From Candidatus Giovannonibacteria bacterium (GTDB lineage: Bacteria > Patescibacteriota > Minisyncoccia > JACPKW01 > UBA11713): a stretch of DNA of 64,000 bases. The translations under genes and the position numbers were made by a program. The notes beneath the pieces are model-generated. The model saw nothing but the letters and a program-made list of their open reading frames with translations, did not search any database and had not been told where the DNA came from. The stretch covers positions 3,163-67,162 of the forward strand of contig JAHFOJ010000002.1 of NCBI GenBank assembly GCA_023266875.1, given 5' to 3'. Below are positions 1 through 64,000 of this stretch, piece by piece (position 1 is the first letter of the stretch; the number at the start of each line of letters is the position of its first letter).

Positions 1-1
1 T

Positions 2-847
2 AAAATGAGGCCGCACGTATTTGAGGCAATCCTTCACGACATTATTCATGAATATGGTGACTTCTATAAAGAACTTTTGGAAAAAAATGGAGCTATCCGT
101 TCGGAATTTTCATCCGAGCGCGATAAATTTTCTAAAACGCTATCGCGCGGCCTTAAGGAAATGGATAAGGTTGACATTATTGACGCAAAATATGCCTTAG
201 GCATTTCGACAACACATGGATTGCCCTACGAAATTATAAGAGAAATGGGCGGGGAGAAAGCAAGGGGTTTAAAGAAAGAAGACTTTGATCGTGAGTTTAA
301 AAAACATCAAGAGATTTCGCGAGCCGGAGTTGAAAAAAAATTTGGGGGGCATGGGCTTCTTTTGGATACGGGGGAACTCAAAGCTAAAAACGAGGAAGAG
401 CTTAAAAAAGTAACTCGGCTCCACACAGCCACGCATCTATTGAACGCAGCAATGCATAAGATTCTTGGAGACAGCATAGAACAGCGCGGCTCCGACATAA
501 CAGTTGAACGAACTCGTTTTGATTTTCTTTTTCCGAGAAAACTGACCGCAGACGAGATAAAAAAAATCGAAGAACTGGTAAATTATGTTATTCTTAAAAA
601 TTTTCCGGTTTCTTCTAAAGAGATGCTTCTAGAAGAAGCAAAAAAATCCGGCGCTCTTTTTTTCTCGAAAGGCCGTTATCCCGACAAAGTCAGGGTGTAT
701 ACTGTAGGTATGGGCGAAAAGATATTCTCCCGCGAATTATGCGGCGGGCCTCACGTTTCAAACACGGGGACGATAGGGCATTTTAGAATAATTAAAGAGG
801 AGGCTTCTTCGGCTGGCATCAGAAGGATTCGCGCGATTATAGAATAA
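2..847 (+). CDS. alaS: Alanyl-tRNA synthetase, 3' portion (editing domain); open at the window start
   Basis: The translation carries AlaRS editing-domain hallmarks: HTATHLLNAAMHKILG ... TRFDF and CGGPHVSNTGTIGHFRII...AGIRRIRA. The reading frame is open to the window edge. Confidence 0.8.
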   Translation, partial: KMRPHVFEAILHDIIHEYGDFYKELLEKNGAIRSEFSSERDKFSKTLSRGLKEMDKVDIIDAKYALGISTTHGLPYEIIREMGGEKARGLKKEDFDREFKKHQEISRAGVEKKFGGHGLLLDTGELKAKNEEELKKVTRLHTATHLLNAAMHKILGDSIEQRGSDITVERTRFDFLFPRKLTADEIKKIEELVNYVILKNFPVSSKEMLLEEAKKSGALFFSKGRYPDKVRVYTVGMGEKIFSRELCGGPHVSNTGTIGHFRIIKEEASSAGIRRIRAIIE

Positions 848-866
848 TTTGAAATAAAAGAATTTA

Positions 867-2045
867 ATGAACTTATTCGATAAAAAAAATAAAAGACATA
901 TTGTAATGTTCGATATCAGAACTTCGTCGATAGGAGCATTCGCGTTTAAAAAAGAAAGCGGCAAGTTGCCGGAAGTACTTGCTTTCTCAAAAATACCACT
1001 CCGACTCCTTGATGCCCCGGGATCATCGTCAATGGAAAATTCTGTTCTGAAAACCTTTGAAGACACCTCTAAAGCCCTGACATCCAGCTTTAAAGATGTC
1101 ATTCCTGATATGATTTTTGTTGTTCTATCTTCTCCTTGGTTTCAATCACAAACTCGTTCAGTAAAAATATCGCGAGAATCACCATTCATAGTAACCCAAA
1201 AATTTCTAGACGATATAATTCGGGACGAAACTGATCTTTTTATAAAACGCTCGGAAGAAACTTTCTCGAGCCGCGCAGATCAGCTTGAAGTTCTGGAATG
1301 TGCTATCATGAAAATAACTTTAAATGGATATAGAGTTACCGAGCCGATCAAAAAAAACGCGCGGGAGATGACTATGTCGCTATATTTAAGCGCGTCAAGG
1401 CGCGAGTTTATCGAATTAATTCGCGAATCTCTGATTCACAATTTTGGTCCTGTGAAAATAGAATTGAAGTCCGAACCGCTGGCTCTCTTCCAAATCTTAA
1501 AAGATATGATTGACTGCGAAGAAGGATTTTTGACGATAGATGTCGGAGGGGAAATGACCGAGGTTTCTCTTGTGCGAAACTGCGTCATAGAAGGAGTTGG
1601 AACATTTAACAAGGGAGGGAATTTTATTATCAGGAGGGTGGCTTCGTCCCTTTCAACTGGGCTTGAAGAAGCGCTGTCTTTTATAAAATCAAAAAGCCGC
1701 GGCGATCTGAAAGAAGATATTGACCAGAAAATTTCAAAAATACTCGAAATAGCCGGAAATGAATGGCGGGACGGGTTAGTCGAGGCGCTTAAAATTATCG
1801 GCAAATCAAATACGCTTCCGCAAAATCTTGTGTTGACCGGAGGAGCCTCGGGCATAGAAATGCTTAAACAAAAAAGCCAGTCCGCGGAGCTCACCCCACT
1901 CACAATTTTAGGAAAACCATTTAATGTTATTGTCTTTATGCCGCAAGATTTAGAATCTAGAATAAATCCTGGGGCGCTCGACAAAAAAGATACGCAGTTG
2001 ACACTTCCTTTATTATTGGCAACCGACCTAATCAAAAATGTCTAA
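867..2045 (+). CDS. Actin-like ATPase, FtsA-like cell-division protein (or PilM-like)
   Basis: 392 aa. The N-terminal, central IDVGGEMTEVSLV and C-terminal LVLTGGASGIEML blocks resemble the FtsA/PilM actin-fold phosphate and adenosine motifs. Confidence 0.5.
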   Translation: MNLFDKKNKRHIVMFDIRTSSIGAFAFKKESGKLPEVLAFSKIPLRLLDAPGSSSMENSVLKTFEDTSKALTSSFKDVIPDMIFVVLSSPWFQSQTRSVKISRESPFIVTQKFLDDIIRDETDLFIKRSEETFSSRADQLEVLECAIMKITLNGYRVTEPIKKNAREMTMSLYLSASRREFIELIRESLIHNFGPVKIELKSEPLALFQILKDMIDCEEGFLTIDVGGEMTEVSLVRNCVIEGVGTFNKGGNFIIRRVASSLSTGLEEALSFIKSKSRGDLKEDIDQKISKILEIAGNEWRDGLVEALKIIGKSNTLPQNLVLTGGASGIEMLKQKSQSAELTPLTILGKPFNVIVFMPQDLESRINPGALDKKDTQLTLPLLLATDLIKNV

Positions 2046-3495
2046 CTTAAATAAAAACCAATTAAATACTTCGACCGGGCGGCCACGAATAAGCGACGTT
2101 GTGCCCAAAAGAGCTCCATCCTCAAATGTCCGCGGCCTCGAGGAACAAAAGAAAATTTTGGGAATAGACGAGCGCGAATCAAAGCGCCAAACTGAAAAAG
2201 ATGCCGGAATCAAAATATCGAGATCAAAAACAAAATCAGCGCAAAAAATTTCAGGATCTCCGGTTACTTCAGGTTTTTTTGCAGAATTTAACCCAAAAAG
2301 AACTGTAAGCGAACCAGTTCGAGAAAAAACATCTATTATTTCGCGTATCCCTTGGGCTAGTTTTTTAAGTTCCAAAAAATACTTATACGCCGGCGGAGGA
2401 GTTATTGTAATCTTTGTTGGAGGAATTATCATACTAAATTCCGCATCCAATGTTAAAGTGGTAATTACGCCGCGCCAGATGGACATGAACATCGAGCAGA
2501 CAATCCGCGCCTCTGGGGCAAAGACTGGTGACGTCGCTCTAGATTTAATCAATTTTGAAGATTCTGGAACCGGATCGAGCGAAACAATTTCTGTCGCCAA
2601 AGCCGAGACAAAATCCTCCGGTCGAGTTGTTGTATATAACGCTTTCGACACTAATCCCCAACAACTGATCGCAAGCACGCGCTTGGAAGCGCCGAACGCA
2701 AAAATATATCGCATTCCGAGCGCTATAACTGTTCCCGGAGCCAAGATTGAAAACGGGAAAATAGTTCCGCAGGGCATCGAAATAGAAGTGGTGGCCGATA
2801 GAGCAGGAGCTGAATATAATCTAGGCCTATCCGATTTTACAATCCCTGGATTTAAGGGATCGCCAAAATATAATAAATTTTACGCGCGCTCAAAAACTGA
2901 AATTAGCGGTGGGCTTATTGGTTCCGGGAAAATTGTTACGCAAGATCAAATAAATCAATTGGTAGCCAAGGCCAAGCAAAACTTTATACAAAATTTTGAA
3001 GATAGGGCCGCTAAAGATCTGCCACAAGGGACATATTTGCCCGAAGGGGCTTCAAGCGTGGAAACAAGCGTGGAAAATATAGACCCGCCGATTGGCTCTA
3101 AGGCTGATAGCGTTAACATAAAAATTAAAGGGAAATTTACGGGACTCGCGCTCAAAAAGAGCGAACTTTTCCAATTTCTCGCCAAAATATACGCTAAGCC
3201 CGATCCCGGAGACGAAATAAGCATCTCGAATTGGGAAAGTCTAGGCGTGGAGTTAATTTCAAAGAGCATAAGCGATAAAACTTTAGTCTTAAAAGTCAAA
3301 GGCAAGGCTCACTTTGTTTGGGAATTTTCCGATGATTTATTGATCTCCGATCTTATTTCATCGCGAGCCAACCGCAAAGAAGCATTCAGTAAATATAAAG
3401 CGATAACAAGAGCAGAAATTATTTTCAGCCCGCCTTGGTGGCGAATTTTCCCGGAAGATAAAGAAAAAATTAAAATTGAAAGAGTAATTGATTAA
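2038..3495 (+). CDS. Hypothetical membrane-anchored protein
   Basis: 485-aa ORF that overlaps the FtsA-like gene by 8 nt. It has a single hydrophobic segment (YAGGGVIVIFVGGIIIL). I recognise no family. Confidence 0.45.
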   Translation: MSNLNKNQLNTSTGRPRISDVVPKRAPSSNVRGLEEQKKILGIDERESKRQTEKDAGIKISRSKTKSAQKISGSPVTSGFFAEFNPKRTVSEPVREKTSIISRIPWASFLSSKKYLYAGGGVIVIFVGGIIILNSASNVKVVITPRQMDMNIEQTIRASGAKTGDVALDLINFEDSGTGSSETISVAKAETKSSGRVVVYNAFDTNPQQLIASTRLEAPNAKIYRIPSAITVPGAKIENGKIVPQGIEIEVVADRAGAEYNLGLSDFTIPGFKGSPKYNKFYARSKTEISGGLIGSGKIVTQDQINQLVAKAKQNFIQNFEDRAAKDLPQGTYLPEGASSVETSVENIDPPIGSKADSVNIKIKGKFTGLALKKSELFQFLAKIYAKPDPGDEISISNWESLGVELISKSISDKTLVLKVKGKAHFVWEFSDDLLISDLISSRANRKEAFSKYKAITRAEIIFSPPWWRIFPEDKEKIKIERVID

Positions 3496-3509
3496 TACTG
3501 TACGACCCC

Positions 3510-3538
3510 TTGACGACATAATATCAATTGAATACAAT
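3510..3538 (+). promoter_or_regulatory. Sigma70-like promoter upstream of infA (TTGACG-17 nt-TACAAT)
   Basis: TTGACG at 3510-3515, a 17-nt spacer and TACAAT at 3533-3538. A CCGCC..GCGG hairpin plus T6 (3548-3571) follows before the infA ATG. Confidence 0.45.
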
Positions 3539-3579
3539 GTAATAACTGCCCGCCTGAGCGGACGGTTTTTTACTGGTAA

Positions 3580-3801
3580 ATGCCTGAAAATAAGGATAAA
3601 ATCATACGTCAGGGCAAAATAATAGAAGCCCTACCCAACGCAACTTTCCGAATCCTACTTGATGACGATAACCGTCCAATTCTGGGACATCTGGCGGGAA
3701 AGATGCGCCTTTTTTACATCAGGGTGCTGATAGGTGATAAAGTTAAGGTAGAATTATCGCCATATGACGAGACAAAAGGAAGAATTGTCCAACGGCTTTA
3801 A
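3580..3801 (+). CDS. infA: Translation initiation factor IF-1
   Basis: 73 aa. [59 protein letters not shown] matches the IF-1 S1-like fold sequence. Confidence 0.93.
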
Positions 3802-3818
3802 ATAGCGATTTTTTTATT

Positions 3819-3932
3819 ATGAAAGTTCGATCTTCTGTCAAAAAAATTTGTACTTCCTGTAAAGTCGTGCGCCGAAAGAGACGCCTTTACGTGATTTGCA
3901 AAAATCCGAAGCATAAACAAAGGCAGGGATGA
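3819..3932 (+). CDS. rpmJ: 50S ribosomal protein L36
   Basis: Manual translation gives [37 protein letters not shown], a canonical L36 zinc-ribbon sequence. It is absent from the ORF track because it is under 60 aa. Confidence 0.92.
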
Positions 3933-4048
3933 GCCCCGTTAGAAATCGCGGATGATTAAGTAATGATATATCATGGAAAAATTAGTTTTTATTAATAATA
4001 ATTTAAAGCGTATGGCGCATTTTGCGTCTCCGTCCTATTTCTAACGAG

Positions 4049-4432
4049 ATGAGAATTGCGGGCACAAACATACCGGATAATAAACGCCTCGAAGTGGCGT
4101 TAACATACATTTATGGCATTGGCCCATTTTCCGCATTAAAAGCTTTGGGCACTTCAAAAGTTTCTCCGGATAAGCGCGCCAGAGATATCACACCAGATGA
4201 GATCAACCGCTTGCGCGACGTACTCGAAAAACAATTTAAGATAGAGGGAGAACTTCGCCGAGAAATGATGATGAATATCAAGCGTTTGCGCGACATCGGG
4301 TCATATCGCGGCATGCGGCATTCAAGAGGCCTTCCTACGAGAGGACAGAGAACCAAAACCAATTCCCGCACGCGAAGAGGCAATGTTCGAAAAACTATGG
4401 GATCAGGTAAACGCAAGCTGGATAAAAAATAA
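4049..4432 (+). CDS. rpsM: 30S ribosomal protein S13
   Basis: [25 protein letters not shown]...[19 protein letters not shown]. The true ATG is at 4049; the track's TTG start at 4022 lies inside a conserved RNA element. Confidence 0.93.
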
Positions 4433-4553
4433 TCCCGTTAGAAATCGCGGACGAATAAAATAATAATTATGATATTTATGAAGCAATCGAAATTTATAAA
4501 AACTAATTTAGTACGTAAGGCGTATTTTGCGTCTGCGTTCTATTTCTAATGGG

Positions 4554-4979
4554 GTGGGCAAAAAACGCATAATACAAAAAGGTGGGACAGATGATATCCG
4601 CGCTCGGGCGCTGGCGAAACTCCCGAAGAAAAAACTTTCTTTCGGCATTTTAAACGTTCTTTCGACATACAATAATACTATTATTTCTCTCGCTGATGAA
4701 GCTGGAAACACGATCATATCTTCGTCTTCTGGGGCGATGGGCTTTTCTGGGGCGCGAAAGGGCACTCCATACGCCGCATCAAAAGTGGCAGAGGTTTTGG
4801 CGGAACGAGCGAAACTTATGGGGGTTAAAGATATTGGAATTAAAGTAAAGGGGATAGGCGCCGGCAGGGAATCTGCCATTCGTTCTTTCGCGGCTCATGG
4901 CTTTAACATTCAATTTATTAGAGACATCACGCCGATCCCGCATAACGGACCTAAACCGGAGAAACCGAGGAGAGTCTAA
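4554..4979 (+). CDS. rpsK: 30S ribosomal protein S11 (probable GTG start)
   Basis: The ...NNTIISLADEAGNTIISSSSGAMGFSGARKGTPYAA... S11 signature is present. The in-frame GTG at 4554 sits immediately 3' of the conserved leader stem. Confidence 0.88.
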   Translation: MGKKRIIQKGGTDDIRARALAKLPKKKLSFGILNVLSTYNNTIISLADEAGNTIISSSSGAMGFSGARKGTPYAASKVAEVLAERAKLMGVKDIGIKVKGIGAGRESAIRSFAAHGFNIQFIRDITPIPHNGPKPEKPRRV

Positions 4980-4980
4980 T

Positions 4981-5595
4981 ATGGCGCGAATTCCATGTAA
5001 AATCTGCAGGCGTCTTGGTGTCTCAATTTGTGGACGCGAAAAATGCGCGATGAGGCGCAAACCCTACCCGCCCGGAGAACATGGGAGAGGATCACGCCAT
5101 TCACGCCGTTCTTCTTCAGAATTCGGCGCCCAGCTTAGGGAAAAACAAAAGTTGAAATTTCTTTATGGTCTTCGCGAAACACAATTTAGGAATTATGTCG
5201 TGGAAGCCTCGCAAAGAACAGGGAGCACATCAGAAATTTTATACCAGTTATTGGAATCCAGATTAGATAACGTTGTCTATCGGCTTGGATTTGCTTTTTC
5301 GAGAGCGCGCGCGAGGCAAATTGTGACTCACGGCCATATCTGGGTAAACGGCAGAAGCGTAAACATTCCGTCTTTCAGAACACGCAAAGGAGACATAATT
5401 TCCATTAGGCCCCAAAGCGCCGGCAAAGGGCTATTTAAAGATTTAGATATCCAATTAAAAAAATATAACGCCCCAGCGTGGATTGAATTAGACCGCGAAA
5501 AACGCGAAGGCAAAGTTCTTGGAGCCTCGGCGATAGAGCTCGAAGGCGCACTCGAATTAAACGTGAACGCGATCGTCGAATTCTATTCGCGATAA
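4981..5595 (+). CDS. rpsD: 30S ribosomal protein S4 (zinc-finger type)
   Basis: MARIPCKICRRLGVSICGREKC... and the S4 domain LDNVVYRLGFAFSRARARQIVTHGHIWVNGRSV. The ATG at 4981 is 1 nt after the rpsK stop. Confidence 0.93.
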   Translation: MARIPCKICRRLGVSICGREKCAMRRKPYPPGEHGRGSRHSRRSSSEFGAQLREKQKLKFLYGLRETQFRNYVVEASQRTGSTSEILYQLLESRLDNVVYRLGFAFSRARARQIVTHGHIWVNGRSVNIPSFRTRKGDIISIRPQSAGKGLFKDLDIQLKKYNAPAWIELDREKREGKVLGASAIELEGALELNVNAIVEFYSR

Positions 5596-5625
5596 TTTAT
5601 TATTAGTTTAATTAACGATTGAGTT

Positions 5626-6591
5626 ATGATTTACGATATTATTAAGCCTTTAAAACCGCGAATCGTTTCAGAAGATGATACGAAAGCTGTTTTTGAAATT
5701 GATTCGCTGCATCCAGGATATGGCCACACAATAGGCAACAGCCTAAGGCGAGTGCTTTTATCATCGCTTCCGGGTGCGGCTATTACGTCCGTAAAAATAT
5801 CAGGCGTGCCGCATGAATTTACAACCATACCAAACATAAAAGAGGACATCATTAACTTAATCTTGAATTTAAAACAGGTTCGCTTTGAATTGTATTCCGA
5901 TGGACCATTGACCGGAAAACTTTTAGCATCCGGAATAAAAAAAGTAACAGCAAAAGATTTTGAATTGCCTACGCAAGTTTCCATCATAAATAAAGACCAA
6001 CTAATTGCGACTTTAAACTCAAAGGACGCCACTTTAAATCTTGAAATCACGGTGGAAAAAGGTCTGGGATATGTACCGCGCGAAGTTCTAGAAAAAGACA
6101 AAGTTGGCGTCGGCATACTTACGCTTGATGCGATTTTCACCCCGGTCAGGCGGGTAAACTATGAAGTCGAAAACATGCGTGTTGGAGATAGAACCGACTA
6201 TAACCGCCTGCGCTTAATAATTGAAACCGATGGCTCCATCACTCCAAGAAACGCGCTTAAGAAAAGCATAGAAATATTGATGAGTCAGCTGGGAGCTTTG
6301 ACGTCATTTGACGATGAAATAACGACGACGAGCCGCGAAGAAGTATCGGTAGCCGACGAGGAGGCTCCCAGCGTTGAAACGGAAACTTCAGACCCCCTAA
6401 AAATCAGAATTGACGACCTTAGACTCTCGAGCCGCACTTTTAACGCGCTCTCAAACGCTGGGATTCGGACAGTCGGAGGGATTGTTAAAAAAAGCCGCGA
6501 AGAACTTCTTGGGCTCGCCGGTGTTGGCGAAAAAGCGGTCACAGAGATAGAAGATTCTCTTCACGCCCTCAATTTAGAATTAAAAGTATAA
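5626..6591 (+). CDS. rpoA: DNA-directed RNA polymerase subunit alpha
   Basis: 321 aa. The N-terminal dimerisation domain (GYGHTIGNSLRRVLLSSLPGAAITSVKI) and a C-terminal alpha-CTD (RIDDLRLSSRTFNALSNAGIRTVGGIV) are both present. Confidence 0.93.
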   Translation: MIYDIIKPLKPRIVSEDDTKAVFEIDSLHPGYGHTIGNSLRRVLLSSLPGAAITSVKISGVPHEFTTIPNIKEDIINLILNLKQVRFELYSDGPLTGKLLASGIKKVTAKDFELPTQVSIINKDQLIATLNSKDATLNLEITVEKGLGYVPREVLEKDKVGVGILTLDAIFTPVRRVNYEVENMRVGDRTDYNRLRLIIETDGSITPRNALKKSIEILMSQLGALTSFDDEITTTSREEVSVADEEAPSVETETSDPLKIRIDDLRLSSRTFNALSNAGIRTVGGIVKKSREELLGLAGVGEKAVTEIEDSLHALNLELKV

Positions 6592-6592
6592 G

Positions 6593-6943
6593 ATGAGGCA
6601 TAATAAAACCGGAAGAAAATTTGGAAGAGTAAGAAAAGTCAGGCGCGCTCTCATAAAATCGCTCCTGCGTTCTTTGATTATCAAAGAAAAGATCCGCACG
6701 ACCGAACCGAAGGCAAAAGAAATTCGCCCAAGAATCGAGAAACTTATATCAAAAGGAAAGTCCGGCAATCTTGACCAGCGCCGCCAAATAGCCTCTAGAA
6801 TAGACGTTGAAAGCGCAAATAAGATTGTAAATGTCTTGTCACCTCGATATAAAGAACGCAACGGAGGATATACCAGAATCACGAAACTGCCGCCGCGAAG
6901 ATCGGACAATACTAAAATGGCGCTAATAGAGTTTGTGAAGTAA
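6593..6943 (+). CDS. rplQ: 50S ribosomal protein L17
   Basis: MRHNKTGRKFGRVRKVRRALIKSLLRSLI... is typical L17. It starts 2 nt after rpoA. Confidence 0.93.
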   Translation: MRHNKTGRKFGRVRKVRRALIKSLLRSLIIKEKIRTTEPKAKEIRPRIEKLISKGKSGNLDQRRQIASRIDVESANKIVNVLSPRYKERNGGYTRITKLPPRRSDNTKMALIEFVK

Positions 6944-6944
6944 A

Positions 6945-7319
6945 TTGGCTAAATTTATGAGCACCAAACAAGATATACTAAATCAAATACTTCTGGATGT
7001 CAAAGGCAAATCACTCGGACGCGCTGCGTCTGCGGCCGCTATTTTGCTTCGCGGCAAAGGCAAATCCTCATTTGAGCCCCACATTCGCCCGACTCACAGC
7101 GTCGTAATTCAAAACGTGGGAGATCTTAAGATTTTCCCTGGAAAATTCAATACTAAAACCTATACGCGTTACTCCGGATATCCAAGCGGGCTTAGGACAA
7201 GCACCCTCGGCGATGTTTTTATGAAAAATCCGAAAGAAGTGTTCCGCCGCGCGGTATGGGGGATGCTGCCTAAAAACCGCTCTAGAAAATTCATAATAAA
7301 TAATTTGAAATTCGATTAA
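6945..7319 (+). CDS. rplM: 50S ribosomal protein L13
   Basis: LGRAASAAAILLRGKGK...HSVVIQNVGDLKI... is an L13 pattern. Confidence 0.9.
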   Translation: MAKFMSTKQDILNQILLDVKGKSLGRAASAAAILLRGKGKSSFEPHIRPTHSVVIQNVGDLKIFPGKFNTKTYTRYSGYPSGLRTSTLGDVFMKNPKEVFRRAVWGMLPKNRSRKFIINNLKFD

Positions 7320-7320
7320 T

Positions 7321-7863
7321 ATGCCGCCAAAAAAGACAAAAACAAAGAAACCTGCTAAGCCCGCTGAATTGCCAAAGCGCCATGTAAAAAAATCGTCCGT
7401 TCCTCTGCCAGTAATCCCTAAAAAAATAGCCCCCCCAGTAAAACTCGAGGAAATTCCGCCTGCCGAATTAAATAAAGAATATATAGAAACAATCGGACGA
7501 AGGAAAACTTCCGTTGCTAGAGTTCGAATGAAAAATTCAGGATCGTTTAAGATTGTAATCAATAACCGAGCACTTGAAAATTATTTCCCAACTTTCGAAC
7601 TTCGCGATATTATTGAAGCTCCATTCAAAAAAGGGGGCGTTCCGCCGAAGTTTGATGTGTCGGTTAAGGTAAATGGTGGAGGAATTCACTCACAAGCCGA
7701 AGCAATCAGGCACGGCATCTCGCGCGCGCTTGAAGAACAAACTCCGGAACTTCGCAAAATCTTAAAACCTTTAGGATTCCTGAAGCGCGACCCGAGAATG
7801 AAAGAGCGCCGCAAATTCGGCTTGAAAAAGGCGCGCAAAGCTCCGCAGTGGGCGAAGCGGTAA
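7321..7863 (+). CDS. rpsI: 30S ribosomal protein S9 with a Lys/Pro-rich N-terminal extension of about 55 aa
   Basis: The C-terminal 125 aa are S9 (GRRKTSVARVRMK...GGGIHSQAEAIRHGISRAL...RDPRMKERRKFGLKKARKAPQWAKR). The N-terminus MPPKKTKTKKPAKPAELPKR... is an unusual extension. Confidence 0.9.
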   Translation: MPPKKTKTKKPAKPAELPKRHVKKSSVPLPVIPKKIAPPVKLEEIPPAELNKEYIETIGRRKTSVARVRMKNSGSFKIVINNRALENYFPTFELRDIIEAPFKKGGVPPKFDVSVKVNGGGIHSQAEAIRHGISRALEEQTPELRKILKPLGFLKRDPRMKERRKFGLKKARKAPQWAKR

Positions 7864-7916
7864 ATATAAAAACTTCAAGAACGCTTTAATTAAGGCATTT
7901 TCTGGTGATTATAAAT

Positions 7917-7943
7917 TTAGCACTCTTGACATTAGACTGCTAA
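7917..7943 (+). promoter_or_regulatory. CIRCE operator (HrcA binding site) upstream of hrcA
   Basis: TTAGCACTC-ttgacatta-GACTGCTAA matches the CIRCE consensus TTAGCACTC-N9-GAGTGCTAA with 1 mismatch. It lies 20 nt upstream of the hrcA ATG. Confidence 0.85.
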
Positions 7944-7962
7944 TTGGGATATCATCAGATTA

Positions 7963-8691
7963 ATGGAACGCTTGGCCGAGCGCGAGGAAGAAATTTTGAA
8001 TTTTATATTGCGGGACTATATACGTTCCGCCCAACCGATTTCATCTTCTCGTATTTCGGATGCAGGGCGCGTTGAAGTCAGCCCGGCAACCATACGAAAT
8101 ACAATGCTCGAGCTGGATGAGAAAGGATTTCTTGAAAAACCTCACACCTCCGCCGGACGCGTCCCTACAGATAAAGCTTACCGCTATTTTGTGGATTTTC
8201 TGATGGAACCACGCTCTGCGAATCGCAGGGCTGAACAGACAATTAACGCCGCCGCAAAAAAAATCAGGCAGTCTCACGAATTGATGTTTGAAAATTTAAG
8301 CAAGGCAATTTCTTCCGAATTGAGATTATTTACAGGGATCGCTTCTTTTGGTGACGAGGCGAGAGTTTCTGGCTTTGGCCTCGGTGATGTTTTGGAAGAA
8401 CCCGAATTTTCTTCTCATGACCTATCGGTTGAGTTTGCGAAATTGGTTGATAATTTACACGAGGTTGCCGAAAGCTATTTTGATAAAACCTCGCTTGGGG
8501 CGCGCGCATTTATCGGCAATGAAAATCCGACGCGCGATGCCAAATCTTTCAGCTCGGTTGCGCTGAAGTTTAAAAATGATGAATTAGGCGAATGCGTTGT
8601 GTTCTCTCTCGGGCCGAAGCGGATGAATTATGAGCGCGCCTTTGCGCTTTTGGATTTTGCGGTTGAAGATTTAATGGAATCATTTGATTAA
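7963..8691 (+). CDS. hrcA: Heat-inducible transcription repressor HrcA
   Basis: N-terminal wHTH ...SPATIRNTMLELDEKGFLEKPHTSAGRVPTDKAYRYFVD. A CIRCE element lies upstream and grpE/dnaK/dnaJ downstream. Confidence 0.9.
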   Translation: MERLAEREEEILNFILRDYIRSAQPISSSRISDAGRVEVSPATIRNTMLELDEKGFLEKPHTSAGRVPTDKAYRYFVDFLMEPRSANRRAEQTINAAAKKIRQSHELMFENLSKAISSELRLFTGIASFGDEARVSGFGLGDVLEEPEFSSHDLSVEFAKLVDNLHEVAESYFDKTSLGARAFIGNENPTRDAKSFSSVALKFKNDELGECVVFSLGPKRMNYERAFALLDFAVEDLMESFD

Positions 8692-9322
8692 AATGGATGA
8701 CGACTTAAAAGAAAAAGAAATAGAGGAAGAAACAATCGAGCCGGATGAGCCCGCCCAAAGCGATAGCATTGAGGCGGGCCCGCCTGACTACGAAGTTGTC
8801 GGCGGAGAAGATACAGCTGAAGAGGAGGGGCTTGGTGAGAAACTCAAGAAAGTACGGAAGGAATTGAAGGTTTGCCAAAAAGAGCGCGACGATTATCTCG
8901 CGGGCTGGCAAAGGGCAAAAGCCGATTTCATAAACGCGAGAAAAGATGAGGAAAAAATGCGCGACGAATCTTTTAAAATAATGAAAGAGCATATTTTAAA
9001 AGAATTTCTGGAGGTGGGAGATTCGCTTGAAATGGCGATCAGGGCCGCACCAACGGAAGGTTTGGAGAGGATATATGGTCAGTTTCTGGATTTATTGAAA
9101 CAGCACGGAGTTACGCCTTACGAATCAAGCGGAAAGAAATTCGACCCAATGATGCATGAGGCGATTGAGCGAGAAGAAACTGATGACGAATCCAAAGACG
9201 AGATGATATTGGAAGAATTAGCAAAAGGTTATAAGTTTAATGGGCGGGTCTTGAGACCCGCAAGAGTGAAGGTAGGAGTTCTTTCCGCCAAAGGCGGATC
9301 CGCCTCGGGCGGAAAAAAATAA
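8684..9322 (+). CDS. grpE: Nucleotide exchange factor GrpE
   Basis: An acidic N-terminus, a coiled-coil and a C-terminal domain (...GVTPYESSGKKFDPMMHEAIEREE...). It is positioned between hrcA and dnaK. The start may be the ATG at 8693. Confidence 0.88.
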   Translation: MIKMDDDLKEKEIEEETIEPDEPAQSDSIEAGPPDYEVVGGEDTAEEEGLGEKLKKVRKELKVCQKERDDYLAGWQRAKADFINARKDEEKMRDESFKIMKEHILKEFLEVGDSLEMAIRAAPTEGLERIYGQFLDLLKQHGVTPYESSGKKFDPMMHEAIEREETDDESKDEMILEELAKGYKFNGRVLRPARVKVGVLSAKGGSASGGKK

Positions 9323-9331
9323 AATAAAAAA

Positions 9332-9357
9332 CCGGGACGAGATTGTTCTCGTCCCGG
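9332..9357. terminator. Perfect 10-bp hairpin (CCGGGACGAG/CTCGTCCCGG) with T-runs on both strands
   Basis: Seen directly in the sequence. On the minus strand it is followed by TTTTTTATTTT, so it is a likely terminator for the minus gene 9377..9724, and it also ends the grpE transcript. Confidence 0.6.
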
Positions 9358-9376
9358 GCGATGAACGGAATTAATG

Positions 9377-9724
9377 TTAGATTTCGCGGATACTTGGTCG
9401 GATGCGGATTTGCATGTCAGTCGTATTTACTTCAGTTTCGAGATAGCGCTGTTTTTTGCGAACCTGAGTATCGAGTCTTACTTTTAGCTCCGGGCTGCAA
9501 GCCGGAAGCTGGTAGCGCATAATCGGCATTACAAAAGAGTCGGATGTACCGTACTCTTCCCATGACCGCATGAAGCGGTTAACTATCTTTTTTTGCGCGA
9601 GTTCGATCTTTCTACGCTTTTCTCCGACCTTCATGCCTATAGACTTTCTCAGCCTACCGATGATTTTTTTCCTACAGATCCCATTCTTCCCATTCCGCTT
9701 GTGAAAATTTAATGTTCCCATCAA
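9377..9724 (-). CDS. Hypothetical small basic protein encoded antisense between grpE and dnaK
   Basis: 115-aa ORF that is K/R-rich (KRNGKNGICRKKIIGRLRKSIGMKVGEKRRK...). Its own terminator sits just downstream. There is a weak L34-like N-terminal pattern but no confident family. Confidence 0.4.
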   Translation of the reverse strand: MMGTLNFHKRNGKNGICRKKIIGRLRKSIGMKVGEKRRKIELAQKKIVNRFMRSWEEYGTSDSFVMPIMRYQLPACSPELKVRLDTQVRKKQRYLETEVNTTDMQIRIRPSIREI

Positions 9725-9801
9725 TCCTCCTTCAAAAACGTTAATATACTAACCCAAACCAAGCTTAAAATATTATTAATTTTTAGTCAAAATATAGAAA
9801 T

Positions 9802-11688
9802 ATGCCAAAAATATTAGGAATAGATTTAGGAACAACTAACTCCGCCATGGCTATCGTCGAGGGCGGAGTTCCCCGCGTGCTTGAAAATGACGAGGGCGCG
9901 CGCACAACCCCGTCAGTCGTCGGGCTTTCAAAAGGAGGGGATCGCCTAGTTGGGCTTCTAGCCAAGCGGCAAGCCGTCACAAACCCGCAAAACACAATAT
10001 ATTCGGTAAAGCGTCTCATAGGGCGCAAGTTTACCGATAAGATGGTCGAAAAAGATAAAACGCTGATGCCCTACGAAATTAAAGAATCCGCAAATGGCGG
10101 CGTGCAGATTAAAATGGGAGATAAATCGTACCGGCCAGAGGAAATCTCCGCAATGGTTTTACAAAAATTAAAGAAAGACGCCGAAGCGAAACTTGGCGAG
10201 AAAATCGAAGAGGCGATAATTACGGTGCCTGCGTATTTTGATGACTCTCAAAGGCAAGCGACCAAAAACGCAGGAGAAATTGCCGGATTCAAAGTCAAGC
10301 GAATCTTAAATGAGCCTACGGCTGCAGCTTTGGCTTACGGATTTGATAAGAAAAAAGACGAGCAAATAGTCGTTTATGATTTCGGAGGCGGGACTTTCGA
10401 CGTATCCGTGCTCGAAGTGTCTGCCGACACTATTGAAGTCAAAGCTACAGACGGCGACACGCATCTTGGTGGAGACGATTTTGATCAAAAAATTGTTTAT
10501 TGGATAGCTGCTGAATTTAGAAAAGAAGAGGGGATTGATCTCTCGAAAGACCCGCTTGCACTCCAGCGCCTGCGAGAGGCCGCAGAAAAAGCGAAACATG
10601 AGCTCTCAAGCACCGTTGAAACAGAAATTAATATACCATTCATTTCTTCAACCGATTCCGGACCCAAACATCTCCTGATAAAATTCTCGCGATCAAAACT
10701 GGAGGGACTTGTCTCCGATGAAATTGAGCGGTCGATTGAAATTACGAAACGCGCAGTGGGCGCCGCAGGATTCAAACTTGCGGATATTGATGAAGTTATT
10801 CTTGTCGGAGGCCAAACCCGCATGCCGCTTATTCAGGAAAAAGTGAAGGCGCTTTTCGGCCGCGAGCCGAACCGCTCAATCAATCCGGACGAAGTAGTGG
10901 CCATTGGCGCCGCCGTGCAGGCTGGAATTTTGCAGGGTGATGTAAAAGATGTTTTGCTTTTGGACGTAACGCCATTGTCGCTTGGGCTTGAAACATTGGG
11001 AGGGGTTATGACAAAAATCGTGGAGAAAAATACTACGGTGCCTTATTCAAAATCGCAAGTTTTTTCTACGGCTGCCGACAATCAAACTTCGGTTGAAATC
11101 CACGTCTTGCAGGGCGAACGCGAGATGGCCGCGGACAATAAAACACTCGGCCGCTTTATTCTTGATGGGATACCCCCAGCGCCGCGCGGGTTGCCTCAAG
11201 TTGAAGTCGCCTTCGATATTGATGCGAACGGCATCTTGTCCGTCAAAGCCAAAGACAAAGCTACAAACAAAGAACAGTCGATAAGAATAGAAGCCTCCAC
11301 GGGACTGTCGAAAGAAGAGATTGAGCGTATGAAGCGCGACGCGGAGGTGCATGCAGATGAAGACAAACAAAAAAAGGAACTCATAGAAATTAAAAACCAG
11401 GCGGAATCTATAATTTATACAGCAGAAAAGGCGCTCCGAGACGCGGGCGACAAAGTCCCAGCAGATATCAGAAAAGATATAGAAGAAAAAATAGGATCTC
11501 TTAAGTCTTCCAAAGATTCAGCCACTTCAGCTTCAGATCTTAAATCAAAATTTGAAGAACTTTCATATGCTCTTCAAAAAATCGGTGAAGCGATGTATAA
11601 AGATACTAAAGGGAACGAGTCGCAGCAAGATGAGAAAAAGGCGAAAGATGCCGACTTTGAAGATCTAAGCGGCGATCAAAACAAATAA
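9802..11688 (+). CDS. dnaK: Molecular chaperone DnaK (Hsp70)
   Basis: [18 protein letters not shown]..., [24 protein letters not shown] and the C-terminal lid. Confidence 0.96.
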
Positions 11689-11706
11689 CAGTCCCTTTTG
11701 AAAGCT

Positions 11707-12759
11707 ATGAGAGATTATTATGAAGTTTTAGGAATTGCGAGAAACGCCTCCCAAGACGAGATAAAAAAAGCGTTCAGGAAACTCGCGCATAAGCATCATC
11801 CAGACAAAGGAGGATCAGAAGTGAAATTTAAGGAATTAAACGAAGCATATCAGGTCTTGTCAGATGATAAAAAACGCGCGGAATACGACCGTTATGGGCG
11901 CGTCTTTGGGGCAGGCGGAGGACCCGCAAACCAAGATTTTGATTTTGATTTCAGTCAATTTAACGGCGTCGATTTAGGAGATATATTCGAAGATTTTTTT
12001 GGTATGGGGGGCACTGGCCGTGGGAAAGCGCAAAGAGTCCGGCGTGGCCGCGATATTTCAATTGATGTTGAATTACCCTTCGAAGAATCAATTTTCGGCA
12101 CAGAAAGGCGAGTGCTTATAAATAAATCTATTTATTGTTCGATCTGCAAAGGTTCAGGCGCAGCTCCCGGAACTAAATCAGAAAGCTGCAAGAAATGCAA
12201 TGGGAACGGAACAGTACGCGAGACAAGGCAATCATTTTTAGGAAGCTTTTCATCTATAAAAGAGTGCCCGACATGTCTCGGACGCGGAAACATTCCAGAA
12301 AAAAAATGCGATACTTGCCGAGGCTCCGGGATTGAGCGCGGACAGGAAGAAATTCAAATTGCGATTCCCGCGGGAATTCGCTCAGGCGAGATGATAAAAA
12401 TGTCAGCGAGGGGAGAAGCGGTTTCCGGAGGGCTCGCGGGCGATTTATATGTTAGAATTCATGTTTTGCCGCATGAAATCTTCCGCCGCGAAGACCGTGA
12501 TTTAGTAATGGATCTAGAAATTCCGCTTTCTGATGCGCTCTTAGGCGCTGATAATATTATAAACGCACCCGACGGGCAGATTAAATTAAAAATCCCAGCG
12601 GGGATTGATTCTGGAGAACTTCTGCGCGTTCGCGGCCGCGGCGTTCCGACAGAATCAAAGCGGGGAGATTTGATAATCCACGTCATAGTGAAAACCCCAA
12701 AACGGCTTTCAAAAAAGGCGCGCGAACTTATAGACGAACTCAAAAAAGAGGGGATTTAA
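11707..12759 (+). CDS. dnaJ: Molecular chaperone DnaJ
   Basis: The J-domain (HPD: [12 protein letters not shown]), a G/F-rich region and four CxxCxGxG zinc-finger repeats ([32 protein letters not shown]). Confidence 0.93.
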
Positions 12760-12771
12760 GATATTAAAAAT

Positions 12772-12963
12772 ATGGCAGCTTTTAAAGAAAACATAATAGG
12801 GCGCCTAGATCCGGTCTGCGGGCTTCAAATTGACGCGTCAAAAGCCAAGTTCCAAAGCACATTTGAAGAAACAACCTATTATTTTTGTCCCAAAAATTGC
12901 AAGGATCGTTTTGAAGAAGAGCCTGCAAAATACGACGGAGATTCAAACAACCGCGAGGATTGA
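12772..12963 (+). CDS. YHS/TRASH-like metal-binding domain protein
   Basis: 63 aa. DPVCGLQIDASKAKF...TYYFCPKNCKDRFEEEP resembles the YHS domain pattern. Confidence 0.55.
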   Translation: MAAFKENIIGRLDPVCGLQIDASKAKFQSTFEETTYYFCPKNCKDRFEEEPAKYDGDSNNRED

Positions 12964-12989
12964 TTCGACAACGTCAGAATTTTTCTTGT

Positions 12990-13065
12990 TGGTCCGCCCA
13001 GTAGGAGTTGAACCTACAACCTTGTCCTTAAGAGGGACCTGCTCTGCCAATTGAGCTATGGGCGG
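12990..13065 (-). tRNA. tRNA-Lys (anticodon CTT)
   Basis: Manual cloverleaf: acceptor CCGCCCA/TGGGCGG, D-arm GCTCAATTGGCAGAGC, anticodon loop CTCTTAA, T-arm GTAGG-TTCAACT-CCTAC and an encoded CCA. Confidence 0.8.
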
Positions 13066-13177
13066 ATTTTTATGGAATTATTAACTGGTCGGCGGGTTTG
13101 AGATATTTTAGACATTTTCTTGGCATTTTGCAATTTTTTGACTGGCACTTTTTTAACATCATGTTATAATTAAGTTC

Positions 13178-13852
13178 ATGAAAAAAATGGATTCAAGCGA
13201 CTTTACGCCATGGATTTTTACCGGCATCATCGTCCTTTTAACGGTCGGACTAATTGTTCTGATTTTTGCTTACGGCAACGGCTCTTCAGGCACAGCAAAA
13301 GAAACTACTGTCCCTGCCCTCACTCAAGAGGACTGGACGCATGGTCCTAATGACGCGAAAGTGAGTATAATCGAATACGGCGATTTCCAATGTCCGGCAT
13401 GCGCCGCTTACTATCCTCTGTTCCTCGAACTTGAAAATTATTACAAAGATAAATCGGTTATTTTTGCCTTCCGTAATTTTCCTCTTTATCAAGTACATAA
13501 AAACGCGGAGATCAGCGCAAAAGCTTCCGAAGCCGCGGGGCTCCAGGGAAAATATTGGGAGATGCACGACAAATTATACAAAGACCAAATTTCCTGGGGA
13601 GATGCTCCACAAAAAAAAGCAATGGAACAATTTGACGACTATGCTAAGTCGCTTAACCTTGATCTGGATAAATTACATAAAGACATGGAGTCCGCCAGCG
13701 TAAAAAATAAGATCGAAAAAGATGTTAAAAGCGCGAGCGACGCGTTTGTGGACCACACGCCAACATTTTTTATAAATCTGAAACAAATTAAGAATCCCAC
13801 AAGCCTTGATGAGTTTAAGAAAATTATAGACGATGCCCTCGCCGCTTCCTAA
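13178..13852 (+). CDS. DsbA-family thioredoxin-fold thiol:disulfide oxidoreductase (membrane-anchored)
   Basis: An N-terminal TM segment and a CPAC active site within a thioredoxin-like context (IEYGDFQCPACAAYYP). Confidence 0.8.
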   Translation: MKKMDSSDFTPWIFTGIIVLLTVGLIVLIFAYGNGSSGTAKETTVPALTQEDWTHGPNDAKVSIIEYGDFQCPACAAYYPLFLELENYYKDKSVIFAFRNFPLYQVHKNAEISAKASEAAGLQGKYWEMHDKLYKDQISWGDAPQKKAMEQFDDYAKSLNLDLDKLHKDMESASVKNKIEKDVKSASDAFVDHTPTFFINLKQIKNPTSLDEFKKIIDDALAAS

Positions 13853-14291
13853 ATCAAAGATCTGGGGGCTCGCTATCGCCAGTTTTTTAGGATTTGCTGA
13901 TGCAAGTTATCTTACAGCAGAGCATTATCTGAAATTGCCTCTGCCGTGTTCCATCACGCAAGGATGCGATACTGTTTTAAACAGCAGATACGCAATGCTT
14001 GCCGGGCTCCCGATAGCGTTTTTCGGAGCAATTTACTATTTGCTTTTGCTTTTCTTGGCGGTGAGTTTGCTTACCAACAAGAACAGCTCCGGCGCGCCGC
14101 AAATTAAAGCGGCTCTAGCCCTTAGCTCCTTTGGACTGCTGGTATCAATAATGCTTGTCTATCTGCAATTTTTTGTAATTTACCAGCTTTGCCTTTATTG
14201 CCTCGCTTCAGCCACATTCACGCTAATAGCGTTTGTCCTGTCCATAAGTATTTATAGGGCTCTCAAAAAATCTATTTTAAGCCATGGCTAA
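13833..14291 (+). CDS. Vitamin K epoxide reductase (VKOR) family protein
   Basis: A multi-TM protein with a conserved loop Cys pair (LPCSITQGCDTV) and a CxxC in a TM helix (LCLYCL). It pairs with the upstream DsbA-like gene. Confidence 0.75.
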   Translation: MPSPLPKSKIWGLAIASFLGFADASYLTAEHYLKLPLPCSITQGCDTVLNSRYAMLAGLPIAFFGAIYYLLLLFLAVSLLTNKNSSGAPQIKAALALSSFGLLVSIMLVYLQFFVIYQLCLYCLASATFTLIAFVLSISIYRALKKSILSHG

Positions 14292-15249
14292 AATTAAAAT
14301 AGGCGTTATCCGCGGCGGGCCATCTTTGGAATATGAAATATCCCTCCTCTCCGGCGAAAGTGTGATAAATAATCTTCCGCGCGGAAAATATGACATAACA
14401 GATATCCTCTGGACAAAAGACGGCATATTCCATGAGAACGGTTTTGCAAAGCGGCCAGCGCAAATCTTAAAAAAATTGGATTTGGTTTTCAACGCGCTAC
14501 ACGGAGAATACGGCGAAGACGGGCGGATCCAGCAAATATTCGAGTTAAATTCTATTCCATACACGGGCTCGGGAATCTTCGCTTCAGCCGTCGCAATGAA
14601 AAAACATCTCGCTCTAAACGCGTTAGAAAAGAGAAACATTAAGATGCCAAGATCGATAATAGTATCGAAAGGAGATGATCTTGAAGCGCGCGTATCTGAA
14701 ATTTGCAAAACTCTTTTCCCGTGGTGGGTCATAAAACCGGCCTCGCGGGGATCGTCTGTAGGCGTGACCATAGCAAAAAGCGAAAAAGAAATTCTCGCTG
14801 GATTAAAAGTCGCTCTCAAATTGGATAAAAAGGCTATTGCGCAAGAACATATAAAAGGTAAGGAAGCCACTTGCGCTGTTCTTGAAAATTTCCGCGGCCA
14901 GAAATATTACGCGCTCCCGATAATCGAAATAGTCCCGCCAAAAGGAAAATTTTTTAATTACGAAGTTAAATATGACGGCTCGACTAAAGAAATTTGCCCG
15001 GGCCGTTTTAGTGAAAAAACGGCTCTCGAAATTAAAAATATATCTATTTTGGCGCACGAGGCACTGGGGCTTCGCCATTATTCGCGATCAGATTTTATAG
15101 TAAGTCCGCGCGGCATATTCTTTTTAGAGACAAACACACTGCCGGGGCTCACAAGCCAATCTTTGTTGCCGAAGGCCGCCCAGGCAGCTGGACTTCCGTT
15201 CCCTCTGCTTCTTGACCATATTGCATCTTTGGCTATTAGAGGCGCCTAA
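14284..15249 (+). CDS. ddl: D-alanine--D-alanine ligase
   Basis: An ATP-grasp pattern: [45 protein letters not shown] and a C-terminal ...[11 protein letters not shown]. Confidence 0.9.
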
Positions 15250-15250
15250 T

Positions 15251-15811
15251 ATGTTAAAGAAGTCTTTTTTTAAAAGCCCAACGCTAGATGTTGCGCGTCG
15301 TCTCATTGGCAAAACCCTTATACGTAAATTTAAGGGGAAACTAAATAAAGGAATAATAACAGAGACCGAAGCTTATGTTGGTCCGCAGGACCTGGCCTCT
15401 CATGCCTCACGTGGGCGAACAGCCAGAACCGCAGCGATGTTCGGGGAAGCGGGGCGCATTTATGTTTATCTTATTTACGGCATGCATTTTTGCCTAAATA
15501 TCGTAACGGAGAAAAAAGAATTTCCTGCCGCCGTGTTAATCCGCGCAATCCGCGCTGGGAATCTAGACATAAGAGGACCGGGCAGAATTACAAAATATTT
15601 TCATATCGACAAAAGCCTTAATGCCAAAAAACTTGGGCACGAAAGTGGTTTATGGATAGCCGCCCCTTTGGGACAAGCCTCGCCCAGAAAACTCAGGGCG
15701 CAAAAGCTAAAAATTAAGAGCGGGGCGCGAATCGGGGTCGAATACGCCGGAGCGTGGGCAAGTAAACCCTGGAGGTTTTATGTTAAACTAACCGCATGGC
15801 GCGGCTTGTAA
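15251..15811 (+). CDS. mpg: DNA-3-methyladenine glycosylase (Mpg/AAG family)
   Basis: [10 protein letters not shown]...[50 protein letters not shown] is diagnostic of the MPG family. Confidence 0.85.
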
Positions 15812-16176
15812 AATATTTTGATAAACTTGAAGATAAAGTCCGCCGGGCACTCTCACGGCGCCCTATTGTCTATACCCTAATCGGCGGCATAGGCATTGTG
15901 CTTTTTTGGCGTGGCGTATGGATGACAGCGGATCTTTTCCCATTCTTAAGCGGCCCTGTTTCAATAGCCTTGAGCGTGGCAATACTTATGATAACCGGGC
16001 TTTTCGTTTCTTTTTTTATAGGAGATGAGATCATCATTGAAGGTTTGAAGCAGGAGAAAAAAATCACGGAGAAAACCGAGTCTGAAATAAAAACTGAAGA
16101 AACAACGCTGCGCCAAATTAAAAAAGACCTGGACGCGATAAAAGTAAAATTGGAACAAATGTCGAAGTCAATATGA
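15796..16176 (+). CDS. Hypothetical small membrane protein with a C-terminal coiled-coil
   Basis: 126-aa ORF with two predicted TM helices and a K/E-rich tail. Confidence 0.45.
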
Positions 16177-17207
16177 ATGAATTTTTATTTGTTGTTCTTG
16201 GTATAATTGCCGGCGCCGTAAGCGTTTATTTCGTTCTGCAGAAACACGCCCCGAAAGAATCGGAGGGGATGCTTATGCTTCAAAACCAGATGAATGAGCT
16301 TTCGCGGAAAATGGATCAGAATGTCGGCCAATCAACCGAAGTCTTGCAGCGCCAGCATTCTGAATCCATCAAAGCGGCGCGCGAACTTGCCGAACGCCTG
16401 ACTAAACTCGACGAAACGAACAGACAAGTTGTCGGCTTCGCCGACCAGCTTCAAAATCTTCAGGACATTTTGCAGAACCCAAAACAGCGCGGGGTTTTAG
16501 GCGAATATTATCTTGAAACAGTTTTAAAAAATGTTTTGCCACCTGGTTCGTATGAAGTTCAATATCCGTTTAAAGACGGGACAATTGTGGATGCCATAAT
16601 CCATGTTAAAGATAAAATAATTCCGATTGATTCCAAATTTTCGCTTGAAAATTATAATAGAATTATTGGCGAGCGCGATCCTGCCGAGCGCGAACGATAC
16701 GAAAGACTTTTTCGCCAAGACCTAAAAAATAGGATTGATGAAACCGCAAAATACGTGAAGCCATCCGAAAGCACGCTTGAATTCGCGTTTATGTTCATCC
16801 CATCGGAGGCCATTTATTACGACCTTTTAATCAACCAGGTCGGCGCAGTCAAGGTCGCAACCCAAGACTTGATTGAATACGCTTTTAAGCAAAAGCACGT
16901 CATTATAGTCTCTCCCACGTCATTTTTAGCCTATCTGCAGACGGTTCTTCAAGGTCTTAAAGCCCTCCAAATCGAGGAATCAGCCAAGGAGATGAAGAAG
17001 TTCGTGGAAGCGTTGATGCGCCATTTAATCACCTACGAAGATTATTTCCAAAAACTTGGCAAGAATCTAGGCACGACGGTCGGAATGTATGACAAAGCAT
17101 ATAGCGAATTCCAAAAAATAGACAAAGATATCTATCGCATAACAGGCGAGGGGATTGAATCAGAGCCGGTTTTGATAGCAAAACCCCACGCGGATGAGAT
17201 AGAATAG
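16173..17207 (+). CDS. rmuC: DNA recombination protein RmuC
   Basis: An N-terminal TM segment, a coiled-coil and a RmuC core (GVLGEYYLETVLKNVLPPGSYEVQYPFKDGTIVDAIIHVKDKIIPIDSKF). Confidence 0.8.
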   Translation: MNEFLFVVLGIIAGAVSVYFVLQKHAPKESEGMLMLQNQMNELSRKMDQNVGQSTEVLQRQHSESIKAARELAERLTKLDETNRQVVGFADQLQNLQDILQNPKQRGVLGEYYLETVLKNVLPPGSYEVQYPFKDGTIVDAIIHVKDKIIPIDSKFSLENYNRIIGERDPAERERYERLFRQDLKNRIDETAKYVKPSESTLEFAFMFIPSEAIYYDLLINQVGAVKVATQDLIEYAFKQKHVIIVSPTSFLAYLQTVLQGLKALQIEESAKEMKKFVEALMRHLITYEDYFQKLGKNLGTTVGMYDKAYSEFQKIDKDIYRITGEGIESEPVLIAKPHADEIE

Positions 17208-17250
17208 ACCTTGCTTTAAATTTATAATTTTGATACTATGGTTTTTATCT

Positions 17251-17565
17251 ATGCCACAATTCGCAGTAATCAAAACAGGCGGGAAACAATATCTTGTTAG
17301 TCCCGGGCTTAAATTAAAAATCGAAAAACTTCCTTCCACAGAAGTCAAAATTTTATTTGACGTCTTAGCTCTAGGCGATGAAAGTGTTTTGAACGCAGGA
17401 AAGCCCATCGTGTCCGGCGCTAAAGTTGAAGCAGAGGTTTTACGCGAAGGCAGAGCGGATAAAGTTATTATCCAACATTATCATTCCAAAACTCGTTACA
17501 GAAAGAAAAAAGGCCACCGCCAGCCCTTCACTGAAATTTTGATAAAAGAGATAGTTGTAAAATAG
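17251..17565 (+). CDS. rplU: 50S ribosomal protein L21
   Basis: MPQFAVIKTGGKQYLVSPGLKLKIEKL...HYHSKTRYRKKKGHRQPFTEI. It is not adjacent to rpmA. Confidence 0.9.
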   Translation: MPQFAVIKTGGKQYLVSPGLKLKIEKLPSTEVKILFDVLALGDESVLNAGKPIVSGAKVEAEVLREGRADKVIIQHYHSKTRYRKKKGHRQPFTEILIKEIVVK

Positions 17566-17616
17566 ATTTCTAGTGCTTGAATCGGGAGCGCCTGCTACCC
17601 CCTATTTTTTTGCCAC

Positions 17617-17640
17617 TATTTACATATTCGTACGAGTTAC
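17617..17640. repeat. Copy A of the same motif, CTATTTACATATTCGTACGAGTTACCC, in the rplU/recR convergent spacer
   Basis: It carries the 20-nt stretch shared by copies A, B and D, at a locus 22 kb away from them. Confidence 0.5.
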
Positions 17641-17659
17641 CCTATTATTGTGGAAATTT

Positions 17660-18262
17660 CTACTTTCTATTCTCAAACGCGTGTTTCAGAGTATCTCTGT
17701 CTGAATACTCAAGTTCCGTTCCTGTCGAAAGGCCCCGGCCAAGATTCGAAATTTTAAACTTCCGGCTTTTAATAATCGGCTCAAGAATTTTTTCAATATA
17801 GCGTTTTGTCATATCACCTTCGGTTGTGGCTGATAGCGCTAAAACTATCTCGCCTAATTTTTTATTTGCCTCAACGCGTTTATAGAGTTCCTTCAAACGC
17901 AATTTTTCCTGTATCTCCGGACGCAAGGGGGAAAGAAGCCCGCCTAAAACATGATAGCGTCCGTCGAAAATCTGGTTACGCTCCATATTTTCAAGATCAG
18001 CGTCTTTTTCGATAACTAACAGCTTCGAATCATCGCGGTTGGGATTTGAGCAGACAACGCATTCATTGCTTTTTCCTTCAAAAATTCTAAAGCATGTTGA
18101 GCATCGAGAAACTTCTTTATGAAATCTCACAAGCAATTTTGAAATTTCTTCAAGCGACTTGGGTTCGGATCCTGCCAAATGATATACAAATCTACGAGCC
18201 TGCCTCGGTCCAATCCCGGGAAAGCTTTGAAAAAAATTAATTAAATCGGCGATTATGCTCAT
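17660..18262 (-). CDS. recR: Recombination protein RecR
   Basis: An HhH motif (FPGIGPRQARRF), a C4 zinc finger (CSTCFRIFEGKSNECVVC) and a Toprim domain. Confidence 0.92.
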   Translation of the reverse strand: MSIIADLINFFQSFPGIGPRQARRFVYHLAGSEPKSLEEISKLLVRFHKEVSRCSTCFRIFEGKSNECVVCSNPNRDDSKLLVIEKDADLENMERNQIFDGRYHVLGGLLSPLRPEIQEKLRLKELYKRVEANKKLGEIVLALSATTEGDMTKRYIEKILEPIIKSRKFKISNLGRGLSTGTELEYSDRDTLKHAFENRK

Positions 18263-18313
18263 ACTTAGAAATAGCAGATATTTAGTTAGCTTAGCAAATT
18301 TTAAGCGGGCGGG

Positions 18314-19717
18314 CTAGACTTCAAAAGATTCAAAACCGCTCGACGCTTCCATTGACATAAATGAAACGCTCTCTTGATTGAAATATAATGTGGCCCTGCC
18401 GACAGGCCCGTTTCTATGTTTGGCAATGAGCACATCTGCTTGGTTTTGGCGCTGAGAATTTTCGCGATATCTGTCCTCGCGATATAGAAACATCACAACA
18501 TCAGCGTCTTGCTCAATTGAACCCGACTCACGCAGGTCAGAAAGGCGCGGAATTGGTGGGTGACGCTGTTCAACCGCGCGCGAAAGCTGGGAAATAGCCA
18601 AAACCGGCACATTAAGCTCGCGCGCAAGCTGTTTTAAAGATCGGGAGATCTCTGTTACTTGCTGAACCATGCTGTCAGATGCGCGCTGGGGCATCATTAA
18701 TTGGAGATAGTCGATAATAATCAGCCCGAGGTTTCCGGAATCCGACTGGAGACGGCGCGCCATTGCCCGCATTTGTAGCACAGTGTTAGATGATTCGTCA
18801 TCAATATAGATAGGCGCGTTGGACAATCTGCCCATCGCGTCCCGGATCCGTAAAAAATCGTCGTTACTTTCAGAAAGTCGCCCCGTGCGAAGCTTCCAAA
18901 GCCCAACGCCGGATTCCGAGGCGATTAACCGGTCCACCAATTGCTGGGACGACATTTCGAGCGAAAATATGCCGACGGGCACGTTTTTTTCAACGGCAAC
19001 ATGCCGCGCCACATCAAGCGCGAATGACGTCTTCCCGAATGAAGGGCGCGCGGCCACAATAATTAAATCAGATTTTTGAAGGCCGGCTAAAATGTTGTCG
19101 ATGTCCGCAAAACCTGTCGGAACGCCGCGAAGCTCATTTTTATTTTTATGCAAATGATCGATCCGCTCCCAAGCTTCTTCAAGCTCTTGTCCTAGCACTA
19201 AAAATCGCTGGGAGAGCGAGCGCTGTGAGATCGCAAAAATCCTTTTTTCAGCATTATCCAAAAGCTGGTCAACGTCATCCCCCTCCCGATATCCTAACTC
19301 AGCAATATCGGCAGAGGCCTGAATAAGATCCCGCAATATTCTTTTTTTCCGAACTATCTCCGCATGATAGACAACATGCGAAGATGACGGAGAAGCATTA
19401 ACCAGATCGGCGAGATAGGCGGTGCCTCCAATAGCTTCCAATTTGTTCTGTTCCCGGAGCCGTGAAGACATTGAAATTACGTCAATCGGCTGGGAGCGCG
19501 AAAAAAGCTCAAGGGCCGAGGCGAAAATCACTTGGTGCTGGGGGCGATAAAAATCTTCGGGACGCAAAACGTCGATTATCTTAATTATCGCCTTGCCGTC
19601 AATCATCAACGCTCCGAGCGTCGCGATTTCAGCTTCGATATTTTGCGGAGGCACACGAACGGCAGCAGCAAAAGGAGACGGAGTAAGCGCGTCTTTAATT
19701 AATCTTTCATCAGCCAT
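18314..19717 (-). CDS. dnaB: Replicative DNA helicase DnaB
   Basis: An N-terminal DnaB domain (PQNIEAEIATLGALM), Walker A (RPSFGKTSFALD) and the RecA-like H3/H4 motifs. Confidence 0.93.
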   Translation of the reverse strand: MADERLIKDALTPSPFAAAVRVPPQNIEAEIATLGALMIDGKAIIKIIDVLRPEDFYRPQHQVIFASALELFSRSQPIDVISMSSRLREQNKLEAIGGTAYLADLVNASPSSSHVVYHAEIVRKKRILRDLIQASADIAELGYREGDDVDQLLDNAEKRIFAISQRSLSQRFLVLGQELEEAWERIDHLHKNKNELRGVPTGFADIDNILAGLQKSDLIIVAARPSFGKTSFALDVARHVAVEKNVPVGIFSLEMSSQQLVDRLIASESGVGLWKLRTGRLSESNDDFLRIRDAMGRLSNAPIYIDDESSNTVLQMRAMARRLQSDSGNLGLIIIDYLQLMMPQRASDSMVQQVTEISRSLKQLARELNVPVLAISQLSRAVEQRHPPIPRLSDLRESGSIEQDADVVMFLYREDRYRENSQRQNQADVLIAKHRNGPVGRATLYFNQESVSFMSMEASSGFESFEV

Positions 19718-19765
19718 ACACTAACTATAAAAACTTATTTCAAAATGCGCAAAGGTAAAAGTGAT

Positions 19766-21112
19766 CTATTTGTTACTTAACTGTGATTTAAAAACTCTTG
19801 GACCTTGCTCCGAGTCTGACACTTCAAATCCAAGCGCTTTTATCTCGTCACGCAAACGATCTGCTTGAAGCCAATCATGGGCGCGGCGATATTCTTCTCT
19901 TTTATTGACCAATTCTTCCACCCGGGCGGGTATCTTTAATTTTTCTAACGCAGATATGCCTAGCCCAAAAACTCTATCCGCAAAAATTAAATTATTATAT
20001 GTGGCCTTACCTGATTTTAATAATCTCCAGACAAGATCGAGCGCGCCCGGGATATTTAAATCATTATTAATTTTTGCCGCAAATGCTTTTTTAAACTCCC
20101 CCGATAGAAGTTTGCCTCCCTCGGCCTTCAGCTCAAGCGCCCGCCTTTCCATATTGAGGCGGGCGCTTGAAGCCGCTTCTAGCGAGCGCCAAGAAAATGA
20201 AAGGGGAGAGCGGTAATGAGCGGTTAGCGTAAGATATCTAAAATCAAGCGGAGAAAATCCGCGCTCCGCCATGTCTCGGAGTGTGAAAGTATTTTTAAGC
20301 GACTTGGACATTTTATGTCCCTCTACAGACATCATTTCACCTTCGATAAAAAACCGGGCGAATTTGTCGCCGCGCGCGCCCTCGGACTGGGCAATTTCAT
20401 TTTCATGGTGGGGAAAAATCAAATCGACTCCGCCAGCATGGATGTCTATTGGCATTCCTAAATATTTCACCGACATCGCGGAACATTCTATGTGCCAACC
20501 GGGACGACCGGCGCCGAATGAAGACGGCCACCACGGTTCATCGCCCCGCTTCTTCTTCCACAATACAAAATCTTTTGCCTGGTCTTTATCATATTCATCA
20601 GAGTTCACGCGGGCGCCAATTTTCAGCTCGCGTTTTTTGACTCTTGAAAGCCTCCCATAGTTTTTAAACTTCGAAATATCAAAATATACCCCGTCGTCGG
20701 TTTCGTAGGCCAATTTCTTTTTGACCAAGTTTCTTATCATTTTTACCATGTCGGGAACATGCTCAGTAGCTTTCGCGTATTTGGATGCTGGGAGAATATT
20801 TAATTTTTCTATATCGGAGAAAAATTCTTTAGTGTAACGCTCTGTGAAATCTTTCAGCCCTTCTCCAGATGCCTTGGAATCGCGAATCGTTTTGTCGTCA
20901 ACATCCGTAATATTCATGACTTTCTTCACCTTCAATCCAGCCAAAATAAGCGCCCTATGCAATAAATCTTCAAATATATAAGTACGGAAATTACCTATAT
21001 GCACAAATCCATATACGGTAGGCCCGCAAGCGTAAAAAGTAACGCGGCCCGCGTGTTTAGGCCTGAAAATCTCTTTTTTGCGCGTAAGTGCGTTAAAAAG
21101 CTTAATCGGCAT
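19766..21112 (-). CDS. cysS: Cysteinyl-tRNA synthetase
   Basis: A class I HIGH motif (HIGNFRTY) and KMSKS, with CysRS-specific blocks (YACGPTVY, WHIECSAMS). Confidence 0.93.
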   Translation of the reverse strand: MPIKLFNALTRKKEIFRPKHAGRVTFYACGPTVYGFVHIGNFRTYIFEDLLHRALILAGLKVKKVMNITDVDDKTIRDSKASGEGLKDFTERYTKEFFSDIEKLNILPASKYAKATEHVPDMVKMIRNLVKKKLAYETDDGVYFDISKFKNYGRLSRVKKRELKIGARVNSDEYDKDQAKDFVLWKKKRGDEPWWPSSFGAGRPGWHIECSAMSVKYLGMPIDIHAGGVDLIFPHHENEIAQSEGARGDKFARFFIEGEMMSVEGHKMSKSLKNTFTLRDMAERGFSPLDFRYLTLTAHYRSPLSFSWRSLEAASSARLNMERRALELKAEGGKLLSGEFKKAFAAKINNDLNIPGALDLVWRLLKSGKATYNNLIFADRVFGLGISALEKLKIPARVEELVNKREEYRRAHDWLQADRLRDEIKALGFEVSDSEQGPRVFKSQLSNK

Positions 21113-21149
21113 ATTCAGATTCTATCAACTTCTCAAATAAGCTTCTATC

Positions 21150-22070
21150 TTAAATCCACCTTCTGTATTTGAAGAAGGCGACCATAACCGCGACAACGCC
21201 AGCCATTATTCCTATGATCACCCAAAAATCGTTTGGTTGACCCACAATTGGGCGGGAAACTGCATCGATTGAAAATACCGTGGCGATAAGTGTGAGTGGA
21301 AACGTCAAAAGCGCGAGCATGGTGAACGCTTTGATAATTTCAGAAGAGCGGTGCGTTATCAATGAATTTGTCGTGTCATATAGCGTCTCAAGGGTATCTT
21401 TATTATTTAAGAGCAGGTTCGAAAGCCGGCGATATTGCGCGGCAAGCTCGGGAATTAAGCGCTTGAATGAATTGCCAAAAAAATCCGGGCCAATTTCCGC
21501 AAACGATTCCAAAAGAGAATCGTGCGGGCGGACCGCACGGGAAAAATCAAGCACGTCGCGGCGCAAATAGGAAATGTCTTCAATCAGCTTTTTTTCCTGC
21601 CCCGTAAAAATTCTCTCTTCGATTTGGTCTATTTTCTTTTGCAGAAAATCTATTTCAGCCAATAAATGATCATAAAGTTTTTTCCAAAGCATATAGAGCA
21701 GGGTATCAGTAGAGCCCGATACGCTAAAACAGCGTTCGCGAAGGGCCAAATTGAGCTCACAATGTTTGAAAAATTCTGCCATTGGCTCTATTGGCTCCTG
21801 GTGGACTGTTATTAAAAATTTTTTCCCGACAACTATGTCAAGCTCACGCGCCCGATGCGAACGGCCTTCAGGATCAAAAAGCGGAAGATGCAGTATGAAA
21901 TATAAGTGTGATCCATAATTTTCAGCGCGGGGTCTGAAAGACGGGCGGGAAAGCTCTTCTGCCACAAAATGAGAAAGTTCAAACTCCTTAGTGAGCGCCA
22001 AAATATCTTCAGGAGTCAGGCTCGGCACGTCAACCCACGATATGCCCTTGTAATCAATTCTTGAAATCAT
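21150..22070 (-). CDS. CorA-family divalent cation transporter with a variant pore motif (GMN replaced by SID)
   Basis: The N-terminal CorA cytoplasmic-domain pattern and two C-terminal TM helices are present. The loop reads ...IATVFSIDAVSRP where the canonical YGMNF is expected. The probable ATG is at 22070; the track used an upstream GTG. Confidence 0.65.
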   Translation of the reverse strand: MISRIDYKGISWVDVPSLTPEDILALTKEFELSHFVAEELSRPSFRPRAENYGSHLYFILHLPLFDPEGRSHRARELDIVVGKKFLITVHQEPIEPMAEFFKHCELNLALRERCFSVSGSTDTLLYMLWKKLYDHLLAEIDFLQKKIDQIEERIFTGQEKKLIEDISYLRRDVLDFSRAVRPHDSLLESFAEIGPDFFGNSFKRLIPELAAQYRRLSNLLLNNKDTLETLYDTTNSLITHRSSEIIKAFTMLALLTFPLTLIATVFSIDAVSRPIVGQPNDFWVIIGIMAGVVAVMVAFFKYRRWI

Positions 22071-22169
22071 GATGATTTTATACAGCACCTTTCAGATTAA
22101 TACTTTCCGGGGCTTTCACCCCTTGGAAAGGTGCTAAATTTATCTTACTATAGAAAGACTTAACTACAT

Positions 22170-23390
22170 ATGGAAATCAGAGGACGATCAAGAGCGATAT
22201 TTATAGCAATCACGGTAGCGGTCATCGTGGTTTCTTTTGCGCTTGGAGCATTTTTTGGCTATTCGCACCGCTCCGAACTTGAGAAAATAGGCGGTATAAA
22301 AAATGGCGCGTCAGGCAAACCGGACGATATTGATTTCGAACCGTTTTGGAATGCGTGGGCGATTATCGGAAATAAATTCGCCGGCTCCGACAATATAGAC
22401 AGGCAAAAAATGGTCTGGGGGGCGATTCAAGGCGCGCTCAACTCGCTTGGCGATCCTTATACAACCTTTTTCCCGCCTGAAGAGAAAAAACTATTCGATT
22501 CGGAGATTAAAGGGAGCTTCGCCGGCGTTGGGATGGAAATCGGGGTTAGGAAAGGAATACTGACTGTAATCGCCCCATTAAAAGATACTCCGGCCTATAA
22601 CGCGGGCATTAAGTCTGGAGATGCGGTTCTTAAAATAGACAGCAAAGAAACCGCCGGGATGACCGCAGATGAAGCCGTAAGATTGATCCGAGGAGAGCGC
22701 GGGACAAAGTTGAAATTGATAATACTGCCCTTAAATAAAGACAAAACCCGAGAGTTAACTTTAATCCGCGACATAATAAAAATACCAATCATTGAGACAA
22801 AAAAAGAGAAAAATAAAATATTTGTGATCAAGCTATACAGCTTTGCTGAAAATTCAGCGAACGAATTCAGAAACTCGATGCGCGACATGTATTTTTCCGG
22901 CTCAAATAAATTGATAATTGACCTGCGTGGGAATCCCGGAGGATATTTGGAAGCGGCAGTTGACATCGCTTCATGGTTTCTCGACACCGGGAAAGTGGTA
23001 GTCCGTGAAAAATTTAAGTCCGGCGAAGAACAGCTCTATCGATCACGCGGATATAAACCTTTCAGCAGCCTGATGATTGTCGTTTTAGTCGATAAGGGCT
23101 CGGCTTCTGCATCCGAGATTTTAGCTGGCGCTCTTCAAGATTACGGCGCGGCGAAGCTAGTGGGCGAAAAAACCTTCGGAAAAGGCTCGGTGCAGGAATT
23201 GGTGGATGTGACCAACAATACATCACTTAAAGTTACCATAGCGCGCTGGCTTACTCCGAACGGCCGAAGCATTTCCCAAAACGGCCTCGACCCAGATGTC
23301 AAAGTGGATCAAACTGAAAATGATGATACGAAGGGGATTGACAAGGCAATGGCGCGAGCGCTAGAAATACTAGAATCTTGGAATAAATAA
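22170..23390 (+). CDS. ctpA: Carboxyl-terminal processing protease (S41 family)
   Basis: An N-terminal TM segment, a PDZ domain (GVGMEIGVRKGILTVIAPLKDTPAYNAGIKSGD) and the S41 catalytic region (IIDLRGNPGGYL... VDKGSASASEILAGALQD). Confidence 0.88.
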   Translation: MEIRGRSRAIFIAITVAVIVVSFALGAFFGYSHRSELEKIGGIKNGASGKPDDIDFEPFWNAWAIIGNKFAGSDNIDRQKMVWGAIQGALNSLGDPYTTFFPPEEKKLFDSEIKGSFAGVGMEIGVRKGILTVIAPLKDTPAYNAGIKSGDAVLKIDSKETAGMTADEAVRLIRGERGTKLKLIILPLNKDKTRELTLIRDIIKIPIIETKKEKNKIFVIKLYSFAENSANEFRNSMRDMYFSGSNKLIIDLRGNPGGYLEAAVDIASWFLDTGKVVVREKFKSGEEQLYRSRGYKPFSSLMIVVLVDKGSASASEILAGALQDYGAAKLVGEKTFGKGSVQELVDVTNNTSLKVTIARWLTPNGRSISQNGLDPDVKVDQTENDDTKGIDKAMARALEILESWNK

Positions 23391-23403
23391 TTAATATCAT
23401 AAT

Positions 23404-23883
23404 ATGGCAAAAGTAATACTATTAAAAGACGTAATTAATCTCGGCCAAAAGGGCGACTTAAAGGAAGTAAAAGATGGGTACGTGAGAAATTTTCTTCTGC
23501 CAAGAAAACTAGCGGAACTTGCGACAAAGGCCAATATCCGCACACTTGAAGCAGAACAATCAAAAAGAGAAATTTTGAAAAGTGAGATATCATCTCGAAC
23601 GCAGGACGACTTAGAAAAGCTCGCCCGAGAAAAAATCATTTTCAAAATGCCAGCAAATGAAAAAAGACATCTTTTTGACAGTATTAGCATTTCAGAAATC
23701 GAGGCAAAGCTTCAAGAATTAGGAATTAAGAATATCAAAAAAGAGTGGATCAAACTTGCCTCACCGATAAAAGAAGTAGGGGAGAGCGAATTTGAAATTA
23801 AACCTCCTACGGGCGAAGCCGCAAGTTTCAAGATAACTGTAACCGAGAAAAAAACGCCCAAGAAAAGGTCTAGAAAAAAGTAG
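23404..23883 (+). CDS. rplI: 50S ribosomal protein L9
   Basis: MAKVILLKDVINLGQKGDLKEVKDGYVRNFLLPRKLA... is canonical L9, with a basic C-terminal tail. Confidence 0.9.
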   Translation: MAKVILLKDVINLGQKGDLKEVKDGYVRNFLLPRKLAELATKANIRTLEAEQSKREILKSEISSRTQDDLEKLAREKIIFKMPANEKRHLFDSISISEIEAKLQELGIKNIKKEWIKLASPIKEVGESEFEIKPPTGEAASFKITVTEKKTPKKRSRKK

Positions 23884-23905
23884 GTAGAAAAAAAATGGTA
23901 AGGGT

Positions 23906-24181
23906 TTATGCTACAATGCTTACCTTTTTTATACGTTTCGATCTTCCATCAAATCTCGTTTTTCTGACGTCAGAAAATTTAATAGTCCCAGGTGCGATTG
24001 CAAAAATCGTGTGGTCTTTGCCTATTGATGTGTTTTCTCCGGCAATAAAGTGTGTACCACGCTGGCGGATAATTATTGACCCCTTTTTCGCAGTCTCGCC
24101 CGCAAAAAGTTTAACCCCTAGATATTTAGGGTTAGAATCCCTGTTATTCTGTGTCGATCCTGTGGCTTTTGTATGTGCCAT
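23906..24181 (-). CDS. rpmA: 50S ribosomal protein L27
   Basis: [29 protein letters not shown]...[26 protein letters not shown] is canonical L27. The overlapping plus-strand ORF is spurious. Confidence 0.92.
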
Positions 24182-24225
24182 TTTAAGTTAGAATCTCTGG
24201 ATAAAACTCGTGCTATTATTTAACC

Positions 24226-24672
24226 ATGTTAAACGAGTGGGCGAGGAAAATCAAGTCCTGGTATAAAGACAACGAAAATGAGATCGTTTGGGTCGCGGTT
24301 GTTTTATTCGCTACGGGAGTCGGCTTTGGCGCCGGCCGTGTTGCAATTTTCAATTCAAATAAAACTCCTATAGAGATAAATCCGCCTGCAAGTAATCTTG
24401 GCGCAAACGCGATTAGCTCGCTTAATAGTTCTAGAGACGAAGCCGCCGCAGAAACAGAAAATAACTCTATAACTCAAATCACGGATAAAGAGCCCGTAAT
24501 CATGGAACAATCGCCTAAGATATATGTCGCCTCAAAAAATGGGAGTGTTTTTTATCTGCCAAGTTGCGGTGGCGTTAGATTAATTAAAGAAGCAAACAAA
24601 ATCTGGTTTTCGTCAAAAGAGGAAGCGTCGCGCGCGGGCTACAAACCGGCCGCAAATTGCAAAGGTTTATAG
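24226..24672 (+). CDS. Hypothetical membrane-anchored protein with a C-terminal two-cysteine module
   Basis: An N-terminal TM segment, a low-complexity linker, and a C-terminal KIYVASKNGSVFYLPSCGGVRLIKEANKIWFSSKEEASRAGYKPAANCKG. I cannot confidently place this small cysteine module in a named family. Confidence 0.45.
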   Translation: MLNEWARKIKSWYKDNENEIVWVAVVLFATGVGFGAGRVAIFNSNKTPIEINPPASNLGANAISSLNSSRDEAAAETENNSITQITDKEPVIMEQSPKIYVASKNGSVFYLPSCGGVRLIKEANKIWFSSKEEASRAGYKPAANCKGL

Positions 24673-25839
24673 ATCTTTTTCGATTTGTAATCGTTTGCGG
24701 CTTATGGTCAATGTTGAAACTTTTTTGATATCTTTTACTATGCCGTCAAACTTTTTTTGTTTTTGTTCCGGAAGTGTTTTTAAAATTTTCTCAAGTTTTT
24801 TCTCATCCACCTTCAAAACTTCCTGCCAAAGCCCCAAAGGCTGAAGCATAACGCGCGCGCGTTCCAAATCATAGTTTTTTTTCTCCGCCGTGCGCCGAGT
24901 TATATAACCATCTGGGCCAAATATGCGCTCGAGCCCTTTTTCATCTAAATAATGATGGATCTTAGCTTGAAGCATTTCAATCTTATCATATTGGCCTAGA
25001 ACGCTGTTTTTCGCCTCAAAATAATCCCTGATTATGCTTTTAATCTCTTCGTCTGAAGGCGCGTCTTCTTTTTTATACAAATGCTTCCACATCGGGCATA
25101 TAGGGCGATATGGACAAAATCCGCACCACGGACCCGGAGTAGGGGGAAATTCAGAAGACCTTTCGCGCTCTCTTATGTCTTTAATAGCCAAGAGTATCTG
25201 GTTTTTTGTTGAAGCAAGGTCGTCGCTACTTCTCTTTGAAGAAAGTTTTTCTCCATGCTCGAGAAAATAAAGCGAAAGCGTAACTTGATCCGGACTAATA
25301 TGAGTCCAGCGTTTCACCAAACCGAGATTATAAATGGAAAGTTGAAGATTTTTATCAACAAAATCTTGGCTTGGCATCCGGCGAGATGTTTTATAATCTA
25401 TGATCTCGTACGTATCGTCCGTAGGCTTATCTACCCGATCTATTATTCCCGCCAAAATATGACTTTCTTTCTGGTTTGGATCTTCAATAATCACTTCAAA
25501 TCTTGATTCTAGATCGACGATATTAAAATTCCACGGCTGATTTTTAAGAAAGAATTTCCTTAAAATCTTTTTTCCTTCTTCTAAATAAGAATCGGTTTGG
25601 TTTTCGGGAATTTTCAAAGTCAGTGACTCGCCTGACCAAATATCGGAAAAATAATTCAAAACCTCATCTATGGTAGGGAAGAGGGGATTCTTAGTGAACA
25701 TGAAACGGAGCGCGGAATGTATAACTGAACCAAAAACAGCTTCCTTGGATTTTTCCCCTTTGATCTTATCTATCTGGGAAAATTTATATTTTAGAGGGCA
25801 GATTTTAAATGTTTCGAGCGCGGAATATGATGTTCGCAT
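24667..25839 (-). CDS. PD-(D/E)XK nuclease, Cas4/RecB-like with a 4-Cys Fe-S cluster, plus a C-terminal extension
   Basis: N-terminal SYSALETFKICPLKYKF; motif II IIDRVD; motif III EIIDYKT; QLSIYNLG; and a C-terminal Cys triad WCGFCPYRPICP. Confidence 0.7.
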   Translation of the reverse strand: MRTSYSALETFKICPLKYKFSQIDKIKGEKSKEAVFGSVIHSALRFMFTKNPLFPTIDEVLNYFSDIWSGESLTLKIPENQTDSYLEEGKKILRKFFLKNQPWNFNIVDLESRFEVIIEDPNQKESHILAGIIDRVDKPTDDTYEIIDYKTSRRMPSQDFVDKNLQLSIYNLGLVKRWTHISPDQVTLSLYFLEHGEKLSSKRSSDDLASTKNQILLAIKDIRERERSSEFPPTPGPWCGFCPYRPICPMWKHLYKKEDAPSDEEIKSIIRDYFEAKNSVLGQYDKIEMLQAKIHHYLDEKGLERIFGPDGYITRRTAEKKNYDLERARVMLQPLGLWQEVLKVDEKKLEKILKTLPEQKQKKFDGIVKDIKKVSTLTISRKRLQIEKDL

Positions 25840-25975
25840 TGATAAATTATACTGCAGTTTGACGCACTGCGCTCAAGCGGGGAGACAAAGCCGCATATAA
25901 ATACAATGTCGCACAACATAGATTTTGCGTCATTCTAGCCGTATATAGTTGAAAGCCTTCATAGTATGTGATCTT

Positions 25976-26257
25976 TTAATCGCCCGTAACCGGTTTTAGC
26001 TTGTGTTCCACATTGAGAATCCACTCACCGAATGTATTTCGAAAATTCTTGATTATAAACTCGCGGGCAATCTTAAACCAGCTGGAAATATAATTATTCC
26101 AAACATATTGGATCCCTCGCCATAGAAATGAAAAATTGGACTTGAGGATTGGGTTTGTGACGAAATTAGATATGCTTACACCAAGAAAACTTAATATCAC
26201 CACGGATAAGATCAAAATAATTATGAGTTGTAGAAAACCCTGATTACTTGGGTGCAT
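25976..26257 (-). CDS. Hypothetical small membrane protein
   Basis: 93-aa ORF with one strong TM helix (LQLIIILILSVVILSFLGV). Confidence 0.35.
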   Translation of the reverse strand: MHPSNQGFLQLIIILILSVVILSFLGVSISNFVTNPILKSNFSFLWRGIQYVWNNYISSWFKIAREFIIKNFRNTFGEWILNVEHKLKPVTGD

Positions 26258-26510
26258 AATATATTTCCCTTAATTATAGGCATTTTCTTATGTTTTATAG
26301 GTGTGAATATCTGGCTTGACCAATTAACAATTGAATATGTATCATATAAGTAGCAATTCTCTTGCCGCATAGTTCTTTGTGTCGGGCATGCAACAAGACA
26401 AGCCCAGCAATTTTAAATCTAAATTTCGTTCTTTCTAACAACCAAATAGAATCATTACCGATTCAACAAACCCTTTAATTTGGAGGATCCTCGGTAAGAG
26501 AGCAATAAAA

Positions 26511-26547
26511 GCCCTAGCGGGGCAATCAATCAAAACCTGCCTAGGGC
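26511..26547. terminator. Hairpin GCCCTAG...CTAGGGC, a probable terminator for the M23 peptidase gene
   Basis: A 7-bp perfect stem with a 23-nt loop, flanked by T-rich runs on both strands. It lies 50 nt past the stop of the 26597..27856 minus-strand gene. Confidence 0.5.
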
Positions 26548-26596
26548 ATTTTTGTTTAAAGAATTATTATTCTTTATTAAAGTTATATATCTCAGC

Positions 26597-27856
26597 TTAT
26601 AAGTAAATTTTAGGATCTAAATATCCACCATATGGCAATACCCCGCAGACTCTGGATTTTCTCATTTCTACTGTTCTTGCGTCGTATACTGTGAAATGCA
26701 AATGCGGGCCTGTTGTATACCCGGTATTCCCGGAATATCCTATCAATTGTCCCCTATTCACCGATGCCCCTTGTGGGATACTTTGAAACGAGAGATGCGC
26801 GTATAAAGTTGCCAGATGGTTTGGATGTTCAATCAATATCCATTTTCCATATGATCCTCCTGGGCATACCAAATCGCTATTTCCTTCTGATTTTATAGTC
26901 CCACTCTCTGACGCTAAAATCGGCGTGCCGACTGAAGCCTTAAGATCAATACCGTTGTGGCCGGAATTCCCATAAACATCGCCTACAGATGACAGAGCGA
27001 AAGCTGTTAATCCGAAAGATTGAGTTATGATGGGATTTTGGACTGGCCAAGCTAAAACTCCTGATCTTGCACCCGGCAAGCTGGATGGATCAATTAGCAA
27101 TTTCAATTGATCTTCAATTTTAGAAATTTCCTGCTCAATTTCTGCTCGCTTATTTCGACGGGTACTAACAAGTTTTTGATATTCCGATTCTTTATTTTTA
27201 GTGTCGCGCAAAAGCTGATCCTTAGCTTTACGCGTGGACACCTCAATAGATTGCTCGACTTTCAGTTCAGAAAAATAATTTTGAAGGTCTGCTTTCGTGC
27301 TTTCCTCTTCCCGCTTATTTGACTCTAAATTATCTTTCAACCCCTTCAAGCGATCAAGATTTTCTCTGACTGAAGCTTGTAAATTTTCGATTCTTTCGAC
27401 ATCAGTGAAAAATTCCGAAAACTCGCTTTTTCTCACTAAGATTTCCAAAAGAGACTCCCCGTCTGTTTCACGAAGAGTTCTTATTATCTCCGCAAGAGCG
27501 GTTTTCCTGGAATCAATGTCTGAGGTACTTCTATTTATTTCGAGTGCCAAGCGCTTTAAAATTAGCTGGGATGTATTAATTTTGCTTTGTGTGAGCGTAA
27601 TTTTTGCGGCAAGCTGCTTTATTGAAACATCTCTTTTTTGAATTTCGTTTTTAAGAGTATTTACTTGGTTCTCTGCCGATTCGATTTGGGCTTGATACGC
27701 AGCGATCTCTTGCTCAATTTGCTTTATTTGATTCTGCCTTTCGGCTATGGAATTTTTTAGATCGTCAATAGGCGCGGCGAAACTCACCCGGCCATGGAAA
27801 ACTGCTAACGAGAAAAATAATAAAAAAATAGAAAATAGCTTGGGGCGGTTTTTCAC
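26597..27856 (-). CDS. M23-family metallopeptidase with an N-terminal coiled-coil (EnvC/LytM-like)
   Basis: A signal/TM segment and about 230 aa of coiled-coil. The C-terminal M23 motifs are HNGIDL, the AHLS section and PHLHF. Confidence 0.85.
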   Translation of the reverse strand: MKNRPKLFSIFLLFFSLAVFHGRVSFAAPIDDLKNSIAERQNQIKQIEQEIAAYQAQIESAENQVNTLKNEIQKRDVSIKQLAAKITLTQSKINTSQLILKRLALEINRSTSDIDSRKTALAEIIRTLRETDGESLLEILVRKSEFSEFFTDVERIENLQASVRENLDRLKGLKDNLESNKREEESTKADLQNYFSELKVEQSIEVSTRKAKDQLLRDTKNKESEYQKLVSTRRNKRAEIEQEISKIEDQLKLLIDPSSLPGARSGVLAWPVQNPIITQSFGLTAFALSSVGDVYGNSGHNGIDLKASVGTPILASESGTIKSEGNSDLVCPGGSYGKWILIEHPNHLATLYAHLSFQSIPQGASVNRGQLIGYSGNTGYTTGPHLHFTVYDARTVEMRKSRVCGVLPYGGYLDPKIYL

Positions 27857-27864
27857 TCTTATTA

Positions 27865-29172
27865 TTATACCTTATAGCTTGTGATATTTAGAGCAAAATC
27901 AATCCGCCTTAATGATTCCTCTTTCCCTAAAATTTCTGCGATCTCAAACGGTCCTGGAGATACTTTCCTACCCGTAAGAGCGACGCGAAAAGGCCATAAA
28001 ATTCTACCCTTATCCCCTTCCCCTATAGCCTTCAAGAATATACTCTCTAGTCTTTCCTTATCAAACCCGCCTGCCGAAACATCCTCTACTAATTTCTTAA
28101 TTTTGTTCAGAGCCTCCAAAACTTCGCTTGTGACCATTTGTTTCCAAACTAAAAGATTCTTGTCGTATTTTGGTGCTTCATAAAAATATTGGACTTTGTT
28201 CGGCAATTCGGATAACTTCTTCAGCCGCGGTTTTTCAAGCGCGATTATTTTCTCGTTATCTAGCCCGGATTCAAAAAATTCAATAGGCAGAAAAGGGCTT
28301 GCGATCTCCAATAATGCCTTATTATCTTTCTCTCTAATATACTCCCCGTTCATCCAATCCATTTTTTTATTATCAAATATCGCGCCCGCTTTGCCTACCC
28401 TTTCGAGTGAAAATGACTTAAAAAGTTCATCCTTTGACATAACCTCTTTATCTCCCTCTGGATGCCATCCCAAAAGCGCCAAAAAATTATATAAAGCCTC
28501 CGGCAAATAACCTTGGTTCTTGTATTCCTCTACCGATTCAGCGCTGTGCCGTTTTGATAATTTAGATCGATCTGGACCCAAGATCAAAGGGAGGTGAGCA
28601 TAAATAGGCTGAGGAAAAGTCAACGCGGATTGAAGTAAGATTTGGCGCGGGGTATTGGAAATATGATCCTCACCGCGAATGACATGCGATATTTTCATTT
28701 CCGCGTCATCAACAACCACCGCCAAATGGTAAAGCGGTTCATCTAAGCTCTTCGCCACCACAAAATCCCCGAGATCGGATGTATCAAATTCTATTTTACC
28801 GCGGACAATATCCTCAAACTCGACCCGCTTCTTGGGATTTTTAAATCTTATAACTTCAGATCGCTCGCCTTTCGACTCCTTCGATAAATAAGCATTTCCG
28901 GAATCTATAAGTTTTTTTAAATATTTCTTATGGATCTCTATCCGCTCAGATTGCCGATAAAATTCCCCCCAATTTATGCCGAGCCACGACAAACCATTCG
29001 TGATGCTTTTTTCGTATTGCTCAAGCGACCTCGCTTTATCCGTATCTTCAATGCGCAAAATAAATTTACCCGCAGGCGGCTTTGCGAATAATAAATTAAA
29101 TAAGGCAGTCCGAGCTCCGCCTAAATGAAAAGGCCCTGTGGGGCTCGGTGCGTAACGAGTTCTGATTTCCAT
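27865..29172 (-). CDS. gltX: Glutamyl-tRNA synthetase (short form)
   Basis: A class I HIGH motif (PSPTGPFHLGGARTALFN) and KMSKS (KLSKR), with the GluRS catalytic-domain pattern. It is 435 aa long with a reduced anticodon-binding domain. Confidence 0.88.
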   Translation of the reverse strand: MEIRTRYAPSPTGPFHLGGARTALFNLLFAKPPAGKFILRIEDTDKARSLEQYEKSITNGLSWLGINWGEFYRQSERIEIHKKYLKKLIDSGNAYLSKESKGERSEVIRFKNPKKRVEFEDIVRGKIEFDTSDLGDFVVAKSLDEPLYHLAVVVDDAEMKISHVIRGEDHISNTPRQILLQSALTFPQPIYAHLPLILGPDRSKLSKRHSAESVEEYKNQGYLPEALYNFLALLGWHPEGDKEVMSKDELFKSFSLERVGKAGAIFDNKKMDWMNGEYIREKDNKALLEIASPFLPIEFFESGLDNEKIIALEKPRLKKLSELPNKVQYFYEAPKYDKNLLVWKQMVTSEVLEALNKIKKLVEDVSAGGFDKERLESIFLKAIGEGDKGRILWPFRVALTGRKVSPGPFEIAEILGKEESLRRIDFALNITSYKV

Positions 29173-29174
29173 AA

Positions 29175-30299
29175 TTAATGCGACAATGCTAGTTTAAGTA
29201 TTTCTTCAGCAATCTTATCCGCAGCATCAAGCCGAGCAAATGCAGTCGCGGCCTTACGCATTCGTTCCACGGCCGCCTTATCCGCCTGCAGTTTTTTAAT
29301 TTCAAAAATAAGGAGGTGCGGTGTCAGATTTTTTTCTTCCATAACTATTGCCGCCCCGCATCTTGCATAGGCATAAGCGTTTTCGCGCTGTTCGTCCTGC
29401 GCGGCCGTCGGGAAAGGAATTAATATCGAAGGGAGCCCCCAGGCTGCAATCTCGAAAATAGCCCCCGCTCCCGCTCTTGAAACCACTAACGCGCTAACCA
29501 GCGCGGCATTTCTATACGCACCCTCATCTAAAAATTCGTAAACATGGTAGCGGTTTTTAGCATCCGTATTTTCAAAAACAATAGAGGCTCGCAATTTTGC
29601 TTCGCGAAAATTATTACGACCGGTAACGTGTATTATCTGGAAATCCCTGATTAATTCGGGCGCTATATCCAAGACAAAGTCGTTTAAAGCTTTGGCGCCA
29701 AGCGATCCTCCTAAGAATAAAATAGTGTCAACGCCGCTGTCTAAATTGAAAATTTCATTCGCTTCAACGACATTTCCGCCAATAATTTGTTTGCGCACTG
29801 GGTTCCCGGTAAGCGCAGTTCTTTCGGCCGGAAAATATTTTGCGGTTTCAGGGAAAGAAACCGCGATACGACTAGCGAACTTTGACGCCCATTTAGTGAC
29901 CTTGCCCGGAATTATATCCGACTCATGAATCACAAGCGGAATTTTGAATATTTTAGCCGCGACTAACGCTGGGAAACTATCATATCCGCCTTTCGCAAAA
30001 ATTACGTCCGGAAAATCAAGATAAATCTTAAATATAGCTTTTATAGCCCCCCAGAGCGTTTTAAAAGGATCGATTAAATTCATTATGGAAAAATACCGCC
30101 TAATTTTTCCTGACGGCAATTTCATGAATCTTATTTCCTCTTCAGAAAGCAATTGCGGATCGTATGGCTTGGATGCACCATATATCAGTTCCAGATCAAA
30201 TATCTTATCTCGTTCAGTTTTATCTTTAAGCGCCCGCGCTACGGCGATTAAAGGGTAAAAGTGCCCCCCAGTTCCACCTCCGGTTAAAAAAATTTTCAT
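29175..30299 (-). CDS. murG: Undecaprenyldiphospho-muramoylpentapeptide beta-N-acetylglucosaminyltransferase MurG
   Basis: MKIFLTGGGTGGHFYPLIAVARAL, the GT28 N- and C-domains and a C-terminal ...GAAIV motif region. Confidence 0.9.
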   Translation of the reverse strand: MKIFLTGGGTGGHFYPLIAVARALKDKTERDKIFDLELIYGASKPYDPQLLSEEEIRFMKLPSGKIRRYFSIMNLIDPFKTLWGAIKAIFKIYLDFPDVIFAKGGYDSFPALVAAKIFKIPLVIHESDIIPGKVTKWASKFASRIAVSFPETAKYFPAERTALTGNPVRKQIIGGNVVEANEIFNLDSGVDTILFLGGSLGAKALNDFVLDIAPELIRDFQIIHVTGRNNFREAKLRASIVFENTDAKNRYHVYEFLDEGAYRNAALVSALVVSRAGAGAIFEIAAWGLPSILIPFPTAAQDEQRENAYAYARCGAAIVMEEKNLTPHLLIFEIKKLQADKAAVERMRKAATAFARLDAADKIAEEILKLALSH

Positions 30300-30306
30300 A
30301 GATAAT

Positions 30307-31392
30307 CTATAATCTAGCCCTAGAAATATTCAGTAAAATTCCTATTTCAGCAAGCGTGATCGCGAGAGCCGAACCGCCTTGAGAAACAAACGGCAAAGGT
30401 ATACCCGTGAGCGGCAAAAGTCCGGACAGAGCCGCTATATTCACCAATGCTTGTACAATAATAAGTATAACAATTCCCGACCCAAAAAGTCTACCGAAAG
30501 AATCAGAAGCCTCGAGTGAAACCACAACTCCACGCCAAGCAAATAAAATAAATAAACTAACCAATATCGCGCTGCCCACAAATCCGAATTCTTCAGCGGC
30601 TACCGCGAAAATCGAATCACCCACCGGCTCCGGGAGATACTGAAACTTTTGCCTCGACATGCCAAACCCGCGCCCAAAAATACCGCCTGAACCAATGGCT
30701 ATAAGCGCTTGGCGCAATTGATATCCGGAACCCTGAGGATCGTGCGTCCGATCCGTAAAAACTTTAAAGCGCTCGAGGCGATACGGCTCAAAACGAACTA
30801 AAGCCGAAAAGAGCACTGCCCCAGCGAGAATTATTAAACAAATATGTTTAAGCGAACCACCCGCCGCTAGAAATAAAAAAAGTCCGGAGATGGCCATAAC
30901 TCCAAACGTCCCCACGTCCGGCTCTGATATTATAAGCGTGCCAGCCAAAACGCTGACTAAAATGAATGGCAATAACCCTTCTCTAAAAGTTTTTATGGCG
31001 GCGTATTTGGCTGAAAAGACGGCGGAAAGATAGGCGATATATGCGAATTTAATGAATTCCGATGGCTGAAAATTGACAGGCCCGAAGCCGATCCAGCGCC
31101 TCGCTCCGCCAAAAGATATTCCGATACTCGGGATAAGCACTAAAACTCCTAATATCAACCCTGCGACATATAGAGGAATAGCAAATTTTCGCCAAAATCT
31201 ATAAGGAATCCTTGAAGTTATGGCCATTGAAACAAGCCCCAAAGCTCCTCCCATGGCCAGTTGGCGCAAAACGTAATAGTAAGGAGACAGATCCTTCTTA
31301 GTAGTGAGGCCAATAGACGCTGAAGACAGTATAAAAAACCCAGCGAGCACTAGAATTAAAACAATCCATTTCAAAAGCGCGTCGGATCTCAT
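30307..31392 (-). CDS. ftsW: SEDS-family peptidoglycan glycosyltransferase FtsW/RodA
   Basis: A 10-TM profile with conserved blocks (PSEFIKF, SEPDVGT, AEEFGFVGS, TGIPLPFVSQGGSA). Confidence 0.88.
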   Translation of the reverse strand: MRSDALLKWIVLILVLAGFFILSSASIGLTTKKDLSPYYYVLRQLAMGGALGLVSMAITSRIPYRFWRKFAIPLYVAGLILGVLVLIPSIGISFGGARRWIGFGPVNFQPSEFIKFAYIAYLSAVFSAKYAAIKTFREGLLPFILVSVLAGTLIISEPDVGTFGVMAISGLFLFLAAGGSLKHICLIILAGAVLFSALVRFEPYRLERFKVFTDRTHDPQGSGYQLRQALIAIGSGGIFGRGFGMSRQKFQYLPEPVGDSIFAVAAEEFGFVGSAILVSLFILFAWRGVVVSLEASDSFGRLFGSGIVILIIVQALVNIAALSGLLPLTGIPLPFVSQGGSALAITLAEIGILLNISRARL

Positions 31393-32699
31393 TTAAGTTC
31401 GCGCACCCACCTTTTAAATTTGTTACCGCGGTCCTCATAATTTTTAAATTCATCAAAGCTTGTTGTACTTGGCTCTAATGCGACTGTGTCGCCTGGCTTT
31501 GCCAGTGTCGCTGCAGATTTCAATGCACCTTGAAGAGTTAACGCTACTTTAAAATTTTTCTTGCCCGATTTTTTAAAGTGGCGTGAAAGTTCTCGCCTCG
31601 CTTGCCCAAAGAATATTACGAATTTGACATCCGGATGAGCAAGCCGGCGCGCGAGTTGCCCGAGATTTAGATTTTTATTATGCCCGCCGGAAAGAACGAT
31701 CTTTTGGCCTCCAATAGAATTTATACCTTCGATTGCGGAGCCGACATTCGTCGCTTTCGAATCATTAAAATAATTAACACCATGTAATTCTCGCACAAAT
31801 TCATTTCGATGCGGCAAACCTTTAAAAGTTTTTAGCGCTTTTTGAATTGATTTTATTTTGACACCGAGGGCAATCGCCGCGAGAATCGCCGCCATGGCAT
31901 TTTTCAAATTATGATTTCCTACTAAGTGAAAATCGCTAAGCGGAAAAATCGCCCCCAATTTTTTATGGAAAATGTGATTTTCGCTCACATAGATATCCGC
32001 GTTCTTATTTTTTAGCGAGAATTTATATTTTTTTCCTTTTGAGTAGGAGGAGGCTCTTTGCGAACGGCGGTTGTCCAAATTATATATAACTGTATCCGAC
32101 CTTTCTTGGAACCGAGAAATGTTCGCTTTAGCGGAATAATATTCAGACAAGGTTTTATGCTTATCTAAATGCTCATCGTAAATATCAAGGATAACCGCGA
32201 TTTCCGGAGAAATTTCTAAGTCCTGAAGCTGGAAACTCGAAAGCTCAAGAATCGTAATATCTCTCTTGCTTAATTTACCCAAAAGCGGCAAAGGGTTTAT
32301 TCCAATGTTGCCAGCTAAATTAACACGCTTGCCTGATTCGCGAAGAATTTTGTAAATTAAAGAAACGGTGGTGGTCTTTCCTGCGCTCCCCGTTACGCCC
32401 ACGACCTTGCCAAGTTTTTTTGACATAAAAAGGCGAGTAAGACTAGAAACATTCCCACTTAGTTTATTTAATTGCGGAAGGTTTAACGGGATGCCCGGGC
32501 TTCTATAAACCACATCAAAGCTACCCAAATTATCGAGATAACGACTACCAAGTATGGCGTGCGTCCCTTTAGGCAATTTTATATTTTCATTCTTATCTCG
32601 AATTTCTATATTAACCTCATCTTTTTTCTTCAGATAAGAAAAGAGGGCTTGGCCCTCGAGCCCAAAACCCAGAATCGCGATCTTCTCCTTATTCTTCAT
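31389..32699 (-). CDS. murD: UDP-N-acetylmuramoylalanine--D-glutamate ligase MurD
   Basis: A Mur ligase Walker-like GVTGSAGKTTT and the central and C-terminal Mur ligase domains. It sits in dcw-cluster context. Confidence 0.88.
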   Translation of the reverse strand: MKNKEKIAILGFGLEGQALFSYLKKKDEVNIEIRDKNENIKLPKGTHAILGSRYLDNLGSFDVVYRSPGIPLNLPQLNKLSGNVSSLTRLFMSKKLGKVVGVTGSAGKTTTVSLIYKILRESGKRVNLAGNIGINPLPLLGKLSKRDITILELSSFQLQDLEISPEIAVILDIYDEHLDKHKTLSEYYSAKANISRFQERSDTVIYNLDNRRSQRASSYSKGKKYKFSLKNKNADIYVSENHIFHKKLGAIFPLSDFHLVGNHNLKNAMAAILAAIALGVKIKSIQKALKTFKGLPHRNEFVRELHGVNYFNDSKATNVGSAIEGINSIGGQKIVLSGGHNKNLNLGQLARRLAHPDVKFVIFFGQARRELSRHFKKSGKKNFKVALTLQGALKSAATLAKPGDTVALEPSTTSFDEFKNYEDRGNKFKRWVRELK

Positions 32700-34294
32700 A
32701 ATTTCCTGATTACCCGGCCTGCAAGTTTCCCTGTAACTTCTCCGGATTTCGCCGCAAGTTCTCCATTCACATAAACCGCCTCAACTCCTTCATTTCTTAA
32801 ATAAGGGTCCTTATAATCGGATGGGGCGTGAAGAGACGCCGGATCCAGTATAACCAAATCAGCATAATAGCCCTTCTCTATTTTCCCTCTGTTTTTAATC
32901 CCCAACACATCTGCTGGAAATTCCGTCAATTTATAAATGACTTCTCCAAGAGCTAATTTTGATTTTCCGCTGGCGTAATTCTCAATCGCCTTAATCATCG
33001 CGCCGAGCGATCTTGGATGGGGCGAATCAAAATCCATGCCGGTTTTCGGCCAACTTCGCCCTTCCCCGTCGGTAGCGAACATCGAATAATCTTTAGACGC
33101 GAGCGCGCTTAAATGATCTGAAGAAATTACTTCATTGAAAATGGATACGCCAAGCCCGTTGATTTCGATCATTTTTATCAGGCATTCTTCAGGAGAAATG
33201 CCAGCCCTCGATGCAAGATCAGAAATTGTCTTTCCTAAAACAGTTTTATCTTCAAACGCCGAAGCTACAATTATCTTATCGTAATGAAGCGTGAGCGAGG
33301 AAAGATAATCAATGACCTCTCGGCGTTTTGCCCTGTCGTGAAGTGAAAATAATATTTTTTCCTTGCCGTCTTCTAAGATCCAAGGCGGCAAGAGCTGATA
33401 GAGAAGCGAGCCCGTCTTGGTGTAAGGGAAAAAATCTATGGTCAGACGCGCGCCCTCAGAGCGGGCGCTTTCAATTAGCGCGAGCGCATCATTAAACGAG
33501 TTCCATGACTGTCGTCCCAGCACCTTAAAATGCGAAAATTGCATTTTTCCTCCCGATTCGTGGAAGACGTCTATTAATTCCACGATCGCGGGCATAATAT
33601 TTCGTCCTTCATCTTTCAAGTGATGTTTTGTAATTCCCTCTTCCTTCGATACCACCTTAAAAAGTCGTAGAAGTTCTTCTTTCGCCGTTCCCCGCCCATG
33701 CGCCGCTCCAAGAGCGGTAGACATGCCAAAGGCGCCTTCGTCCATAGACTCGCGGAGCAATATTTCCATCTCTGAAATTTCTTCTCTGTTAGCCGGGCGG
33801 GACTCGTCGCCTACGATGCCCCTCCTTAGAGTGCCATGCCCAACCAAAGCCCCAAAATTTACACCCAATGACCGACGGCTAAGCTCGCTTAAAAGTTCAG
33901 AAACACGACGCCAATTGATATTGATATCTCGAATATTAACCCATTTCTGGATTCCTTCTATATCTTCCCCCTTAACCAGCGGCGCGAGCGACGAACCGCA
34001 ATTCCCGCCAATTATGGTGGTTACCCCTTGAAGAAGCATGCTCTCCTGCCCGGGCGCGTTAAATAAAGTCCAATGCGTATCGGAATGATTTGTGATATCT
34101 ATAAAACCTGGCGTGATGATTTTTCCGGTCGCGTCAATAATTGTTTTAGCATTCGCGCCTGTAAGATCGCCTGTATCCGCGATAGCATCGCCTTTGATAG
34201 CGACATCCATGCGTGAAAATTTTCTATCCTTATGGACATCAGCGTTTTTTATCAATACCGAATATTCCGCCATATAATTATTATAGCAAATCAA
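32696..34294 (-). CDS. N-acyl-D-amino-acid deacylase (D-aminoacylase) family amidohydrolase
   Basis: PGFIDITNHSDTHW...QGVTTIIGGNCGSS is an amidohydrolase metal-binding pattern typical of D-aminoacylases. It is inserted between murD and mraY. Confidence 0.75.
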   Translation of the reverse strand: MICYNNYMAEYSVLIKNADVHKDRKFSRMDVAIKGDAIADTGDLTGANAKTIIDATGKIITPGFIDITNHSDTHWTLFNAPGQESMLLQGVTTIIGGNCGSSLAPLVKGEDIEGIQKWVNIRDININWRRVSELLSELSRRSLGVNFGALVGHGTLRRGIVGDESRPANREEISEMEILLRESMDEGAFGMSTALGAAHGRGTAKEELLRLFKVVSKEEGITKHHLKDEGRNIMPAIVELIDVFHESGGKMQFSHFKVLGRQSWNSFNDALALIESARSEGARLTIDFFPYTKTGSLLYQLLPPWILEDGKEKILFSLHDRAKRREVIDYLSSLTLHYDKIIVASAFEDKTVLGKTISDLASRAGISPEECLIKMIEINGLGVSIFNEVISSDHLSALASKDYSMFATDGEGRSWPKTGMDFDSPHPRSLGAMIKAIENYASGKSKLALGEVIYKLTEFPADVLGIKNRGKIEKGYYADLVILDPASLHAPSDYKDPYLRNEGVEAVYVNGELAAKSGEVTGKLAGRVIRKL

Positions 34295-34324
34295 ATAGAA
34301 AATTCTTGCATATCCAATATCAAG

Positions 34325-35377
34325 TCAGCGCCCCAATAGAGCCGTAACCATGCCGACTATGGCAGAGACAGCGGCGAGAACCCATGTCCTCATTACCACT
34401 TTGTACGAGGGCCATCCCAAAGCCTCAAAATGATGGTGCAGAGGGGCAACCAAAAAAACTTTGCGTCCTAAAAAACGCTTGGAGAAAAGCTGGATTATCA
34501 CAGATGAAGAATCTAGAACAAGGGGCAGGGCGATAATCGGAAGAACTAAAACTGCATCGGTTAAAAATGCTATGACCGTAAGCGCGGCCGTGAGTCCAAT
34601 TATGCCCGTCTCCCCCATATAAAATCTGGCGGGAGGAATGTTAAACCACAAAAAAGCTGAAATGGCGCCCGCGATAACCGCCGAAAGAGTCGCAAGGTCT
34701 ATTTGGTTTTGGAAAAAAGCGATGCCGGCGTAAGCAGAAAAAATCATAGCCATCACTCCCCCAGCAAGCCCGTCAAGCCCGTCAATTACGCCGCCTGAAA
34801 AAGTAGCGAGCATCACGAGCACAAAAAATATCGGGAAAAACCAGCCGAGCGAAAAATCTCCCTGAAATGGAATATAAATATGGTTAATATCGAGCTTCAC
34901 GAAAAACCACCACGCACCCACGAGTGCGATTAAAATAACCAAAAATATGCGCGCCGTTAGCCGCATGCCTCCGCCGGCATAACTTCCCTTGCCGAATACC
35001 TGCTCTAAATCGTCCGCCAAACCGACAAGTGACGCCGCAACAAGAGTGAAAAGCGGAAGCCATGTCTGCGAACGAGAAAGAAAATTCAACTTAGAAAAAA
35101 GCGGGCTGCCGGCGAGCGACAATGCCCAGATCGCAAGTGAAATAACAAGCGTCACTCCCCAAACTAAAATCCCGCCCATTCGGGGAGTCTTTTTTTCTTC
35201 GTCGTTATGCAAACGCTGGGAAATTTGCGCGACCTTGCCATCAATTGTTTTCGGAACGCTATGCTTCTTCCAAAGCTTATATTTGTAAAGATAATGCGTT
35301 AAAATCGGCGTGGTCAAAATGCCAACAATAAACGCCAGCGCCGAGAGTCCAAAAACTTTTAAGACATTTAAGATCAT
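34325..35377 (-). CDS. mraY: Phospho-N-acetylmuramoyl-pentapeptide transferase MraY
   Basis: A 10-TM protein with ...GLADDL..., ...VIDGLDGLAGG... and ...PLHHHFE... motifs. Confidence 0.92.
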   Translation of the reverse strand: MILNVLKVFGLSALAFIVGILTTPILTHYLYKYKLWKKHSVPKTIDGKVAQISQRLHNDEEKKTPRMGGILVWGVTLVISLAIWALSLAGSPLFSKLNFLSRSQTWLPLFTLVAASLVGLADDLEQVFGKGSYAGGGMRLTARIFLVILIALVGAWWFFVKLDINHIYIPFQGDFSLGWFFPIFFVLVMLATFSGGVIDGLDGLAGGVMAMIFSAYAGIAFFQNQIDLATLSAVIAGAISAFLWFNIPPARFYMGETGIIGLTAALTVIAFLTDAVLVLPIIALPLVLDSSSVIIQLFSKRFLGRKVFLVAPLHHHFEALGWPSYKVVMRTWVLAAVSAIVGMVTALLGR

Positions 35378-36429
35378 AATCCTACATTACTTCCATTTTT
35401 TTCTGATGCAAAATAAATTAAGACGGCGTTAGCAATCTGTGCAGCATCAAAAAAACGCCCCTCTTCGCTTGAACCTAAGATTGAAACAACAATGGGATGT
35501 TCAAAACCGGCATCGAAAATAAAAACTAAGTTTCCTCCCGCAAGATCAGTATATCCTGTTTTTGACGCGAGGATACGCGGAACTAAGCTAAATGATTTGT
35601 TCGTGCTTACGCCAGATATGACTCTATTCTTATCTGAAACAATTTTTATACTCTCGGCTCCAGTCGCAAGCATCATGCTGTTATGATTTTGAAACAAGTA
35701 CTCCATAAGTCCCGCAACATCTTTCGCGCTGCCTTCTGCCCCATCCGCATCACCGCCGCCATCTTTAATATCGAGTCCATTTGGATTTGAAAACGACAGG
35801 CTTAAAAAATCTAATTCTCTTGCGCGTTGGTTCATAAGCATTACAAACCTTGCCGGCGTGCTCCCGTTGCCATCAAGGCTAGAACCAACAAATCCGGCAA
35901 GGGCATATGCCGCATCATTTGAAGAGGAGACAAGCATATAGTTTAATAAGTCTTCTTTCTTAAATTTATCCCCGGCCCGGAAGCCATCATCGCCTTCTTC
36001 GCGTATCGCTTCGATTGAAATCGGGACATAAAATCCAGCGGGGATGCGCTCCTCGGATACAAGCGCGGTCATCAGTTTGGTTATGCTCGCAAGCGGCCTT
36101 AAAACATCGCTGTCTTTTTCAAATAAAACTTTATTTTCTTTCAGATCAAAAACATACGCGCTCTTTGCTTCAATATCCAGATTCTTGAAAGGATCAACTG
36201 ACTCTGTGTTTTCACGTTTCGCCCCTTCGCTTCTAGGCACGCTTAAATTAATAGACGAGAATGCACCTGCCTCTTGATCTTTAAATATCTTATAATCTAC
36301 CGCCCTAGCACCAGTGACAATCCCCAATTCTGGCACCGACGTCCTAAAAACGAAAAATGAGAACAAAAAGAAAATCCCGAGAACAATTATTTTCTGTAAC
36401 TTTTCATCCATTGTTTTTCTCTCCATTTT
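35374..36429 (-). CDS. D-alanyl-D-alanine carboxypeptidase (S11 serine peptidase, DacA-like)
   Basis: SxxK (SITKLM), SxN (SSSND) and KTG (KTGYT) motifs. The track start at 36474 overlaps scpB; the internal Met at 36429 or 36414 is more likely. Confidence 0.8.
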   Translation of the reverse strand, partial: KMERKTMDEKLQKIIVLGIFFLFSFFVFRTSVPELGIVTGARAVDYKIFKDQEAGAFSSINLSVPRSEGAKRENTESVDPFKNLDIEAKSAYVFDLKENKVLFEKDSDVLRPLASITKLMTALVSEERIPAGFYVPISIEAIREEGDDGFRAGDKFKKEDLLNYMLVSSSNDAAYALAGFVGSSLDGNGSTPARFVMLMNQRARELDFLSLSFSNPNGLDIKDGGGDADGAEGSAKDVAGLMEYLFQNHNSMMLATGAESIKIVSDKNRVISGVSTNKSFSLVPRILASKTGYTDLAGGNLVFIFDAGFEHPIVVSILGSSEEGRFFDAAQIANAVLIYFASEKNGSNVGL

Positions 36430-36958
36430 TTTCGCTTTTACGCAAATTTTCCATCTCGGTTCTGAATTCTTCAAAGTCCGGCAATTTTTTAATCTCCCCT
36501 ATTCCGACAAATTTAAGAAATTCAAAAGTCGGGCGATATAGCCACGCGCGCGCGTCTTTAGGGTCAGAAACTCGCTCTATAAGCCCGCGTATCATTAAAT
36601 TTCTCACAGTGAAACTCGAATTTACAGCTCTTATATAATCAATTTCGGAACGCGTAAGCGGGCCTTTGTAAACAATAATGGCGAGCGTCTCAAGCACCGC
36701 GCGCGATAAATCTTGCCCGATCTCATCTTTGGCGAAATCAGCTGTAAATTTTGCGAGTTCGGGTGCTGATGCCATCATAAATTCTCCGTCTTTTTTGACA
36801 ATGGCGAGCCCGCGGGATTGAAGCGACTCCTCTAGCTCTTTGATGCCGCGGTTTACCAAATCCTCTTTCACTTTTAGAAATAAGGCGAGACGCGAAAGAG
36901 ACATTGGCTCACCTTTTAGAAATAATATTGCTTCTATTTTTTTAGAAATGTCGCTCAT
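36404..36958 (-). CDS. scpB: Segregation and condensation protein B
   Basis: Tandem wHTH pattern (IEAILFLKGEPMSLSRLA...; LETLAIIVYKGPLTRSEID). It lies downstream of scpA. Confidence 0.88.
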   Translation of the reverse strand: MSDISKKIEAILFLKGEPMSLSRLALFLKVKEDLVNRGIKELEESLQSRGLAIVKKDGEFMMASAPELAKFTADFAKDEIGQDLSRAVLETLAIIVYKGPLTRSEIDYIRAVNSSFTVRNLMIRGLIERVSDPKDARAWLYRPTFEFLKFVGIGEIKKLPDFEEFRTEMENLRKSEKNGEKNNG

Positions 36959-37656
36959 TAATTCGTTTTTTCGAGCTCAATATTTCCAAACCGTTCCTCT
37001 TGGCTGACCAATAGCGCCCCTTCTTTCACAAGCTCGAGAAGCGCTAAAAATCCAATGATCACTTCCGTTTTGTTTTTCGCGCCTACCACATCCTTAAACG
37101 AAGCCTTTAAGCGCTCAGACAATCGCCTAATCAATTCCACCATTTTTTCTTCAATTGAGATTACTTTCTCAAGCGTTTTGGATGGCAATTCTTTTAACTT
37201 TGGGAATCCAGCGACTAAATTTTTCAGAGACAAATTAAGCGACCCAATCGAAACTCCTATTGGCTCAATAAACCCAAAATCCATGCCTTTGAAAGCTTCT
37301 CTTGAAAACATTTGGTTTAGCCCCCAAGCTTCCTTAATATTAAGCCCAAGTTCGCGCAGGCGCTGAAGCAGCTTCAATCTTGTTTCTAAATCATAAATCC
37401 CTTCCGTTTCTTCCTTTGTCAATTCAAGCGTTGGTAAAAGCGATCGGGATTTTATAAGCATCAAAGTGGAAGCAACCACAAGAAAATCAGCGGCTTCAGC
37501 GCGCGGGAAATCAGTCAACTTTCTCATGTGCTTGATATACTCATCCGTAACGGCCGACAAAGAAACAACTGATATCGAAAGCTTTTGCACCTCAATTAAA
37601 TCGAGGAGCAAATCAAGCGGCCCTTCAAATCCGCTAAGTTTTACGTTGAATTTCAT
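36958..37656 (-). CDS. scpA: Segregation and condensation protein A
   Basis: FEGPLDLLLDLIEVQKLSISVVSLSAVTDEY... is a kleisin ScpA pattern. Confidence 0.88.
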   Translation of the reverse strand: MKFNVKLSGFEGPLDLLLDLIEVQKLSISVVSLSAVTDEYIKHMRKLTDFPRAEAADFLVVASTLMLIKSRSLLPTLELTKEETEGIYDLETRLKLLQRLRELGLNIKEAWGLNQMFSREAFKGMDFGFIEPIGVSIGSLNLSLKNLVAGFPKLKELPSKTLEKVISIEEKMVELIRRLSERLKASFKDVVGAKNKTEVIIGFLALLELVKEGALLVSQEERFGNIELEKTN

Positions 37657-39071
37657 TTTTTGTCTTTTTTAATTTCGAGCCCCAATTCTTTCAGCTGCGC
37701 TTCTGATACTTCCGAAGGCGCCCCCATCATCAGATCTCGCCCTTCGCCTGTCTTTGGAAACGCGATCACTTCGCGGATATTCGGCTCATTCATTAAAATC
37801 ATAATGAGCCGGTCTATGCCAGGCGCGATCCCGCCGTGCGGAGGCACGCCAAAGCGAAATGCCTCAAACATATGTCCAAACTGGCGCTTGATATCTTCTT
37901 TTTTGTTGCCAAGTGCTTCAAAAACTGCTTTCAGAAGTTCCGGATCATGAACGCGGATCGACCCGCCTCCAACTTCAAAACCGTTTAGGACAAAATCATA
38001 TTGATCAGCAAGCATCTCCCCGGGGCGTTCCTTAAATTCCTTCCAAAATTCATCTACATTTTCCACTTGCGGTTTCGTGAATGGATGATGTGTCGCATCC
38101 CATCTCTTCTCCATTTCTCTCCATTCAAACGCCGGAAAATCCTCGACGAAAAGAAACGCAAGCTCATCGGGATTATTTTTGTCATTTCGAATATCAGGCT
38201 TGTCAGAACCATATTTTTTCATTGCTTCCTTATAAGTAATCCGCGGAATTTTGCCATCGGGATCGAGCGTAAGTTTTTTTTCTGGATACAGAGACCTGGC
38301 GAGAGCCAGGAACAAACCTTCAGTCAAGCGAAGCACATCTTCCTTTGTTACAAAACTCATTTCCAAATCCAGCTGGGTGAATTCGGGCTGGCGATCGCCC
38401 CGCGTGTCTTCGTCCCTAAAGCAGCGCGCAATCTGAAAATATTTTTCAAAGCCCGCGACCATTAATAGCTGCTTATATTGTTGCGGGGATTGCGGCAAGG
38501 CGTAAAAAGAACCCTGTTCAAGACGCGACGGCACAAGATAGTCTCGCGCGCCTTCCGGAGTTGACTTTGATAGAATTGGAGTTTCTATTTCTATAAAATC
38601 GCGCTCGGTCAAAAAATCTCGAATGAATTTTATTATCCTTGCGCGCTCGCGGAGATTCTTTGAAAGCCGTGGTCTGCGTAAATCTAGATATCGGTATTTC
38701 ATCCGAACATCCTCACCAATGTCATAGCCGGCGCTGGAAAGATCGAATGGCGGAGTATTTGCCTCGGCCAATATTCTTATCTCCGCGACCTTCATCTCAA
38801 TTTTACCCGTCGGGCTTTCAGAATTTATCATATCTGCCGGCCGCTCCTTGATCTCACCTGTAACAGAAACCACCCATTCCGGACGCAATTTCTGCGCTAA
38901 AACGCGCAGTTCTTCCGGTTTCGGAGCAACCACTAACTGGATTTTCCCCAAACTGTCGCGCAGGTCAAAAAAAATAAGCTTGCCGTGATCTCGTCTGACA
39001 TCAATCCATCCGCAAAGCTCTACTTTTTCGCCCAAATGCTCCGCGCTATCTGTGGTATATATCCTTGACAT
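37653..39071 (-). CDS. aspS: Aspartyl-tRNA synthetase (short type lacking the GAD insertion)
   Basis: An N-terminal OB domain and class II motifs (FYALPQSPQQYKQLLMV; FRDEDTRGDRQPEFTQLD; GGGSIRVHDPE...GIAPGIDRL). It is 472 aa. Confidence 0.92.
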   Translation of the reverse strand: MSRIYTTDSAEHLGEKVELCGWIDVRRDHGKLIFFDLRDSLGKIQLVVAPKPEELRVLAQKLRPEWVVSVTGEIKERPADMINSESPTGKIEMKVAEIRILAEANTPPFDLSSAGYDIGEDVRMKYRYLDLRRPRLSKNLRERARIIKFIRDFLTERDFIEIETPILSKSTPEGARDYLVPSRLEQGSFYALPQSPQQYKQLLMVAGFEKYFQIARCFRDEDTRGDRQPEFTQLDLEMSFVTKEDVLRLTEGLFLALARSLYPEKKLTLDPDGKIPRITYKEAMKKYGSDKPDIRNDKNNPDELAFLFVEDFPAFEWREMEKRWDATHHPFTKPQVENVDEFWKEFKERPGEMLADQYDFVLNGFEVGGGSIRVHDPELLKAVFEALGNKKEDIKRQFGHMFEAFRFGVPPHGGIAPGIDRLIMILMNEPNIREVIAFPKTGEGRDLMMGAPSEVSEAQLKELGLEIKKDKK

Positions 39072-39212
39072 AAAAAAATAATAGCATAATTAATTAATTT
39101 TTTACATATGCTAACTTTCTGACAATCATCTTCTTTAACTCATAATTGACTATCTTGCGTATTTCCTGCTAAACCTCAACTATCTTTAAATCATCTTAAT
39201 GCAAAATATTAT

Positions 39213-39239
39213 CTATTTACATATTCGTACGAATACATC
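39213..39239. promoter_or_regulatory. Copy B of the repeated motif CTATTTACATATTCGTACGAATAC (palindromic core ATTCGTACGAAT)
   Basis: A 14-bp perfect palindrome TATTCGTACGAATA lies in the aspS upstream region, downstream of arsR. Confidence 0.5.
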
Positions 39240-39279
39240 ACCAACATTAGCAACTAACAATTACACACAAGCAGTCATA

Positions 39280-39561
39280 TTATAGAATAAACGGAAATAT
39301 TTTCGTCAATACTCTCGGCACACTATCGGCAATCCTATATTCAATAATATTCATCCTTCTTTGATTTTCTAGAACGCCCGCGTTCAGAAGTGTTTTTAAA
39401 TGGTGTGAGGTAGACCGAAACGATAAATCAATCTCATCAGCAATCTCGCCGACAGACAGCTCTTTTTTAGATTTTAATGTTCTAATAATTGCAAGCCGTT
39501 TGTCATTAGCAAGCGCCTTTAAAAGGTTTTCTAGGTTTTTCATAATTGCATTATAGTCCAT
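39280..39561 (-). CDS. ArsR/SmtB-family transcriptional regulator
   Basis: 93 aa with a wHTH (LKALANDKRLAIIRTLKSKKELSVGEIADEIDLSFRSTSHHLKTLLNAGVLE). Confidence 0.85.
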   Translation of the reverse strand: MDYNAIMKNLENLLKALANDKRLAIIRTLKSKKELSVGEIADEIDLSFRSTSHHLKTLLNAGVLENQRRMNIIEYRIADSVPRVLTKIFPFIL

Positions 39562-39570
39562 GAAAGGTTA

Positions 39571-39590
39571 CTTACAAATTCGTACGAATA
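39571..39590. promoter_or_regulatory. Copy C, the palindrome AATTCGTACGAATA, immediately upstream of the arsR start
   Basis: Seen directly. It lies 10-30 nt upstream of the ArsR ATG on the minus strand, between a TATAAG -10-like box and the start codon. Confidence 0.5.
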
Positions 39591-39663
39591 CTTCTTATAA
39601 AATACTTCTACATAAGTTCGGCATCAGATAATTCTAAATCTGTCTGTCGCGCTGCCTCTCAAT

Positions 39664-39690
39664 CTATTTACATATTCGTACGAATTACCC
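39664..39690. promoter_or_regulatory. Copy D of the motif, CTATTTACATATTCGTACGAATTACCC
   Basis: The 20-nt stretch CTATTTACATATTCGTACGA is shared across copies A, B and D; A and D share the flanking TTACCC. It sits between the HK stop and arsR. Confidence 0.5.
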
Positions 39691-39719
39691 GTTTAATTAG
39701 AAGCTGGCTTTATACTAAT

Positions 39720-41354
39720 CTATGCCCCATATGGAGCTGGATTCGGAAGATTTCGGCGTAGCGGCAGTCGGATCAAGAACGTGCTGCCTCTGCCTACGCC
39801 TGGTGATTCTGCCCAAATTTCTCCTCCGTGATCAGATACTATTCGTTTCGCGAGATAAAGCCCAAGCCCTATTCCTTCCGCGTTCGCTTTCGCGCCCGTA
39901 TTTCCTCTGGTAAATCGGCTGAATATTCTTTCAAGATCTTCTTTCACCATGCCAACACCCGAATCGAGGAAAGTAATCAATAAAACCTCCCCCCCGCCGC
40001 TGCTTTTCGTTTCAATTTTTATTTTTACAAAACCTCGCGGGGTGTATTTGAGGTCATTGTCTATAATATTTGTAATAACTTGGCGGAACTTTTCCTTATC
40101 CACCGAAACATCTGGCAAAGTAGAGTCCGGCTTTTCGAAAATAAGTTCAATTTGCTTATCACGTGCTGGTCCTTGAAATTCGTCAACAACATTAGCGATC
40201 ATAGGAGCGATCTGGGTTGATTCAAAATTGTAATTCATGCGCCCCGATTCAATCCGTGACAAATTAAGAAAATCATTCACTAAATTAATTAAGCGCTCAT
40301 TTGAAAGATAAACTTTCGAGAGAGTTTCTCTGACTTTAGAAGATATTTCCCCAAAACTTCCCTCCTGAATCATAGAAATATATCCTTTAATAATTGAAAG
40401 CGGAGTCCGAAGCTGATGAGTGGCAAGCGAAAGAAATTCCGATTTCAGCTGATCAAGTTTCTTTAGTTCCACATTGGCTTTCTCCAAATCCTCCGCCAAC
40501 TTCTGAATCTGTTCTCTGGAGCGAACTTCTTGTAAAACACTGCGTATTAAAAGTAACCCAAAGAGAATAACCAATACCAGAAGGCCACCGTCAAGAAATG
40601 CATCCTGTAAAGTTCTAGCAATAACTGTTCTTACTAAAAGAAATACACAAATTGAAAAAACCAGTAGTTCGGTAGCAATAACACGCACATTAAATAAACG
40701 ATGCTTTATGACAGCATATCCAAGGAAAAAGGGAAAAAAAGAAACTAAAAAATTACCAAATGGCGGGATAGGAACTCCATACCATAAAAAAAAGTTCGTA
40801 GCCCCACCTCCGAATCCAAAAATCGCCCCAAGGACAACATAAGAGATCTGCCCTTTCTTTGATTTATCGGATAGCTTATAAGATTTTGCCAATAAAATGA
40901 AAGCATATAAAACCAGCACAAAATAGAAAAAGATTAGATAAAAAGTATAAAGCGGTCCAGGACTCGGCCAAAATGGGAAAAATAATTTTGGCCCTATGCT
41001 CTTTATAAATAAATTAGAGGTAGAAAAAAGGGTAAGTAAAATCGAAATAATATAAATTAAATATAAAAAACTGCGCTTATTTTTAGACTGACCCAACAGC
41101 TCTAAAACCCAGTGAAAGTAAAAAACTGGGATAAAAATTGATCCTATAGAGAAAAATCTTATCCAGAAAAGCGCTGGTTCAACACTTGCACTCGAAAGCC
41201 ACTGCCAATATCCAAAACTCCAGACTGCTATAGCAGCCGTCATAAGAAAAAACAATTGGTTAATTCTATCCCGGAAGCTTTTATAAATAAGAAGGAACCC
41301 AAAACTTAAAGCAAATATTCCGTTTACTAATCCAGATAAAGCAAAAATATTCAT
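39720..41354 (-). CDS. Sensor histidine kinase with an N-terminal multi-TM sensor domain
   Basis: About 7 predicted TM helices, a coiled-coil, HisKA (LSLATHQLRTPLSII) and HATPase_c (...DSGVGM...GLGLYLAKRIV...). Confidence 0.85.
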   Translation of the reverse strand: MNIFALSGLVNGIFALSFGFLLIYKSFRDRINQLFFLMTAAIAVWSFGYWQWLSSASVEPALFWIRFFSIGSIFIPVFYFHWVLELLGQSKNKRSFLYLIYIISILLTLFSTSNLFIKSIGPKLFFPFWPSPGPLYTFYLIFFYFVLVLYAFILLAKSYKLSDKSKKGQISYVVLGAIFGFGGGATNFFLWYGVPIPPFGNFLVSFFPFFLGYAVIKHRLFNVRVIATELLVFSICVFLLVRTVIARTLQDAFLDGGLLVLVILFGLLLIRSVLQEVRSREQIQKLAEDLEKANVELKKLDQLKSEFLSLATHQLRTPLSIIKGYISMIQEGSFGEISSKVRETLSKVYLSNERLINLVNDFLNLSRIESGRMNYNFESTQIAPMIANVVDEFQGPARDKQIELIFEKPDSTLPDVSVDKEKFRQVITNIIDNDLKYTPRGFVKIKIETKSSGGGEVLLITFLDSGVGMVKEDLERIFSRFTRGNTGAKANAEGIGLGLYLAKRIVSDHGGEIWAESPGVGRGSTFLIRLPLRRNLPNPAPYGA

Positions 41355-42232
41355 ATCTTACTAACCTTAGCAATAATATGGACTTTTAGTGGTTCAAATA
41401 TTATGTCTGGTTCACTCGAAAAACCGGCCTCAACCAATAGCTTCTTTAAATCCTTAGGTTCGCGATAATACATAAAAGGCCATCCTAAATTTGTGACAAA
41501 CGGCATTTCCTCATTTGGATGAACATTCGCCACAATAAAAACACCACCAGGCTTTAATATATTGTAAACACTTCTTATAAGTTCTGCTCCGCTTTCTTCC
41601 GAAAAATAATCTAAGAGCCCAACCATTTCTGCAATATCAAAAAAGTCCCCGCCCGATATTAACGTTTTTAAGTTACGTGCATCACCCCTAATCCAATCAA
41701 AAAGATCTGTGGAATCAAACTCCCCAGCGAGCTTTTTGCCAGCATCAATGGCGCGCTCATCCTTATCTATGTTTAAAACTTTTATATTTAAATGCCTCTC
41801 TTGGGAGATACGGTTTATAGATTGAATAAGAGCTCGCATCGAACCACCCCCAACGCTTATAATTTTGATTAAACGAGTATCGTCTATCCTCGTTAACCTT
41901 AAAATTTCTTCGTCCATATTCATTTCAACCAGCGCAAGCCGATTTCTTAAGGCTTTCGGCTGAGAGAAACAATGATGCCAAAATAAATCCGCCAAGCCCT
42001 GCATAATTCCTCTCGAAAATAAGCCACGTTGGTGTCTGGTATACATTGCATCTAAAGCAGCGGCAGTTCCTGTATTTTGAACTACAGTTTTAGAATCATG
42101 GCTTGTAGATCGCATCATCTTCTTTAGAAATTCCGGAGAAACATGATTCATAATTGGAACGCTAAAAATCCTGATAAACTTTGTCACCAGTCCATGAGTT
42201 TCCATTTCATTAGATATGGTTGTCGTTCCCAT
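41351..42232 (-). CDS. Class I SAM-dependent methyltransferase translationally coupled to the histidine kinase
   Basis: Motif I IISVGGGSMRA, an acidic motif II and motif IV in a Rossmann-fold MTase arrangement. It overlaps the HK gene by 4 nt. Confidence 0.65.
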   Translation of the reverse strand: MGTTTISNEMETHGLVTKFIRIFSVPIMNHVSPEFLKKMMRSTSHDSKTVVQNTGTAAALDAMYTRHQRGLFSRGIMQGLADLFWHHCFSQPKALRNRLALVEMNMDEEILRLTRIDDTRLIKIISVGGGSMRALIQSINRISQERHLNIKVLNIDKDERAIDAGKKLAGEFDSTDLFDWIRGDARNLKTLISGGDFFDIAEMVGLLDYFSEESGAELIRSVYNILKPGGVFIVANVHPNEEMPFVTNLGWPFMYYREPKDLKKLLVEAGFSSEPDIIFEPLKVHIIAKVSKI

Positions 42233-42287
42233 AAATCAAGGATAGATCATTAAGAAGATAAAACCTGACGCGAACTATACCCAAATT

Positions 42288-42325
42288 ATCCCACAAAAAG
42301 CCCTTGGGAATAAGGGATAAAAAAA
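42288..42325. repeat. Direct repeat copy 1, TATCCCACAAAAAGCCCTTGGGAATAAGGGATAAAAA
   Basis: About 38 nt with 34/38 identity to copy 2, 360 nt away. It contains a CCCTT/AAGGG hairpin plus A/T runs. Confidence 0.55.
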
Positions 42326-42352
42326 ATCGCTAGTTGATTTAAAACTTCTAAC

Positions 42353-42604
42353 CTATACCTCAACACCGAGTTTGTCTTTGAGAACTCTTTTTATATGCTC
42401 ATGCTCTATCTTCAGTGTTGTATATTCTAAAACCCTATCTAGCAGCTGGGGGAATTCTTCTCTATCCGGTTTTTTGTTAATTTCTTCGGTTAGTCTCTCA
42501 AATCTCTTATCAATATTAATAAGATCGGGATTTAATTCTTTCCTGATTTGTTTAGCAAATGTCTTCAATTCATCCTTTAGATCCTGCTTTGTGATTTGTT
42601 TCAC
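42353..42604 (-). CDS. Hypothetical small charged protein
   Basis: 83-aa ORF that is K/E-rich and predicted helical. It is flanked by the two direct-repeat copies. Confidence 0.4.
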   Translation of the reverse strand: MKQITKQDLKDELKTFAKQIRKELNPDLINIDKRFERLTEEINKKPDREEFPQLLDRVLEYTTLKIEHEHIKRVLKDKLGVEV

Positions 42605-42647
42605 TTTTTTATTCTATTATTTAAATAAAATTATTGCAAATTTATAA

Positions 42648-42685
42648 TATCCCACAAAAAGCCCGTGGAAATAAGGAATAAAAAT
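42648..42685. repeat. Direct repeat copy 2, TATCCCACAAAAAGCCCGTGGAAATAAGGAATAAAAA
   Basis: See copy 1. Confidence 0.55.
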
Positions 42686-42767
42686 TACATGTTGCGTCGC
42701 ATTTAGACCTGTTATAAAATGGGGACGAATTTAAATTCTTTAATAACCGAAAGGAGAACGGAAGATA

Positions 42768-44687
42768 ATGAAGACGAAGAAAGCACGATGGATAATCGGA
42801 GGTTTAATTTTTTGGATAGTTGGATTGCTTGAGGGAAAAACTGAAGCAAATTTTGGTGGGCTCCATAGGGAATTTTCCCCATGCGCCCCAGGCAACGGCC
42901 GCGCAGTCGCGTTCAGCCCGGAGAGCAAAAATATTTTCTACACGCTCTGGAACGATACGCGAATATTCATAACCGACCCTAACAACACCACTTGCTCGGC
43001 GATTAATACTGGAATTGTTTTCGGAGCGCTCGCATACGACGGAAAACGCAAACGTCTCTGGGGCGCCGGTTATGACTATGGCCACCGCGGCGGAATTTAT
43101 CTGATTGATTCAAATGGTGCGTCCTCGCTCCAATTCAGCTTCATCCCCAACGAAACAACCTGCCTTCAGAACCAATATCATGGATATTTCACCGGACTTT
43201 CATATGATGAAGGCCCGACTTCATCGAACAGCGATGACTCGCTCTGGCTCGTCGACAATGACGGGAAAACAATTTACCACATGAGTCTGCAAGGCAATTT
43301 AATATCAAGTTCGGTAATTCCAAAGGGACCTCGTACCGGTCTCGTCGGCTGTGCAAATGGCATCGCCTCTGACAGGGACTTCTTGTGGATCACACTTATA
43401 TCTGGGTTGCATGCAGACATAAGCGGCATAATGCCTTTTGACATCGTAAAAGTCAGAAAATCTGACCCATCCACGATCGTCGAAAGTTTTTCTGCGGACA
43501 ACATAAACAACAACAGTCCAATAGGAATAGCGATCGAACGAGGAAAAACCATTCCAGGAAGAACCGGCCTATGGGTCAATTTTACCGGCGGAAATAATAT
43601 TAGACTCTTTGAAGCCGATAAAATCACTCCGGTCATTCTCGTAAACGGCTTTAGTGGCAACGCGGAAAGTTTCGGTCAAATGGCAGAATATCTAGCGCTT
43701 GACGGTTTTCCGGTGTATGTATTTGACTACGGAGAATTTACCGGACTAAATAGCGACATCTCAATCGAAGAAATCGCGGCGCTGTTCGCAGGATATGTTA
43801 ACGACGTCTTAAGAGTGACAGGAACCGGTCAAGTTGATATTGTAGTCCACTCAATGGGCGGACTTGTGGCAAGAGCATGGATCGCCGGCCTTGCGACAGT
43901 TCCGGTAAAATACACAGGACAAATTCGACGTATGATAACGCTCGGCACACTTAATTACGGAGCAGTGGCGGCGTCAATCGCAGATTTGATTATGACCAAT
44001 AACTCACCGATTCAGGGAGACGAGATGGCCCTTGGCAGTAACTTTCTATTAAACCTCCACAAGAATTGGATGGCCTTGAAATCATCAGGCGCGATTCTTC
44101 CTGATATTCTTTTTGTTGCAGGAACAAGCGGCATCGAAAATACTATTGATGAATGCGGCGGGATCGGCTGCTCGGATCAGATTGTCGATATCACAAGCGC
44201 CATTATGCCGGATGCCCCAGCAAACATGGTTCGTTACGTCCCATACATCCACGCGCATATCATGCCGTTGCCGTTCTCTCCGACGTCGATCGCTGAAATA
44301 GATTCAAAGGATCACGCCAGTTACAGAATTGCGAAAGCCTTCCTTGACGACGTAGTCTTGGACCAATGCTGCGACTCCGCCTCAATCGGATACACCCCGC
44401 CCCACGAAAGAAATGTGCCTAAAGAAAAAACGGGGACTCTGATTTTCCAGCTGATTGATAAGAAAGCCCTCACCCCGATTCTCGGCAAAAAAATAACAAT
44501 AAAACTCGATCGCGCAGCAAAAGCCGCGCTAATAGACATCAATTCGGGCACAGCCGGTGTGACAATCTTGAATCTGCCGGAGGGTTTACGCAAAGTAACC
44601 GTATCGGTAAAAGGTCGCAAAAACATAATTCTAAACATTGCAATTAAAGCTGCATACCCAATCGTGATATCAGAAATTGCAATGTGA
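42768..44687 (+). CDS. Secreted multi-domain protein with a class-2 (Bacillus LipA-like) alpha/beta-hydrolase lipase domain
   Basis: A signal peptide and an N-terminal domain of about 280 aa, followed by PVILVNGFSGNAESF ... VDIVVHSMGGLVARAW (the lipase GXSXG nucleophile elbow AHSMGG) and a C-terminal domain of about 230 aa. Confidence 0.75.
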   Translation: MKTKKARWIIGGLIFWIVGLLEGKTEANFGGLHREFSPCAPGNGRAVAFSPESKNIFYTLWNDTRIFITDPNNTTCSAINTGIVFGALAYDGKRKRLWGAGYDYGHRGGIYLIDSNGASSLQFSFIPNETTCLQNQYHGYFTGLSYDEGPTSSNSDDSLWLVDNDGKTIYHMSLQGNLISSSVIPKGPRTGLVGCANGIASDRDFLWITLISGLHADISGIMPFDIVKVRKSDPSTIVESFSADNINNNSPIGIAIERGKTIPGRTGLWVNFTGGNNIRLFEADKITPVILVNGFSGNAESFGQMAEYLALDGFPVYVFDYGEFTGLNSDISIEEIAALFAGYVNDVLRVTGTGQVDIVVHSMGGLVARAWIAGLATVPVKYTGQIRRMITLGTLNYGAVAASIADLIMTNNSPIQGDEMALGSNFLLNLHKNWMALKSSGAILPDILFVAGTSGIENTIDECGGIGCSDQIVDITSAIMPDAPANMVRYVPYIHAHIMPLPFSPTSIAEIDSKDHASYRIAKAFLDDVVLDQCCDSASIGYTPPHERNVPKEKTGTLIFQLIDKKALTPILGKKITIKLDRAAKAALIDINSGTAGVTILNLPEGLRKVTVSVKGRKNIILNIAIKAAYPIVISEIAM

Positions 44688-44699
44688 CCCGCAAAGCAA

Positions 44700-44739
44700 A
44701 AGCCTGACTAGAGGACAGTTTACTCCTCTAGTCAGGCTT
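44700..44739. terminator. Perfect 15-bp stem-loop (AGCCTGACTAGAGGA/TCCTCTAGTCAGGCT), a bidirectional terminator
   Basis: Seen directly. It is followed by TTTTCAG on the plus strand and lies between the convergent lipase and plsC-like genes. Confidence 0.7.
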
Positions 44740-44745
44740 TTCAGA

Positions 44746-45378
44746 TTAAGCGCGAATATTTTCAAAAAGCGCAAGTATTTTTTCGTGTATAACCGCCGTC
44801 CCCTCTTCTACCGTAATCGAATTAGAATCGTCAAGCCTAAACGGCTCCCCGACGCAAATTTGAATATTTCGGCCTTGGGCTTTTATTGCGATGGGGATCA
44901 CCGGGACTTTCGCGCCTAGCGCGATTGCAGATGCCCCGTGGCGAAAAACTCCAAGCGCGCCGCTTTTTTGCACTCGTCCCTCTGGGAACATCACAACCGT
45001 CTCGCCTGACCTTAGAATATCGAGCGGGGTTTTTATGGCAGCGTCTATCCCTTCCCCGCGCTTCGACGGGAAAACCCCCATAATTCTGAACAGCAACGGG
45101 ATGAGGCCAATTTTCCGCAAAAAATCAAGAAATCTGTGATTAAATTTTATATATTCCCCCATATAACGAAGCGGAACGAGCGGCGAGAAAAGCGGCAAAG
45201 AAAGTCCGATTAAAAATGAGTCGTAAAACGCAATATGATTTGAAACTATAAGCACCGGCCCTGCGACGCGTTTAAACTCTTCGCGGCCCGAAATTTTGAC
45301 CTTACGAAAAATATGAAATAGCAGCCAAGAGCCGGGTTTTATTATAAAATTCTGACTAAATTTATACCAATATTTCAT
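44746..45378 (-). CDS. Lysophospholipid/glycerol-3-phosphate acyltransferase family protein (PlsC-like)
   Basis: The NHxxxxD motif (VSNHIAFYDS) and FPEGR motif. Confidence 0.8.
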   Translation of the reverse strand: MKYWYKFSQNFIIKPGSWLLFHIFRKVKISGREEFKRVAGPVLIVSNHIAFYDSFLIGLSLPLFSPLVPLRYMGEYIKFNHRFLDFLRKIGLIPLLFRIMGVFPSKRGEGIDAAIKTPLDILRSGETVVMFPEGRVQKSGALGVFRHGASAIALGAKVPVIPIAIKAQGRNIQICVGEPFRLDDSNSITVEEGTAVIHEKILALFENIRA

Positions 45379-45500
45379 TGCGCGACCTAATTGACGATGT
45401 TAGAAATTATTTAATTTTGTCTTTTAAATATGGTGAGTAAAAATTTCTATACTTAGATTGAAATTCAAAGTCTTTCCAACTATTAGAATCTATAATTTTT

Positions 45501-46646
45501 CTACATTTTAAACATTCCGGCTAGTAAATCTCGAACAATCTCCGCCGTGCCGGCCGCCAGTGAAAAAGCCTGAGAATCTTGCCGAACATGCGAAAGCCAA
45601 TGATCTTCTAAAAATCCCTCGGCTCCGTGTAGGTGAACACATTCGCTAATAATTTTTTGACAATTCTCGTAACTAAATATTTTCAGCATTAAAATTTCTT
45701 TATCCACCGGCTTACCTTCTGCAAAAGCATCACATACCAAGTAGGTAAACTGTCTAGCGGCTTCTATGGTGGTACGCAACTCGACCATTCTATGACGAAT
45801 GACCTGTTTTTTACTAAGCGCTTCGTCAAATCGATGGCGGCTTTGAAGAAAATTAAGAGTGTCCTCCCAAATATAAAGAGCCAAAGAATTCAGCGCCACA
45901 GCTCCAATTAAACGTTCTCTTTGTAATCCGCGTAATAAGTATAGAAACCCTCGCGTGGAATCTCCAAGTAAACTACCCTTGGAGATTGAACAATCCTTAA
46001 AGCAGATCGATGCGGTATCACTTGTCTTTAATCCAACAGTAACGAGTTTCTCTCTTTTTATACCCCTTGCATCACCTGGCACTAAAAACAAACCAAGCGC
46101 CCAAATATCTTTTTGAGTTTTAGTTCGCGCTAATACAACTGTATAGTTGGCAATGGATCCATTTGTTATATATCTTTTTTCACCATTCAATATATAATTT
46201 TTACCTTTTAGCAGAGCCACTGTAGTAATAGATGCTAAGTCTGACCCGCTACTAGGATCAGTGGCAGCAAGCGCAAGATAAAATTTCCCGGCAAGTGCGG
46301 GTTTTAATATTTTTTCCTTTTGCTCATTATTTCCTAATTGAAAAATTAAAGGAGCAACCATGTTGCTTTGCACTAAAATAGACAACGCCCAGCCTAGTAC
46401 TCTAGATCGAGCTAATTCTTCGGCCAAGATAACTTCATGCCAAAAATCTTTATTACCACCCCCAACACTTTCAGGCAGGGAAAGACCGATAAATCCATGC
46501 TCGCCGACTTTCTGAAGTAGATTTACAGGAATACTTCTTGTTTTTTCCCATTCGAGCGCGTGAGGAATTACTTCTTTTGCTATAAATTTTCTAACAGTTT
46601 GCCGGAAATTTTTATGTGGTACATCTTCAAAAATAATAGGCTCCAT
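45501..46646 (-). CDS. Acyl-CoA dehydrogenase family protein, a possible acyl/aminoacyl-carrier-protein dehydrogenase
   Basis: 381 aa with the ACAD N/M/C-domain pattern (...YITNGSIANY..., C-terminal ...GAEGFLEDHWLSHVRQDSQAFSLAAGTAEI). An ACP gene lies immediately upstream. Confidence 0.8.
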   Translation of the reverse strand: MEPIIFEDVPHKNFRQTVRKFIAKEVIPHALEWEKTRSIPVNLLQKVGEHGFIGLSLPESVGGGNKDFWHEVILAEELARSRVLGWALSILVQSNMVAPLIFQLGNNEQKEKILKPALAGKFYLALAATDPSSGSDLASITTVALLKGKNYILNGEKRYITNGSIANYTVVLARTKTQKDIWALGLFLVPGDARGIKREKLVTVGLKTSDTASICFKDCSISKGSLLGDSTRGFLYLLRGLQRERLIGAVALNSLALYIWEDTLNFLQSRHRFDEALSKKQVIRHRMVELRTTIEAARQFTYLVCDAFAEGKPVDKEILMLKIFSYENCQKIISECVHLHGAEGFLEDHWLSHVRQDSQAFSLAAGTAEIVRDLLAGMFKM

Positions 46647-46650
46647 AATA

Positions 46651-46908
46651 TTAAAAAGATTCTATTGGTAGCTTACGCTTACTACTACCCTTGTTCTGAA
46701 TTACATAATCCACAATATCGCCAACTGTCTTAATATGATTCATTTTACTAGGCTCTATTGAAACTTTATATTCATCACTCAAAACAGCAATTAATTCGAC
46801 TATATCCATTGAGTCCTTGGCGATATCTTCGAGAAGTGTAGAATCATTAACCTGATTCGGTTCTTTATATAACGTAGCTCTTATTATTTCTATAATTTCA
46901 TCTTTCAT
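46651..46908 (-). CDS. Acyl carrier protein (phosphopantetheine attachment DSMD)
   Basis: 85 aa with LEDIAKDSMDIVELIAVL, a PP-binding serine motif. Confidence 0.75.
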   Translation of the reverse strand: MKDEIIEIIRATLYKEPNQVNDSTLLEDIAKDSMDIVELIAVLSDEYKVSIEPSKMNHIKTVGDIVDYVIQNKGSSKRKLPIESF

Positions 46909-47456
46909 AATAAATCCTTAAAATAAGTCTTGAATGGCTCTGTGTTTGAAAGCTTGTCATAAACCTCCTCGTCCATTTTCTCCAATTTCTGCATAATCGC
47001 ATCCAATTTCCCCTGACCATTTTCCCGGGCATACTTATCTAATTCTTCGCGTATCCATCCGATGTGACCAGTCTCATCATCAATCATTTTTTGTAAGGCC
47101 TCTTTAACCAGAGGATTTGTATCGGGTAGGTTTAGATGTTTGGTGAATTGATTAAGTGTGCGTTTTTCAAAAACTTGGGTCAAGCAAAAAATCTCAAGGG
47201 TATTTTCCGGCATCCCGAATAATTTCCCATACTCAGTTTGATAAGTTTCCGTCACCTTAACTGGTATACGTCCAAGATCCTTAATCACTTTTGTCCAACG
47301 CCAAGCATGCTCGGCCTCCTCGAGGCAGTGTTCGGTTAGTGGAATTCGATATTCACCTATAGTGGTGTGAAAAGCAAGTTTACCAAACAAGATTGAGCCA
47401 GATAGTTCACACGCACGATAGTAACTGAGAATATATAATTCTTGGTCTGACATCAT
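46905..47456 (-). CDS. Ferritin-like or diiron-carboxylate protein (putative oxidase/oxygenase subunit)
   Basis: 183 aa with the paired EEAEHAWRW and DDETGHIGW (E..H) motifs typical of diiron sites. It overlaps its neighbours by 4 nt. Confidence 0.5.
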   Translation of the reverse strand: MMSDQELYILSYYRACELSGSILFGKLAFHTTIGEYRIPLTEHCLEEAEHAWRWTKVIKDLGRIPVKVTETYQTEYGKLFGMPENTLEIFCLTQVFEKRTLNQFTKHLNLPDTNPLVKEALQKMIDDETGHIGWIREELDKYARENGQGKLDAIMQKLEKMDEEVYDKLSNTEPFKTYFKDLL

Positions 47457-47458
47457 AT

Positions 47459-48157
47459 TTATATTTGTTTATCGGCAAGAGCTTCACTCGGTCGTTTGCC
47501 CACTAATCGTCCCACTTTTTCATTAAAACCTTGGATGATTCTTATATTATCTTCTTTTGCCGGTGAAACTTGTGGCATAACGTACTCTCCTATGTGTTGA
47601 TAGTTTAGTGCGTGTTCAAGTACCTGACCCTTAACCTTAGGGTCTGCTTTGATCATTTCTTCAAGTAAATCAAAAGCGAATTGAGAATGACTGACTTCTT
47701 CGGCAGAAAATCTTGGCAGAAGATTTTTTAAAACCGGCTCTTCGGTGAGTTGTATGAGGTCTCTAAAGAATTCGGCGGCAAAATGTTCGGTGCCCATAAA
47801 ATTTACTAACTCACGTACTTTGTCCGTATATCTTTTATCCTTATCTTTTGAACGCACATCTCTAACTTCTTCATCTGTTACTGGATTGTATCCGACAATT
47901 TCAAGGTATCGTCGTAAAATAAAATAATGACCATATGCCTCAAACGCCTCTATTGTAAAAATTGAAGTTGCCGCCACGTTGTCCCAAAATAGTTCGTTCA
48001 TTTTTCCTGTGTAAATGGGGAGGTAGCACTCCACAAGACAAGCTTCGCGCAACAAGTCTAAACATTTAGTGTTCTTTAATGCCAATTCTTTATTGATTGA
48101 TTTCCAATCAACCCTGCTATCAAAAATTTTACTATTAGCGAAGTCAATGGTTGTCAT
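47459..48157 (-). CDS. Diiron oxidase/oxygenase-like protein (ferritin-like or heme-oxygenase-like fold)
   Basis: 232 aa with EAFEAYGHY, TEHFAAEFF and AEEVSHSQF His/Glu helices. Confidence 0.5.
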   Translation of the reverse strand: MTTIDFANSKIFDSRVDWKSINKELALKNTKCLDLLREACLVECYLPIYTGKMNELFWDNVAATSIFTIEAFEAYGHYFILRRYLEIVGYNPVTDEEVRDVRSKDKDKRYTDKVRELVNFMGTEHFAAEFFRDLIQLTEEPVLKNLLPRFSAEEVSHSQFAFDLLEEMIKADPKVKGQVLEHALNYQHIGEYVMPQVSPAKEDNIRIIQGFNEKVGRLVGKRPSEALADKQI

Positions 48158-48158
48158 A

Positions 48159-48989
48159 TTAGTCTTTTACTCCAATTAGTATTGTTTGTAACTCATTTTG
48201 ATAAGCGTGAATTGTATTAAATCCGGCTTGATTAGCAAGGATTTTTAAAAAATCCTCTGAACGATAGTGGGTATAAAGTTCTGCAATATTTTTCATTAGA
48301 TATTCGGAAAATTTATGCGGCATCATTCCTGATGTAAAAAATATCCCACCTTCTTTTAAATTATTGTGGGCAATTTTATAAAAATGCAGAGTATCCTCAT
48401 CGCTTAAGAACTCAGTGAACCCCGTACAGATAATCATATCGTATTTTTTGTTTTTTCGGTAGCTCTCTTCATTAAACGCATCCCCTTGCCAAAAAAACAT
48501 TTGATGCTTGTGATGATCATTTTTCTTTCCTAATACCTCTATGAGTTCACGATCCAAATCAATTCCATGCCATCTGATGCGCTTATAAAATGGGTGACTC
48601 GCGATTTGTAGTTCATGGGCGACTTCAAAAATTTCTCTCCCGAGTCCACATGGCACTGCTAAAATATCAATCGGCTCTTTGTGACGCACGTTATCTATAA
48701 GATTGTAGATTTCTTCTTTAGCGTGAATATATCTTGATCGGAGGGAACGAGACGACTTTAAATTTAAGAGTATGGAATCAAGTATTTTTCCGATAACAAA
48801 TTTACCCTTGGGTTTATTGGCATAGATATGATCAGCAAATTGATAGCTTCCTGAATTTTTAATTCCTTCACGAGCCAGCTCACTTGTTAATAGTAAATAA
48901 TAAATAGGCAAAAGATAGGACTTTCCCTCTCTCAATAATTTTCTAGGGATCGAGGAAGATTGGCGAGTTTTATTGTAACATTTTGGCAT
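48159..48989 (-). CDS. Class I SAM-dependent methyltransferase
   Basis: Motif I ILAVPCGLGREIF and WHGIDLD, with a Rossmann MTase arrangement. Confidence 0.7.
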   Translation of the reverse strand: MPKCYNKTRQSSSIPRKLLREGKSYLLPIYYLLLTSELAREGIKNSGSYQFADHIYANKPKGKFVIGKILDSILLNLKSSRSLRSRYIHAKEEIYNLIDNVRHKEPIDILAVPCGLGREIFEVAHELQIASHPFYKRIRWHGIDLDRELIEVLGKKNDHHKHQMFFWQGDAFNEESYRKNKKYDMIICTGFTEFLSDEDTLHFYKIAHNNLKEGGIFFTSGMMPHKFSEYLMKNIAELYTHYRSEDFLKILANQAGFNTIHAYQNELQTILIGVKD

Positions 48990-49743
48990 ATTTTTTGAAT
49001 TTCTTTGGCCAGGTCTTTTGGTCGCCCCCCCAAACTTTTAAACTATAGGCGGTCAATCTTTCTATACCAAAAGCAACACAGAGAGAGTTTGAAAAAGTCT
49101 TGCCATTTTTTATGTCGAAGCGTTTCCCAAAAAAATCTTCGTGATTGTTTATTGAAGCTAACGCGATTTTTCTTTTTCCATCATGTACTATAAATTCTTG
49201 TTTGAGACCTTTAAGTTGCTGAATCATTTTTGCCCCCTCATCTTGTCCAAGAAAGAAAGCATCTGTGGCATTTTTAAACTCACCATTGAACCCGAAATCA
49301 GTAAGGGTTGTTTTTACTAAATCTTCAATCCTCTTAATTTTTTCGATAATCTCTTTTTCATTTCCAATAATTACCAATTCAACCATATGAAAATCTGGGA
49401 GACGATATGGTGATTGCCAATTTCCATTCTCATATCTTGCGCAATGAGCCATTCCAAATGCGGCGTACTTCTTTACGTCTTTACCTTTTAGTTCGGGATA
49501 TACATGTAGGCAAGCCGCCGGTGTTACAAATTGCTCTGTTGAATTAAGAGTATTCATTGCAGTAAAAAGTTGATTTGGAAAATGTTTAAAATATTTTGCA
49601 TCAAACAAAACCTTTTTCGAAATGAAAAGAGGCGGGTTGAAAACTGAATCATAATGGGGACGGAAAATGTTATGCAAAAATAACACCCACGCTTGGAATA
49701 AGCGTATTTTTTGCAACATCGATTTATTATGAGTTTTAGTCAT
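48970..49743 (-). CDS. Truncated seryl-tRNA-synthetase-like class II catalytic core, a putative amino acid:[carrier-protein] ligase
   Basis: 257 aa lacking the N-terminal tRNA-binding arm. Motif 2-like is ...HCARYENG...YRLPDFHMVELVI (compare SerRS CFRREAG...RVHQFEKVE). Motif 3-like is CVAFGIERL. It overlaps the downstream ACP gene by 8 nt. Confidence 0.65.
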   Translation of the reverse strand: MTKTHNKSMLQKIRLFQAWVLFLHNIFRPHYDSVFNPPLFISKKVLFDAKYFKHFPNQLFTAMNTLNSTEQFVTPAACLHVYPELKGKDVKKYAAFGMAHCARYENGNWQSPYRLPDFHMVELVIIGNEKEIIEKIKRIEDLVKTTLTDFGFNGEFKNATDAFFLGQDEGAKMIQQLKGLKQEFIVHDGKRKIALASINNHEDFFGKRFDIKNGKTFSNSLCVAFGIERLTAYSLKVWGGDQKTWPKKFKKYAKMLQ

Positions 49744-49969
49744 CGCTCTTCAAAAATGTTTCCACTATCTTCCGAACAGATTCAAAATTTGGCATTATAA
49801 CTTCATCGTCTGTTAATTTTCGTCCCAAATGCTTTTCTATATAGCCGATAAGATCGAGAATATTCATTGAATCTAATACTTTATCCTTAAATAGGAGGGT
49901 ATTTGAATCGATGGTTCGACCCTTATCACGACAAATGCTTTTTATAAATTTTAGAAGTTCCTGTTGCAT
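49736..49969 (-). CDS. Acyl/aminoacyl carrier protein (phosphopantetheine attachment DSMN)
   Basis: 77 aa with KVLDSMNILDLIGYIE, a PP-binding serine. Confidence 0.75.
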   Translation of the reverse strand: MQQELLKFIKSICRDKGRTIDSNTLLFKDKVLDSMNILDLIGYIEKHLGRKLTDDEVIMPNFESVRKIVETFLKSDD

Positions 49970-49970
49970 A

Positions 49971-51131
49971 TTATTGAATTTTACCCCATTTAGATTTTAT
50001 GCAGTACTCTATAACTTTTCCGTAGTAATCGCGAATACCCGGCAAATGCTTTTTATAATCTGGGAGCATCGCCAACAGACTGTTTTGGAAAAAGTTTTTT
50101 GGATAGAGAAGTTGATGGGCAAAATGATTAAGAGCGGATAATACGTTTTTTAAAACGGGATTATTTGCGGATACCGCTGAATTCATAAAGAGGTCAAAAG
50201 CCTCTTCTGATACAATAGCTGGTTTAGGATAGTTTTTTTCTACCCAGCTAGAGTCTGCTTCTGCCATGCCCTTAAAACTCTCATCTATGATTTCTTGCAG
50301 GGTTAGTGATCCTGATCCGTGTGTAATATGAAAAGTTTTATTTGGGGAAAAGTTATTCCAAAAGAGGTTAAAAAGAGTACTCGCCGTATAGTCACTCGAA
50401 ATGAGATCAACAGAGTAGTTAGGAGTACCAGGAAACATTGAAGCTAAGCCAAGATACATCATGCGTATTGCTTGGTGGGGTGCAGTAAAATGACTAACCT
50501 TTCCTGTTTTACTATCGCCAATTACCGTAGAAAGGCGGTATATAGCCACAGGAACACTTTTAGCCAAGTTCTTCAAAAATACCTCCGCTTCATATTTGGA
50601 TTGCTCGTATGTATTTACAAAACCAGCCTCATGTTCTAACTCGTTTTCTTTGATAATCCCTATTCTTTTGCCGCTTACGTAAGCTGTGCTTATAAAGCCA
50701 AATTGTTTGAGGTTAGAACACTTTTGACCAAAGTCAGCAACATTTTTTGTGCCGGTAACATTTATTTGTCTTGCTTCACCCAGCGGAAGATCAAATCTCG
50801 TAGAGGCGGCACAGTGAAAAATATGGGTCGTTTTACCAAGTAGATCGTTATAGTCGGAAGAACTTTCTACCCCCATATTCTGTTTTGTGATATCGCCCTT
50901 TATAATTTGTAATCTTTCCATGAATTCTTTTTTATTTTGCAATGCAAAAAATGATTGTAAAATCGTTTTTTTATCACCACCCGATCCCTTGTCATGTACT
51001 AAAAGATAGATATTTGCTTGAGTATTTTTAAACAAAAGAGAAACGAGCTCTCTCCCTACCATCCCCGTGCCACCGGTAATAAAAATTTGTTGCGCCATAT
51101 ACTCTAATGTTGCAAGATTAGACAAGACCAA
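49971..51131 (-). CDS. NAD(P)-dependent thioester reductase (fatty acyl-CoA/ACP reductase-like, NAD_binding_4/SDR fold)
   Basis: Rossmann ITGGTGMVG, catalytic YEQSK (YxxxK), and a length and organisation typical of terminal reductase (R) domains. Confidence 0.7.
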   Translation of the reverse strand: MVLSNLATLEYMAQQIFITGGTGMVGRELVSLLFKNTQANIYLLVHDKGSGGDKKTILQSFFALQNKKEFMERLQIIKGDITKQNMGVESSSDYNDLLGKTTHIFHCAASTRFDLPLGEARQINVTGTKNVADFGQKCSNLKQFGFISTAYVSGKRIGIIKENELEHEAGFVNTYEQSKYEAEVFLKNLAKSVPVAIYRLSTVIGDSKTGKVSHFTAPHQAIRMMYLGLASMFPGTPNYSVDLISSDYTASTLFNLFWNNFSPNKTFHITHGSGSLTLQEIIDESFKGMAEADSSWVEKNYPKPAIVSEEAFDLFMNSAVSANNPVLKNVLSALNHFAHQLLYPKNFFQNSLLAMLPDYKKHLPGIRDYYGKVIEYCIKSKWGKIQ

Positions 51132-52075
51132 TTGGCTCCAAAGCCAAACGTAAATAACGCCAGATAATCTCCTTTTTTAAGATAGCCATCTTTATCCATA
51201 TCTACGAGATTAATAATATGATCACAAGAAACGGTGTGACCAACTCGTGATATATTTTTTGACCAAATCTTTTCCATTGGAGTGTGAAGTAGCTTTGAGA
51301 GTATCTCCCAACTCCTTAAACTCACATTATGAGGTACAAACCATTTAATATCTGACATGGTTAATCCCGCCCCCTTAACTGCGTTTTCAATTGTCCGTTG
51401 TGCCATTGGAAAATAAGAAGCTAATAATTCGTTTTCATGTTGCGGGGTATCCCAGTAGTAGGATTGAAATTCTTGATGAAAATATACTATCCTATTCTTT
51501 TCGGAATTTTTGGTGACTACAAGTGCTGCCGTGGCATCACTCATAATGTTGTACATAATTTCTCTTTTGGTTCCAGCTGGTAATGCATCAACAGCTGCGC
51601 ATAGTATTGATTCTTGTTGCGTGTTTGAGTTAGAAAGCAATTGATCCGCCAGATCAATTGCAGATAACAATCCGCTGCAACCCTGTTGAGATAGACCAAT
51701 TGCGTTCGCATTAAAAAGCCCAAGCTTATGTCGAAGCTCTGCGGCCGGATAACGAAATAAATTCAATGCGTTACCCTCATCTTGGTTATTAGCACTGTTG
51801 ATTCCGGAGTATAAAAAAATTCGAGTAATACTATCACCGGTAGTTTTATTTTCGCGCAAGACTTCTTCGGCGCTATTTAATAAAAGACCCTCAATGCTCT
51901 CGTTGTTGCTTTGAACATAACATTCCCTAAATCCAAAATCGTGCAATACTGATACAGGCGAAGTGATCTTCTTTTCTTCCTCGAGTTGTTCAAGCGACTT
52001 CTTATTTCTGGGAAGCCGATATGCCAGCGCCGCTATACCAATTGATGTTTGGCTTTTGTCTATATTTTTTTTCAT
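51104..52075 (-). CDS. 3-oxoacyl-ACP synthase III (FabH-like) ketosynthase/acyltransferase
   Basis: The active-site Cys block GCSGLLSAIDLA, the His block WFVPHNVS and the C-terminal FGFGANWSCLIL, all in the thiolase fold. Confidence 0.75.
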   Translation of the reverse strand: MKKNIDKSQTSIGIAALAYRLPRNKKSLEQLEEEKKITSPVSVLHDFGFRECYVQSNNESIEGLLLNSAEEVLRENKTTGDSITRIFLYSGINSANNQDEGNALNLFRYPAAELRHKLGLFNANAIGLSQQGCSGLLSAIDLADQLLSNSNTQQESILCAAVDALPAGTKREIMYNIMSDATAALVVTKNSEKNRIVYFHQEFQSYYWDTPQHENELLASYFPMAQRTIENAVKGAGLTMSDIKWFVPHNVSLRSWEILSKLLHTPMEKIWSKNISRVGHTVSCDHIINLVDMDKDGYLKKGDYLALFTFGFGANWSCLILQH

Positions 52076-52694
52076 AAGCTACGCTGATATAAAAATCTTT
52101 TACCTTAAATGGCCAAACATACCAAATAGGCGATTTAAATTTATGCATCTTAACTTTAAAAGTTGTATTTTTAATCTTATCAATAATTTCTGCTTGTTTG
52201 GGAGGTATAGCAAAACCAACCCCGACTCCTTTCATAACTGACTCTTTGATAACCCAGATTAGGCTTATTATATCTGTTCTACTCCCAAAAAAATTTTGCA
52301 CTAAGTCTATCTCATTCTGGTCAGCAACATAGTTAAGAAGAGATTTTTTATGAGGTCTAATCTTCTCTATGTCGATACCTACTTTATATGGAGCGACAAC
52401 TCCAATTCCTCGATCATACGAATGACTCAATGAATAATAAATATTATACCGTCCTTCAATATACGGCAATCCATTTTCGGCATTTTTAATAGTTACATCC
52501 TTATCTAAATCCTCGGCGACATAGTTGGTCAGGGCTTGTTTTAATGCAATGCGTCCTAGCAAAAAATCTTTCTTTCTATTATTGGAGAGTTGGCGATATT
52601 GATGAAGTTCGTTTTTATTTAGCTTCGACTTGGCATTGGAATCGATTTTATTAATGCCGACTATACTGGATGTCATGCTTATATAATCACACAA
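52002..52694 (-). CDS. 4'-phosphopantetheinyl transferase (Sfp type)
   Basis: VGIDIEKI (GxDxE) and WVIKESVMKGVGVG (W..KEA..K motif). Confidence 0.75.
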   Translation of the reverse strand: MCDYISMTSSIVGINKIDSNAKSKLNKNELHQYRQLSNNRKKDFLLGRIALKQALTNYVAEDLDKDVTIKNAENGLPYIEGRYNIYYSLSHSYDRGIGVVAPYKVGIDIEKIRPHKKSLLNYVADQNEIDLVQNFFGSRTDIISLIWVIKESVMKGVGVGFAIPPKQAEIIDKIKNTTFKVKMHKFKSPIWYVWPFKVKDFYISVAYEKKYRQKPNINWYSGAGISASQK

Positions 52695-52713
52695 AATCTG
52701 TTATAATTCAACT

Positions 52714-53214
52714 ATGATTTTAACCTACATTTATTTGGGTTTGGTATTACTTGGACTTTGTTTTATTGCTTTTCGAAATAAGACTTCACTATTAAGGGGC
52801 GATAGATTTTTAAGATTCAACTTATTTTTTTTAATAATATCAGTGGTAATTGTTTTTGTAAGAAAAACATCCCTAGAAGACTTAATCATGATTGGTCTAG
52901 CATTTGTTGTAATAATTTCGTTTTTGTTTAGAAACAAGTGGCTGCTATTTAAATACTCATCTCTTAAAACATCGGCTGTTGTAGAAGACTCATTATCAAG
53001 AGTTTTGATACCATTTCAAAAAACAGAGAGTGGATATATACTTAAACCGACACCAGAAGGAAGTACTTATTTGCGATTGGCGAATTTTTGGCCAAATTGT
53101 GCTATTATTATTTTCGGAGGCGATTGGCATTTAAAAAAGGTCGAGGTGCTAAAAAACCTTCTCAAGAAAAATTTTTCTGGGGTATTCCCCAAACTAGTAA
53201 TTAAATTAAAATAA
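52714..53214 (+). CDS. Hypothetical integral membrane protein
   Basis: 166 aa with about 4 TM helices. It is divergent from the biosynthetic operon. Confidence 0.4.
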   Translation: MILTYIYLGLVLLGLCFIAFRNKTSLLRGDRFLRFNLFFLIISVVIVFVRKTSLEDLIMIGLAFVVIISFLFRNKWLLFKYSSLKTSAVVEDSLSRVLIPFQKTESGYILKPTPEGSTYLRLANFWPNCAIIIFGGDWHLKKVEVLKNLLKKNFSGVFPKLVIKLK

Positions 53215-53218
53215 CCTT

Positions 53219-53656
53219 ATGTCACGAGTTACTAAAGTAGCTTCAATAAAAGCAGAGCCAGCTAAGGTGATAGAGTACATTGCTAATGTAAAAAATCATC
53301 CAGCTTTTATTTCGGCACTAAAATCAATCGACAACCTCAATGGGGATCCAAAGCACATGGGTGAAAGCTGGGATTGGACATTCGTTATGGGCGGAGTTGA
53401 GATCAATGGTAAGGCAGAGACGGCTGACTATGTGGCAGGCAAACACTATTCGTTCAAAACCACCGGTGGTATAGTAAGCGCTTTTAGCTACAGTGTTGAG
53501 CCCGAAGATGGCGGTGCAAGACTGACTATGGATGTGAACTATGAAGTTCCACAAAATGTGCTTGCCAAAGCAATGGACAAAGCTGTTGTTGAGCGATTGA
53601 ACAATCAAGAAGGTGATCGAGCGGTTGAGAATCTTCAAGCTATACTCGGAGTTTAA
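53219..53656 (+). CDS. SRPBCC (START/Bet v1/polyketide cyclase-like) ligand-binding protein
   Basis: 145 aa with ...AEPAKVIEYIANVKNHPAF... and a fold-typical pattern. Confidence 0.65.
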   Translation: MSRVTKVASIKAEPAKVIEYIANVKNHPAFISALKSIDNLNGDPKHMGESWDWTFVMGGVEINGKAETADYVAGKHYSFKTTGGIVSAFSYSVEPEDGGARLTMDVNYEVPQNVLAKAMDKAVVERLNNQEGDRAVENLQAILGV

Positions 53657-53687
53657 TGAATTTCTTGTCCGGCATTGTTCCAATGCT

Positions 53688-54287
53688 ATGGTTGTATTTG
53701 CTCAATATTGCTTTTACCTTATCTCCCATCCTCTATTTAAGATATTTTTTCAACCAAAAATCGTTGGCATCGAACATATACCAACGAGGCCTTTCATTGT
53801 AGCGGCAAATCATACTTCAAAAATAGACCCGTTTCTTTTGTGTCTATTACCTTTTTCAGCAGCTAAACAATTGATGCCAATTTATTTTTTAACCAGTGAA
53901 TATTATTATAAAAAATGGTATCTCAAGCCTATATTAAAATTGTTTGGTTGTTATCCCGTAGCGAAAAGGGCATGGACAATGGAAGAATTTTTGTCCAGCA
54001 GTCTTAAGAAACTAAAGAATGGAAAGGTAATCATGTTTTTCCCTGAGGGGAAAATTATAAATGATGGCAAGAGAGATAAACCTCGGCCAGGGATTGGATA
54101 TTTAATCGAAAAATCAAGTAAGCCGATTTTACCCTTACACATAGAGTGGGGTAAAAACAAAGCCCTCGCTCCTAAAAAATTAAAACTTTCTTTTGGTAAG
54201 TTACTGTCATTCCAAAATGAGAGTGGACAACTAAATTCTTATGGAAAAACAGCAGAAAAAATAATGGCAAATATTTATTCATTATAA
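53688..54287 (+). CDS. Second PlsC-family acyltransferase
   Basis: The NHxxxxD motif (AANHTSKIDP) and FPEGK motif. The ATG at 53688 is more likely than the track start. Confidence 0.75.
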   Translation: MVVFAQYCFYLISHPLFKIFFQPKIVGIEHIPTRPFIVAANHTSKIDPFLLCLLPFSAAKQLMPIYFLTSEYYYKKWYLKPILKLFGCYPVAKRAWTMEEFLSSSLKKLKNGKVIMFFPEGKIINDGKRDKPRPGIGYLIEKSSKPILPLHIEWGKNKALAPKKLKLSFGKLLSFQNESGQLNSYGKTAEKIMANIYSL

Positions 54288-54376
54288 ACTATTAGCTATC
54301 GGAAAATCTCTCATAATTGAGCATATCGGTCGCGCAAGTGGGTTAGCCCACATACTTCCTCGATACAAAATGTTGT

Positions 54377-54454
54377 TGGCGCCCCCGCCGGGATTTGAAC
54401 CCGGGTTACATGGATGAGAACCATGCGTCCTGGACCAGGCTAGACGACAGGGGC
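54377..54454 (-). tRNA. tRNA-Glu (anticodon CTC)
   Basis: Manual cloverleaf: GCCCCTG acceptor, anticodon stem CATGG/CCATG with loop TTCTCAT, T-arm CCGGG-TTCAAAT-CCCGG and 3' GCCA. The 5' half resembles canonical tRNA-Glu. Confidence 0.8.
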
Positions 54455-54552
54455 ATTGTTTTTAAAATAATATCTTTTTCTGATTAAAAATTCAATAAAA
54501 TTATACCTCATAGACCTTTTCGTGCGAAAAGGTCTATGCTGTTTTGATCTAA

Positions 54553-55851
54553 TTAAATCTTCTTCCATTCCTCTTCCTGCCTCACCAAAAGTCCAGATTT
54601 TCGCTCCGGCTCTGCCATAATTTGCTCCACAACTTTTTCCATCCGCATCGATTGCGAGCCTTTCACTAAAATTAGATCGCCGGACTCAAGTTTTCTTTCA
54701 AGATCAATCCCCGCCTCTGCTGAATCGTTAAAATAAAAAATATTCTCCTTTATAAATCCTGAAGCAATCGCGCCCTCCGCGAAAAATTTAGAGCGCACTC
54801 CTACAATAAAAAGAATATTAGTATATTTTGATAGTTTCTCCCCTATCTCGCGGTGCGCTGGAATAGTGAAGCGACCGAGTTCGGTCATATCTCCCAAAAC
54901 AGCGATGCGGCGTTTCGCTTTAAGCGCCCGCAGAACCTCAAGCGACGCTAAAAGTGCCTTAGGCGAAGAATTATATGTGTCGTCCAAAACGTAAGAATCT
55001 TTTAGTCCGCGGATCAAGTTTAAGCGTCCGGGCGGAGATTCGAAACGTGACAATGCGCTTACCGCGTCCTCCAACTTTATTTTCATTGCAAGGCCGCATC
55101 CAAGCGCCGCAAGCGCGGCATATATTTGATGTTTGCCGAACGTATTTAAAATTTTTACAGGATATTCTTCTTCAAGATGCTTAACTTTAAATTCCATACC
55201 CTCAGGAACAGACATCCTCCCCTCTTTTCTTGTGAATATTTCATATTTAGATCCAGAAAAATCGGCTTTTTTTGAAAAACCGAAAGTTAAAATTTTCGCG
55301 CTTATTTTCTCGCGTATTTTCATAATCTCTTCGTCATCTGAATTCAACAGGACTGTATCATCCGGCCCTAAATCTTTAACCAATTCAAATTTTTCACGGA
55401 ACACTTCCTCAGGCCCAGAAAAAAATTCCACATGCACAGGAGTCGGCTGAAGCGCTGTTATGACCGCAATGTCTGGTTTAAGATATGTGCGAATTTTTTG
55501 GATATCGCCGGGGCGATCAGCTCCAATTTCAAGCACAAGCAACTTGGGATATTTCTCGCGAAATAAAATAAGCTTAAGCCCCTTAGCGATCGCATCGAGC
55601 CATTTGGAAACTGAATGCCATCCGGTTTCCGCTCCAATAATCGTAAGCGGAACGCCAAGTTCGCTATTGTAGCTTTTCTGGCTTTTGCGAATTTCTATAG
55701 ATTGGCCAAGCACCAAAGCGATAGCGTCTTTGGCAGAAGTTTTTCCAACCGATCCAGTCACCGCAACAATTTTTGGCTTATATTTCTTGAGAATTAGCCT
55801 CGATTCCCAAGTTAAAATAGCTACGACAATTTTCTTAAGGAAATCCCGCAT
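54553..55851 (-). CDS. murF: UDP-N-acetylmuramoyl-tripeptide--D-alanyl-D-alanine ligase MurF
   Basis: Mur ligase P-loop VTGSVGKTSAKD and the central and C-terminal Mur ligase domains. Confidence 0.88.
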   Translation of the reverse strand: MRDFLKKIVVAILTWESRLILKKYKPKIVAVTGSVGKTSAKDAIALVLGQSIEIRKSQKSYNSELGVPLTIIGAETGWHSVSKWLDAIAKGLKLILFREKYPKLLVLEIGADRPGDIQKIRTYLKPDIAVITALQPTPVHVEFFSGPEEVFREKFELVKDLGPDDTVLLNSDDEEIMKIREKISAKILTFGFSKKADFSGSKYEIFTRKEGRMSVPEGMEFKVKHLEEEYPVKILNTFGKHQIYAALAALGCGLAMKIKLEDAVSALSRFESPPGRLNLIRGLKDSYVLDDTYNSSPKALLASLEVLRALKAKRRIAVLGDMTELGRFTIPAHREIGEKLSKYTNILFIVGVRSKFFAEGAIASGFIKENIFYFNDSAEAGIDLERKLESGDLILVKGSQSMRMEKVVEQIMAEPERKSGLLVRQEEEWKKI

Positions 55852-55867
55852 ATCCCAATTATACCAA

Positions 55868-56374
55868 TTATACCAAGAATGGCTCTCTTTTGCGCTTGCG
55901 CGCGAAAAACCAAATATACAAAATAACAAGTAATATTACGTCGGGAATTAAAATTTCGGGCGAAGCCCAAGGGTGCCCATTTATTTCAAAATGCGAGAAA
56001 GGCCATAAAAATGGAGTTGGAAAAAATTTATAGGAGTGGGTTGGTATGTCCATTAAGATGTGAAGTCCCCAAGCGGAAAATTCCCAAAGCGGCCGCCTTA
56101 AAATAATCCACAAAAGACCGAACAGAAGCACAAAGACGAATAGACTGTGGCTTATATTGTAAACTTGATAGACAAACTGCGGAATAGAATCCGGCACCGG
56201 CGGCTCCGCTGAAAAATTTGGTCTCGGAACAATCCTCAAAAACATTAAAACAAAAAATGGCCCGAAGGCGATGAGGTCTGGCAGGATTCCGAACACAAAA
56301 GAAAGCCAGAAACTTTTTTTTGATTTCCGTCCGAACGCAACGCCTCCCCATAGGCCGTGCGAGATTATATCCAT
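55868..56374 (-). CDS. Membrane-bound metal-dependent hydrolase (YdjM/DUF457-like)
   Basis: 168-aa polytopic membrane protein with conserved His residues (MDIISHGLWG..., ...DIPTHSY...). Confidence 0.5.
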   Translation of the reverse strand: MDIISHGLWGGVAFGRKSKKSFWLSFVFGILPDLIAFGPFFVLMFLRIVPRPNFSAEPPVPDSIPQFVYQVYNISHSLFVFVLLFGLLWIILRRPLWEFSAWGLHILMDIPTHSYKFFPTPFLWPFSHFEINGHPWASPEILIPDVILLVILYIWFFARKRKREPFLV

Positions 56375-56422
56375 GTCTTAATCCTAAAAGTTTGTGACCT
56401 TAAAAAAATTTTAATTATTAGG

Positions 56423-56863
56423 CTAATTATTATTTTCCGGCATCTTTGGCCTAATTTGGATTGACTGGGCATTAATGCTGCCTTCCGAATTTACGCTTCC
56501 GTTTGCTGATACAGTTTCGCCAACAGCCAAATCGGCGATCGAGCCCCCGGCGGATTTTACTATCTGGGTTGAGGCAGATAAGAATACTATTTTTGATCCG
56601 CCGTTATTAGGAAGTTTTATTGTAATTGATTTATCGTCTTTTGCAATAATATCGCCGGCTATAAATCCAACTCCCGCTGTCCCGCCGCCCCTGCCAACGC
56701 GCGCACCGCCTCCTCCATTAGCATTAGGCGCAAACTGGCCATTTGCGAAATTGGCTCTGGAAGCGGCCCGAACGCTATCAGCATATTTCATACCGCAGTA
56801 AAATGAACCTCCGGCAATAACGATTGCTCCTATCACTAACCCTGTAATTATTTTCTTATCCAT
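56423..56863 (-). CDS. Hypothetical membrane-anchored Gly-rich protein, paralogous to 60553..61032
   Basis: An N-terminal TM segment, a G/N-rich linker and a C-terminal domain (...DIIAKDDKSITIKL...GETVSANGSVNSEGSINAQSIQIRP). Confidence 0.45.
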   Translation of the reverse strand: MDKKIITGLVIGAIVIAGGSFYCGMKYADSVRAASRANFANGQFAPNANGGGGARVGRGGGTAGVGFIAGDIIAKDDKSITIKLPNNGGSKIVFLSASTQIVKSAGGSIADLAVGETVSANGSVNSEGSINAQSIQIRPKMPENNN

Positions 56864-56902
56864 AATTAATAATAAATTATATTAATAAATTAACCTTTTC
56901 AA

Positions 56903-58126
56903 TTATTCGTACCTCAAAGCATCTATAGGATTCAGCCCCGCCGCGCGGCGCGCCGGATAAAAGCCGAATATAATTCCTATGGCGGCGGAAACTCCGAATG
57001 CAAGTAAAATCGAAGATATGGATACGCTCGTCTGAATAATTCCAAAATACGTTACCGCATATGATATAGTCCAGCCAAAAACAATCCCGATAAGTCCGCC
57101 AATAAATGTCAGCATGACCGCTTCCGTCAAAAATTGGAGGTTAATATCCCGCTTTGTCGCACCAATTGCTTTTCTAAGCCCGATTTCTTTAGTCCGCTCC
57201 GTTACCGTGGTCAACATCATATTCATGATCCCGATGCCCCCGACCAAAAGCGAGATCCCTGCAACCGCGCCCAAGAGAATCGTAAAAGTTTGAGTGACTG
57301 AAGATGCCGCCTGCACAATATCAGCTTGATTGAGCGTGTTAAAATCGGCCAGCTGTGGATCGGATATGCGATGGCGATCAAGCAGGAGATTTGTAATTTG
57401 TTCTTGAACTGTAGGCATCGACTGCTGATCTTGAGCTTGAATGCTGATCGTAGTTACATACGAGTCTCCCGCTAAAAAACGCTGGGCTGACGTAAGCGGG
57501 ACAAAAATCATATCATCTTGGCTCCCGAAACCAGATCCTCCTTTCGATTTGGTAATCCCGATTATCTTAAACTCGATACTTTTTATCCGAATTGCCTGCC
57601 CTATAGCGCTAGATCCTTCTCCAAAAAGATCATCGCGCGCCGTCGGCCCTAAAATCGCAACCTTTGAAAAGCTGAGCAAATTTTGCTCCGTGATAAACGA
57701 ACCTTCATCAATCTGGACATTCCGAACCTCCGGATAAAGAGAATTAGTTCCGATCACGGAGGTGTTTGTATTTTTTCCTTTGGCGGTTATCTGATAGCGT
57801 CCGGAGATTTCCGGGGCGACAGCACTCACTGAAGTAACATCTTTCGCTACAGCATCAGCATCCGCTTGTGTAAGCGTCCGCGCAGAGCCACGGCCTGAAG
57901 AAACCTGAAATCCAGGCCCCCGCTGAGCCCCCGGCATCACCAAAATGAGATTTGACCCAAGCGACTGTATAGATGATTGGATTGTCCCCTGCGCCCCCTG
58001 GCCGATCGCGACCAATGCGATAACCGAACTTATGCCGATTATGATGCCGAGCATTGTAAGTCCGGAGCGGGCTTTGTTCGCGGATAGCGCAGTATAAGTT
58101 TCCTCTAGAATATCGACAATAGTCAT
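56903..58126 (-). CDS. ABC transporter permease (MacB/FtsX family)
   Basis: An N-terminal TM segment, a periplasmic MacB_PCD-like domain and the C-terminal FtsX 3-TM domain. Confidence 0.85.
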   Translation of the reverse strand: MTIVDILEETYTALSANKARSGLTMLGIIIGISSVIALVAIGQGAQGTIQSSIQSLGSNLILVMPGAQRGPGFQVSSGRGSARTLTQADADAVAKDVTSVSAVAPEISGRYQITAKGKNTNTSVIGTNSLYPEVRNVQIDEGSFITEQNLLSFSKVAILGPTARDDLFGEGSSAIGQAIRIKSIEFKIIGITKSKGGSGFGSQDDMIFVPLTSAQRFLAGDSYVTTISIQAQDQQSMPTVQEQITNLLLDRHRISDPQLADFNTLNQADIVQAASSVTQTFTILLGAVAGISLLVGGIGIMNMMLTTVTERTKEIGLRKAIGATKRDINLQFLTEAVMLTFIGGLIGIVFGWTISYAVTYFGIIQTSVSISSILLAFGVSAAIGIIFGFYPARRAAGLNPIDALRYE

Positions 58127-58128
58127 TG

Positions 58129-58836
58129 TTATGTATGTTTTATGATTCTTTGCGAATGTTTTTTTGAATCACTTAAAATGAGCCCGTCTTTAATTTGGAT
58201 AATCCGATCCGCGTGCTCCGCCAAATCCTGCTCGTGAGTAATTAAAATTATCGTTCTTCCCTCGGTTTGATTCAGCTTTTGGAATGTGCCCATAACAATC
58301 TCTCCGGTTATTGAATCTAAATTTCCTGTCGGTTCATCCGCTAGAATTAGTTTTGGATCGTTAACAAGAGCGCGGGCGATTGCGACGCGCTGGATTTGTC
58401 CTCCAGAAAGCTGGTTCGAAAGATATTGGAAACGATCTTCATCAAGCCCCGCGGCCTTGAGCGCGATTTTCGCGCGTTCTTCGCGCTTCTCACGGTTCAC
58501 CCCGGTATAAACCAGCGGCAAGGTAGTGTTTCGCATTACTGTCGAGCGCGCCAAAAGATTGAAAGTTTGAAACACAAAACCGATCTTATCTTTTCTTATA
58601 TTCGCCAATTCATCATCAGAAAGTTTGGAAACGTCTTCGCCGTCAAGCAGATATGTCCCACTTGTCGGCGTATCGAGCGCGCCTAAAATATGCATCAATG
58701 TCGATTTTCCTGAACCGGACGGGCCCATGATAGCGACAAACTCGCCGTCGTCAATTTCAAAACTCACTCCGCGAAGCGCCCGAAATTCCACATCGCCCGT
58801 CTTATAAATCTTCGTTACGTTTTTAATTTCTATCAT
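58129..58836 (-). CDS. ABC transporter ATP-binding protein (MacB/LolD type)
   Basis: Walker [10 protein letters not shown], signature [15 protein letters not shown] and Walker [12 protein letters not shown]. Confidence 0.9.
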
Positions 58837-58837
58837 A

Positions 58838-60550
58838 CTATCGCCCTCCTCCAGTTGTTGGAATCCGCACGCCGCCGCCACCGATTCGAGCCCCTCCTCC
58901 AAGCAAACTTGGCGCTTGCTGGGTTGTCGTCACGGCCGCCGCAGCAATGATTCTTGTGACCACCTGATCGCCCTCCTTTAATCCGGATACAATTTCCGTG
59001 AAAGTATCATTCGAAAGTCCAATCTCGACTTGAAACTGTTTAGGCGGTATCGTCGATGGAGCGCCCTGAATTCTTTGGCTACCCTGGAGTGGCGCTTCAA
59101 AAATCTCAACATATTTAGTATTTCCTTGTGTCTTGACCGCGCTATTCGGAACCATCAAAACATCTTGTTTTATCTCGGTGATAATAGCTGCATTTACGCT
59201 CATGCCCGATTTCACTCTATCGTCTTGCGTATCAAAATTTATTTTCACGGCATAGGTTACGACACCCTGCGTAACAGCCCCGATAGAATCAATTTCAGAA
59301 ACTTGCCCTGCGATGCTTAAATTTTCGATAGCATCAAAAGTAAGCATAACCTTTTGCCCTGCGTTAATTTTTGCGGCATCGACTTCGTTTAAAGAAATTT
59401 CGGCGATTTTCTGTTTTGTGATAAGGGTCGCGACAATAGTAGCCGAAGAGATCGAGTCGGCTTTTTTAACACTGACTTTTGCCACTGTTCCCGAAAAGGG
59501 AGTACGGATTGAATAGTCAGCAAGTTTTTCTTTGGCGTCCGCTAGGGCATTTTCGCTCCTAGCAACTGAAAGTTCTCCGGATCGTACGTCTAAATCAGCG
59601 TTTAAAATAGAGTCTTTATCCGTTTTTATTTGATTTACGACATTGGCCAAATCAGCTAAGTGTGAATTGTTTTTAGAGGTATAGCTGTTGAGCGCAGTAA
59701 GATGTGTATTTGAAATAGAATTTGCCGCCGAGCCTTTTTGTGATAATTGATCCTGATAAAACTGAATAAAATTATTAGTATTCTTTGTGGCATCAGAAAT
59801 GCCAATCACAGTCGCGTATGTTTCGTTGATCAGTGCTTCAATTGCAGTGGGATCGGCAGCGCGCGAAGCGGATTGGAAATCCGCGAAGTTTTTGTCGTAG
59901 GCGATCCGCACTTTTTGATAGGCTGAAGTCGCAGCATTTCTATAATCAAGAATCTTGGAGTTAAAATTACTCACCGCGTCATTATAATAATCCACATTAT
60001 ACTGGCTCTTATTTAGATCATTTCCATAGAGAATATTCTGGATCCCCGTGATTACGGCCGGCAAATCCAAAAAAGAATTGGCGATAGCGGTATATCCTTC
60101 GTCATATGATTTTTTCAAACTATCTTGGGCATCCTGTTTATTTTTTGGCGTGGTTGCGCCTTCGGCTCCCCTCAATTTTTCAAGCGTGATCTTGGCGCTC
60201 TCGAGATTCGCTTCGGCGTCTCGAACAGCTTTTCTCGCATCAGCTTCGTCAATTTGTAAAATCAGCGCTCCTGCTTGGGCATAATCTCCATCCCTAACTC
60301 CAACAAAAATAACATCGCCGGATACTTTCGGCTTAATGTCAACCTGGCTTGTCGCCGAAACCTGACCCGATCCGGTTACAGAAACCGCGATGGTGCCCTT
60401 TTCTGCCATAGCCGTGACATAGCTCGTGACACTTTTCGCGCCGTATATTTTCTGATAGCCCCAATATGCGATCACGGCGGCAATAAGAATGATGACCGCG
60501 GAAAGTAATTTTCTTTTAGCCATCTTAGCTATAAGTTTTTTCATAAACAC
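58838..60550 (-). CDS. Periplasmic adaptor (membrane fusion protein, MacA/HlyD family) with a long coiled-coil
   Basis: An N-terminal TM segment, a beta-barrel/lipoyl pattern, an extended coiled-coil and a C-terminal Gly-rich tail. It is adjacent to the ABC components. Confidence 0.8.
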   Translation of the reverse strand: MFMKKLIAKMAKRKLLSAVIILIAAVIAYWGYQKIYGAKSVTSYVTAMAEKGTIAVSVTGSGQVSATSQVDIKPKVSGDVIFVGVRDGDYAQAGALILQIDEADARKAVRDAEANLESAKITLEKLRGAEGATTPKNKQDAQDSLKKSYDEGYTAIANSFLDLPAVITGIQNILYGNDLNKSQYNVDYYNDAVSNFNSKILDYRNAATSAYQKVRIAYDKNFADFQSASRAADPTAIEALINETYATVIGISDATKNTNNFIQFYQDQLSQKGSAANSISNTHLTALNSYTSKNNSHLADLANVVNQIKTDKDSILNADLDVRSGELSVARSENALADAKEKLADYSIRTPFSGTVAKVSVKKADSISSATIVATLITKQKIAEISLNEVDAAKINAGQKVMLTFDAIENLSIAGQVSEIDSIGAVTQGVVTYAVKINFDTQDDRVKSGMSVNAAIITEIKQDVLMVPNSAVKTQGNTKYVEIFEAPLQGSQRIQGAPSTIPPKQFQVEIGLSNDTFTEIVSGLKEGDQVVTRIIAAAAVTTTQQAPSLLGGGARIGGGGVRIPTTGGGR

Positions 60551-60552
60551 AG

Positions 60553-61032
60553 CTAACGACCAAATACGCGGATAAATTTCGCTTCAATCTGCCCCTTATC
60601 GTCAGGCGAGCCAATGATTACGATATTTTGGTCTACCTTTAGATCAGCAGGCTTAAGATTTTCCAGTCCGCTCCGGATGGCGGCTAAGTTAGAAACAATT
60701 ATAGTTTGTTCTTTATTGTTGCGTCCTTTAATAACGAGAGTTGTCTCTTGACCTGCTGCCACCGGATCAATTTTTATGATTACTCCAGAAATTCCGTGGG
60801 CGTTCATAAAATCCCCGTCGCCGTCGAGGTCTCCGAACATCATACCCATTGGGCCAATTCTCGGGCCTCCGAAATTACGGTGATAATTTTCCGCAAATCG
60901 ATAAGAAAAACCTGCCTTGCTAAACCCGACAAATTCTCCGGCTTTGAAAACCAAAAGAAATACGACAATAATCCCGATCGCAATAAGAATTTTTATAAAA
61001 AGTTTTGATTCAAAAAATGTTTTTATATCCAT
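60553..61032 (-). CDS. Hypothetical membrane-anchored protein, paralog of 56423..56863
   Basis: It shares an architecture and a C-terminal domain pattern (GISGVIIKIDPVAAGQETTLVIK...) with the gene at 56423. Confidence 0.45.
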   Translation of the reverse strand: MDIKTFFESKLFIKILIAIGIIVVFLLVFKAGEFVGFSKAGFSYRFAENYHRNFGGPRIGPMGMMFGDLDGDGDFMNAHGISGVIIKIDPVAAGQETTLVIKGRNNKEQTIIVSNLAAIRSGLENLKPADLKVDQNIVIIGSPDDKGQIEAKFIRVFGR

Positions 61033-61049
61033 AGTTTAATATGAATGGC

Positions 61050-61457
61050 CTATGCGCTTGCCCCGAACACGGCGTTTATATCGCGAACCAATAATTTAAG
61101 AGACCCTAGAAAAATAAATATTGCCGCAAGAACTCCTGTGACGCTGAAAATCGGAAGAGACTCCAAAGTTAACGACAAAGTGTCCGACCATGCCAGAAAC
61201 ACCTGGTCTAGATCGAAAAAAATAAGCGATAATAACTGCAGTAAACCTGAACGATAAAGCTCCGCCTGCATCAATTTAAAAGCAAGGACAAAAAGAAATA
61301 GCGAAACGGCTGATGTAAGTGAGTAAAGCCATACTCTCTGGCGCGCCGTCTTTCTATACTTTTCAGCCACAATTTTTTCCAAGATTCTCTCAAAAAGCCC
61401 ATTTGGCATTTTTGGCTTTTTAAGGTCTTTGTATGGTTTTGGCATATCTTTGGCCAC
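61050..61457 (-). CDS. Putative anti-sigma factor (membrane protein downstream of the ECF sigma)
   Basis: 135 aa with a short N-terminal cytoplasmic segment and 2-3 TM helices. It lies immediately downstream of the ECF sigma factor gene. Confidence 0.45.
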   Translation of the reverse strand: MAKDMPKPYKDLKKPKMPNGLFERILEKIVAEKYRKTARQRVWLYSLTSAVSLFLFVLAFKLMQAELYRSGLLQLLSLIFFDLDQVFLAWSDTLSLTLESLPIFSVTGVLAAIFIFLGSLKLLVRDINAVFGASA

Positions 61458-61533
61458 ACCTGGCTCTATATACTAATACGAAAGAAAAGGCGTATTTGGT
61501 GCGCTCTTTTGGTATAGCGTCAATTAGGCCTTA

Positions 61534-62094
61534 TTATTCGGACAAAAGACCTCTAAGAGCGGACATGGCTCTTCGGTGCCGGCTTTTAACCGTATGAATT
61601 GATTCGCCGGTTATTTTAGCAATCTCGGCAAAAGAAAGATCGCTATTGTAGCGGAACGCTAAAACATCGCGGTATTTGCGAGAAAGCGATCCGGCAACTT
61701 TACGAACAGAATCCATTAAGCTTTTTCTGTTAGAAACCATATCCGGCATAGGCGCTTCATCAATAAGCGTTTCCGCCAAGACATTTTTGCCAAGAACGTT
61801 TTCAAATGAAGAGAAAGAAACTGATGATTTTTTCTTCAAAAAATCAATCGCTGTATTTTTAGCAATGCTATAAACCCAAGTTTTAAAATTTTTTTCCTTG
61901 TCAAATTTTTTTATGCTTTTCCAGACTTTCACGAACACTTCTTGTGTCACATCTTCCGCTATTTCAGAAGTCCCAACCCAGCGATAAGCGAACCTATATA
62001 TCGGAACTAAATAGCGTTTAATTAAAATTTCAAGCGCCGATTCATCCCCTCTTAAGTATCTAGCCACAAGCTCTTTGTCTATAAATTCATACAT
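61534..62094 (-). CDS. RNA polymerase sigma-70 factor, ECF subfamily
   Basis: Sigma region 2 (YLVPIYRFAYRWVGTSEIAEDVTQEVFVKVWK) and region 4 HTH (LSFAEIAKITGESIHTVKSRHRRA). Confidence 0.85.
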   Translation of the reverse strand: MYEFIDKELVARYLRGDESALEILIKRYLVPIYRFAYRWVGTSEIAEDVTQEVFVKVWKSIKKFDKEKNFKTWVYSIAKNTAIDFLKKKSSVSFSSFENVLGKNVLAETLIDEAPMPDMVSNRKSLMDSVRKVAGSLSRKYRDVLAFRYNSDLSFAEIAKITGESIHTVKSRHRRAMSALRGLLSE

Positions 62095-62113
62095 ATACTG
62101 ATTATAACGTATT

Positions 62114-62710
62114 TTACTGAACTTTGTTTTTATATATTGCCGCACTCATCGCTCTTCGCCTCCAAAAATCGCCAGCGGAGTCGAGAATAAAACTTAAAAT
62201 AAGAACGGCGACCATCCCCGCGCCTATCATTTTAGTAAGATCATCTTCCCTTTTTTCAACTTCGCGCATATTGCGCCCTGAGGCAACAAACCATCCAGAA
62301 TTATCCGGCACAGGCCGAACCACCAGCGCGATGCGAGTGGAAGAATTTGGCTGCCACGTTACCTTATTTTCACCGTAAGATTTAGCATGCTCAAAAACTC
62401 CAGCCGGCGGTTTTGGCAGTGCATTATCAATTATCGCAGAAGATTCTAGAGGATTCCCGTCTTTATCAAAAATAGCTATGAACGGAGCAAGATCTTCTGA
62501 AATGTTAATTATAGTTCCGCGCGGCACAACATCAACCGGTTTTTTACCGGACGCAAGCGCCCTCGCTCCATCCTCTGCTATTTGAATTTGCGGGTCGTTT
62601 AGTGACTGACGGTAATTTTGCTGTACCGTAACATACAAAAGCCCGCATATTCCGATGATTGCGGCCCCTAGGGGTAGCCAGTGAAAAAATAGTCCGTTAA
62701 ATCTATTCAT
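62114..62710 (-). CDS. Hypothetical membrane protein
   Basis: About 199 aa with N- and C-terminal TM helices and no recognisable family. The start is chosen to avoid tRNA-Trp. Confidence 0.4.
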   Translation of the reverse strand: MNRFNGLFFHWLPLGAAIIGICGLLYVTVQQNYRQSLNDPQIQIAEDGARALASGKKPVDVVPRGTIINISEDLAPFIAIFDKDGNPLESSAIIDNALPKPPAGVFEHAKSYGENKVTWQPNSSTRIALVVRPVPDNSGWFVASGRNMREVEKREDDLTKMIGAGMVAVLILSFILDSAGDFWRRRAMSAAIYKNKVQ

Positions 62711-62725
62711 TATAAAGTTTAATTG

Positions 62726-62797
62726 CGGGGGCTGAGGGAATCGGACCCCCAACCGCGGTTTTGGAGACCGCTATTATACCATTTAACTAAGCCCCCC
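62726..62797 (-). tRNA. tRNA-Trp (anticodon CCA); the 3' CCA is not encoded
   Basis: Manual cloverleaf: acceptor GGGGGCT/AGCCCCC, anticodon stem GCGGT/ACCGC with loop CTCCAAA and T-arm GGGGG-TCCGATT-CCCTC. Confidence 0.7.
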
Positions 62798-62905
62798 GAT
62801 TTAAATTTTATTTAATCAACTTTGCTCCTTAATTAAAGCATATTTGTAATTAACCGCAAAAAATAGGCCTCAATATAAGCAATTGTTACAGAACCATAAG
62901 ATAGA

Positions 62906-63064
62906 TTATACCTTTGCTTCTTTGTGAGCTGTGCGTTTATCACACCACTTACAGAATTTTTGAAGCTCAATCTTGCGCTCCACCGTTTTCTTATTTTTGG
63001 TCGTATAATAGTTATCCCTCTTGCAAACCGAGCACCGCAATTTAAAAAGTTTATCCTGTGACAT
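62906..63064 (-). CDS. rpmG: 50S ribosomal protein L33
   Basis: Manual translation gives MSQDKLFKLRCSVCKRDNYYTTKNKKTVERKIELQKFCKWCDKRTAHKEAKV, an L33 zinc ribbon. It is absent from the ORF track because it is under 60 aa. Confidence 0.88.
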   Translation of the reverse strand: MSQDKLFKLRCSVCKRDNYYTTKNKKTVERKIELQKFCKWCDKRTAHKEAKV

Positions 63065-63113
63065 ATTAACAGATGTTAGCAGAGATGCTTTATTATTTCA
63101 AGAATTAAAACGC

Positions 63114-64000
63114 CTACCAAATCTTAGCCCGCGCTTCTGACTCGCGAAACATTTTATCGCCAATTTTTAATCCGAAAGTTTTGTAGAACGGCTCGAAGTT
63201 TGAAAGAGGAATATTGACTCTATAACGAGCCGGGGAATGAGGATCGATTGTAGCAAGCCTTCGCGCCTCTTCCGGGCGCTCGTGCCCGCATTCAGCGACC
63301 GCAAAGCCAAAAAAGAAAAGTTCTTCAGGATTATATTTTCCATGAGAACCGGAAATGTTTTTGCCTGACACCGCTTCCTTGAAAGCGTCATAAGCGATCG
63401 TAAGCCCCGCAAGATCCGCGATATTTTCTCCGAGCGTGAGCTCACCCTTTACATGGGCCTCATCAACCGCCATAAGCTCGTCAAATTGAGACACTAGGAT
63501 GCGCGCTCTATCTTCGAACTTCTTTCTATCTTCCTCGAGCCACCATTCATTCATATTGCCAAATTCATCAAATTTGCTTCCTTTATCATCAAACGCGTGG
63601 GAAAGTTCGTGTCCAATTATCGAACCTATTGCGCCGTAATTTATCGCTTCAAAAGCATCGGGATCAAAAAAAGGCGGCTGCAAAATTCCGGCTGGGAAAA
63701 CAATTTCGTTAAAGGTAAAATTGCAATAGGCATTCACTGTCTGCGGCGTCATCCCCCATTCCGTCCTGTCCACTGGTTTTCCTACTTTCGAAAGCCGGCG
63801 CCTTGATTCAAACTCTGATGCCCTGAAAATATTCTCTGCAAAAGAATCATTCATAATTTCAAGCGCCGAATAATCCCTCCATTTTTCCGGATAACCAAGC
63901 TTCCTCGTAATTGCCCCGAGCTTCAAAAGTGCCCTTTCCTTGGTTTCCGCTGTCATCCATTCGAGGACTTTAATTCTATTCTCAAAGGCATGGGTTATGT
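63114..64000 (-). CDS. M13-family zinc metallopeptidase (PepO/neprilysin-like), C-terminal part; the 5' end lies beyond the window
   Basis: HExxH (IIGHELSHAFD), ENIADLAG and the C-terminal M13 pattern ...NIPLSNFEPFYKTF...W. The frame stays open to the window end. Confidence 0.8.
   Translation of the reverse strand, partial: ITHAFENRIKVLEWMTAETKERALLKLGAITRKLGYPEKWRDYSALEIMNDSFAENIFRASEFESRRRLSKVGKPVDRTEWGMTPQTVNAYCNFTFNEIVFPAGILQPPFFDPDAFEAINYGAIGSIIGHELSHAFDDKGSKFDEFGNMNEWWLEEDRKKFEDRARILVSQFDELMAVDEAHVKGELTLGENIADLAGLTIAYDAFKEAVSGKNISGSHGKYNPEELFFFGFAVAECGHERPEEARRLATIDPHSPARYRVNIPLSNFEPFYKTFGLKIGDKMFRESEARAKIW

Follow-up and report, generated by a model that had tools for sequence, protein, structure and literature searches.

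Palindromic sites bracketing an arsR-like gene in a Patescibacteria genome are probably operators of the encoded ArsR/SmtB-family protein

Introduction

What is the function of a short palindrome that recurs upstream and downstream of a small arsR-like gene and is found once more, with a single mismatch, in an intergenic spacer 22 kb away? To our knowledge, almost nothing is known about gene regulation in the CPR/Patescibacteria, bacteria that possess very few transcription factors and do not grow in isolation. Autoregulated repressors of the ArsR/SmtB family such as SmtB, CzrA and CadC typically use 12-2-12 inverted-repeat operators. Here the palindromes of one 64-kb window (the whole stretch of DNA that was analysed, 64,000 nucleotides) are compared with those found beside homologous genes of other genomes. 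With a probability of roughly 0.8, they represent operator sites of the 87-aa ArsR/SmtB-family protein encoded at 39280–39543, because the same arrangement of gene and sites recurs in many related uncultured Patescibacteria/CPR.

Results

Copies of the palindrome and their genomic context

The palindrome ATTCGTACGAAT is present in three exact copies, designated A (39223–39234), B (39578–39589) and C (39674–39685). A fourth copy, D (17626–17637), reads ATTCGTACGAGT and deviates from it by one mismatch; all four copies are oriented along the plus strand. Allowing up to two mismatches, the bare 12-mer is found 4 times compared to 4.4 expected occurrences and thus shows no excess over chance. The longer 20-mer CTATTTACATATTCGTACGA occurs exactly at 17616, 39213 and 39664 and with three mismatches at 39568, giving 4 matches where 0.01 are expected, a number reached in none of 100 shuffled sequences. 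Identity among copies A, C and D amounts to 20–27 nt: C and D have 27 nt in common with one mismatch, and C and A form perfect 22-bp direct repeats flanking arsR. A scan of 596 Gb of genome contigs with the 16-mer TTACAWATTCGTACGA returned 118 single, taxonomically scattered matches, which is about chance level.

Copies A, B and C are situated in a cluster of minus-strand genes comprising aspS (37653–39071), the arsR-like gene (39280–39561, called as a 93-aa winged helix-turn-helix ORF with HTH_20/HTH_5 domains), a gene for a 7TM histidine kinase (39720–41354) and a methyltransferase gene. Copy D lies in the 94-nt spacer between the convergent genes rplU (17230–17565), the sole plus-strand gene among the neighbours, and recR (17660–18262, minus strand). 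Exact matches and annotation thus bear out the preliminary description, which had listed palindromes at 39223, 39578 and 39674, an extended 20-nt identity, a near-identical fourth copy in the rplU/recR convergent spacer, and this gene context. Its statement that the copies lie upstream of the ArsR gene and of aspS needs one refinement: copy A is located 3' of the arsR stop codon and ahead of the aspS start, but not at an aspS promoter. In an Rfam scan of the window three tRNAs were the only hits, with neither a riboswitch nor a T-box ahead of aspS. Assignment of the motif to the partner of the histidine kinase was rejected, as the kinase adjoins the gene in no other locus.

Two further direct-repeat pairs were observed in the window. 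One pair (42287–42323 and 42648–42684; 37 nt, 92% identity) surrounds a small ORF (42372–42647), and each of its copies contains an inverted repeat TATCCC...GGGATA. The members of the other pair (3988–4051 and 4493–4556; 64 nt, 80% identity) are 505 nt apart.

The motif accompanies one ArsR subfamily

A search for the motif in relatives, as proposed in the preliminary description, showed that it brackets the homologous gene in about 20 independent loci. The first protein search identified three relatives, on whose contigs ATTCG-NN-CGAAT flanks the gene on either side. From a metagenome scan 29 loci were obtained, and a profile search returned 2821 proteins at E ≤ 1e-8, a threshold which also admits more distant ArsR homologues. 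The best 120 of these 2821 matches comprise 86–119 aa, mostly 86–92, and the few named proteins among the matches listed belong to Patescibacteria (Liptonbacteria, Ryanbacteria, Colwellbacteria).

Within 160 nt upstream of the ATG of a homologous ArsR-like gene encoding 86–92 aa, TTCG-NN-CGAA is present in 20 of 21 loci outside the window (21/22 including the window), and the remaining locus, L132, displays a one-mismatch variant upstream of the gene. A 3' site, 5–100 nt past the arsR stop codon, accompanies 18 of the 21 loci (19/22 including the window). In the seven long loci taken from the profile search (L154, L156 and L158–L162; L155 and L157 duplicate L154 and L156) the gene is again accompanied by a site, and by sites on both sides in six of them, the 3' site being absent in L159. 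Among the loci of the metagenome scan, those encoding a protein with 44% or more identity to the window protein all carry the motif beside the gene, with at most one mismatch from ATTCGNNCGAAT. No motif was detected near the gene of any of the 16 more distant ArsR homologues of the metagenome scan. Expressed as density, ATTCG..CGAAT occurs 21.5 times per 100 kb in the family loci, compared to 0.9 times in unrelated loci; the 101 kb surrounding distant ArsR genes contain no occurrence.

Presence of the motif coincides with the recognition helix of the protein. This helix reads LSFRSTSHHL in the window protein and LSFRSTS[HRK]HL in the motif-bearing loci, with the close variants LSLRSTSRHL in L158 and LSFKATSKHL in L156; the 16 motif-less homologues have different recognition helices. 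The proposal that the palindromes are operators of the ArsR protein, put forward earlier as the most economical reading, is supported by the lack of the motif around ArsR homologues with another helix, as far as sequence comparison can indicate.

The genes next to arsR, including the histidine-kinase gene, differ widely from locus to locus. Copies of the motif are more alike within one genome than between genomes, and in L156 (10755–10790; same in L157) a third near-identical copy is located inside the coding region of dinB (IMS family). This copy apparently falls into an extra stretch of about 25–30 codons following the SVDEAYADLT motif.

Extent and sequence of the site

A position weight matrix (PWM) was trained exclusively on the sites of other genomes after alignment of the arms. 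Positions −1 to −5 of the arm, (A)TTCG, are invariant or almost invariant, conservation extends to positions −8 (C), −12 (T) and −13 (A), and the information content reaches position −13. As delimited by this conservation, the putative binding site spans about 28 bp: the core ATTCG-NN-CGAAT is invariant and further positions are conserved on its outside, an architecture resembling the 12-2-12 operators of ArsR/SmtB proteins. Among the arms, ATCGGCTAATTCG is the most frequent, and many of the 3' sites in other genomes are perfect palindromes of 26–38 bp. The conserved flank of the window copies, TATTTACATATTCG, has its counterpart in the arm TAT(A/T)(G/T)ACAAATTCG found in close relatives, and the second arm of C and D, GGGTAA(T/C)TCG, resembles CGGCTAATTCG. 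Since the 20–27-nt identity among the window copies covers positions that are conserved between genomes, as would be expected of an operator of about 28 bp, it can be explained without invoking a mobile repeat.

The highest PWM score in the window, 21.2, belongs to a perfect 30-bp palindrome, CATAGACCTTTTCGTGCGAAAAGGTCTATG (54509–54538), designated candidate site E. It is followed by site C (39665–39694) with 20.7, site D (17617–17646) with 18.0, site B (39569–39598) with 12.3 and site A (39214–39243) with 12.2; the next score is 10.7. The maxima of 20 shuffled sequences ranged from 6 to 18, and site C exceeds all of them.

The ArsR-like protein

The window protein matches the Pfam domains PF12840 (HTH_20; 6.5e-11) and PF01022 (HTH_5; 2.2e-9), both above their cutoffs, and scores 67 bits with NCBIfam NF033788 at a cutoff of 55. 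A profile search of the PDB retrieved 41 ArsR-family chains, with HlyU, CadC, YgaV and BigR as best matches (E 2e-14 to 3e-9). The scores with the NCBIfam models of the SdpR autorepressor subfamily (NF033789; 55.4 bits, cutoff 100) and of BigR (40 bits, cutoff 155) stay below the respective cutoffs. Judged by its sequence, the protein is a member of a large ArsR/SmtB subfamily found in Patescibacteria (CPR).

Inspection of the sequence and of the alignments revealed no cysteine in the window protein. The position of the ELCVCDL motif reads ELSVGEIA, and the C-terminal helix lacks the His/Asp/Glu ligand pattern. Because cysteines as well as ligands at the α3N and α5 positions are missing, the label of a metalloregulator appears unsupported for this protein.

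The 93-aa gene call probably includes six codons too many. All homologues align with a start at the second ATG (39543), and the first ATG of the ORF (39561) falls between the predicted −35 and −10 hexamers; for both reasons 39543 is the probable true start, which results in a protein of 87 aa encoded at 39280–39543 on the minus strand.

Promoter architecture and site B

A consensus scan of the window arsR gene predicts the promoter TTGTAA-16-TATAAT-6-ATG with 10 of 12 matches (39550–39577, minus strand). The −35 hexamer TTGTAA at 39577–39572 is separated by a 16-nt spacer from the −10 hexamer TATAAT at 39555–39550, which in turn lies 6 nt ahead of ATG 39543. The order is the same in the window and eight relatives: the palindrome is followed by TTGTAA or TTGTCT, 16 nt, TATAAT (TAAAAT or TATACT in two cases), 6 nt and the ATG. 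Since the −10 hexamer is positioned six bases ahead of the start codon, the arsR mRNA is predicted to be leaderless. Considering window genes preceded by a spacer of at least 40 nt, a −10-like hexamer is found 4–9 nt before the start in 12 of 27, compared to a background of 17%, and a Shine-Dalgarno-like sequence in 2 of the same 27. Starts with a TATAAT-like hexamer nearby include 13178, 25839, 52714, 39071 and 39543, which suggests that leaderless mRNAs may be widespread in the source genome.

Site B, the putative autoregulatory operator, is centred at about −40.5 from the ATG, and the promoter-proximal arm of the extended site contains the −35 hexamer of arsR. A centre at −40.5 or −41.5 is also found in L120 and L125–L130. 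The layout in L136, L158 and similar loci is a different one, the palindrome being followed by an extended −10 sequence, TGGTAGAAT, 6 nt and the ATG, which places the centre near −20.5. Binding of the ArsR protein to site B would exclude RNA polymerase and thereby repress its own gene. Autorepression of arsR is likely to apply to all lineages, since the −20.5 site of L136 and L158 overlaps the extended −10, where a bound protein would have to block RNA polymerase.

Sites outside the promoter

Site A, the putative conserved 3' operator, is centred 51.5 nt past the arsR stop codon, and the distance from it to the start of aspS is about 150 nt. For aspS the likely promoter, TATTAT-6-ATG with the hexamer at 39078–39083, is located more than 90 bp beyond site A, and the case for aspS as a target of site A appears weak. 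Among the relatives the gene following arsR varies (mpg, nth, dinB, serS, a ligA fragment, DUF5661, TfoX_N or a methyltransferase). Moreover, the window arsR is located away from its usual neighbour mpg (15252–15811), yet it has retained the 3' site, and a PWM scan of the window detected no site at mpg. Variation of the downstream gene and retention of the site by the window arsR together indicate that the 3' site is probably part of the regulator module and not of aspS. The earlier proposal of autoregulatory and target operators is hence upheld in part: putative operators exist at arsR, aspS is a weak candidate for a target, and the position of site A is kept whatever gene follows.

The 5' and 3' sites are spaced by 305–455 bp. 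Site C, a putative auxiliary upstream operator, follows the stop codon of the histidine-kinase gene by about 40 nt and precedes site B by 96 bp; L154 has a comparable extra site upstream, 74 bp from the promoter site. Sites A and C could act as auxiliary operators, which may either raise occupancy through cooperativity or DNA looping, or prevent transcription from reading through into aspS. In L125–L129, the start codon of mpg, about 22 nt past the arsR stop, is embedded in the 3' operator (CGAATATGTCC, for example at 5133–5144 of L125); the same position reads ATG-TAA in the window copies A, C and D.

Site D, an orphan copy in the convergent rplU/recR spacer, lies about 28 nt after the recR stop codon, and its mismatch affects a T that is invariant elsewhere. 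In the relative L127, the rplU/recR region contains no D-like site. The location of site D, with no minus-strand promoter to control, counts against the operator reading; the copy could be either a recent duplicate devoid of function or a roadblock between the convergent genes. Site E is positioned between the murF stop codon (54553) and the gene for tRNA-Glu(CTC) (54377–54454, minus strand) and agrees with the operator in the outer positions (ATAGAC) as well as in the inner ones (TTCG). An equivalent palindrome precedes tRNA-Glu(CTC) in L120 (551–580), and none was found upstream of tRNA-Glu in L125, L127 and L129. Site D, and probably also the palindrome at tRNA-Glu, would represent remote sites of the same protein, at which a transcriptional roadblock at gene ends is conceivable. 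Alternatively, site E could act as an RNA hairpin with a predicted folding energy of −21 kcal/mol.

Outside the promoter, each site of the window (A, C, D and E) is located 28–51 nt after the stop codon of a minus-strand gene, which with four cases is no more than a hint. Plus-strand promoters starting from TTTACA in the arm were also considered and rejected. Site D offers TTTACA-18-TATTAT (10/12), but site A lacks a −10 hexamer and site C would need a 19-nt spacer; this promoter-likeness was treated as a by-product of the arm sequence.

The relatives L125 and L127 share the gene order murF–tRNA-Glu–x–arsR–mpg–...–rmuC–rplU–...–recR, which in the window is split into three places (15252–17660, 54377–55929). 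Compared to these relatives, the window mpg has lost arsR and the site. About 60–85 nt after tRNA-Glu(CTC), a second sequence resembling a tRNA-Glu 3' end, aaatcccgatggggcc, is present in L125 (4271–4350) and L127 (622–710), which could be the remnant of a duplication or reflect an unusual tRNA gene structure.

Discussion

Interpretation of the palindromes as operators of the ArsR-like protein has to be weighed against other explanations. The same protein and the same sites could serve to activate the arsR promoter, as a centre near −41 is the classical position of a class II activator. Such a role would fit the centre of site B at −40.5 from the predicted start, the weak −35 hexamer TTGTAA with its 16-nt spacer, and HlyU, the closest solved homologue, which has been named a transcriptional activator. 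It is nevertheless unlikely, considering that the orthologous sites of L136 and L158, lying at −20.5 over the extended −10, are incompatible with activation, that the −35 hexamer is covered by the extended arm of the site, and that ArsR/SmtB proteins are mostly repressors. A role at the RNA level, as a 3'-end hairpin for termination, processing or stability, is suggested by the sites following the arsR, histidine-kinase, recR and murF stop codons, and by the long perfect palindromes at the 3' sites of other genomes, for which hairpins of −21 to −34 kcal/mol are predicted (−21 for site E). This explanation is very unlikely to hold for the motif as a whole: the hairpins of A, C and D are no better than those of shuffled sequences, no U-tract follows the sites and no terminator-like site was called at A, B, C or D, the upstream copies precede the predicted transcription start and would therefore remain untranscribed, and it is the sequence, with its invariant ATTCG, that is conserved and not pairing with covariation. 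Based on the folding comparison and the negative terminator calls, a terminator or hairpin role was rejected for the window copies. The 3' palindromes of the other loci are likewise not followed by a U-tract as in intrinsic terminators; being perfect over 26–38 bp and predicted to form strong hairpins, they may still have a role in RNA.

The preliminary description had offered as alternative a small dispersed repeat, which would spread through intergenic regions like a REP/BIME or MITE element without any link to ArsR. In line with this, copies A, C and D share 20–27 nt, one of them lies 22 kb away in a convergent spacer, another copy has entered the dinB coding region of L156, and copies resemble each other more within a genome than between genomes. 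All the same, we regard a dispersed repeat as less probable still, and the earlier suggestion as unsupported, because the motif is tied to one ArsR subfamily in about 20 loci at fixed positions relative to the gene and is absent around other ArsR genes, and because the identical stretch coincides with the positions conserved between genomes. In addition, the 64 kb contain only five copies, of which three are located at the gene, neither terminal repeats nor target duplications were seen, and A, C and D do not form stable stem-loops (−3 to −9 kcal/mol; z −0.5 to +0.8 relative to shuffles). Least probable of all is that the sites mark the boundaries of a recombining cassette, with site–arsR–site as the mobile unit, C and A as its direct repeats and D as an unoccupied target. 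The perfect 22-bp repeats around arsR, the displacement of arsR from its place beside mpg with the 3' site kept, and the widely differing neighbours would agree with a cassette; no recombinase was found nearby, neither excision nor empty sites are evident in the relatives, the upstream site is integral to the promoter in all lineages, and the bracketing is accounted for by protein binding.

As operators of the ArsR-like protein, the sites can be compared with known systems. With SmtB, CzrA and CadC, the present system shares the winged-helix HTH_5/HTH_20 domain in a protein of about 90–120 aa and a long imperfect inverted repeat with a 2-bp centre that overlaps the promoter of the regulator itself, either at the −35 or at the extended −10. 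In contrast to these metal sensors, the window protein lacks cysteines and the α3N (CXC) and α5 (D/H/E) ligands, no metal-resistance gene is located near the window arsR, a second putative operator is regularly present 3' of the regulator gene in the present subfamily, and the promoter is predicted to be leaderless. HlyU, BigR and YgaV, small proteins as well and the closest solved structures, are non-metal ArsR members, which form dimers without classical metal sites and sense via a cysteine pair; this pair is missing in the window protein, and the operator sequence is unrelated. Several operators per gene, one of them downstream, are also known from LacI (O1/O2/O3), GalR (OE/OI) and the roadblocks of CcpA and CodY. 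Here, however, the protein family is unrelated, looping or a roadblock is inferred only, and strength and symmetry are usually greatest in the site at the 3' position. REP/BIME elements resemble the motif as short palindromes in intergenic spacers, one of them convergent, but the motif differs by its low copy number, its attachment to one regulator gene across genomes and the lack of hairpin stability of the window copies. While the ArsR/SmtB type of autorepressor is already known, neither the present motif nor this subfamily is described in the searchable literature.

The neighbourhood of the homologues points to a tentative link with DNA repair. The homologue is accompanied by mpg in L125–L129, by ogt, mpg, nth and mazG in L136 and L158, by dinB with thymidine kinase and thyA upstream in L156, by alkD and a NUDIX gene in L159, by NUDIX genes in L120, L125, L126 and L132, by a ligA fragment in L130, and by exonuclease, HIT and NUDIX genes in L162; in L124, mazG adjoins the second site. 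No neighbour with a function in repair or nucleotide hydrolysis was found in L133, L154, L160 and L161, and in the window recR is the only such gene near a site. This association was noticed after the fact, in the loci that were inspected. That the ArsR-like protein and its sites form a Patescibacteria-wide module controlling the repair of damaged bases and the sanitation of the nucleotide pool (mpg, nth, ogt, alkD, dinB, mazG, NUDIX, ligA) is a speculative proposal, more doubtful than probable.

A LexA-controlled SOS network of Patescibacteria has been published (Sanchez-Osuna, Barbe & Erill 2017, cited in PMC8565304). Regulation of DNA repair in the same bacterial group, and the occurrence of dinB and uvr genes near some homologues, would be common to both systems; regulator family and motif differ, and the repair link of the ArsR type comes from neighbourhood alone. 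In two Patescibacteria contigs, genes for fusion proteins that combine a LexA DNA-binding domain with Peptidase_S24 and N6/N4 DNA-methyltransferase domains are located at a distance of a few kb from the arsR-like gene (L154 3147–4670, L160 2131–3693).

The mechanism proposed here is textbook autoregulation and as such of modest general interest; less ordinary are only the rule of gene-bracketing operators and the possible link to repair. As by-products, the analysis yields a probable correction of the arsR start codon, evidence for leaderless promoters in the source genome and a hint at a connection to base repair. If the latter proved true, the ArsR-like protein would constitute a second DNA-damage circuit beside LexA, in which the bracketing operators would gate read-through into the downstream genes by looping or as a roadblock. 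Conserved in Liptonbacteria, Ryanbacteria, Colwellbacteria and others, the putative regulator–operator pair represents a testable entry point into gene regulation of the Patescibacteria.

Follow-up and report, generated by a model that had tools for sequence, protein, structure and literature searches.

A SAM-dependent methyltransferase gene and a membrane histidine kinase gene form a two-gene unit that is conserved across well over a hundred Patescibacteria (CPR) bacteria. We describe this pair in a 64-kb stretch of DNA (hereafter, the window) from a Candidatus Giovannonibacteria bacterium. Judging from sequence and gene context, the operon probably couples the methylation of lipids to membrane sensing, because the pair is often joined or fused to lipid-handling enzymes.

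Layout and conservation of the gene pair

The gene pair is real, with both open reading frames present at the positions given in Table 1. As claimed in the initial annotation, they overlap by 4 nt, the stop codon TGA of the methyltransferase gene and the start codon ATG of the kinase gene sharing the bases ATGA. The assignment of the upstream gene to the class I methyltransferases was likewise confirmed by matches to Pfam families of this class, and that of the downstream gene to a complete HisKA/HATPase kinase was borne out by Pfam matches (HisKA, 58.5 bits; HATPase_c, 85.2 bits), by the phospho-acceptor His313, and by the N, G1, F, and G2 boxes. This is the only kinase core in the window.

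Table 1. Features of the methyltransferase-kinase locus (positions in the window)
Feature	Position	Strand	Size, residues or motifs	Basis
HisKA/HATPase kinase	39720..41354	-	544 aa	
Kinase sensor region	40530..41354	-	aa 1-275	AlphaFold model, hydropathy
Kinase transmitter (signalling helix, DHp, ATP-binding domain)	39720..40529	-		Pfam HisKA, HATPase_c
Phospho-acceptor His313	40416..40418	-	H-box SLATHQLRTPL	Translation check
ATP-binding domain	39756..40100	-	aa 419-533; N, G1 (DSGVG), F, and G2 (GIGLGL) boxes	HATPase_c
SAM-dependent methyltransferase	41351..42232	-	293 aa	
Promoter-like element of the operon	42284..42323	-	Hairpin CCCTTATTCCCAAGGG, then TGGGATAAT	Consensus
ArsR/SmtB-family winged-helix regulator	39280..39561	-	93 aa	NF033788, 66.7 bits vs 55
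PlsC/AGPAT-family acyltransferase	44746..45378	-	210 aa; NHxxxxD and FPEG motifs	PF01553, 62.3 bits
Secreted lipase-like alpha/beta-hydrolase	42768..44687	+	639 aa; N-terminal hydrophobic leader, Lipase_2 at 287-406	Pfam

Upstream of the operon, a hairpin (42316-42301) is followed by the extended -10-like sequence TGGGATAAT, some 50 nt before the ATG of the methyltransferase gene. The element recurs at 42648-42684, upstream of a small ORF, as a 37-nt direct repeat with 92% identity, and a similar duplicated TGGCATAATTTAGGTAT motif precedes the methyltransferase gene of the closest relative (locus L080). Based on its consensus, the CCCTTATTCCCAAGGG/TGGGATAAT element is a putative promoter. No riboswitch or other Rfam element was found near the operon. 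A lipid or polyketide-like biosynthetic island lies directly upstream.

Among 75 species-level genome loci found via the methyltransferase, the kinase was located directly downstream, on the same strand, in 69, with a median gap of 3 nt according to our ORF calls. Starting from the sensor domain alone, 70 metagenome loci were obtained, and in 67 of them a methyltransferase directly preceded the kinase; a separate word-index search with this domain gave mainly fragments and contributed little. The methyltransferase was of the same type as in the window in 53 of these 70 loci, and in 14 of the 17 remaining loci a second, unrelated-looking, Methyltransf_11/UbiE-like type occupied the same place, so that the arrangement survives replacement of the enzyme. 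The pair also persists while the surrounding genes change, and the genes downstream of the kinase are heterogeneous. Neighbours in relatives are housekeeping genes (DnaK/DnaJ/GrpE, TrpRS, AspRS, ABC-F). Moreover, in Mantel tests computed without correction for shared phylogeny, divergence of the methyltransferase tracked that of the sensor domain (r = 0.49; partial r = 0.43 given the kinase core), while the two halves of the kinase tracked each other less (r = 0.26; partial r = 0.08). No published description of a HisKA_7TM/PF12147 module, or of a CPR kinase-methyltransferase module, was found in the literature searched.

The methyltransferase and its lipid-enzyme neighbours

The methyltransferase is a lidded small-molecule enzyme, PF12147-like and not CheR-like. 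It consists of an N-terminal helical lid (about residues 1-116), with the conserved motif FWHH..SQPKALRNRL, and a Rossmann core with a GGGSxR motif I, D156, and the motif EMVGLLDYF; the SAM-binding motifs are invariant among relatives. PF12147 was its only near-full-length Pfam match above the cut-off, by a small margin (24.7 bits versus 21), with residues 37-272 aligned to model positions 52-290 of 309. The same family was matched by 22 of 25 relatives, with a best E-value of 8e-10. As PF12147 (Methyltransf_20) is uncharacterised, this match does not by itself assign a function. The CPR clade is divergent and has its own invariant lid motif, which sets it apart from PF12147 proteins and from PDB 3ocj, a putative member of the family; it shares 25% identity with a PF12147-like paralogue encoded in the window. 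A PDB sequence search with both of these proteins found no close relative, and NCBIfam returned nothing beyond weak OlsG and UbiE matches, which provides no evidence of orthology to PhcB or any characterised enzyme. The best structural neighbours were enzymes acting on acyl-carrier-bound or lipophilic small molecules, and fold and context together point to chemistry of this kind.

The initial annotation had suggested a methylation-linked signalling module, chemotaxis-like CheR logic without MCPs, or a kinase acting on a distant regulator, and this interpretation stood in part. The pairing is real and conserved. Neither the N-terminal domain nor the beta-subdomain of CheR is present in the methyltransferase. 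No match to CheR_N or CheR was obtained for it at E ≤ 0.01 in Pfam, and structural comparison did not place it with CheR. Weak, partial, sub-threshold matches to the CheR SAM domain (PF01739) were observed in 12 of 25 relatives.

A PlsC-type acyltransferase is a third, looser member of the conserved cassette. A PlsC homologue accompanies the methyltransferase in 41 of 69 genome loci (59%): 4 encode a fusion of the two, 19 have the PlsC gene immediately upstream, and another 18 have it no more than four genes away. The methyltransferase-kinase linkage, by comparison, exceeds 90%. The 150 best family representatives included proteins of 510-555 aa that correspond to four PlsC-methyltransferase fusions (P0159, P0165, P0217, and P0225) and one alpha/beta-hydrolase-methyltransferase fusion (P0183); P0002 is an additional PlsC fusion. 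The second methyltransferase type was likewise found fused to PlsC (L102, L133). In the window, PlsC is the last gene of the operon of the upstream island, and the convergent lipase-like gene occupies the slot between PlsC and the methyltransferase. No homologue of this lipase-like gene was found among 79 genome loci; a different alpha/beta-hydrolase was present in the same slot in L041, L052, L056, and L058.

The kinase and its putative receiver partner

The sensor region of the kinase matched HisKA_7TM (PF16927) with 70.5 bits (cut-off 28.6) over residues 14-223. Rather than the seven or so transmembrane helices initially annotated, the AlphaFold model and hydropathy indicated nine (residues 2-25, 30-54, 58-86, 94-109, 134-161, 164-185, 200-220, 223-244, and 249-~275), i.e., a seven-helix core plus two, together with a beta-hairpin at 117-132 containing FPFWPxPG. 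The sensor is almost wholly membrane-embedded and, according to the positive-inside rule, the N-terminus is outside. Conserved residues, including a strongly conserved set of aromatic motifs, cluster on the outer face. In the predicted structure, the core is GPCR-like and the fold resembles ligand-binding seven-helix receptors; since the helical bundles compared share 7-10% identity, this resemblance may be an analogy only.

The catalytic residues of the transmitter are conserved: His313 was invariant in all 58 relatives, and N433, D464xGxG, F478, and G496xG were invariant or nearly so. HisKA kinases normally carry Glu or Asp directly after the phospho-acceptor His. Here this position is occupied by Gln314, as in 46 of the 58 relatives, and the His-Gln pair was found in 92 of 112 methyltransferase-linked and 20 of 24 other sensor-bearing kinase cores from the retrieved loci. 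Because of this substitution, kinase activity may be atypical.

The reported absence of a REC-domain gene from the window was upheld; the source contig, at 77,226 bp, extends about 13 kb beyond the window. A receiver HMM found no match below E = 4 in any of the six frames, whereas it detected receivers in related loci at 1e-14 to 1e-50, and tblastn of the relatives' receiver proteins against the window gave no match better than E = 0.24. Among 98 unique relative loci, a receiver was encoded beside the operon in 16 (~16%): in 11 it immediately follows the operon, and in 5 it lies in the 2 kb that precede it. These proteins have no DNA-binding domain and consist of a receiver only (125-156 aa), with the exception of one 281-aa protein with two receiver domains.

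Proposed function, alternatives and known systems

The reading we put forward, to which we give somewhat less than an even chance, is that the enzyme makes a methylated, lipid-derived molecule, and that the kinase senses this molecule and signals to a receiver encoded elsewhere. The methyltransferase, with a PlsC-type acyltransferase and/or an alpha/beta-hydrolase, would methylate an acyl or carboxyl compound derived from lipids. The product or its precursor would partition into the membrane and occupy the aromatic pocket that faces outward in the sensor; as the enzyme is cytoplasmic and the conserved sensor face is outside, this would require passage of the product into or across the membrane. 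Next, the kinase would autophosphorylate at His313 and pass the phosphate to a stand-alone receiver without a DNA-binding domain, encoded in this genome outside the window. In a more specific and rather doubtful version, the operon would be a lipid-signal circuit typical of CPR bacteria, with an acyl compound, either scavenged or made by the cell itself, converted by methyltransferase and acyltransferase/esterase into a methylated signal able to permeate membranes. This signal would be read at the cell surface by the GPCR-like receptor kinase, with output through a CheY-like receiver and not a transcription factor. A counterpoint to our main reading is the looser linkage of PlsC, which in the window belongs to another operon.

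The same lipid-enzyme associations would also fit a DesK-like loop of membrane homeostasis, in which methyltransferase and PlsC remodel bulk lipids, e.g., scavenged host lipids, and the kinase adjusts the process after sensing a property of the bilayer and not a ligand. Dependence on acquired lipids is commonly assumed for CPR bacteria, and the almost wholly embedded sensor suits such a role. We consider this loop unlikely, however, given the conserved aromatic motifs of the outer face, the beta-hairpin, and the resemblance to ligand-binding receptors; in addition, methyltransferase-kinase coupling is tight while the PlsC linkage is looser, and, as the operon-adjacent receivers have no DNA-binding output, a DesR-like feedback on transcription is not apparent. 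The coupled translation and almost constant adjacency of the two genes could instead suggest a stoichiometric complex, in which the methyltransferase methylates the kinase or a partner in the manner of CheR, or is bound to the transmitter as a cytoplasmic co-sensor (e.g., of SAM/SAH or substrate). The sub-threshold CheR matches and the absence of a receiver from most loci are compatible with this arrangement, which has a low probability in our judgement.

It is more improbable still that the two genes are merely co-expressed, the kinase being an ordinary orphan sensor whose stimulus is unrelated to the methyltransferase. The housekeeping neighbours do suggest that some of the synteny simply reflects the conservation of gene order in small genomes, but the pair persists amid changing surroundings, holds in both search directions, and outlives replacement of the methyltransferase type. 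As the initial annotation noted, an ArsR gene is adjacent, 158 nt downstream of the kinase, and the palindrome ATTCGTACGAAT occurs three times in its flanks; this position would suit an output regulator acting in place of a receiver. That role is effectively refuted by the comparative data and is extremely unlikely: in L080 no ArsR gene is present between the kinase and aspS and the palindrome is kept upstream of aspS, an ArsR-like gene follows the kinase in just one genome locus (L031), and ArsR proteins are not known to have a phospho-acceptor domain. The gene is adjacent to the module, not part of it, and, with heterogeneous genes downstream of the kinase, it was rejected as a conserved partner. 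ArsM-type arsenic methylation was also rejected, since the methyltransferase has a single, non-conserved cysteine and the non-conserved ArsR protein has none, and hence no metal- or thiol-sensing cysteines.

The proposed circuit, from methylated product to membrane kinase, has a parallel in the quorum-sensing operon phcBSR(Q) of Ralstonia, where the methyltransferase PhcB makes methyl 3-hydroxymyristate, which is sensed by the kinase PhcS, and where the regulators PhcR and PhcQ have a receiver and no DNA-binding domain (PMC11960443). In both systems a SAM methyltransferase gene precedes a membrane histidine kinase gene in one operon, and the Phc regulators resemble the stand-alone receivers at ~16% of CPR operons in having no DNA-binding domain. 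The substrate of PhcB is a fatty-acid derivative, and we infer a lipid-derived substrate for the CPR enzyme. However, orthology with PhcB or PhcS is not supported by sequence evidence, and the CPR proteins are a PF12147-like methyltransferase and a kinase with a nine-helix HisKA_7TM sensor. Most CPR loci, including that of the window, have no regulator in the operon, and the hosts are CPR bacteria, not Betaproteobacteria.

In logic, with no homology claimed, the operon also resembles luxM-luxN and cqsA-cqsS of Vibrio, where the gene of an enzyme that forms a small molecule lies beside that of a polytopic membrane kinase, whose helices bind the lipophilic product. Nine membrane helices have also been described for LuxN. 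The Vibrio kinases differ in being hybrids with a fused receiver, and their synthases are not methyltransferases. DesK-DesR and the des desaturase of Bacillus likewise combine the gene of a lipid-modifying enzyme with a kinase whose sensor is purely membrane-embedded. DesK, however, has five helices and senses the state of the bilayer, and its operon includes the gene for the DNA-binding regulator DesR, whereas the CPR operon has no such regulator and a sensor that looks like a ligand-binding receptor. The CheR/MCP/CheA system shares the association of a SAM methyltransferase with a histidine-kinase pathway; apart from the methyltransferase domains discussed above, it differs in that the CPR kinase is of the HisKA type, not CheA.

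Sensor kinases are scarce in CPR bacteria, at about 0.29 per 100 genes (PMC10805038). The type described here recurs across many CPR lineages and is almost always tied to a methyltransferase and often to lipid-handling enzymes. Its His-Gln H-box and GPCR-like sensor fold are of interest to the two-component-system field. The proteins of the operon are small enough for heterologous expression, which makes a direct search for ligand, methylated product, and receiver partner feasible. The operon is thus a concrete, testable route to how host-dependent CPR cells monitor lipids or communicate. If the lipid-signal circuit is true, it would mean quorum sensing or host-lipid sensing in ultra-small episymbionts.

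The methyltransferase-kinase pair

The initial annotation had placed a methyltransferase (293 aa) and a sensor kinase (544 aa) in tandem, and its coordinates proved exact, as did the 4-nt overlap, an ATGA in which the stop codon of the methyltransferase overlaps the start codon of the kinase. The transmitter of the kinase is complete, as claimed, and is the only kinase core in the window. Pfam matched the kinase to HisKA_7TM (70.5 bits), HisKA (58.5 bits), and HATPase_c (85.2 bits), whereas its NCBIfam matches all fell under the cut-off. A multi-TM sensor was confirmed, but not the proposed count of about seven helices: the model, confident in the membrane region (pLDDT about 80-93, residues 1-200), contains nine, in agreement with hydropathy, helices 4 and 5 being separated by a beta-hairpin (residues 117-132, conserved FPFWPxPG). 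Based on the placement of positively charged loops, the N-terminus is predicted to lie outside; given this topology, 19 of the 23 invariant or near-invariant sensor residues would be located in the outer half or outer loops, including W45, Y49, W52, W64, F126, W129, P130, G183, N187, W191, and P198. HisKA kinases usually carry Glu or Asp directly after the phospho-acceptor His. The H-box of this kinase reads S-H-Q-L-R-T-P-L; Gln follows the His in 46 of 58 relatives, and Gln or His in nearly all kinase cores of the 159 fetched related loci, in which the His+4 position is likewise variable.

For the methyltransferase (METHYLTRANSFERASE), Pfam gave class I methyltransferase families only, which bears out that assignment. 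The sole near-full-length match above the cut-off was PF12147 (Methyltransf_20; 24.7 bits versus 21), and NCBIfam returned weak OlsG and UbiE matches only. AlphaFold modelled the enzyme confidently (pLDDT 93), as a helical lid (residues about 15-116) above a Rossmann core. The CheR-like logic raised initially was not upheld: no CheR_N domain was found by Pfam, CheR was absent from both lists of structural neighbours, and CheR SAM-domain matches were weak and partial (12 of 25 relatives). Invariant SAM motifs (GGGSxR, D156, EMVGLLDYF) and many invariant lid residues, including W85, H86, Q91, R96, N97, and R98, indicate that the enzyme is probably active. Direct inspection of its sequence revealed no signal peptide. 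An ArsM-like identity was ruled out, as the lone cysteine is not conserved.

Conservation of the unit and receiver partners

About 130 close homologues of the methyltransferase were found, those with organism labels belonging to Patescibacteria (CPR) lineages (Nealsonbacteria, Doudnabacteria, the Parcubacteria group, and others). When 1.84 billion representatives were searched with a profile, 317 clusters matched at E<=1e-30. Scanning species-representative genomes with the methyltransferase profile yielded 79 loci, 75 with enough downstream sequence. A homologue of the window's kinase lay directly 3' of the methyltransferase on the same strand in 69 of these, the median gap in genome loci being 3 nt (simple ORF calls). 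In four of the six exceptions a kinase still lies no more than a few kb away, and the two others, L049 and L078, which have none, are labelled non-CPR. In the reverse test, an alignment of the sensor region only was searched against metagenome contigs (70 assessable loci). In 53 of these a methyltransferase of the same type was directly 5' of the kinase, and in 14 of the remaining 17 this position was taken by a Methyltransf_11/UbiE-like enzyme, which resembles the first type in the generic Rossmann core only (hhalign probability 31%). Some methyltransferase thus stands directly ahead of this kinase type in 67/70 loci, so the arrangement persists when the enzyme is replaced. L080, the closest relative (71% nucleotide identity), has only the methyltransferase, the kinase, and aspS in common with the window, and lacks the ArsR gene, the lipase, and the upstream island.

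In about 15 genome loci (including L024, L025, L029, L031, L034, L037, L045, L062, and L070), the kinase is closely followed by another class I methyltransferase, of 227 aa (Methyltransf_11/UbiE/TehB-like); this gene does not occupy that position in the window.

The reported lack of a REC gene was corroborated: a receiver-domain HMM built from six textbook receivers found none in any frame of the window, which covers 64 kb of a 77-kb contig (best E=4), and receiver proteins from related loci had zero matches there. The same HMM detected receivers in related loci at 1e-14 to 1e-50. A survey of 98 unique methyltransferase-kinase loci whose kinase is complete showed receiver-only proteins directly downstream (11 loci), within 2 kb upstream (5), or elsewhere in the flanks (2). 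A receiver was missing at 65 loci, so that at locus level the kinase is in most cases an orphan. The receiver proteins measured 125-156 aa, except one of 281 aa with two receiver domains, and in L102 two stand-alone receivers directly precede a PlsC-fused Methyltransf_11/UbiE-like methyltransferase. No DNA-binding response regulator was seen beside the operon at the surveyed loci. Where present, the visible partner of the kinase is a CheY-like single-domain receiver.

Lipid-related genes and repeats around the pair

Of 69 genome loci that could be assessed, 4 carry a PlsC/AGPAT-family acyltransferase (PF01553) as a fusion with the methyltransferase, 19 have its gene immediately upstream, and 18 have it no more than four genes away. 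The 150 best family representatives include five proteins of 510-555 aa, namely four PlsC-methyltransferase fusions and one alpha/beta-hydrolase-methyltransferase fusion (P0183); P0002 is an additional PlsC fusion. PlsC fusions of the second methyltransferase type occur as well, in L102 (4626-5984) and L133 (4507-5943), and in four loci an alpha/beta-hydrolase gene is placed between PlsC and the methyltransferase.

Upstream of the pair, a low-GC island (35-39% versus 42-45% elsewhere) codes for a lipid or polyketide-like pathway, unusual in a CPR genome. Its PF12147 methyltransferase matches the family more strongly than the kinase-linked enzyme, to which it is 25% identical, and places one PF12147 enzyme in an acyl-carrier setting. 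Island genes were absent from the 159 related loci, save PlsC homologues and a weak acyl-CoA-dehydrogenase-like match in L050, which marks the island as specific to this genome.

Features of the window (empty cells, not given)
Feature	Position	Strand	Remark
ATTCGTACGAAT, one-mismatch copy	17626-17637
ATTCGTACGAAT, three copies	39223-39234, 39578-39589, 39674-39685		around ArsR gene
Kinase	39720..41354	-
Kinase H-box	40413-40418	-
Methyltransferase	41351..42232	-
37-nt direct repeat	42287-42323, 42648-42684		92% identical
83-aa ORF	42353-42604	-	Lys/Glu-rich
Secreted lipase-like gene	42768..44687	+	Pfam; convergent, in PlsC-methyltransferase slot
Perfect 18-bp inverted repeat	44698-44741		8-nt loop; between convergent PlsC and lipase-like genes; probably a bidirectional terminator
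Low-GC island	44746-54287	both	about 44.7-54.3 kb
PlsC	44746..45378	-	first of two in island; last of upstream operon, ends at the 18-bp hairpin
Acyl-CoA dehydrogenase	45501..46646		island
Carrier proteins, two	46651..46908, 49736..49969		island
Possible ferritin-like proteins, two	46905..47456, 47459..48157		island; weak ferritin/AurF-like ORFs
Second PF12147 methyltransferase	48159-48989	-	island; 50.7 bits
Class II aminoacyl-tRNA-synthetase-core-like protein	48970..49743		island
Thioester or fatty-acyl reductase (NAD_binding_4)	49971..51131		island
FabH-like ketosynthase	51104..52075		island
Phosphopantetheinyl transferase (PPTase)	52002..52694		island
SRPBCC protein	53219..53656	+	island
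Second PlsC-type acyltransferase	53613..54287	+	island
tRNA-Glu	54377-54454	-	adjoins island end

The 83-aa ORF, which separates the methyltransferase from the lipase-like gene, is a candidate gene only; it had no Pfam match and no homologue among the fetched loci. The two copies of the 37-nt repeat, a hairpin plus TGGGATAAT/TGGGATATT, precede the methyltransferase and a small ORF, respectively, and TGGCATAATTTAGGTAT is duplicated in similar fashion ahead of the methyltransferase of L080. The three copies of the perfect 12-nt palindrome ATTCGTACGAAT sit inside a 24-nt repeat (chance expectation 0.23 matches, up to one mismatch counted). The palindrome also occurs upstream of aspS in L080 (7722-7733), where ArsR is absent, and was not found in the other 158 loci.

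Possible function of the module

Our interpretation is tentative: the methyltransferase would make a methylated lipid-derived compound, which the kinase would sense. It draws on the tight two-way coupling that tolerates enzyme exchange, on fusion partners that are acyl-transfer and ester-hydrolysis enzymes, and on the small-molecule-enzyme fold of the methyltransferase together with a sensor resembling an outward-facing receptor. A DesK-like membrane-homeostasis loop would be a rather unlikely account of the same lipid-enzyme linkage. Pairwise identities across 58 loci, uncorrected for phylogeny, correlated between methyltransferase and sensor domain at r 0.49 (partial r, with the kinase core controlled for, 0.43) and less strongly between sensor and kinase core (r 0.26; partial r, 0.08), which suggests that methyltransferase and sensor evolve together. 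That the methyltransferase works on or together with the kinase itself seems improbable, and it is more doubtful still that co-expression alone joins the two. The ArsR-family gene first described as adjacent lies 158 nt past the kinase; that ArsR is the output regulator of the kinase is very improbable.

The lowest kinase frequencies have been reported for CPR bacteria (PMC10805038), and our literature searches found no description of this pairing. The nearest described system to the proposed lipid-signal module is Ralstonia phcBSR, in which PhcS senses the ester that PhcB forms by methylating a 3-hydroxy fatty acid, and whose regulators have no DNA-binding domain (PMC11960443). Nothing in the NCBIfam scan pointed to the Phc family, and membership is not claimed. 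The present module is a variant of a known general scheme, in which a polytopic sensor kinase is paired with an enzyme that forms a signal or modifies lipids.

Follow-up and report, generated by a model that had tools for sequence, protein, structure and literature searches.

A low-GC carrier-protein gene cassette, probably acquired, beside murF and tRNA-Glu in a Paceibacteria-type CPR genome

The 64,000-nucleotide stretch of DNA analysed here (the window) contains an AT-rich segment lying next to a tRNA gene, which raises the question of whether this segment is an acquired island, where it begins and ends, and what its genes would make. The initial annotation had estimated its GC content by eye at approximately 36–38%, against 45% elsewhere, and had placed it between a 15-bp terminator at 44700 and tRNA-Glu. 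The AT-rich character proved real: the interval named there (44742–54376) has 37.3% GC, and the 9.6-kb segment with the lowest GC in all 64 kb starts at 45201, the non-overlapping 9.6-kb segments averaging 43.2% (sd 1.1, minimum 41.0). The genes from 45501 to 54287, which form the cassette described below, have 36.8% GC versus 43.0% in the remaining window. At the gene level, GC was 0.370 in the block vs 0.436 elsewhere and GC3 was 0.330 vs 0.425 (Mann-Whitney p ~1e-6), and the codon-usage distance was 0.198 for block genes vs 0.159 for other genes (p = 0.007). Moreover, the GC-normalised tetranucleotide correlation between the cassette and the remaining window was 0.696, compared with 0.958 ± 0.009 (minimum 0.932) in 200 size-matched controls; the cassette signature lies ~29 sd away from these controls, and a tetranucleotide scan of the window raised flags at 46–55 kb only. 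The block thus deviates in GC, tetranucleotide and codon usage alike, and these findings support its being compositionally foreign.

Leftward of the segment, further low-GC patches are present in the window at 39.7–42.7 kb. Three features lie between these patches and the cassette:

42768–44687, plus strand: Lipase_2 / alpha-beta hydrolase (Pfam)
44698–44741, no strand assigned: terminator, a perfect 18-bp hairpin with an 8-nt loop (inverted repeat in the sequence)
44746–45378, minus strand: acyltransferase PlsC1, outside the cassette (Pfam PF01553, 5.4e-17)

The hairpin sits between the convergent lipase and PlsC1 genes and is predicted to act as a bidirectional terminator; a strong hairpin does exist where one had been reported, but its stem is 18 bp long and it does not bound the island. 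Homology to related cassettes at two loci in other genomes (L059 and L153) ends exactly at 45501, the stop codon of the acyl-CoA dehydrogenase gene, and because it stops there, the left edge of the cassette is set at ~45.5 kb and not at the terminator. PlsC1, which carries the HX4D motif, has 45.5% GC, and an orthologue sought in L059, L073 and L153 was found in none of them. The lipase, whose N-terminus resembles a signal sequence and whose nucleophile elbow reads HSMGG, has 47.1% GC and is an orphan accessory gene with two partial homologs only; located outside the low-GC unit, it is not the island companion it had been taken for. The true unit spans 45.5–54.3 kb (~8.9 kb), excludes PlsC1, the terminator and the lipase, and is part of a ~15-kb mosaic of accessory genes (39.7–54.4 kb).

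The cassette comprises a 10-gene operon and a divergent 3-gene unit:

45501–46646, minus strand: acyl-CoA/ACP dehydrogenase, LCAD/IVD type (three Pfam ACAD domains)
46651–46908, minus strand: carrier protein ACP2 (Pfam PP-binding, 8.6e-10)
46905–47456, minus strand: fer183, diiron four-helix-bundle protein (E17, E47xxH50, E97, E128xxH131)
47459–48157, minus strand: fer232, ferritin-like diiron protein (profile match to DesA2, 1.1e-9)
48159–48989, minus strand: SAM-dependent methyltransferase, Methyltransf_20 (Pfam PF12147, 1.9e-13)
48970–49743, minus strand: aaRS-like amino acid:[carrier protein] ligase (PDB Bll0957, 9e-13)
49736–49969, minus strand: carrier protein ACP1 (Pfam PP-binding, 1e-3)
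49971–51131, minus strand: stand-alone thioester reductase, NAD_binding_4 (Pfam PF07993, 2.2e-52)
51104–52075, minus strand: KAS III (FabH)-like enzyme (Pfam ACP_syn_III_C, 9e-19)
52002–52694, minus strand: Sfp-type 4'-phosphopantetheinyl transferase, operon gene 1 (Pfam ACPS, 4.4e-14)
52714–53214, plus strand: membrane protein of 166 aa with ~3 N-terminal TM helices (hydropathy)
53219–53656, plus strand: SRPBCC (Polyketide_cyc2) protein (Pfam PF10604, 2.2e-13)
53613–54287, plus strand: PlsC2, lysophospholipid-type acyltransferase (Pfam PF01553, 7.5e-19)

The operon, first described as having 11 genes, consists of ten that are tightly packed; PlsC1 follows only after a 122-bp gap, in which no terminator was found, and read-through may extend operon transcription into it. 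The segment had also been described as containing lipid and acyl-carrier functions only. The lipase, the two HX4D acyltransferases, the SRPBCC protein, the three-TM protein and the carriers are indeed present, but so are the ligase, the methyltransferase, two diiron proteins and the thioester reductase.

The ligase is a truncated methanogen-type SerRS catalytic core that resembles the Bll0957 aa:[ACP] ligase in its PDB match and scores 1.6e-25 with NCBIfam PRK07080, under that model's cut-off; residues C78/E122/C222, R103xE105 and R229 are invariant across 29 homologs. Its gene overlaps that of ACP1 by 8 nt, and each carrier holds its serine within a DSM motif (Ser34 in ACP1, Ser33 in ACP2). 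The thioester reductase matches NCBIfam Thioester-redct (1.9e-30) and displays the TGxxGxxG and YxxxK motifs. Column counts over 29 homologs of the KAS III-like enzyme show Cys133, Asn250, His280 and Asp285 to be invariant and the canonical His249 to be variable, while in an alignment with FabH (2ebd) the cassette enzyme has His in place of FabH's Asn; its predicted catalytic set is non-canonical. No Pfam family could be assigned to either diiron protein. In fer232, E43, E73, H77, E124, E154, H157 and H188 are invariant, its likeness to the acyl-ACP desaturase DesA2 is distant, and its family is rare (107 matches among 1.84e9 representative clusters). The fer183 profile matches symerythrin at 1.5e-5, and its gene is fused to that of ACP2 in 11 high-GC loci. 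The dehydrogenase, which closes the cassette and occurs only in some versions of it (L059, L077, L137 and L153), matches PDB 2pg0 at 1e-65 and LCAD at 9e-62, vs 3e-36 for prolyl-ACP dehydrogenase. In the divergent unit, the SRPBCC protein is the best-conserved product of the cassette, retaining 52–62% identity even where the ligase falls to 30–42%. The membrane protein gave zero matches in Pfam and NCBIfam searches; it is kept beside the SRPBCC gene and has homologs in 13 loci. PlsC2 (HX4D motif H67-D72; NCBIfam acyl-ACP--phospholipid O-acyltransferase domain, 1.2e-22) is accessory, being present only in low-GC (CPR-type) copies of the cassette, with orthologues in L059, L073 and L153 alone.

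The right-hand side of the cassette bears on how it arrived. Two features define this locus:

54377–54454, minus strand: tRNA-Glu(CTC) (ARAGORN and Rfam)
14284–24669, plus strand: displaced ancestral murF-tRNA-Glu neighbours (tblastn 47–81% identity, conserved order)

The tRNA gene is where the initial annotation had it, although it does not appear to be the insertion boundary proposed there. Relatives have murF followed by tRNA-Glu(CTC) and then ddl/RmuC/L21/RecR/DnaB; L064 and L067 have this same murF–tRNA-Glu(CTC) order, with a tRNA of 87–89% nucleotide identity followed by RmuC, L21 and others, and lack the cassette there. By this comparison, tRNA-Glu stood directly downstream of murF in the ancestral order. 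In the window, the displaced block (ddl, Pur-DNA-glycosylase, a 125-aa gene, RmuC, L21, RecR, DnaB and CysRS, then CorA, CtpB, L9, L27 and a 118-aa gene) follows the gene order of L064, L067 and L065 but lies inverted relative to murF, ~40 kb from tRNA-Glu. Since this ancestral block lies inverted at 14.3–24.7 kb, the cassette occupies a synteny breakpoint and not a clean insertion site, and the locus is a rearrangement breakpoint rather than a classic tRNA-targeted insertion. The nearest relatives usable for this comparison have MurF proteins ~60% identical and much-rearranged genomes, so the absence of the cassette from them is weaker evidence than sister strains would give. The tRNA-side junction of the cassette is also present in a second assembly.

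Elsewhere, three or more further low-GC genomes carry the same collinear block between differing flanks, and the cassette lies among different neighbours in L059, L153, L060 and L068. L059 aligns in a single 8,654-bp HSP (80.9% identity) that terminates at the dehydrogenase stop codon, and its cassette is flanked by tRNA-Phe, GIY-YIG and GH130 genes. Homology with L153 ends at that same codon, and a truncated (decayed) large serine recombinase lies beside its PlsC2; L060 carries a shorter core amid toxin-antitoxin and glycosyltransferase genes; and at L068/L069, on a 0.47-Mb contig, a DDE transposase adjoins a truncated KAS III gene. Some ~50 metagenome loci, most with 55–72% GC, share the order of the core genes, and the conserved core is also found in large-genome soil bacteria. 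Among 17 other loci with measurements, 15 have cassettes and flanks of matching composition; L059 alone contrasts strongly, as the window does, while L073, sister to the window and L059 pair, has 35% GC in cassette and flanks alike. In a neighbour-joining tree of the cassette, built without support values, the nearest relatives come from hosts of 32–68% GC and are nested among high-GC soil clades. The cassette is a rare gene cluster that occurs across several phyla.

Three accounts of its origin were weighed. Most of the evidence favours a self-contained ~8.9-kb biosynthetic cassette that would have been gained horizontally, at a breakpoint immediately 3' of the murF–tRNA-Glu pair, and we regard acquisition of the 45.5–54.3 kb unit as very likely. 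A classic island, in which an integrase element entered the tRNA-Glu 3' end and brought in 44.7–54.4 kb, including PlsC1 and coupled to the lipase, is highly improbable. The 3' end of tRNA-Glu does face the low-GC block, gene content beyond it varies among relatives, tRNA-Phe stands at the other end of the L059 cassette, and the recombinase remnant of L153 is at the end matching the tRNA side of the window. However, the direct repeat of the tRNA 3' end expected at 44.7 kb is absent from the entire 64 kb, the sole match, at 12.6 kb, being a 14-mer that has one mismatch and is attributable to chance, which largely refutes this reading; neither an integrase, as the initial annotation had observed, nor a transposase, recombinase remnant, att repeat or terminal repeat was found in the window. 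Excising the block would not return murF–tRNA-Glu to its ancestral junction, since ddl and RmuC now lie 40 kb off in inverted orientation. Furthermore, tRNA adjacency is no hallmark of this cassette (3/38 loci), and PlsC1 and the lipase have native-like or high GC and are missing from related cassettes. A native, vertically inherited cluster, owing its odd composition to weak expression, the amino-acid make-up of its proteins or relaxed selection and its differing flanks to CPR rearrangement, is equally improbable. It would accord with the lack of mobility genes in the window, the clear rearrangement of this genome relative to its relatives, the other low-GC patches, and the same contrast in the L059 host of similar GC, which fits inheritance from a shared ancestor. 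Against it stand a GC-normalised tetranucleotide signature far beyond every control segment, Giovannonibacteria-like relatives without the block at the conserved anchor, closest cassettes from hosts spanning such a GC range and nested among high-GC soil clades, and mobility-gene remnants adjoining the cassette in two other genomes. Moreover, the cassette proteins share 68–93% identity with their L059 counterparts, whereas MurF has no match above 68% among 5.8e9 clusters. The hosts of the window and L059, similar in GC, might be related; such kinship would allow a single older acquisition followed by relocation. The foreign origin first proposed was not overturned, because composition is non-uniform and the block is not at the same locus in relatives; a compositionally foreign block stands, while the boundaries, tRNA targeting and lipase membership of the lipid island do not.

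With regard to function, we are fairly confident that the acquired cassette encodes a pathway built on an amino acid and carrier proteins, and not the ordinary metabolism of fatty acids or phospholipids. The Sfp-type transferase, recognised by its domain, would convert both carriers to their holo forms. The ligase would then adenylate a small amino acid and load it on ACP1, a step well supported by homology, by the catalytic residues and by the coupled translation of both genes. ACP2 would hold a second substrate, probably an aliphatic acyl chain, on which fer183 may act, a link drawn from the gene fusions; the LCAD-like dehydrogenase may act on the same substrate in some versions, and fer232 would be desaturase-like. 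The KAS III-like enzyme might join or transfer the units, acyl transfer being likelier than decarboxylative condensation; the methyltransferase would modify the intermediate, and the thioester reductase, judging from its domain, would free the product as an aldehyde or alcohol. More speculatively, the SRPBCC and small membrane proteins could bind or process a hydrophobic product, which in the CPR lineage PlsC2 could esterify or couple to a lysolipid. CPR hosts are generally presumed to lack fatty-acid synthesis, which counts against an acyl substrate in this scheme. The likeliest product would be an amino-acid derivative that is acylated, oxidised and set free by reduction; a lipo-amino-alcohol is a tentative suggestion for its type.

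Two other products were considered. The ham and pvf clusters combine an A-T-R NRPS, an AurF-like diiron N-oxygenase, a second oxygenase and a polyketide cyclase/dehydrase protein (PMC11659414), an inventory that the cassette parallels at the level of described functions. Its product could accordingly be a small N-oxygenated, amino-acid-derived signal or metallophore (valdiazen, fragin or pyrazine N-oxides), the ligase, ACP1 and thioester reductase standing in for the NRPS, a diiron protein N-oxygenating the amino acid on its carrier, and the highly conserved SRPBCC protein filling the PvfD/HamE role. Pfam AurF matches in 10/16 fer183 family members (best E-value 2e-7), and weakly in the L153 orthologue, point the same way; yet these are below threshold and roughly equal to those with Ferritin, COQ7 and Rubrerythrin, fer183 is fused to ACP2 and not to the ligase partner ACP1, and the LCAD-like dehydrogenase, DesA2-like fer232, KAS III-like enzyme and PlsC2 indicate an aliphatic chain, leaving this product rather unlikely. 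Still less likely is lipid scavenging and remodelling, in which the secreted lipase would free host fatty acids, the PlsC pair re-esterify them and the operon make a head group. The evidence fits this scheme only loosely: lipase, acyltransferases, SRPBCC and membrane protein do lie within 12 kb, PlsC2 accompanies the cassette in the low-GC lineage only, and recycling of host lipids is commonly ascribed to CPR bacteria, with acquired lysophospholipase and acpP genes reported in Patescibacteria (PMC12455944). Nevertheless, the orphan lipase and PlsC1 differ in composition and lie outside the transferred unit, the core occurs without lipase or PlsC in the ~50 loci of large-genome, high-GC, lipid-making bacteria, including soil bacteria with no need to scavenge lipids, and Pfam and NCBIfam detected no CDP-alcohol, phosphotransferase or glycosyl head-group enzymes.

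Taken as a whole, an acquired carrier-protein cassette in a Paceibacteria-type CPR genome, working through the pathway proposed above, is probably the best explanation of this locus. An ultra-small CPR bacterium would thus hold a rare, uncharacterised pathway common to distant soil bacteria.

The low-GC segment of the window, which the initial annotation had described by eye as an AT-rich block, proved to be real and statistically robust. The interval named there (44742–54376) has a GC content of 37.3%, and the lowest-GC 9.6-kb stretch within the whole 64 kb starts at position 45201, against a mean of 43.2% (sd 1.1, minimum 41.0) for non-overlapping 9.6-kb windows. The 14 genes located between 44.7 and 54.3 kb differ from those outside in mean GC (0.370 versus 0.436) and in GC3 (0.330 versus 0.425; Mann-Whitney p ~1e-6 in both cases), and their synonymous-codon distance to the window pool is larger (0.198 versus 0.159, p = 0.007). 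Tetranucleotide usage (zero-order normalised) of positions 45501–54287 correlates with that of the rest of the window at 0.696, whereas 200 size-matched control segments gave 0.958±0.009 (minimum 0.932), and the only 5-kb tetranucleotide windows flagged were the five covering 46–55 kb. Since the tetranucleotide deviation persists after zero-order normalisation, the anomaly is more than a GC effect.

The limits of the segment were defined by comparison with two database loci carrying related genes, L059 and L153. Locus L059 aligns with the window from 54134 to 45501 as a single collinear HSP of 8,654 bp (80.9% identity) that ends precisely at the stop codon of the gene for an acyl-CoA/ACP dehydrogenase (ACAD), and the alignment of L153 ends at the same place, position 45502. 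Therefore, the unit extends from approximately 45.5 to 54.3 kb; this cassette contains 36.8% GC, compared with 43.0% for the rest of the window.

Features in and around the cassette
39720–42232: 7TM-HisKA histidine kinase gene translationally coupled to a Methyltransf_20-like methyltransferase gene
42287–42323 and 42648–42684: copies of a 37-nt direct repeat
42353–42604, minus strand: ORF for an 83-aa coiled-coil protein
42768–44687: gene for a Lipase_2 protein
44698–44741: hairpin with a perfect 18-bp stem and an 8-nt loop, where the lipase and PlsC#1 genes converge
44746–45378, minus strand: acyltransferase PlsC#1
about 45.5–54.3 kb: the cassette, with a minus-strand operon of 10 genes (junctions of -74 to +4 nt) and, opposite to it, a divergent plus-strand trio (orf166, SRPBCC, PlsC#2)
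46905–47456, minus strand: diiron protein fer183
47459–48157, minus strand: diiron protein fer232
48970–49743, minus strand: aaRS-like amino acid:carrier-protein ligase
52714–53214, plus strand: orf166, a 166-aa membrane protein
53613–54287, plus strand: acyltransferase PlsC#2
54377–54454, minus strand: tRNA-Glu(CTC)
54553–55929: MurF

The left edge proposed in the initial annotation, a terminator at 44.7 kb, is thus displaced by about 0.8 kb, as homology with L059 and L153 stops at 45.5 kb. A hairpin is indeed present at this position, although its stem measures 18 bp and it does not bound the island. It was read directly from the sequence; the promoter/terminator scan overlooked such a hairpin because its loop is 8 nt long and its tail short. 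The same type of scan detected no terminator in the 122-bp gap between the operon and PlsC#1, so that PlsC#1 (45.5% GC) may be co-transcribed with the operon, but it is not a member of the conserved block.

The region to the left of the cassette is a compositional mosaic in which the kinase/methyltransferase pair (38.4% GC), the 83-aa ORF patch (32%), the orphan lipase (47.1%, the highest value of the neighbourhood) and PlsC#1 each differ. Among 5.8 billion clusters, the lipase has just two partial homologs (44–47% identity over ~40% of its length), and its N-terminal ~280 aa and C-terminal ~230 aa have no family assignment. The two copies of the 37-nt repeat, which are 92% identical and each contain a terminator-like hairpin on the minus strand, flank the 83-aa ORF between the methyltransferase and the lipase, and the 42287–42684 segment resembles a small module that was inserted or duplicated. 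The methyltransferase coupled to the kinase is a paralogue of that of the cassette (24% identical), and no response regulator gene is adjacent. A search of Rfam with positions 39–45.6 kb of the window returned only spurious miRNA hairpin matches.

To the right, the genome context was examined through MurF, which shares 57–62% identity with the proteins of the nearest Candidatus Giovannonibacteria and other Paceibacteria, 68% with its best non-self match in the protein database, and 46% with that of the best GTDB species representative, a Wildermuthbacteria MAG. The window thus comes from a member of CPR/Patescibacteria with no near relative sequenced. In two of the relatives used for synteny, all of them distant from the window genome, a tRNA-Glu(CTC) 87–89% identical to that of the window directly follows murF in the same orientation (L064 and L067), and beyond it lie RmuC, L21, RecR, DnaB and CysRS, with three additional small genes after the tRNA in L067 and no cassette in either locus; in L065/L066, ddl comes next after murF. 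The window retains this ancestral downstream block at 14284–24669, with its internal order kept and 47–81% identity (tblastn): ddl, Pur-DNA-glycosylase, a 125-aa gene, RmuC, L21, RecR, DnaB, CysRS, CorA, CtpB, L9, L27 and a 118-aa gene. This ddl-to-L27 block is located about 40 kb from murF-tRNA-Glu and is inverted relative to murF, and a single inversion, with one breakpoint near 14.3 kb and the other near 54.4 kb, would recreate the junction of the Giovannonibacteria-like relatives. The displaced, inverted block thus identifies tRNA-Glu as an ancestral landmark and its 3' flank as a synteny breakpoint, and the cassette sits precisely at that breakpoint.

It follows that excision of the cassette does not recreate an empty site, because the ancestral block lies inverted at 14.3–24.7 kb. 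The relatives L064 and L067 do lack the cassette next to tRNA-Glu, but the tRNA gene marks a rearrangement breakpoint where removal of the cassette restores no junction. From tRNA-Glu to the point where synteny resumes (class II aaRS, ScpA, ScpB and S11 peptidase, 35.4–39.1 kb), accessory genes of mixed composition form a mosaic. An assembly chimera at the tRNA-side junction was also considered; the occurrence of the same junction in an independent ENA assembly argues against it.

Some further features of genome organisation were observed. Between ~13000 and 27000, the GC skew passes from positive to negative and the main gene strand from plus to minus; either a convergence like that at a replication terminus or the inversion itself could account for this. 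The dcw cluster is split, with murF about 20 kb from mraY, murD, ftsW and murG (29175–35377) and an amidohydrolase gene (32696–34294) between mraY and murD; mraZ, rsmH, ftsI and greA were not found in the window.

Signs of the insertion mechanism were then sought. Segments of 12–25 nt from the 3' half of tRNA-Glu recur nowhere in the window except for a chance 14-mer at 12.6 kb, so that the direct repeat of the tRNA 3' end expected at 44.7 kb is absent across the whole window, and a repeat search revealed no long direct or inverted repeats bracketing the block. The absence of an integrase, already remarked upon in the initial annotation, was confirmed: all 13 cassette genes and the flanking genes were assigned functions other than integrase or recombinase, and tblastn of the window with the recombinase fragment of L153 gave no match. 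The observation of an island is therefore sound, with its boundaries and the interpretation of the tRNA in need of correction. As a genomic island it is ordinary: the site is prone to rearrangement, and no mobility machinery can be recognised in the insertion.

The aaRS-like ligase has just 67 detectable cluster relatives, and the cassette flanks differ among the loci L059, L153, L073, L060 and L068.

Selected database loci, with the identity of their ligase to that of the window
L059 (GCA_039739735.1): 78%, with 68–93% across the cassette proteins; architecture identical from PlsC#2 to ACAD, followed by a 370-bp GC-rich spacer, tRNA-Phe, GIY-YIG and GH130
L153 (JGI 3300032105): 57%; complete cassette, with a serine-recombinase fragment adjoining PlsC#2
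L060: 53%; shorter core amid toxin-antitoxin and glycosyltransferase genes
L068/L069: ~41%; 0.47-Mb contig of 63% GC, with a DDE transposase (~6900–8600) adjoining a truncated KAS III-like gene

A metagenome scan at JGI yielded more than 518 ligase relatives, and tblastn with the window proteins showed a collinear core in about 50 of the best 80 of these loci. The shared core comprises the KAS III-like enzyme, thioester reductase (TR), carrier protein ACP1, ligase, methyltransferase, fer232, fer183 and carrier protein ACP2, often accompanied by the PPTase, SRPBCC and orf166. These ~50 loci are mostly of 55–72% GC, host GC across all cassette loci ranges from 0.32 to 0.72, and one ligase relative is named Candidatus Dormibacteraeota. 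No match to the ligase family was obtained in viral contigs, leaving a phage-borne origin without support. The plasmids of PLSDB contained no cassette, no fer232 and no fer183, with a single weak match to SRPBCC, and their ligase homologs are located in unrelated BGCs.

Cassette and flank GC, measured in 17 further loci, agree to within 0–3 points in 15 of them; the only large contrast among these 17 is that of L059 (-5.4 points), close to the -6.2 points of the window, and L073 has 35% GC in cassette and flanks alike. A neighbour-joining tree of ligase, methyltransferase and fer232, built without support values, grouped the window with L059 and L073, next to loci of 50% and 68% GC and then a locus of 32% GC, with this group and the next loci nested inside high-GC clades. 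Taken together, the flanks, the GC contrasts and the tree argue for horizontal transfer: the cassette is one collinear block found in varied contexts and host compositions, with a gene tree incongruent with the hosts. The route is most simply explained as transfer from a ~35%-GC, L073-like lineage into ~43%-GC hosts; the window and L059 copies may derive from one transfer event or from two.

Decayed mobility genes border the cassette in L153 and L068/L069. A decayed serine recombinase lies beside the cassette only in L153, where positions 3027–3635 encode the C-terminal 202 aa of a large serine recombinase (PF13408) and the upstream frames carry stops throughout. Near-identical 33-nt palindromic hairpins with one compensatory change are present at both ends of the cassette in L059 (~34–66 and ~9252–9290). 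The 370-bp spacer of this locus (8879–9250), located between the ACAD gene and tRNA-Phe, is GC-rich and non-coding, and gave only spurious miRNA hairpin matches in Rfam.

The ligase contains the Pfam tRNA-synt_2b domain, consistent with a class II aaRS core, and lacks the tRNA-binding domain. The closest solved structure is the amino acid:[carrier protein] ligase Bll0957 (3mey, 9e-13). All 29 homologs retain the motif 2/3 residues R103xE105 and G226..R229, and likewise C78, E122 and C222; in Bll0957, the latter three fall on the segments PAAC, FRMRE and CVAFG, which we take to hold the zinc ligands (Cys-Glu-Cys triad) of that structure. The protein scores 89.7 bits against NCBIfam PRK07080, below the cut-off of 357, and its sequence thus points to a divergent, shorter subfamily of PRK07080-type ligases. 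Like Bll0957 and Bll6282 from Bradyrhizobium and Atu2573 from Agrobacterium, it resembles a truncated methanogen-type SerRS with motifs 2/3 and Cys-Glu-Cys, it has no tRNA-binding domain and it is coupled to a small carrier-protein gene: the ACP1 gene overlaps that of the ligase by 8 nt, and this gene order is kept in all loci. The window ligase differs in its length (257 aa against 346 aa, with ~30% identity over the core) and in its location within a fixed cassette of 10–13 genes. The description of the rhizobial ligases reportedly left their physiological role open, and we know of no established physiological product for aaRS-like amino acid:carrier-protein ligases.

Both carrier proteins, ACP1 and ACP2, contain a DS(M) serine, and the PPTase shows an ACPS domain (4e-14). 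TR matches NAD_binding_4 (2e-52) and the methyltransferase belongs to Methyltransf_20. The KAS III-like enzyme aligns to FabH, with the asparagine of the GNT motif replaced by an invariant histidine and the canonical histidine variable (H/S/Q); Cys133, Asn250, His280 and Asp285 do not vary among 29 homologs, a residue pattern that suggests acyl transfer or a non-standard condensation. ACAD, present in some cassette versions only, is nearer to long-chain/isovaleryl-type dehydrogenases (1e-65 to 1e-49) than to prolyl-ACP dehydrogenase (3e-36). SRPBCC (Pfam PF10604) is the most conserved component, with 52–62% identity where the ligase shows 30–42%. PlsC#2 is confined to the low-GC lineage, and both acyltransferases carry the HX4D motif (H48-D53 in PlsC#1, H67-D72 in PlsC#2).

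The two diiron protein families and the membrane protein have no Pfam model. The fer232 protein matches only 107 of 1.84 billion representative clusters; its family profile hits the acyl-ACP desaturase DesA2 (1e-9), with the E/H ligand set conserved. In fer183, the canonical E, ExxH, E, ExxH diiron set is present, and the Pfam affinities to Ferritin, COQ7, AurF and Rubrerythrin are all sub-threshold and roughly equal. The match to AurF (PF11583; 0.0045) scores 16.6 bits, short of the gathering score (29.6), and although 10 of 16 members of the fer183 family match AurF, they match Ferritin, COQ7 and Rubrerythrin equally well. In-frame fusions of fer183 with ACP2 (274–283 aa) occur in 11 high-GC soil loci (L093, L094, L099, L104, L109, L115, L117, L123, L131, L148 and one more), which ties the substrate of fer183 to ACP2. 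Single-sequence structure models reached mean pLDDT values of 48 and 44.

Taken as a whole, the gene content supports a stand-alone carrier-protein pathway in which an amino acid is the starter, a second unit is bound to a carrier, the intermediate is oxidised and methylated, and release is reductive. In a more concrete form, the ligase would generate aminoacyl-ACP1, an aliphatic acyl-ACP2 would be tailored by fer183, fer232 and ACAD, and the KAS III-like enzyme would join the two units; methylation of the coupled intermediate could then precede the release by TR of an amphiphilic amino aldehyde or alcohol, which SRPBCC and the membrane protein may handle and which, in CPR, PlsC#2 might esterify. 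This route as a whole, from aminoacyl-ACP1 to esterification, is tentative and rather doubtful in its details. We consider it unlikely that the cassette specifies an undescribed route in which the amino acid primed on ACP1 by the ligase is coupled by the KAS III-like enzyme to an ACP2-bound unit, tailored by two new diiron families and a methyltransferase, and set free by the reductase as a lipo-amino aldehyde or alcohol akin to fragin or sphingoid bases, PlsC#2 being an acyltransferase that the CPR lineage added.

Other readings were weighed against this carrier-protein pathway. The initial annotation envisaged a lipase feeding acyltransferases and the synthesis of a specialised head group; this scenario is weakened because neither the lipase nor PlsC#1 is part of the unit and because the core is well established in soil bacteria with large genomes. 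No head-group enzymes were found in the cassette. Standard type II fatty-acid synthesis is unlikely, given the Asn-to-invariant-His change and the variable canonical His in the Cys-His-Asn triad of the KAS III-like enzyme, together with the absence from the cassette of FabD, FabG, FabZ and FabI domains (malonyl transferase, ketoreductase, dehydratase and enoyl reductase). A cyanobacterial AAR/ADO-like alkane pathway, which combines a reductase with a ferritin-like protein of ~230 aa, was likewise discarded, as fer232 has no ADO-family match and such a pathway would leave the ligase, the methyltransferase and the second diiron protein without a role.

The closest functional analogy found is with the ham/pvf systems (PvfABCD of Pseudomonas, HamABCDE of Burkholderia), which comprise an A-T-R NRPS, an N-oxygenase of the AurF kind, a further oxygenase and a 'polyketide cyclase' protein of the SRPBCC type (PMC11659414), and whose products are valdiazen, fragin (which is additionally N-acylated) and pyrazine N-oxides. 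The cassette shares with them a predicted logic of a carrier-bound amino acid, tailoring by diiron oxygenases and reductive release, as well as an SRPBCC protein (PMC11659414), the likeness of the latter to PvfD/HamE being that of the Pfam superfamily PF10604 only. Unlike ham/pvf, the cassette distributes the A-T-R functions over three proteins, an aaRS-like enzyme replaces the NRPS adenylation domain, and the diiron proteins fall below the AurF family threshold; the KAS III-like enzyme, the second ACP, the methyltransferase and ACAD have no ham/pvf counterpart. Pfam and NCBIfam detected no NRPS adenylation or condensation domain in the cassette. Membership in ham/pvf is thus not supported, since the cassette lacks an NRPS and its diiron proteins cannot be assigned to AurF with confidence.

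Stand-alone aminoacyl-ACP pathways include the aminomalonyl-ACP of zwittermicin (ZmaG-J), butirosin BtrI/J/K/O/H and the prolyl-PCP dehydrogenase systems. Their loading enzymes are of the NRPS-type adenylation or ATP-grasp kind, and the amino acid on the free-standing carrier is altered by ACAD-like enzymes or oxygenases ahead of its transfer. To our knowledge, none of them combines TR, a methyltransferase and two ferritin-like proteins in a fixed set. Ligase homologs on Bacillus and Streptomyces plasmids are located in clusters of the aminoacyl-ACP type with ACP, KAS III, ACAD or BtrH-like genes. One of them, on plasmid p536 of Bacillus wiedmannii (L152, 450–469 kb), is a distant, ACP-coupled homolog (31% identity) accompanied by three KAS III-like genes, ACAD, a BtrH-like protein and a second carrier protein, and is another uncharacterised aminoacyl-ACP cluster, in a cultured organism.

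Compositionally deviant islands and acquired lipid-related genes (lysophospholipase, acpP) have been documented in Patescibacteria MAGs, and BGCs are reported to be uncommon in these streamlined genomes (PMC12455944). The cassette, by contrast, amounts to an entire carrier-protein BGC that includes a PPTase. No description of it emerged from literature searches; it is a complete, rare and uncharacterised BGC type based on an aaRS-like ligase, and as such a more valuable finding than the island observation. Its interest lies in the two diiron families and the membrane protein without a Pfam model, in the KAS III-like enzyme with an unusual catalytic set, and in a core gene order shared by CPR and high-GC soil bacteria, Dormibacterota among them. 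Moreover, heterologous expression offers a direct test of the pathway, given its constant gene set and the fusions of fer183 with ACP2.

Members of CPR/Patescibacteria are seen as symbionts with a minimal metabolism, and the CPR host is presumed to lack fatty-acid synthesis. A complete, compositionally foreign carrier-protein pathway with a PPTase and two ACPs indicates that CPR genomes can import elaborate chemistry, which possibly serves host interaction. If the lipo-amino route were true, it would supply the missing physiological role of amino acid:carrier-protein ligases and provide a presumably lipid-auxotrophic, ultra-small bacterium with an autonomous, acquired source of a membrane-active or signalling lipid.
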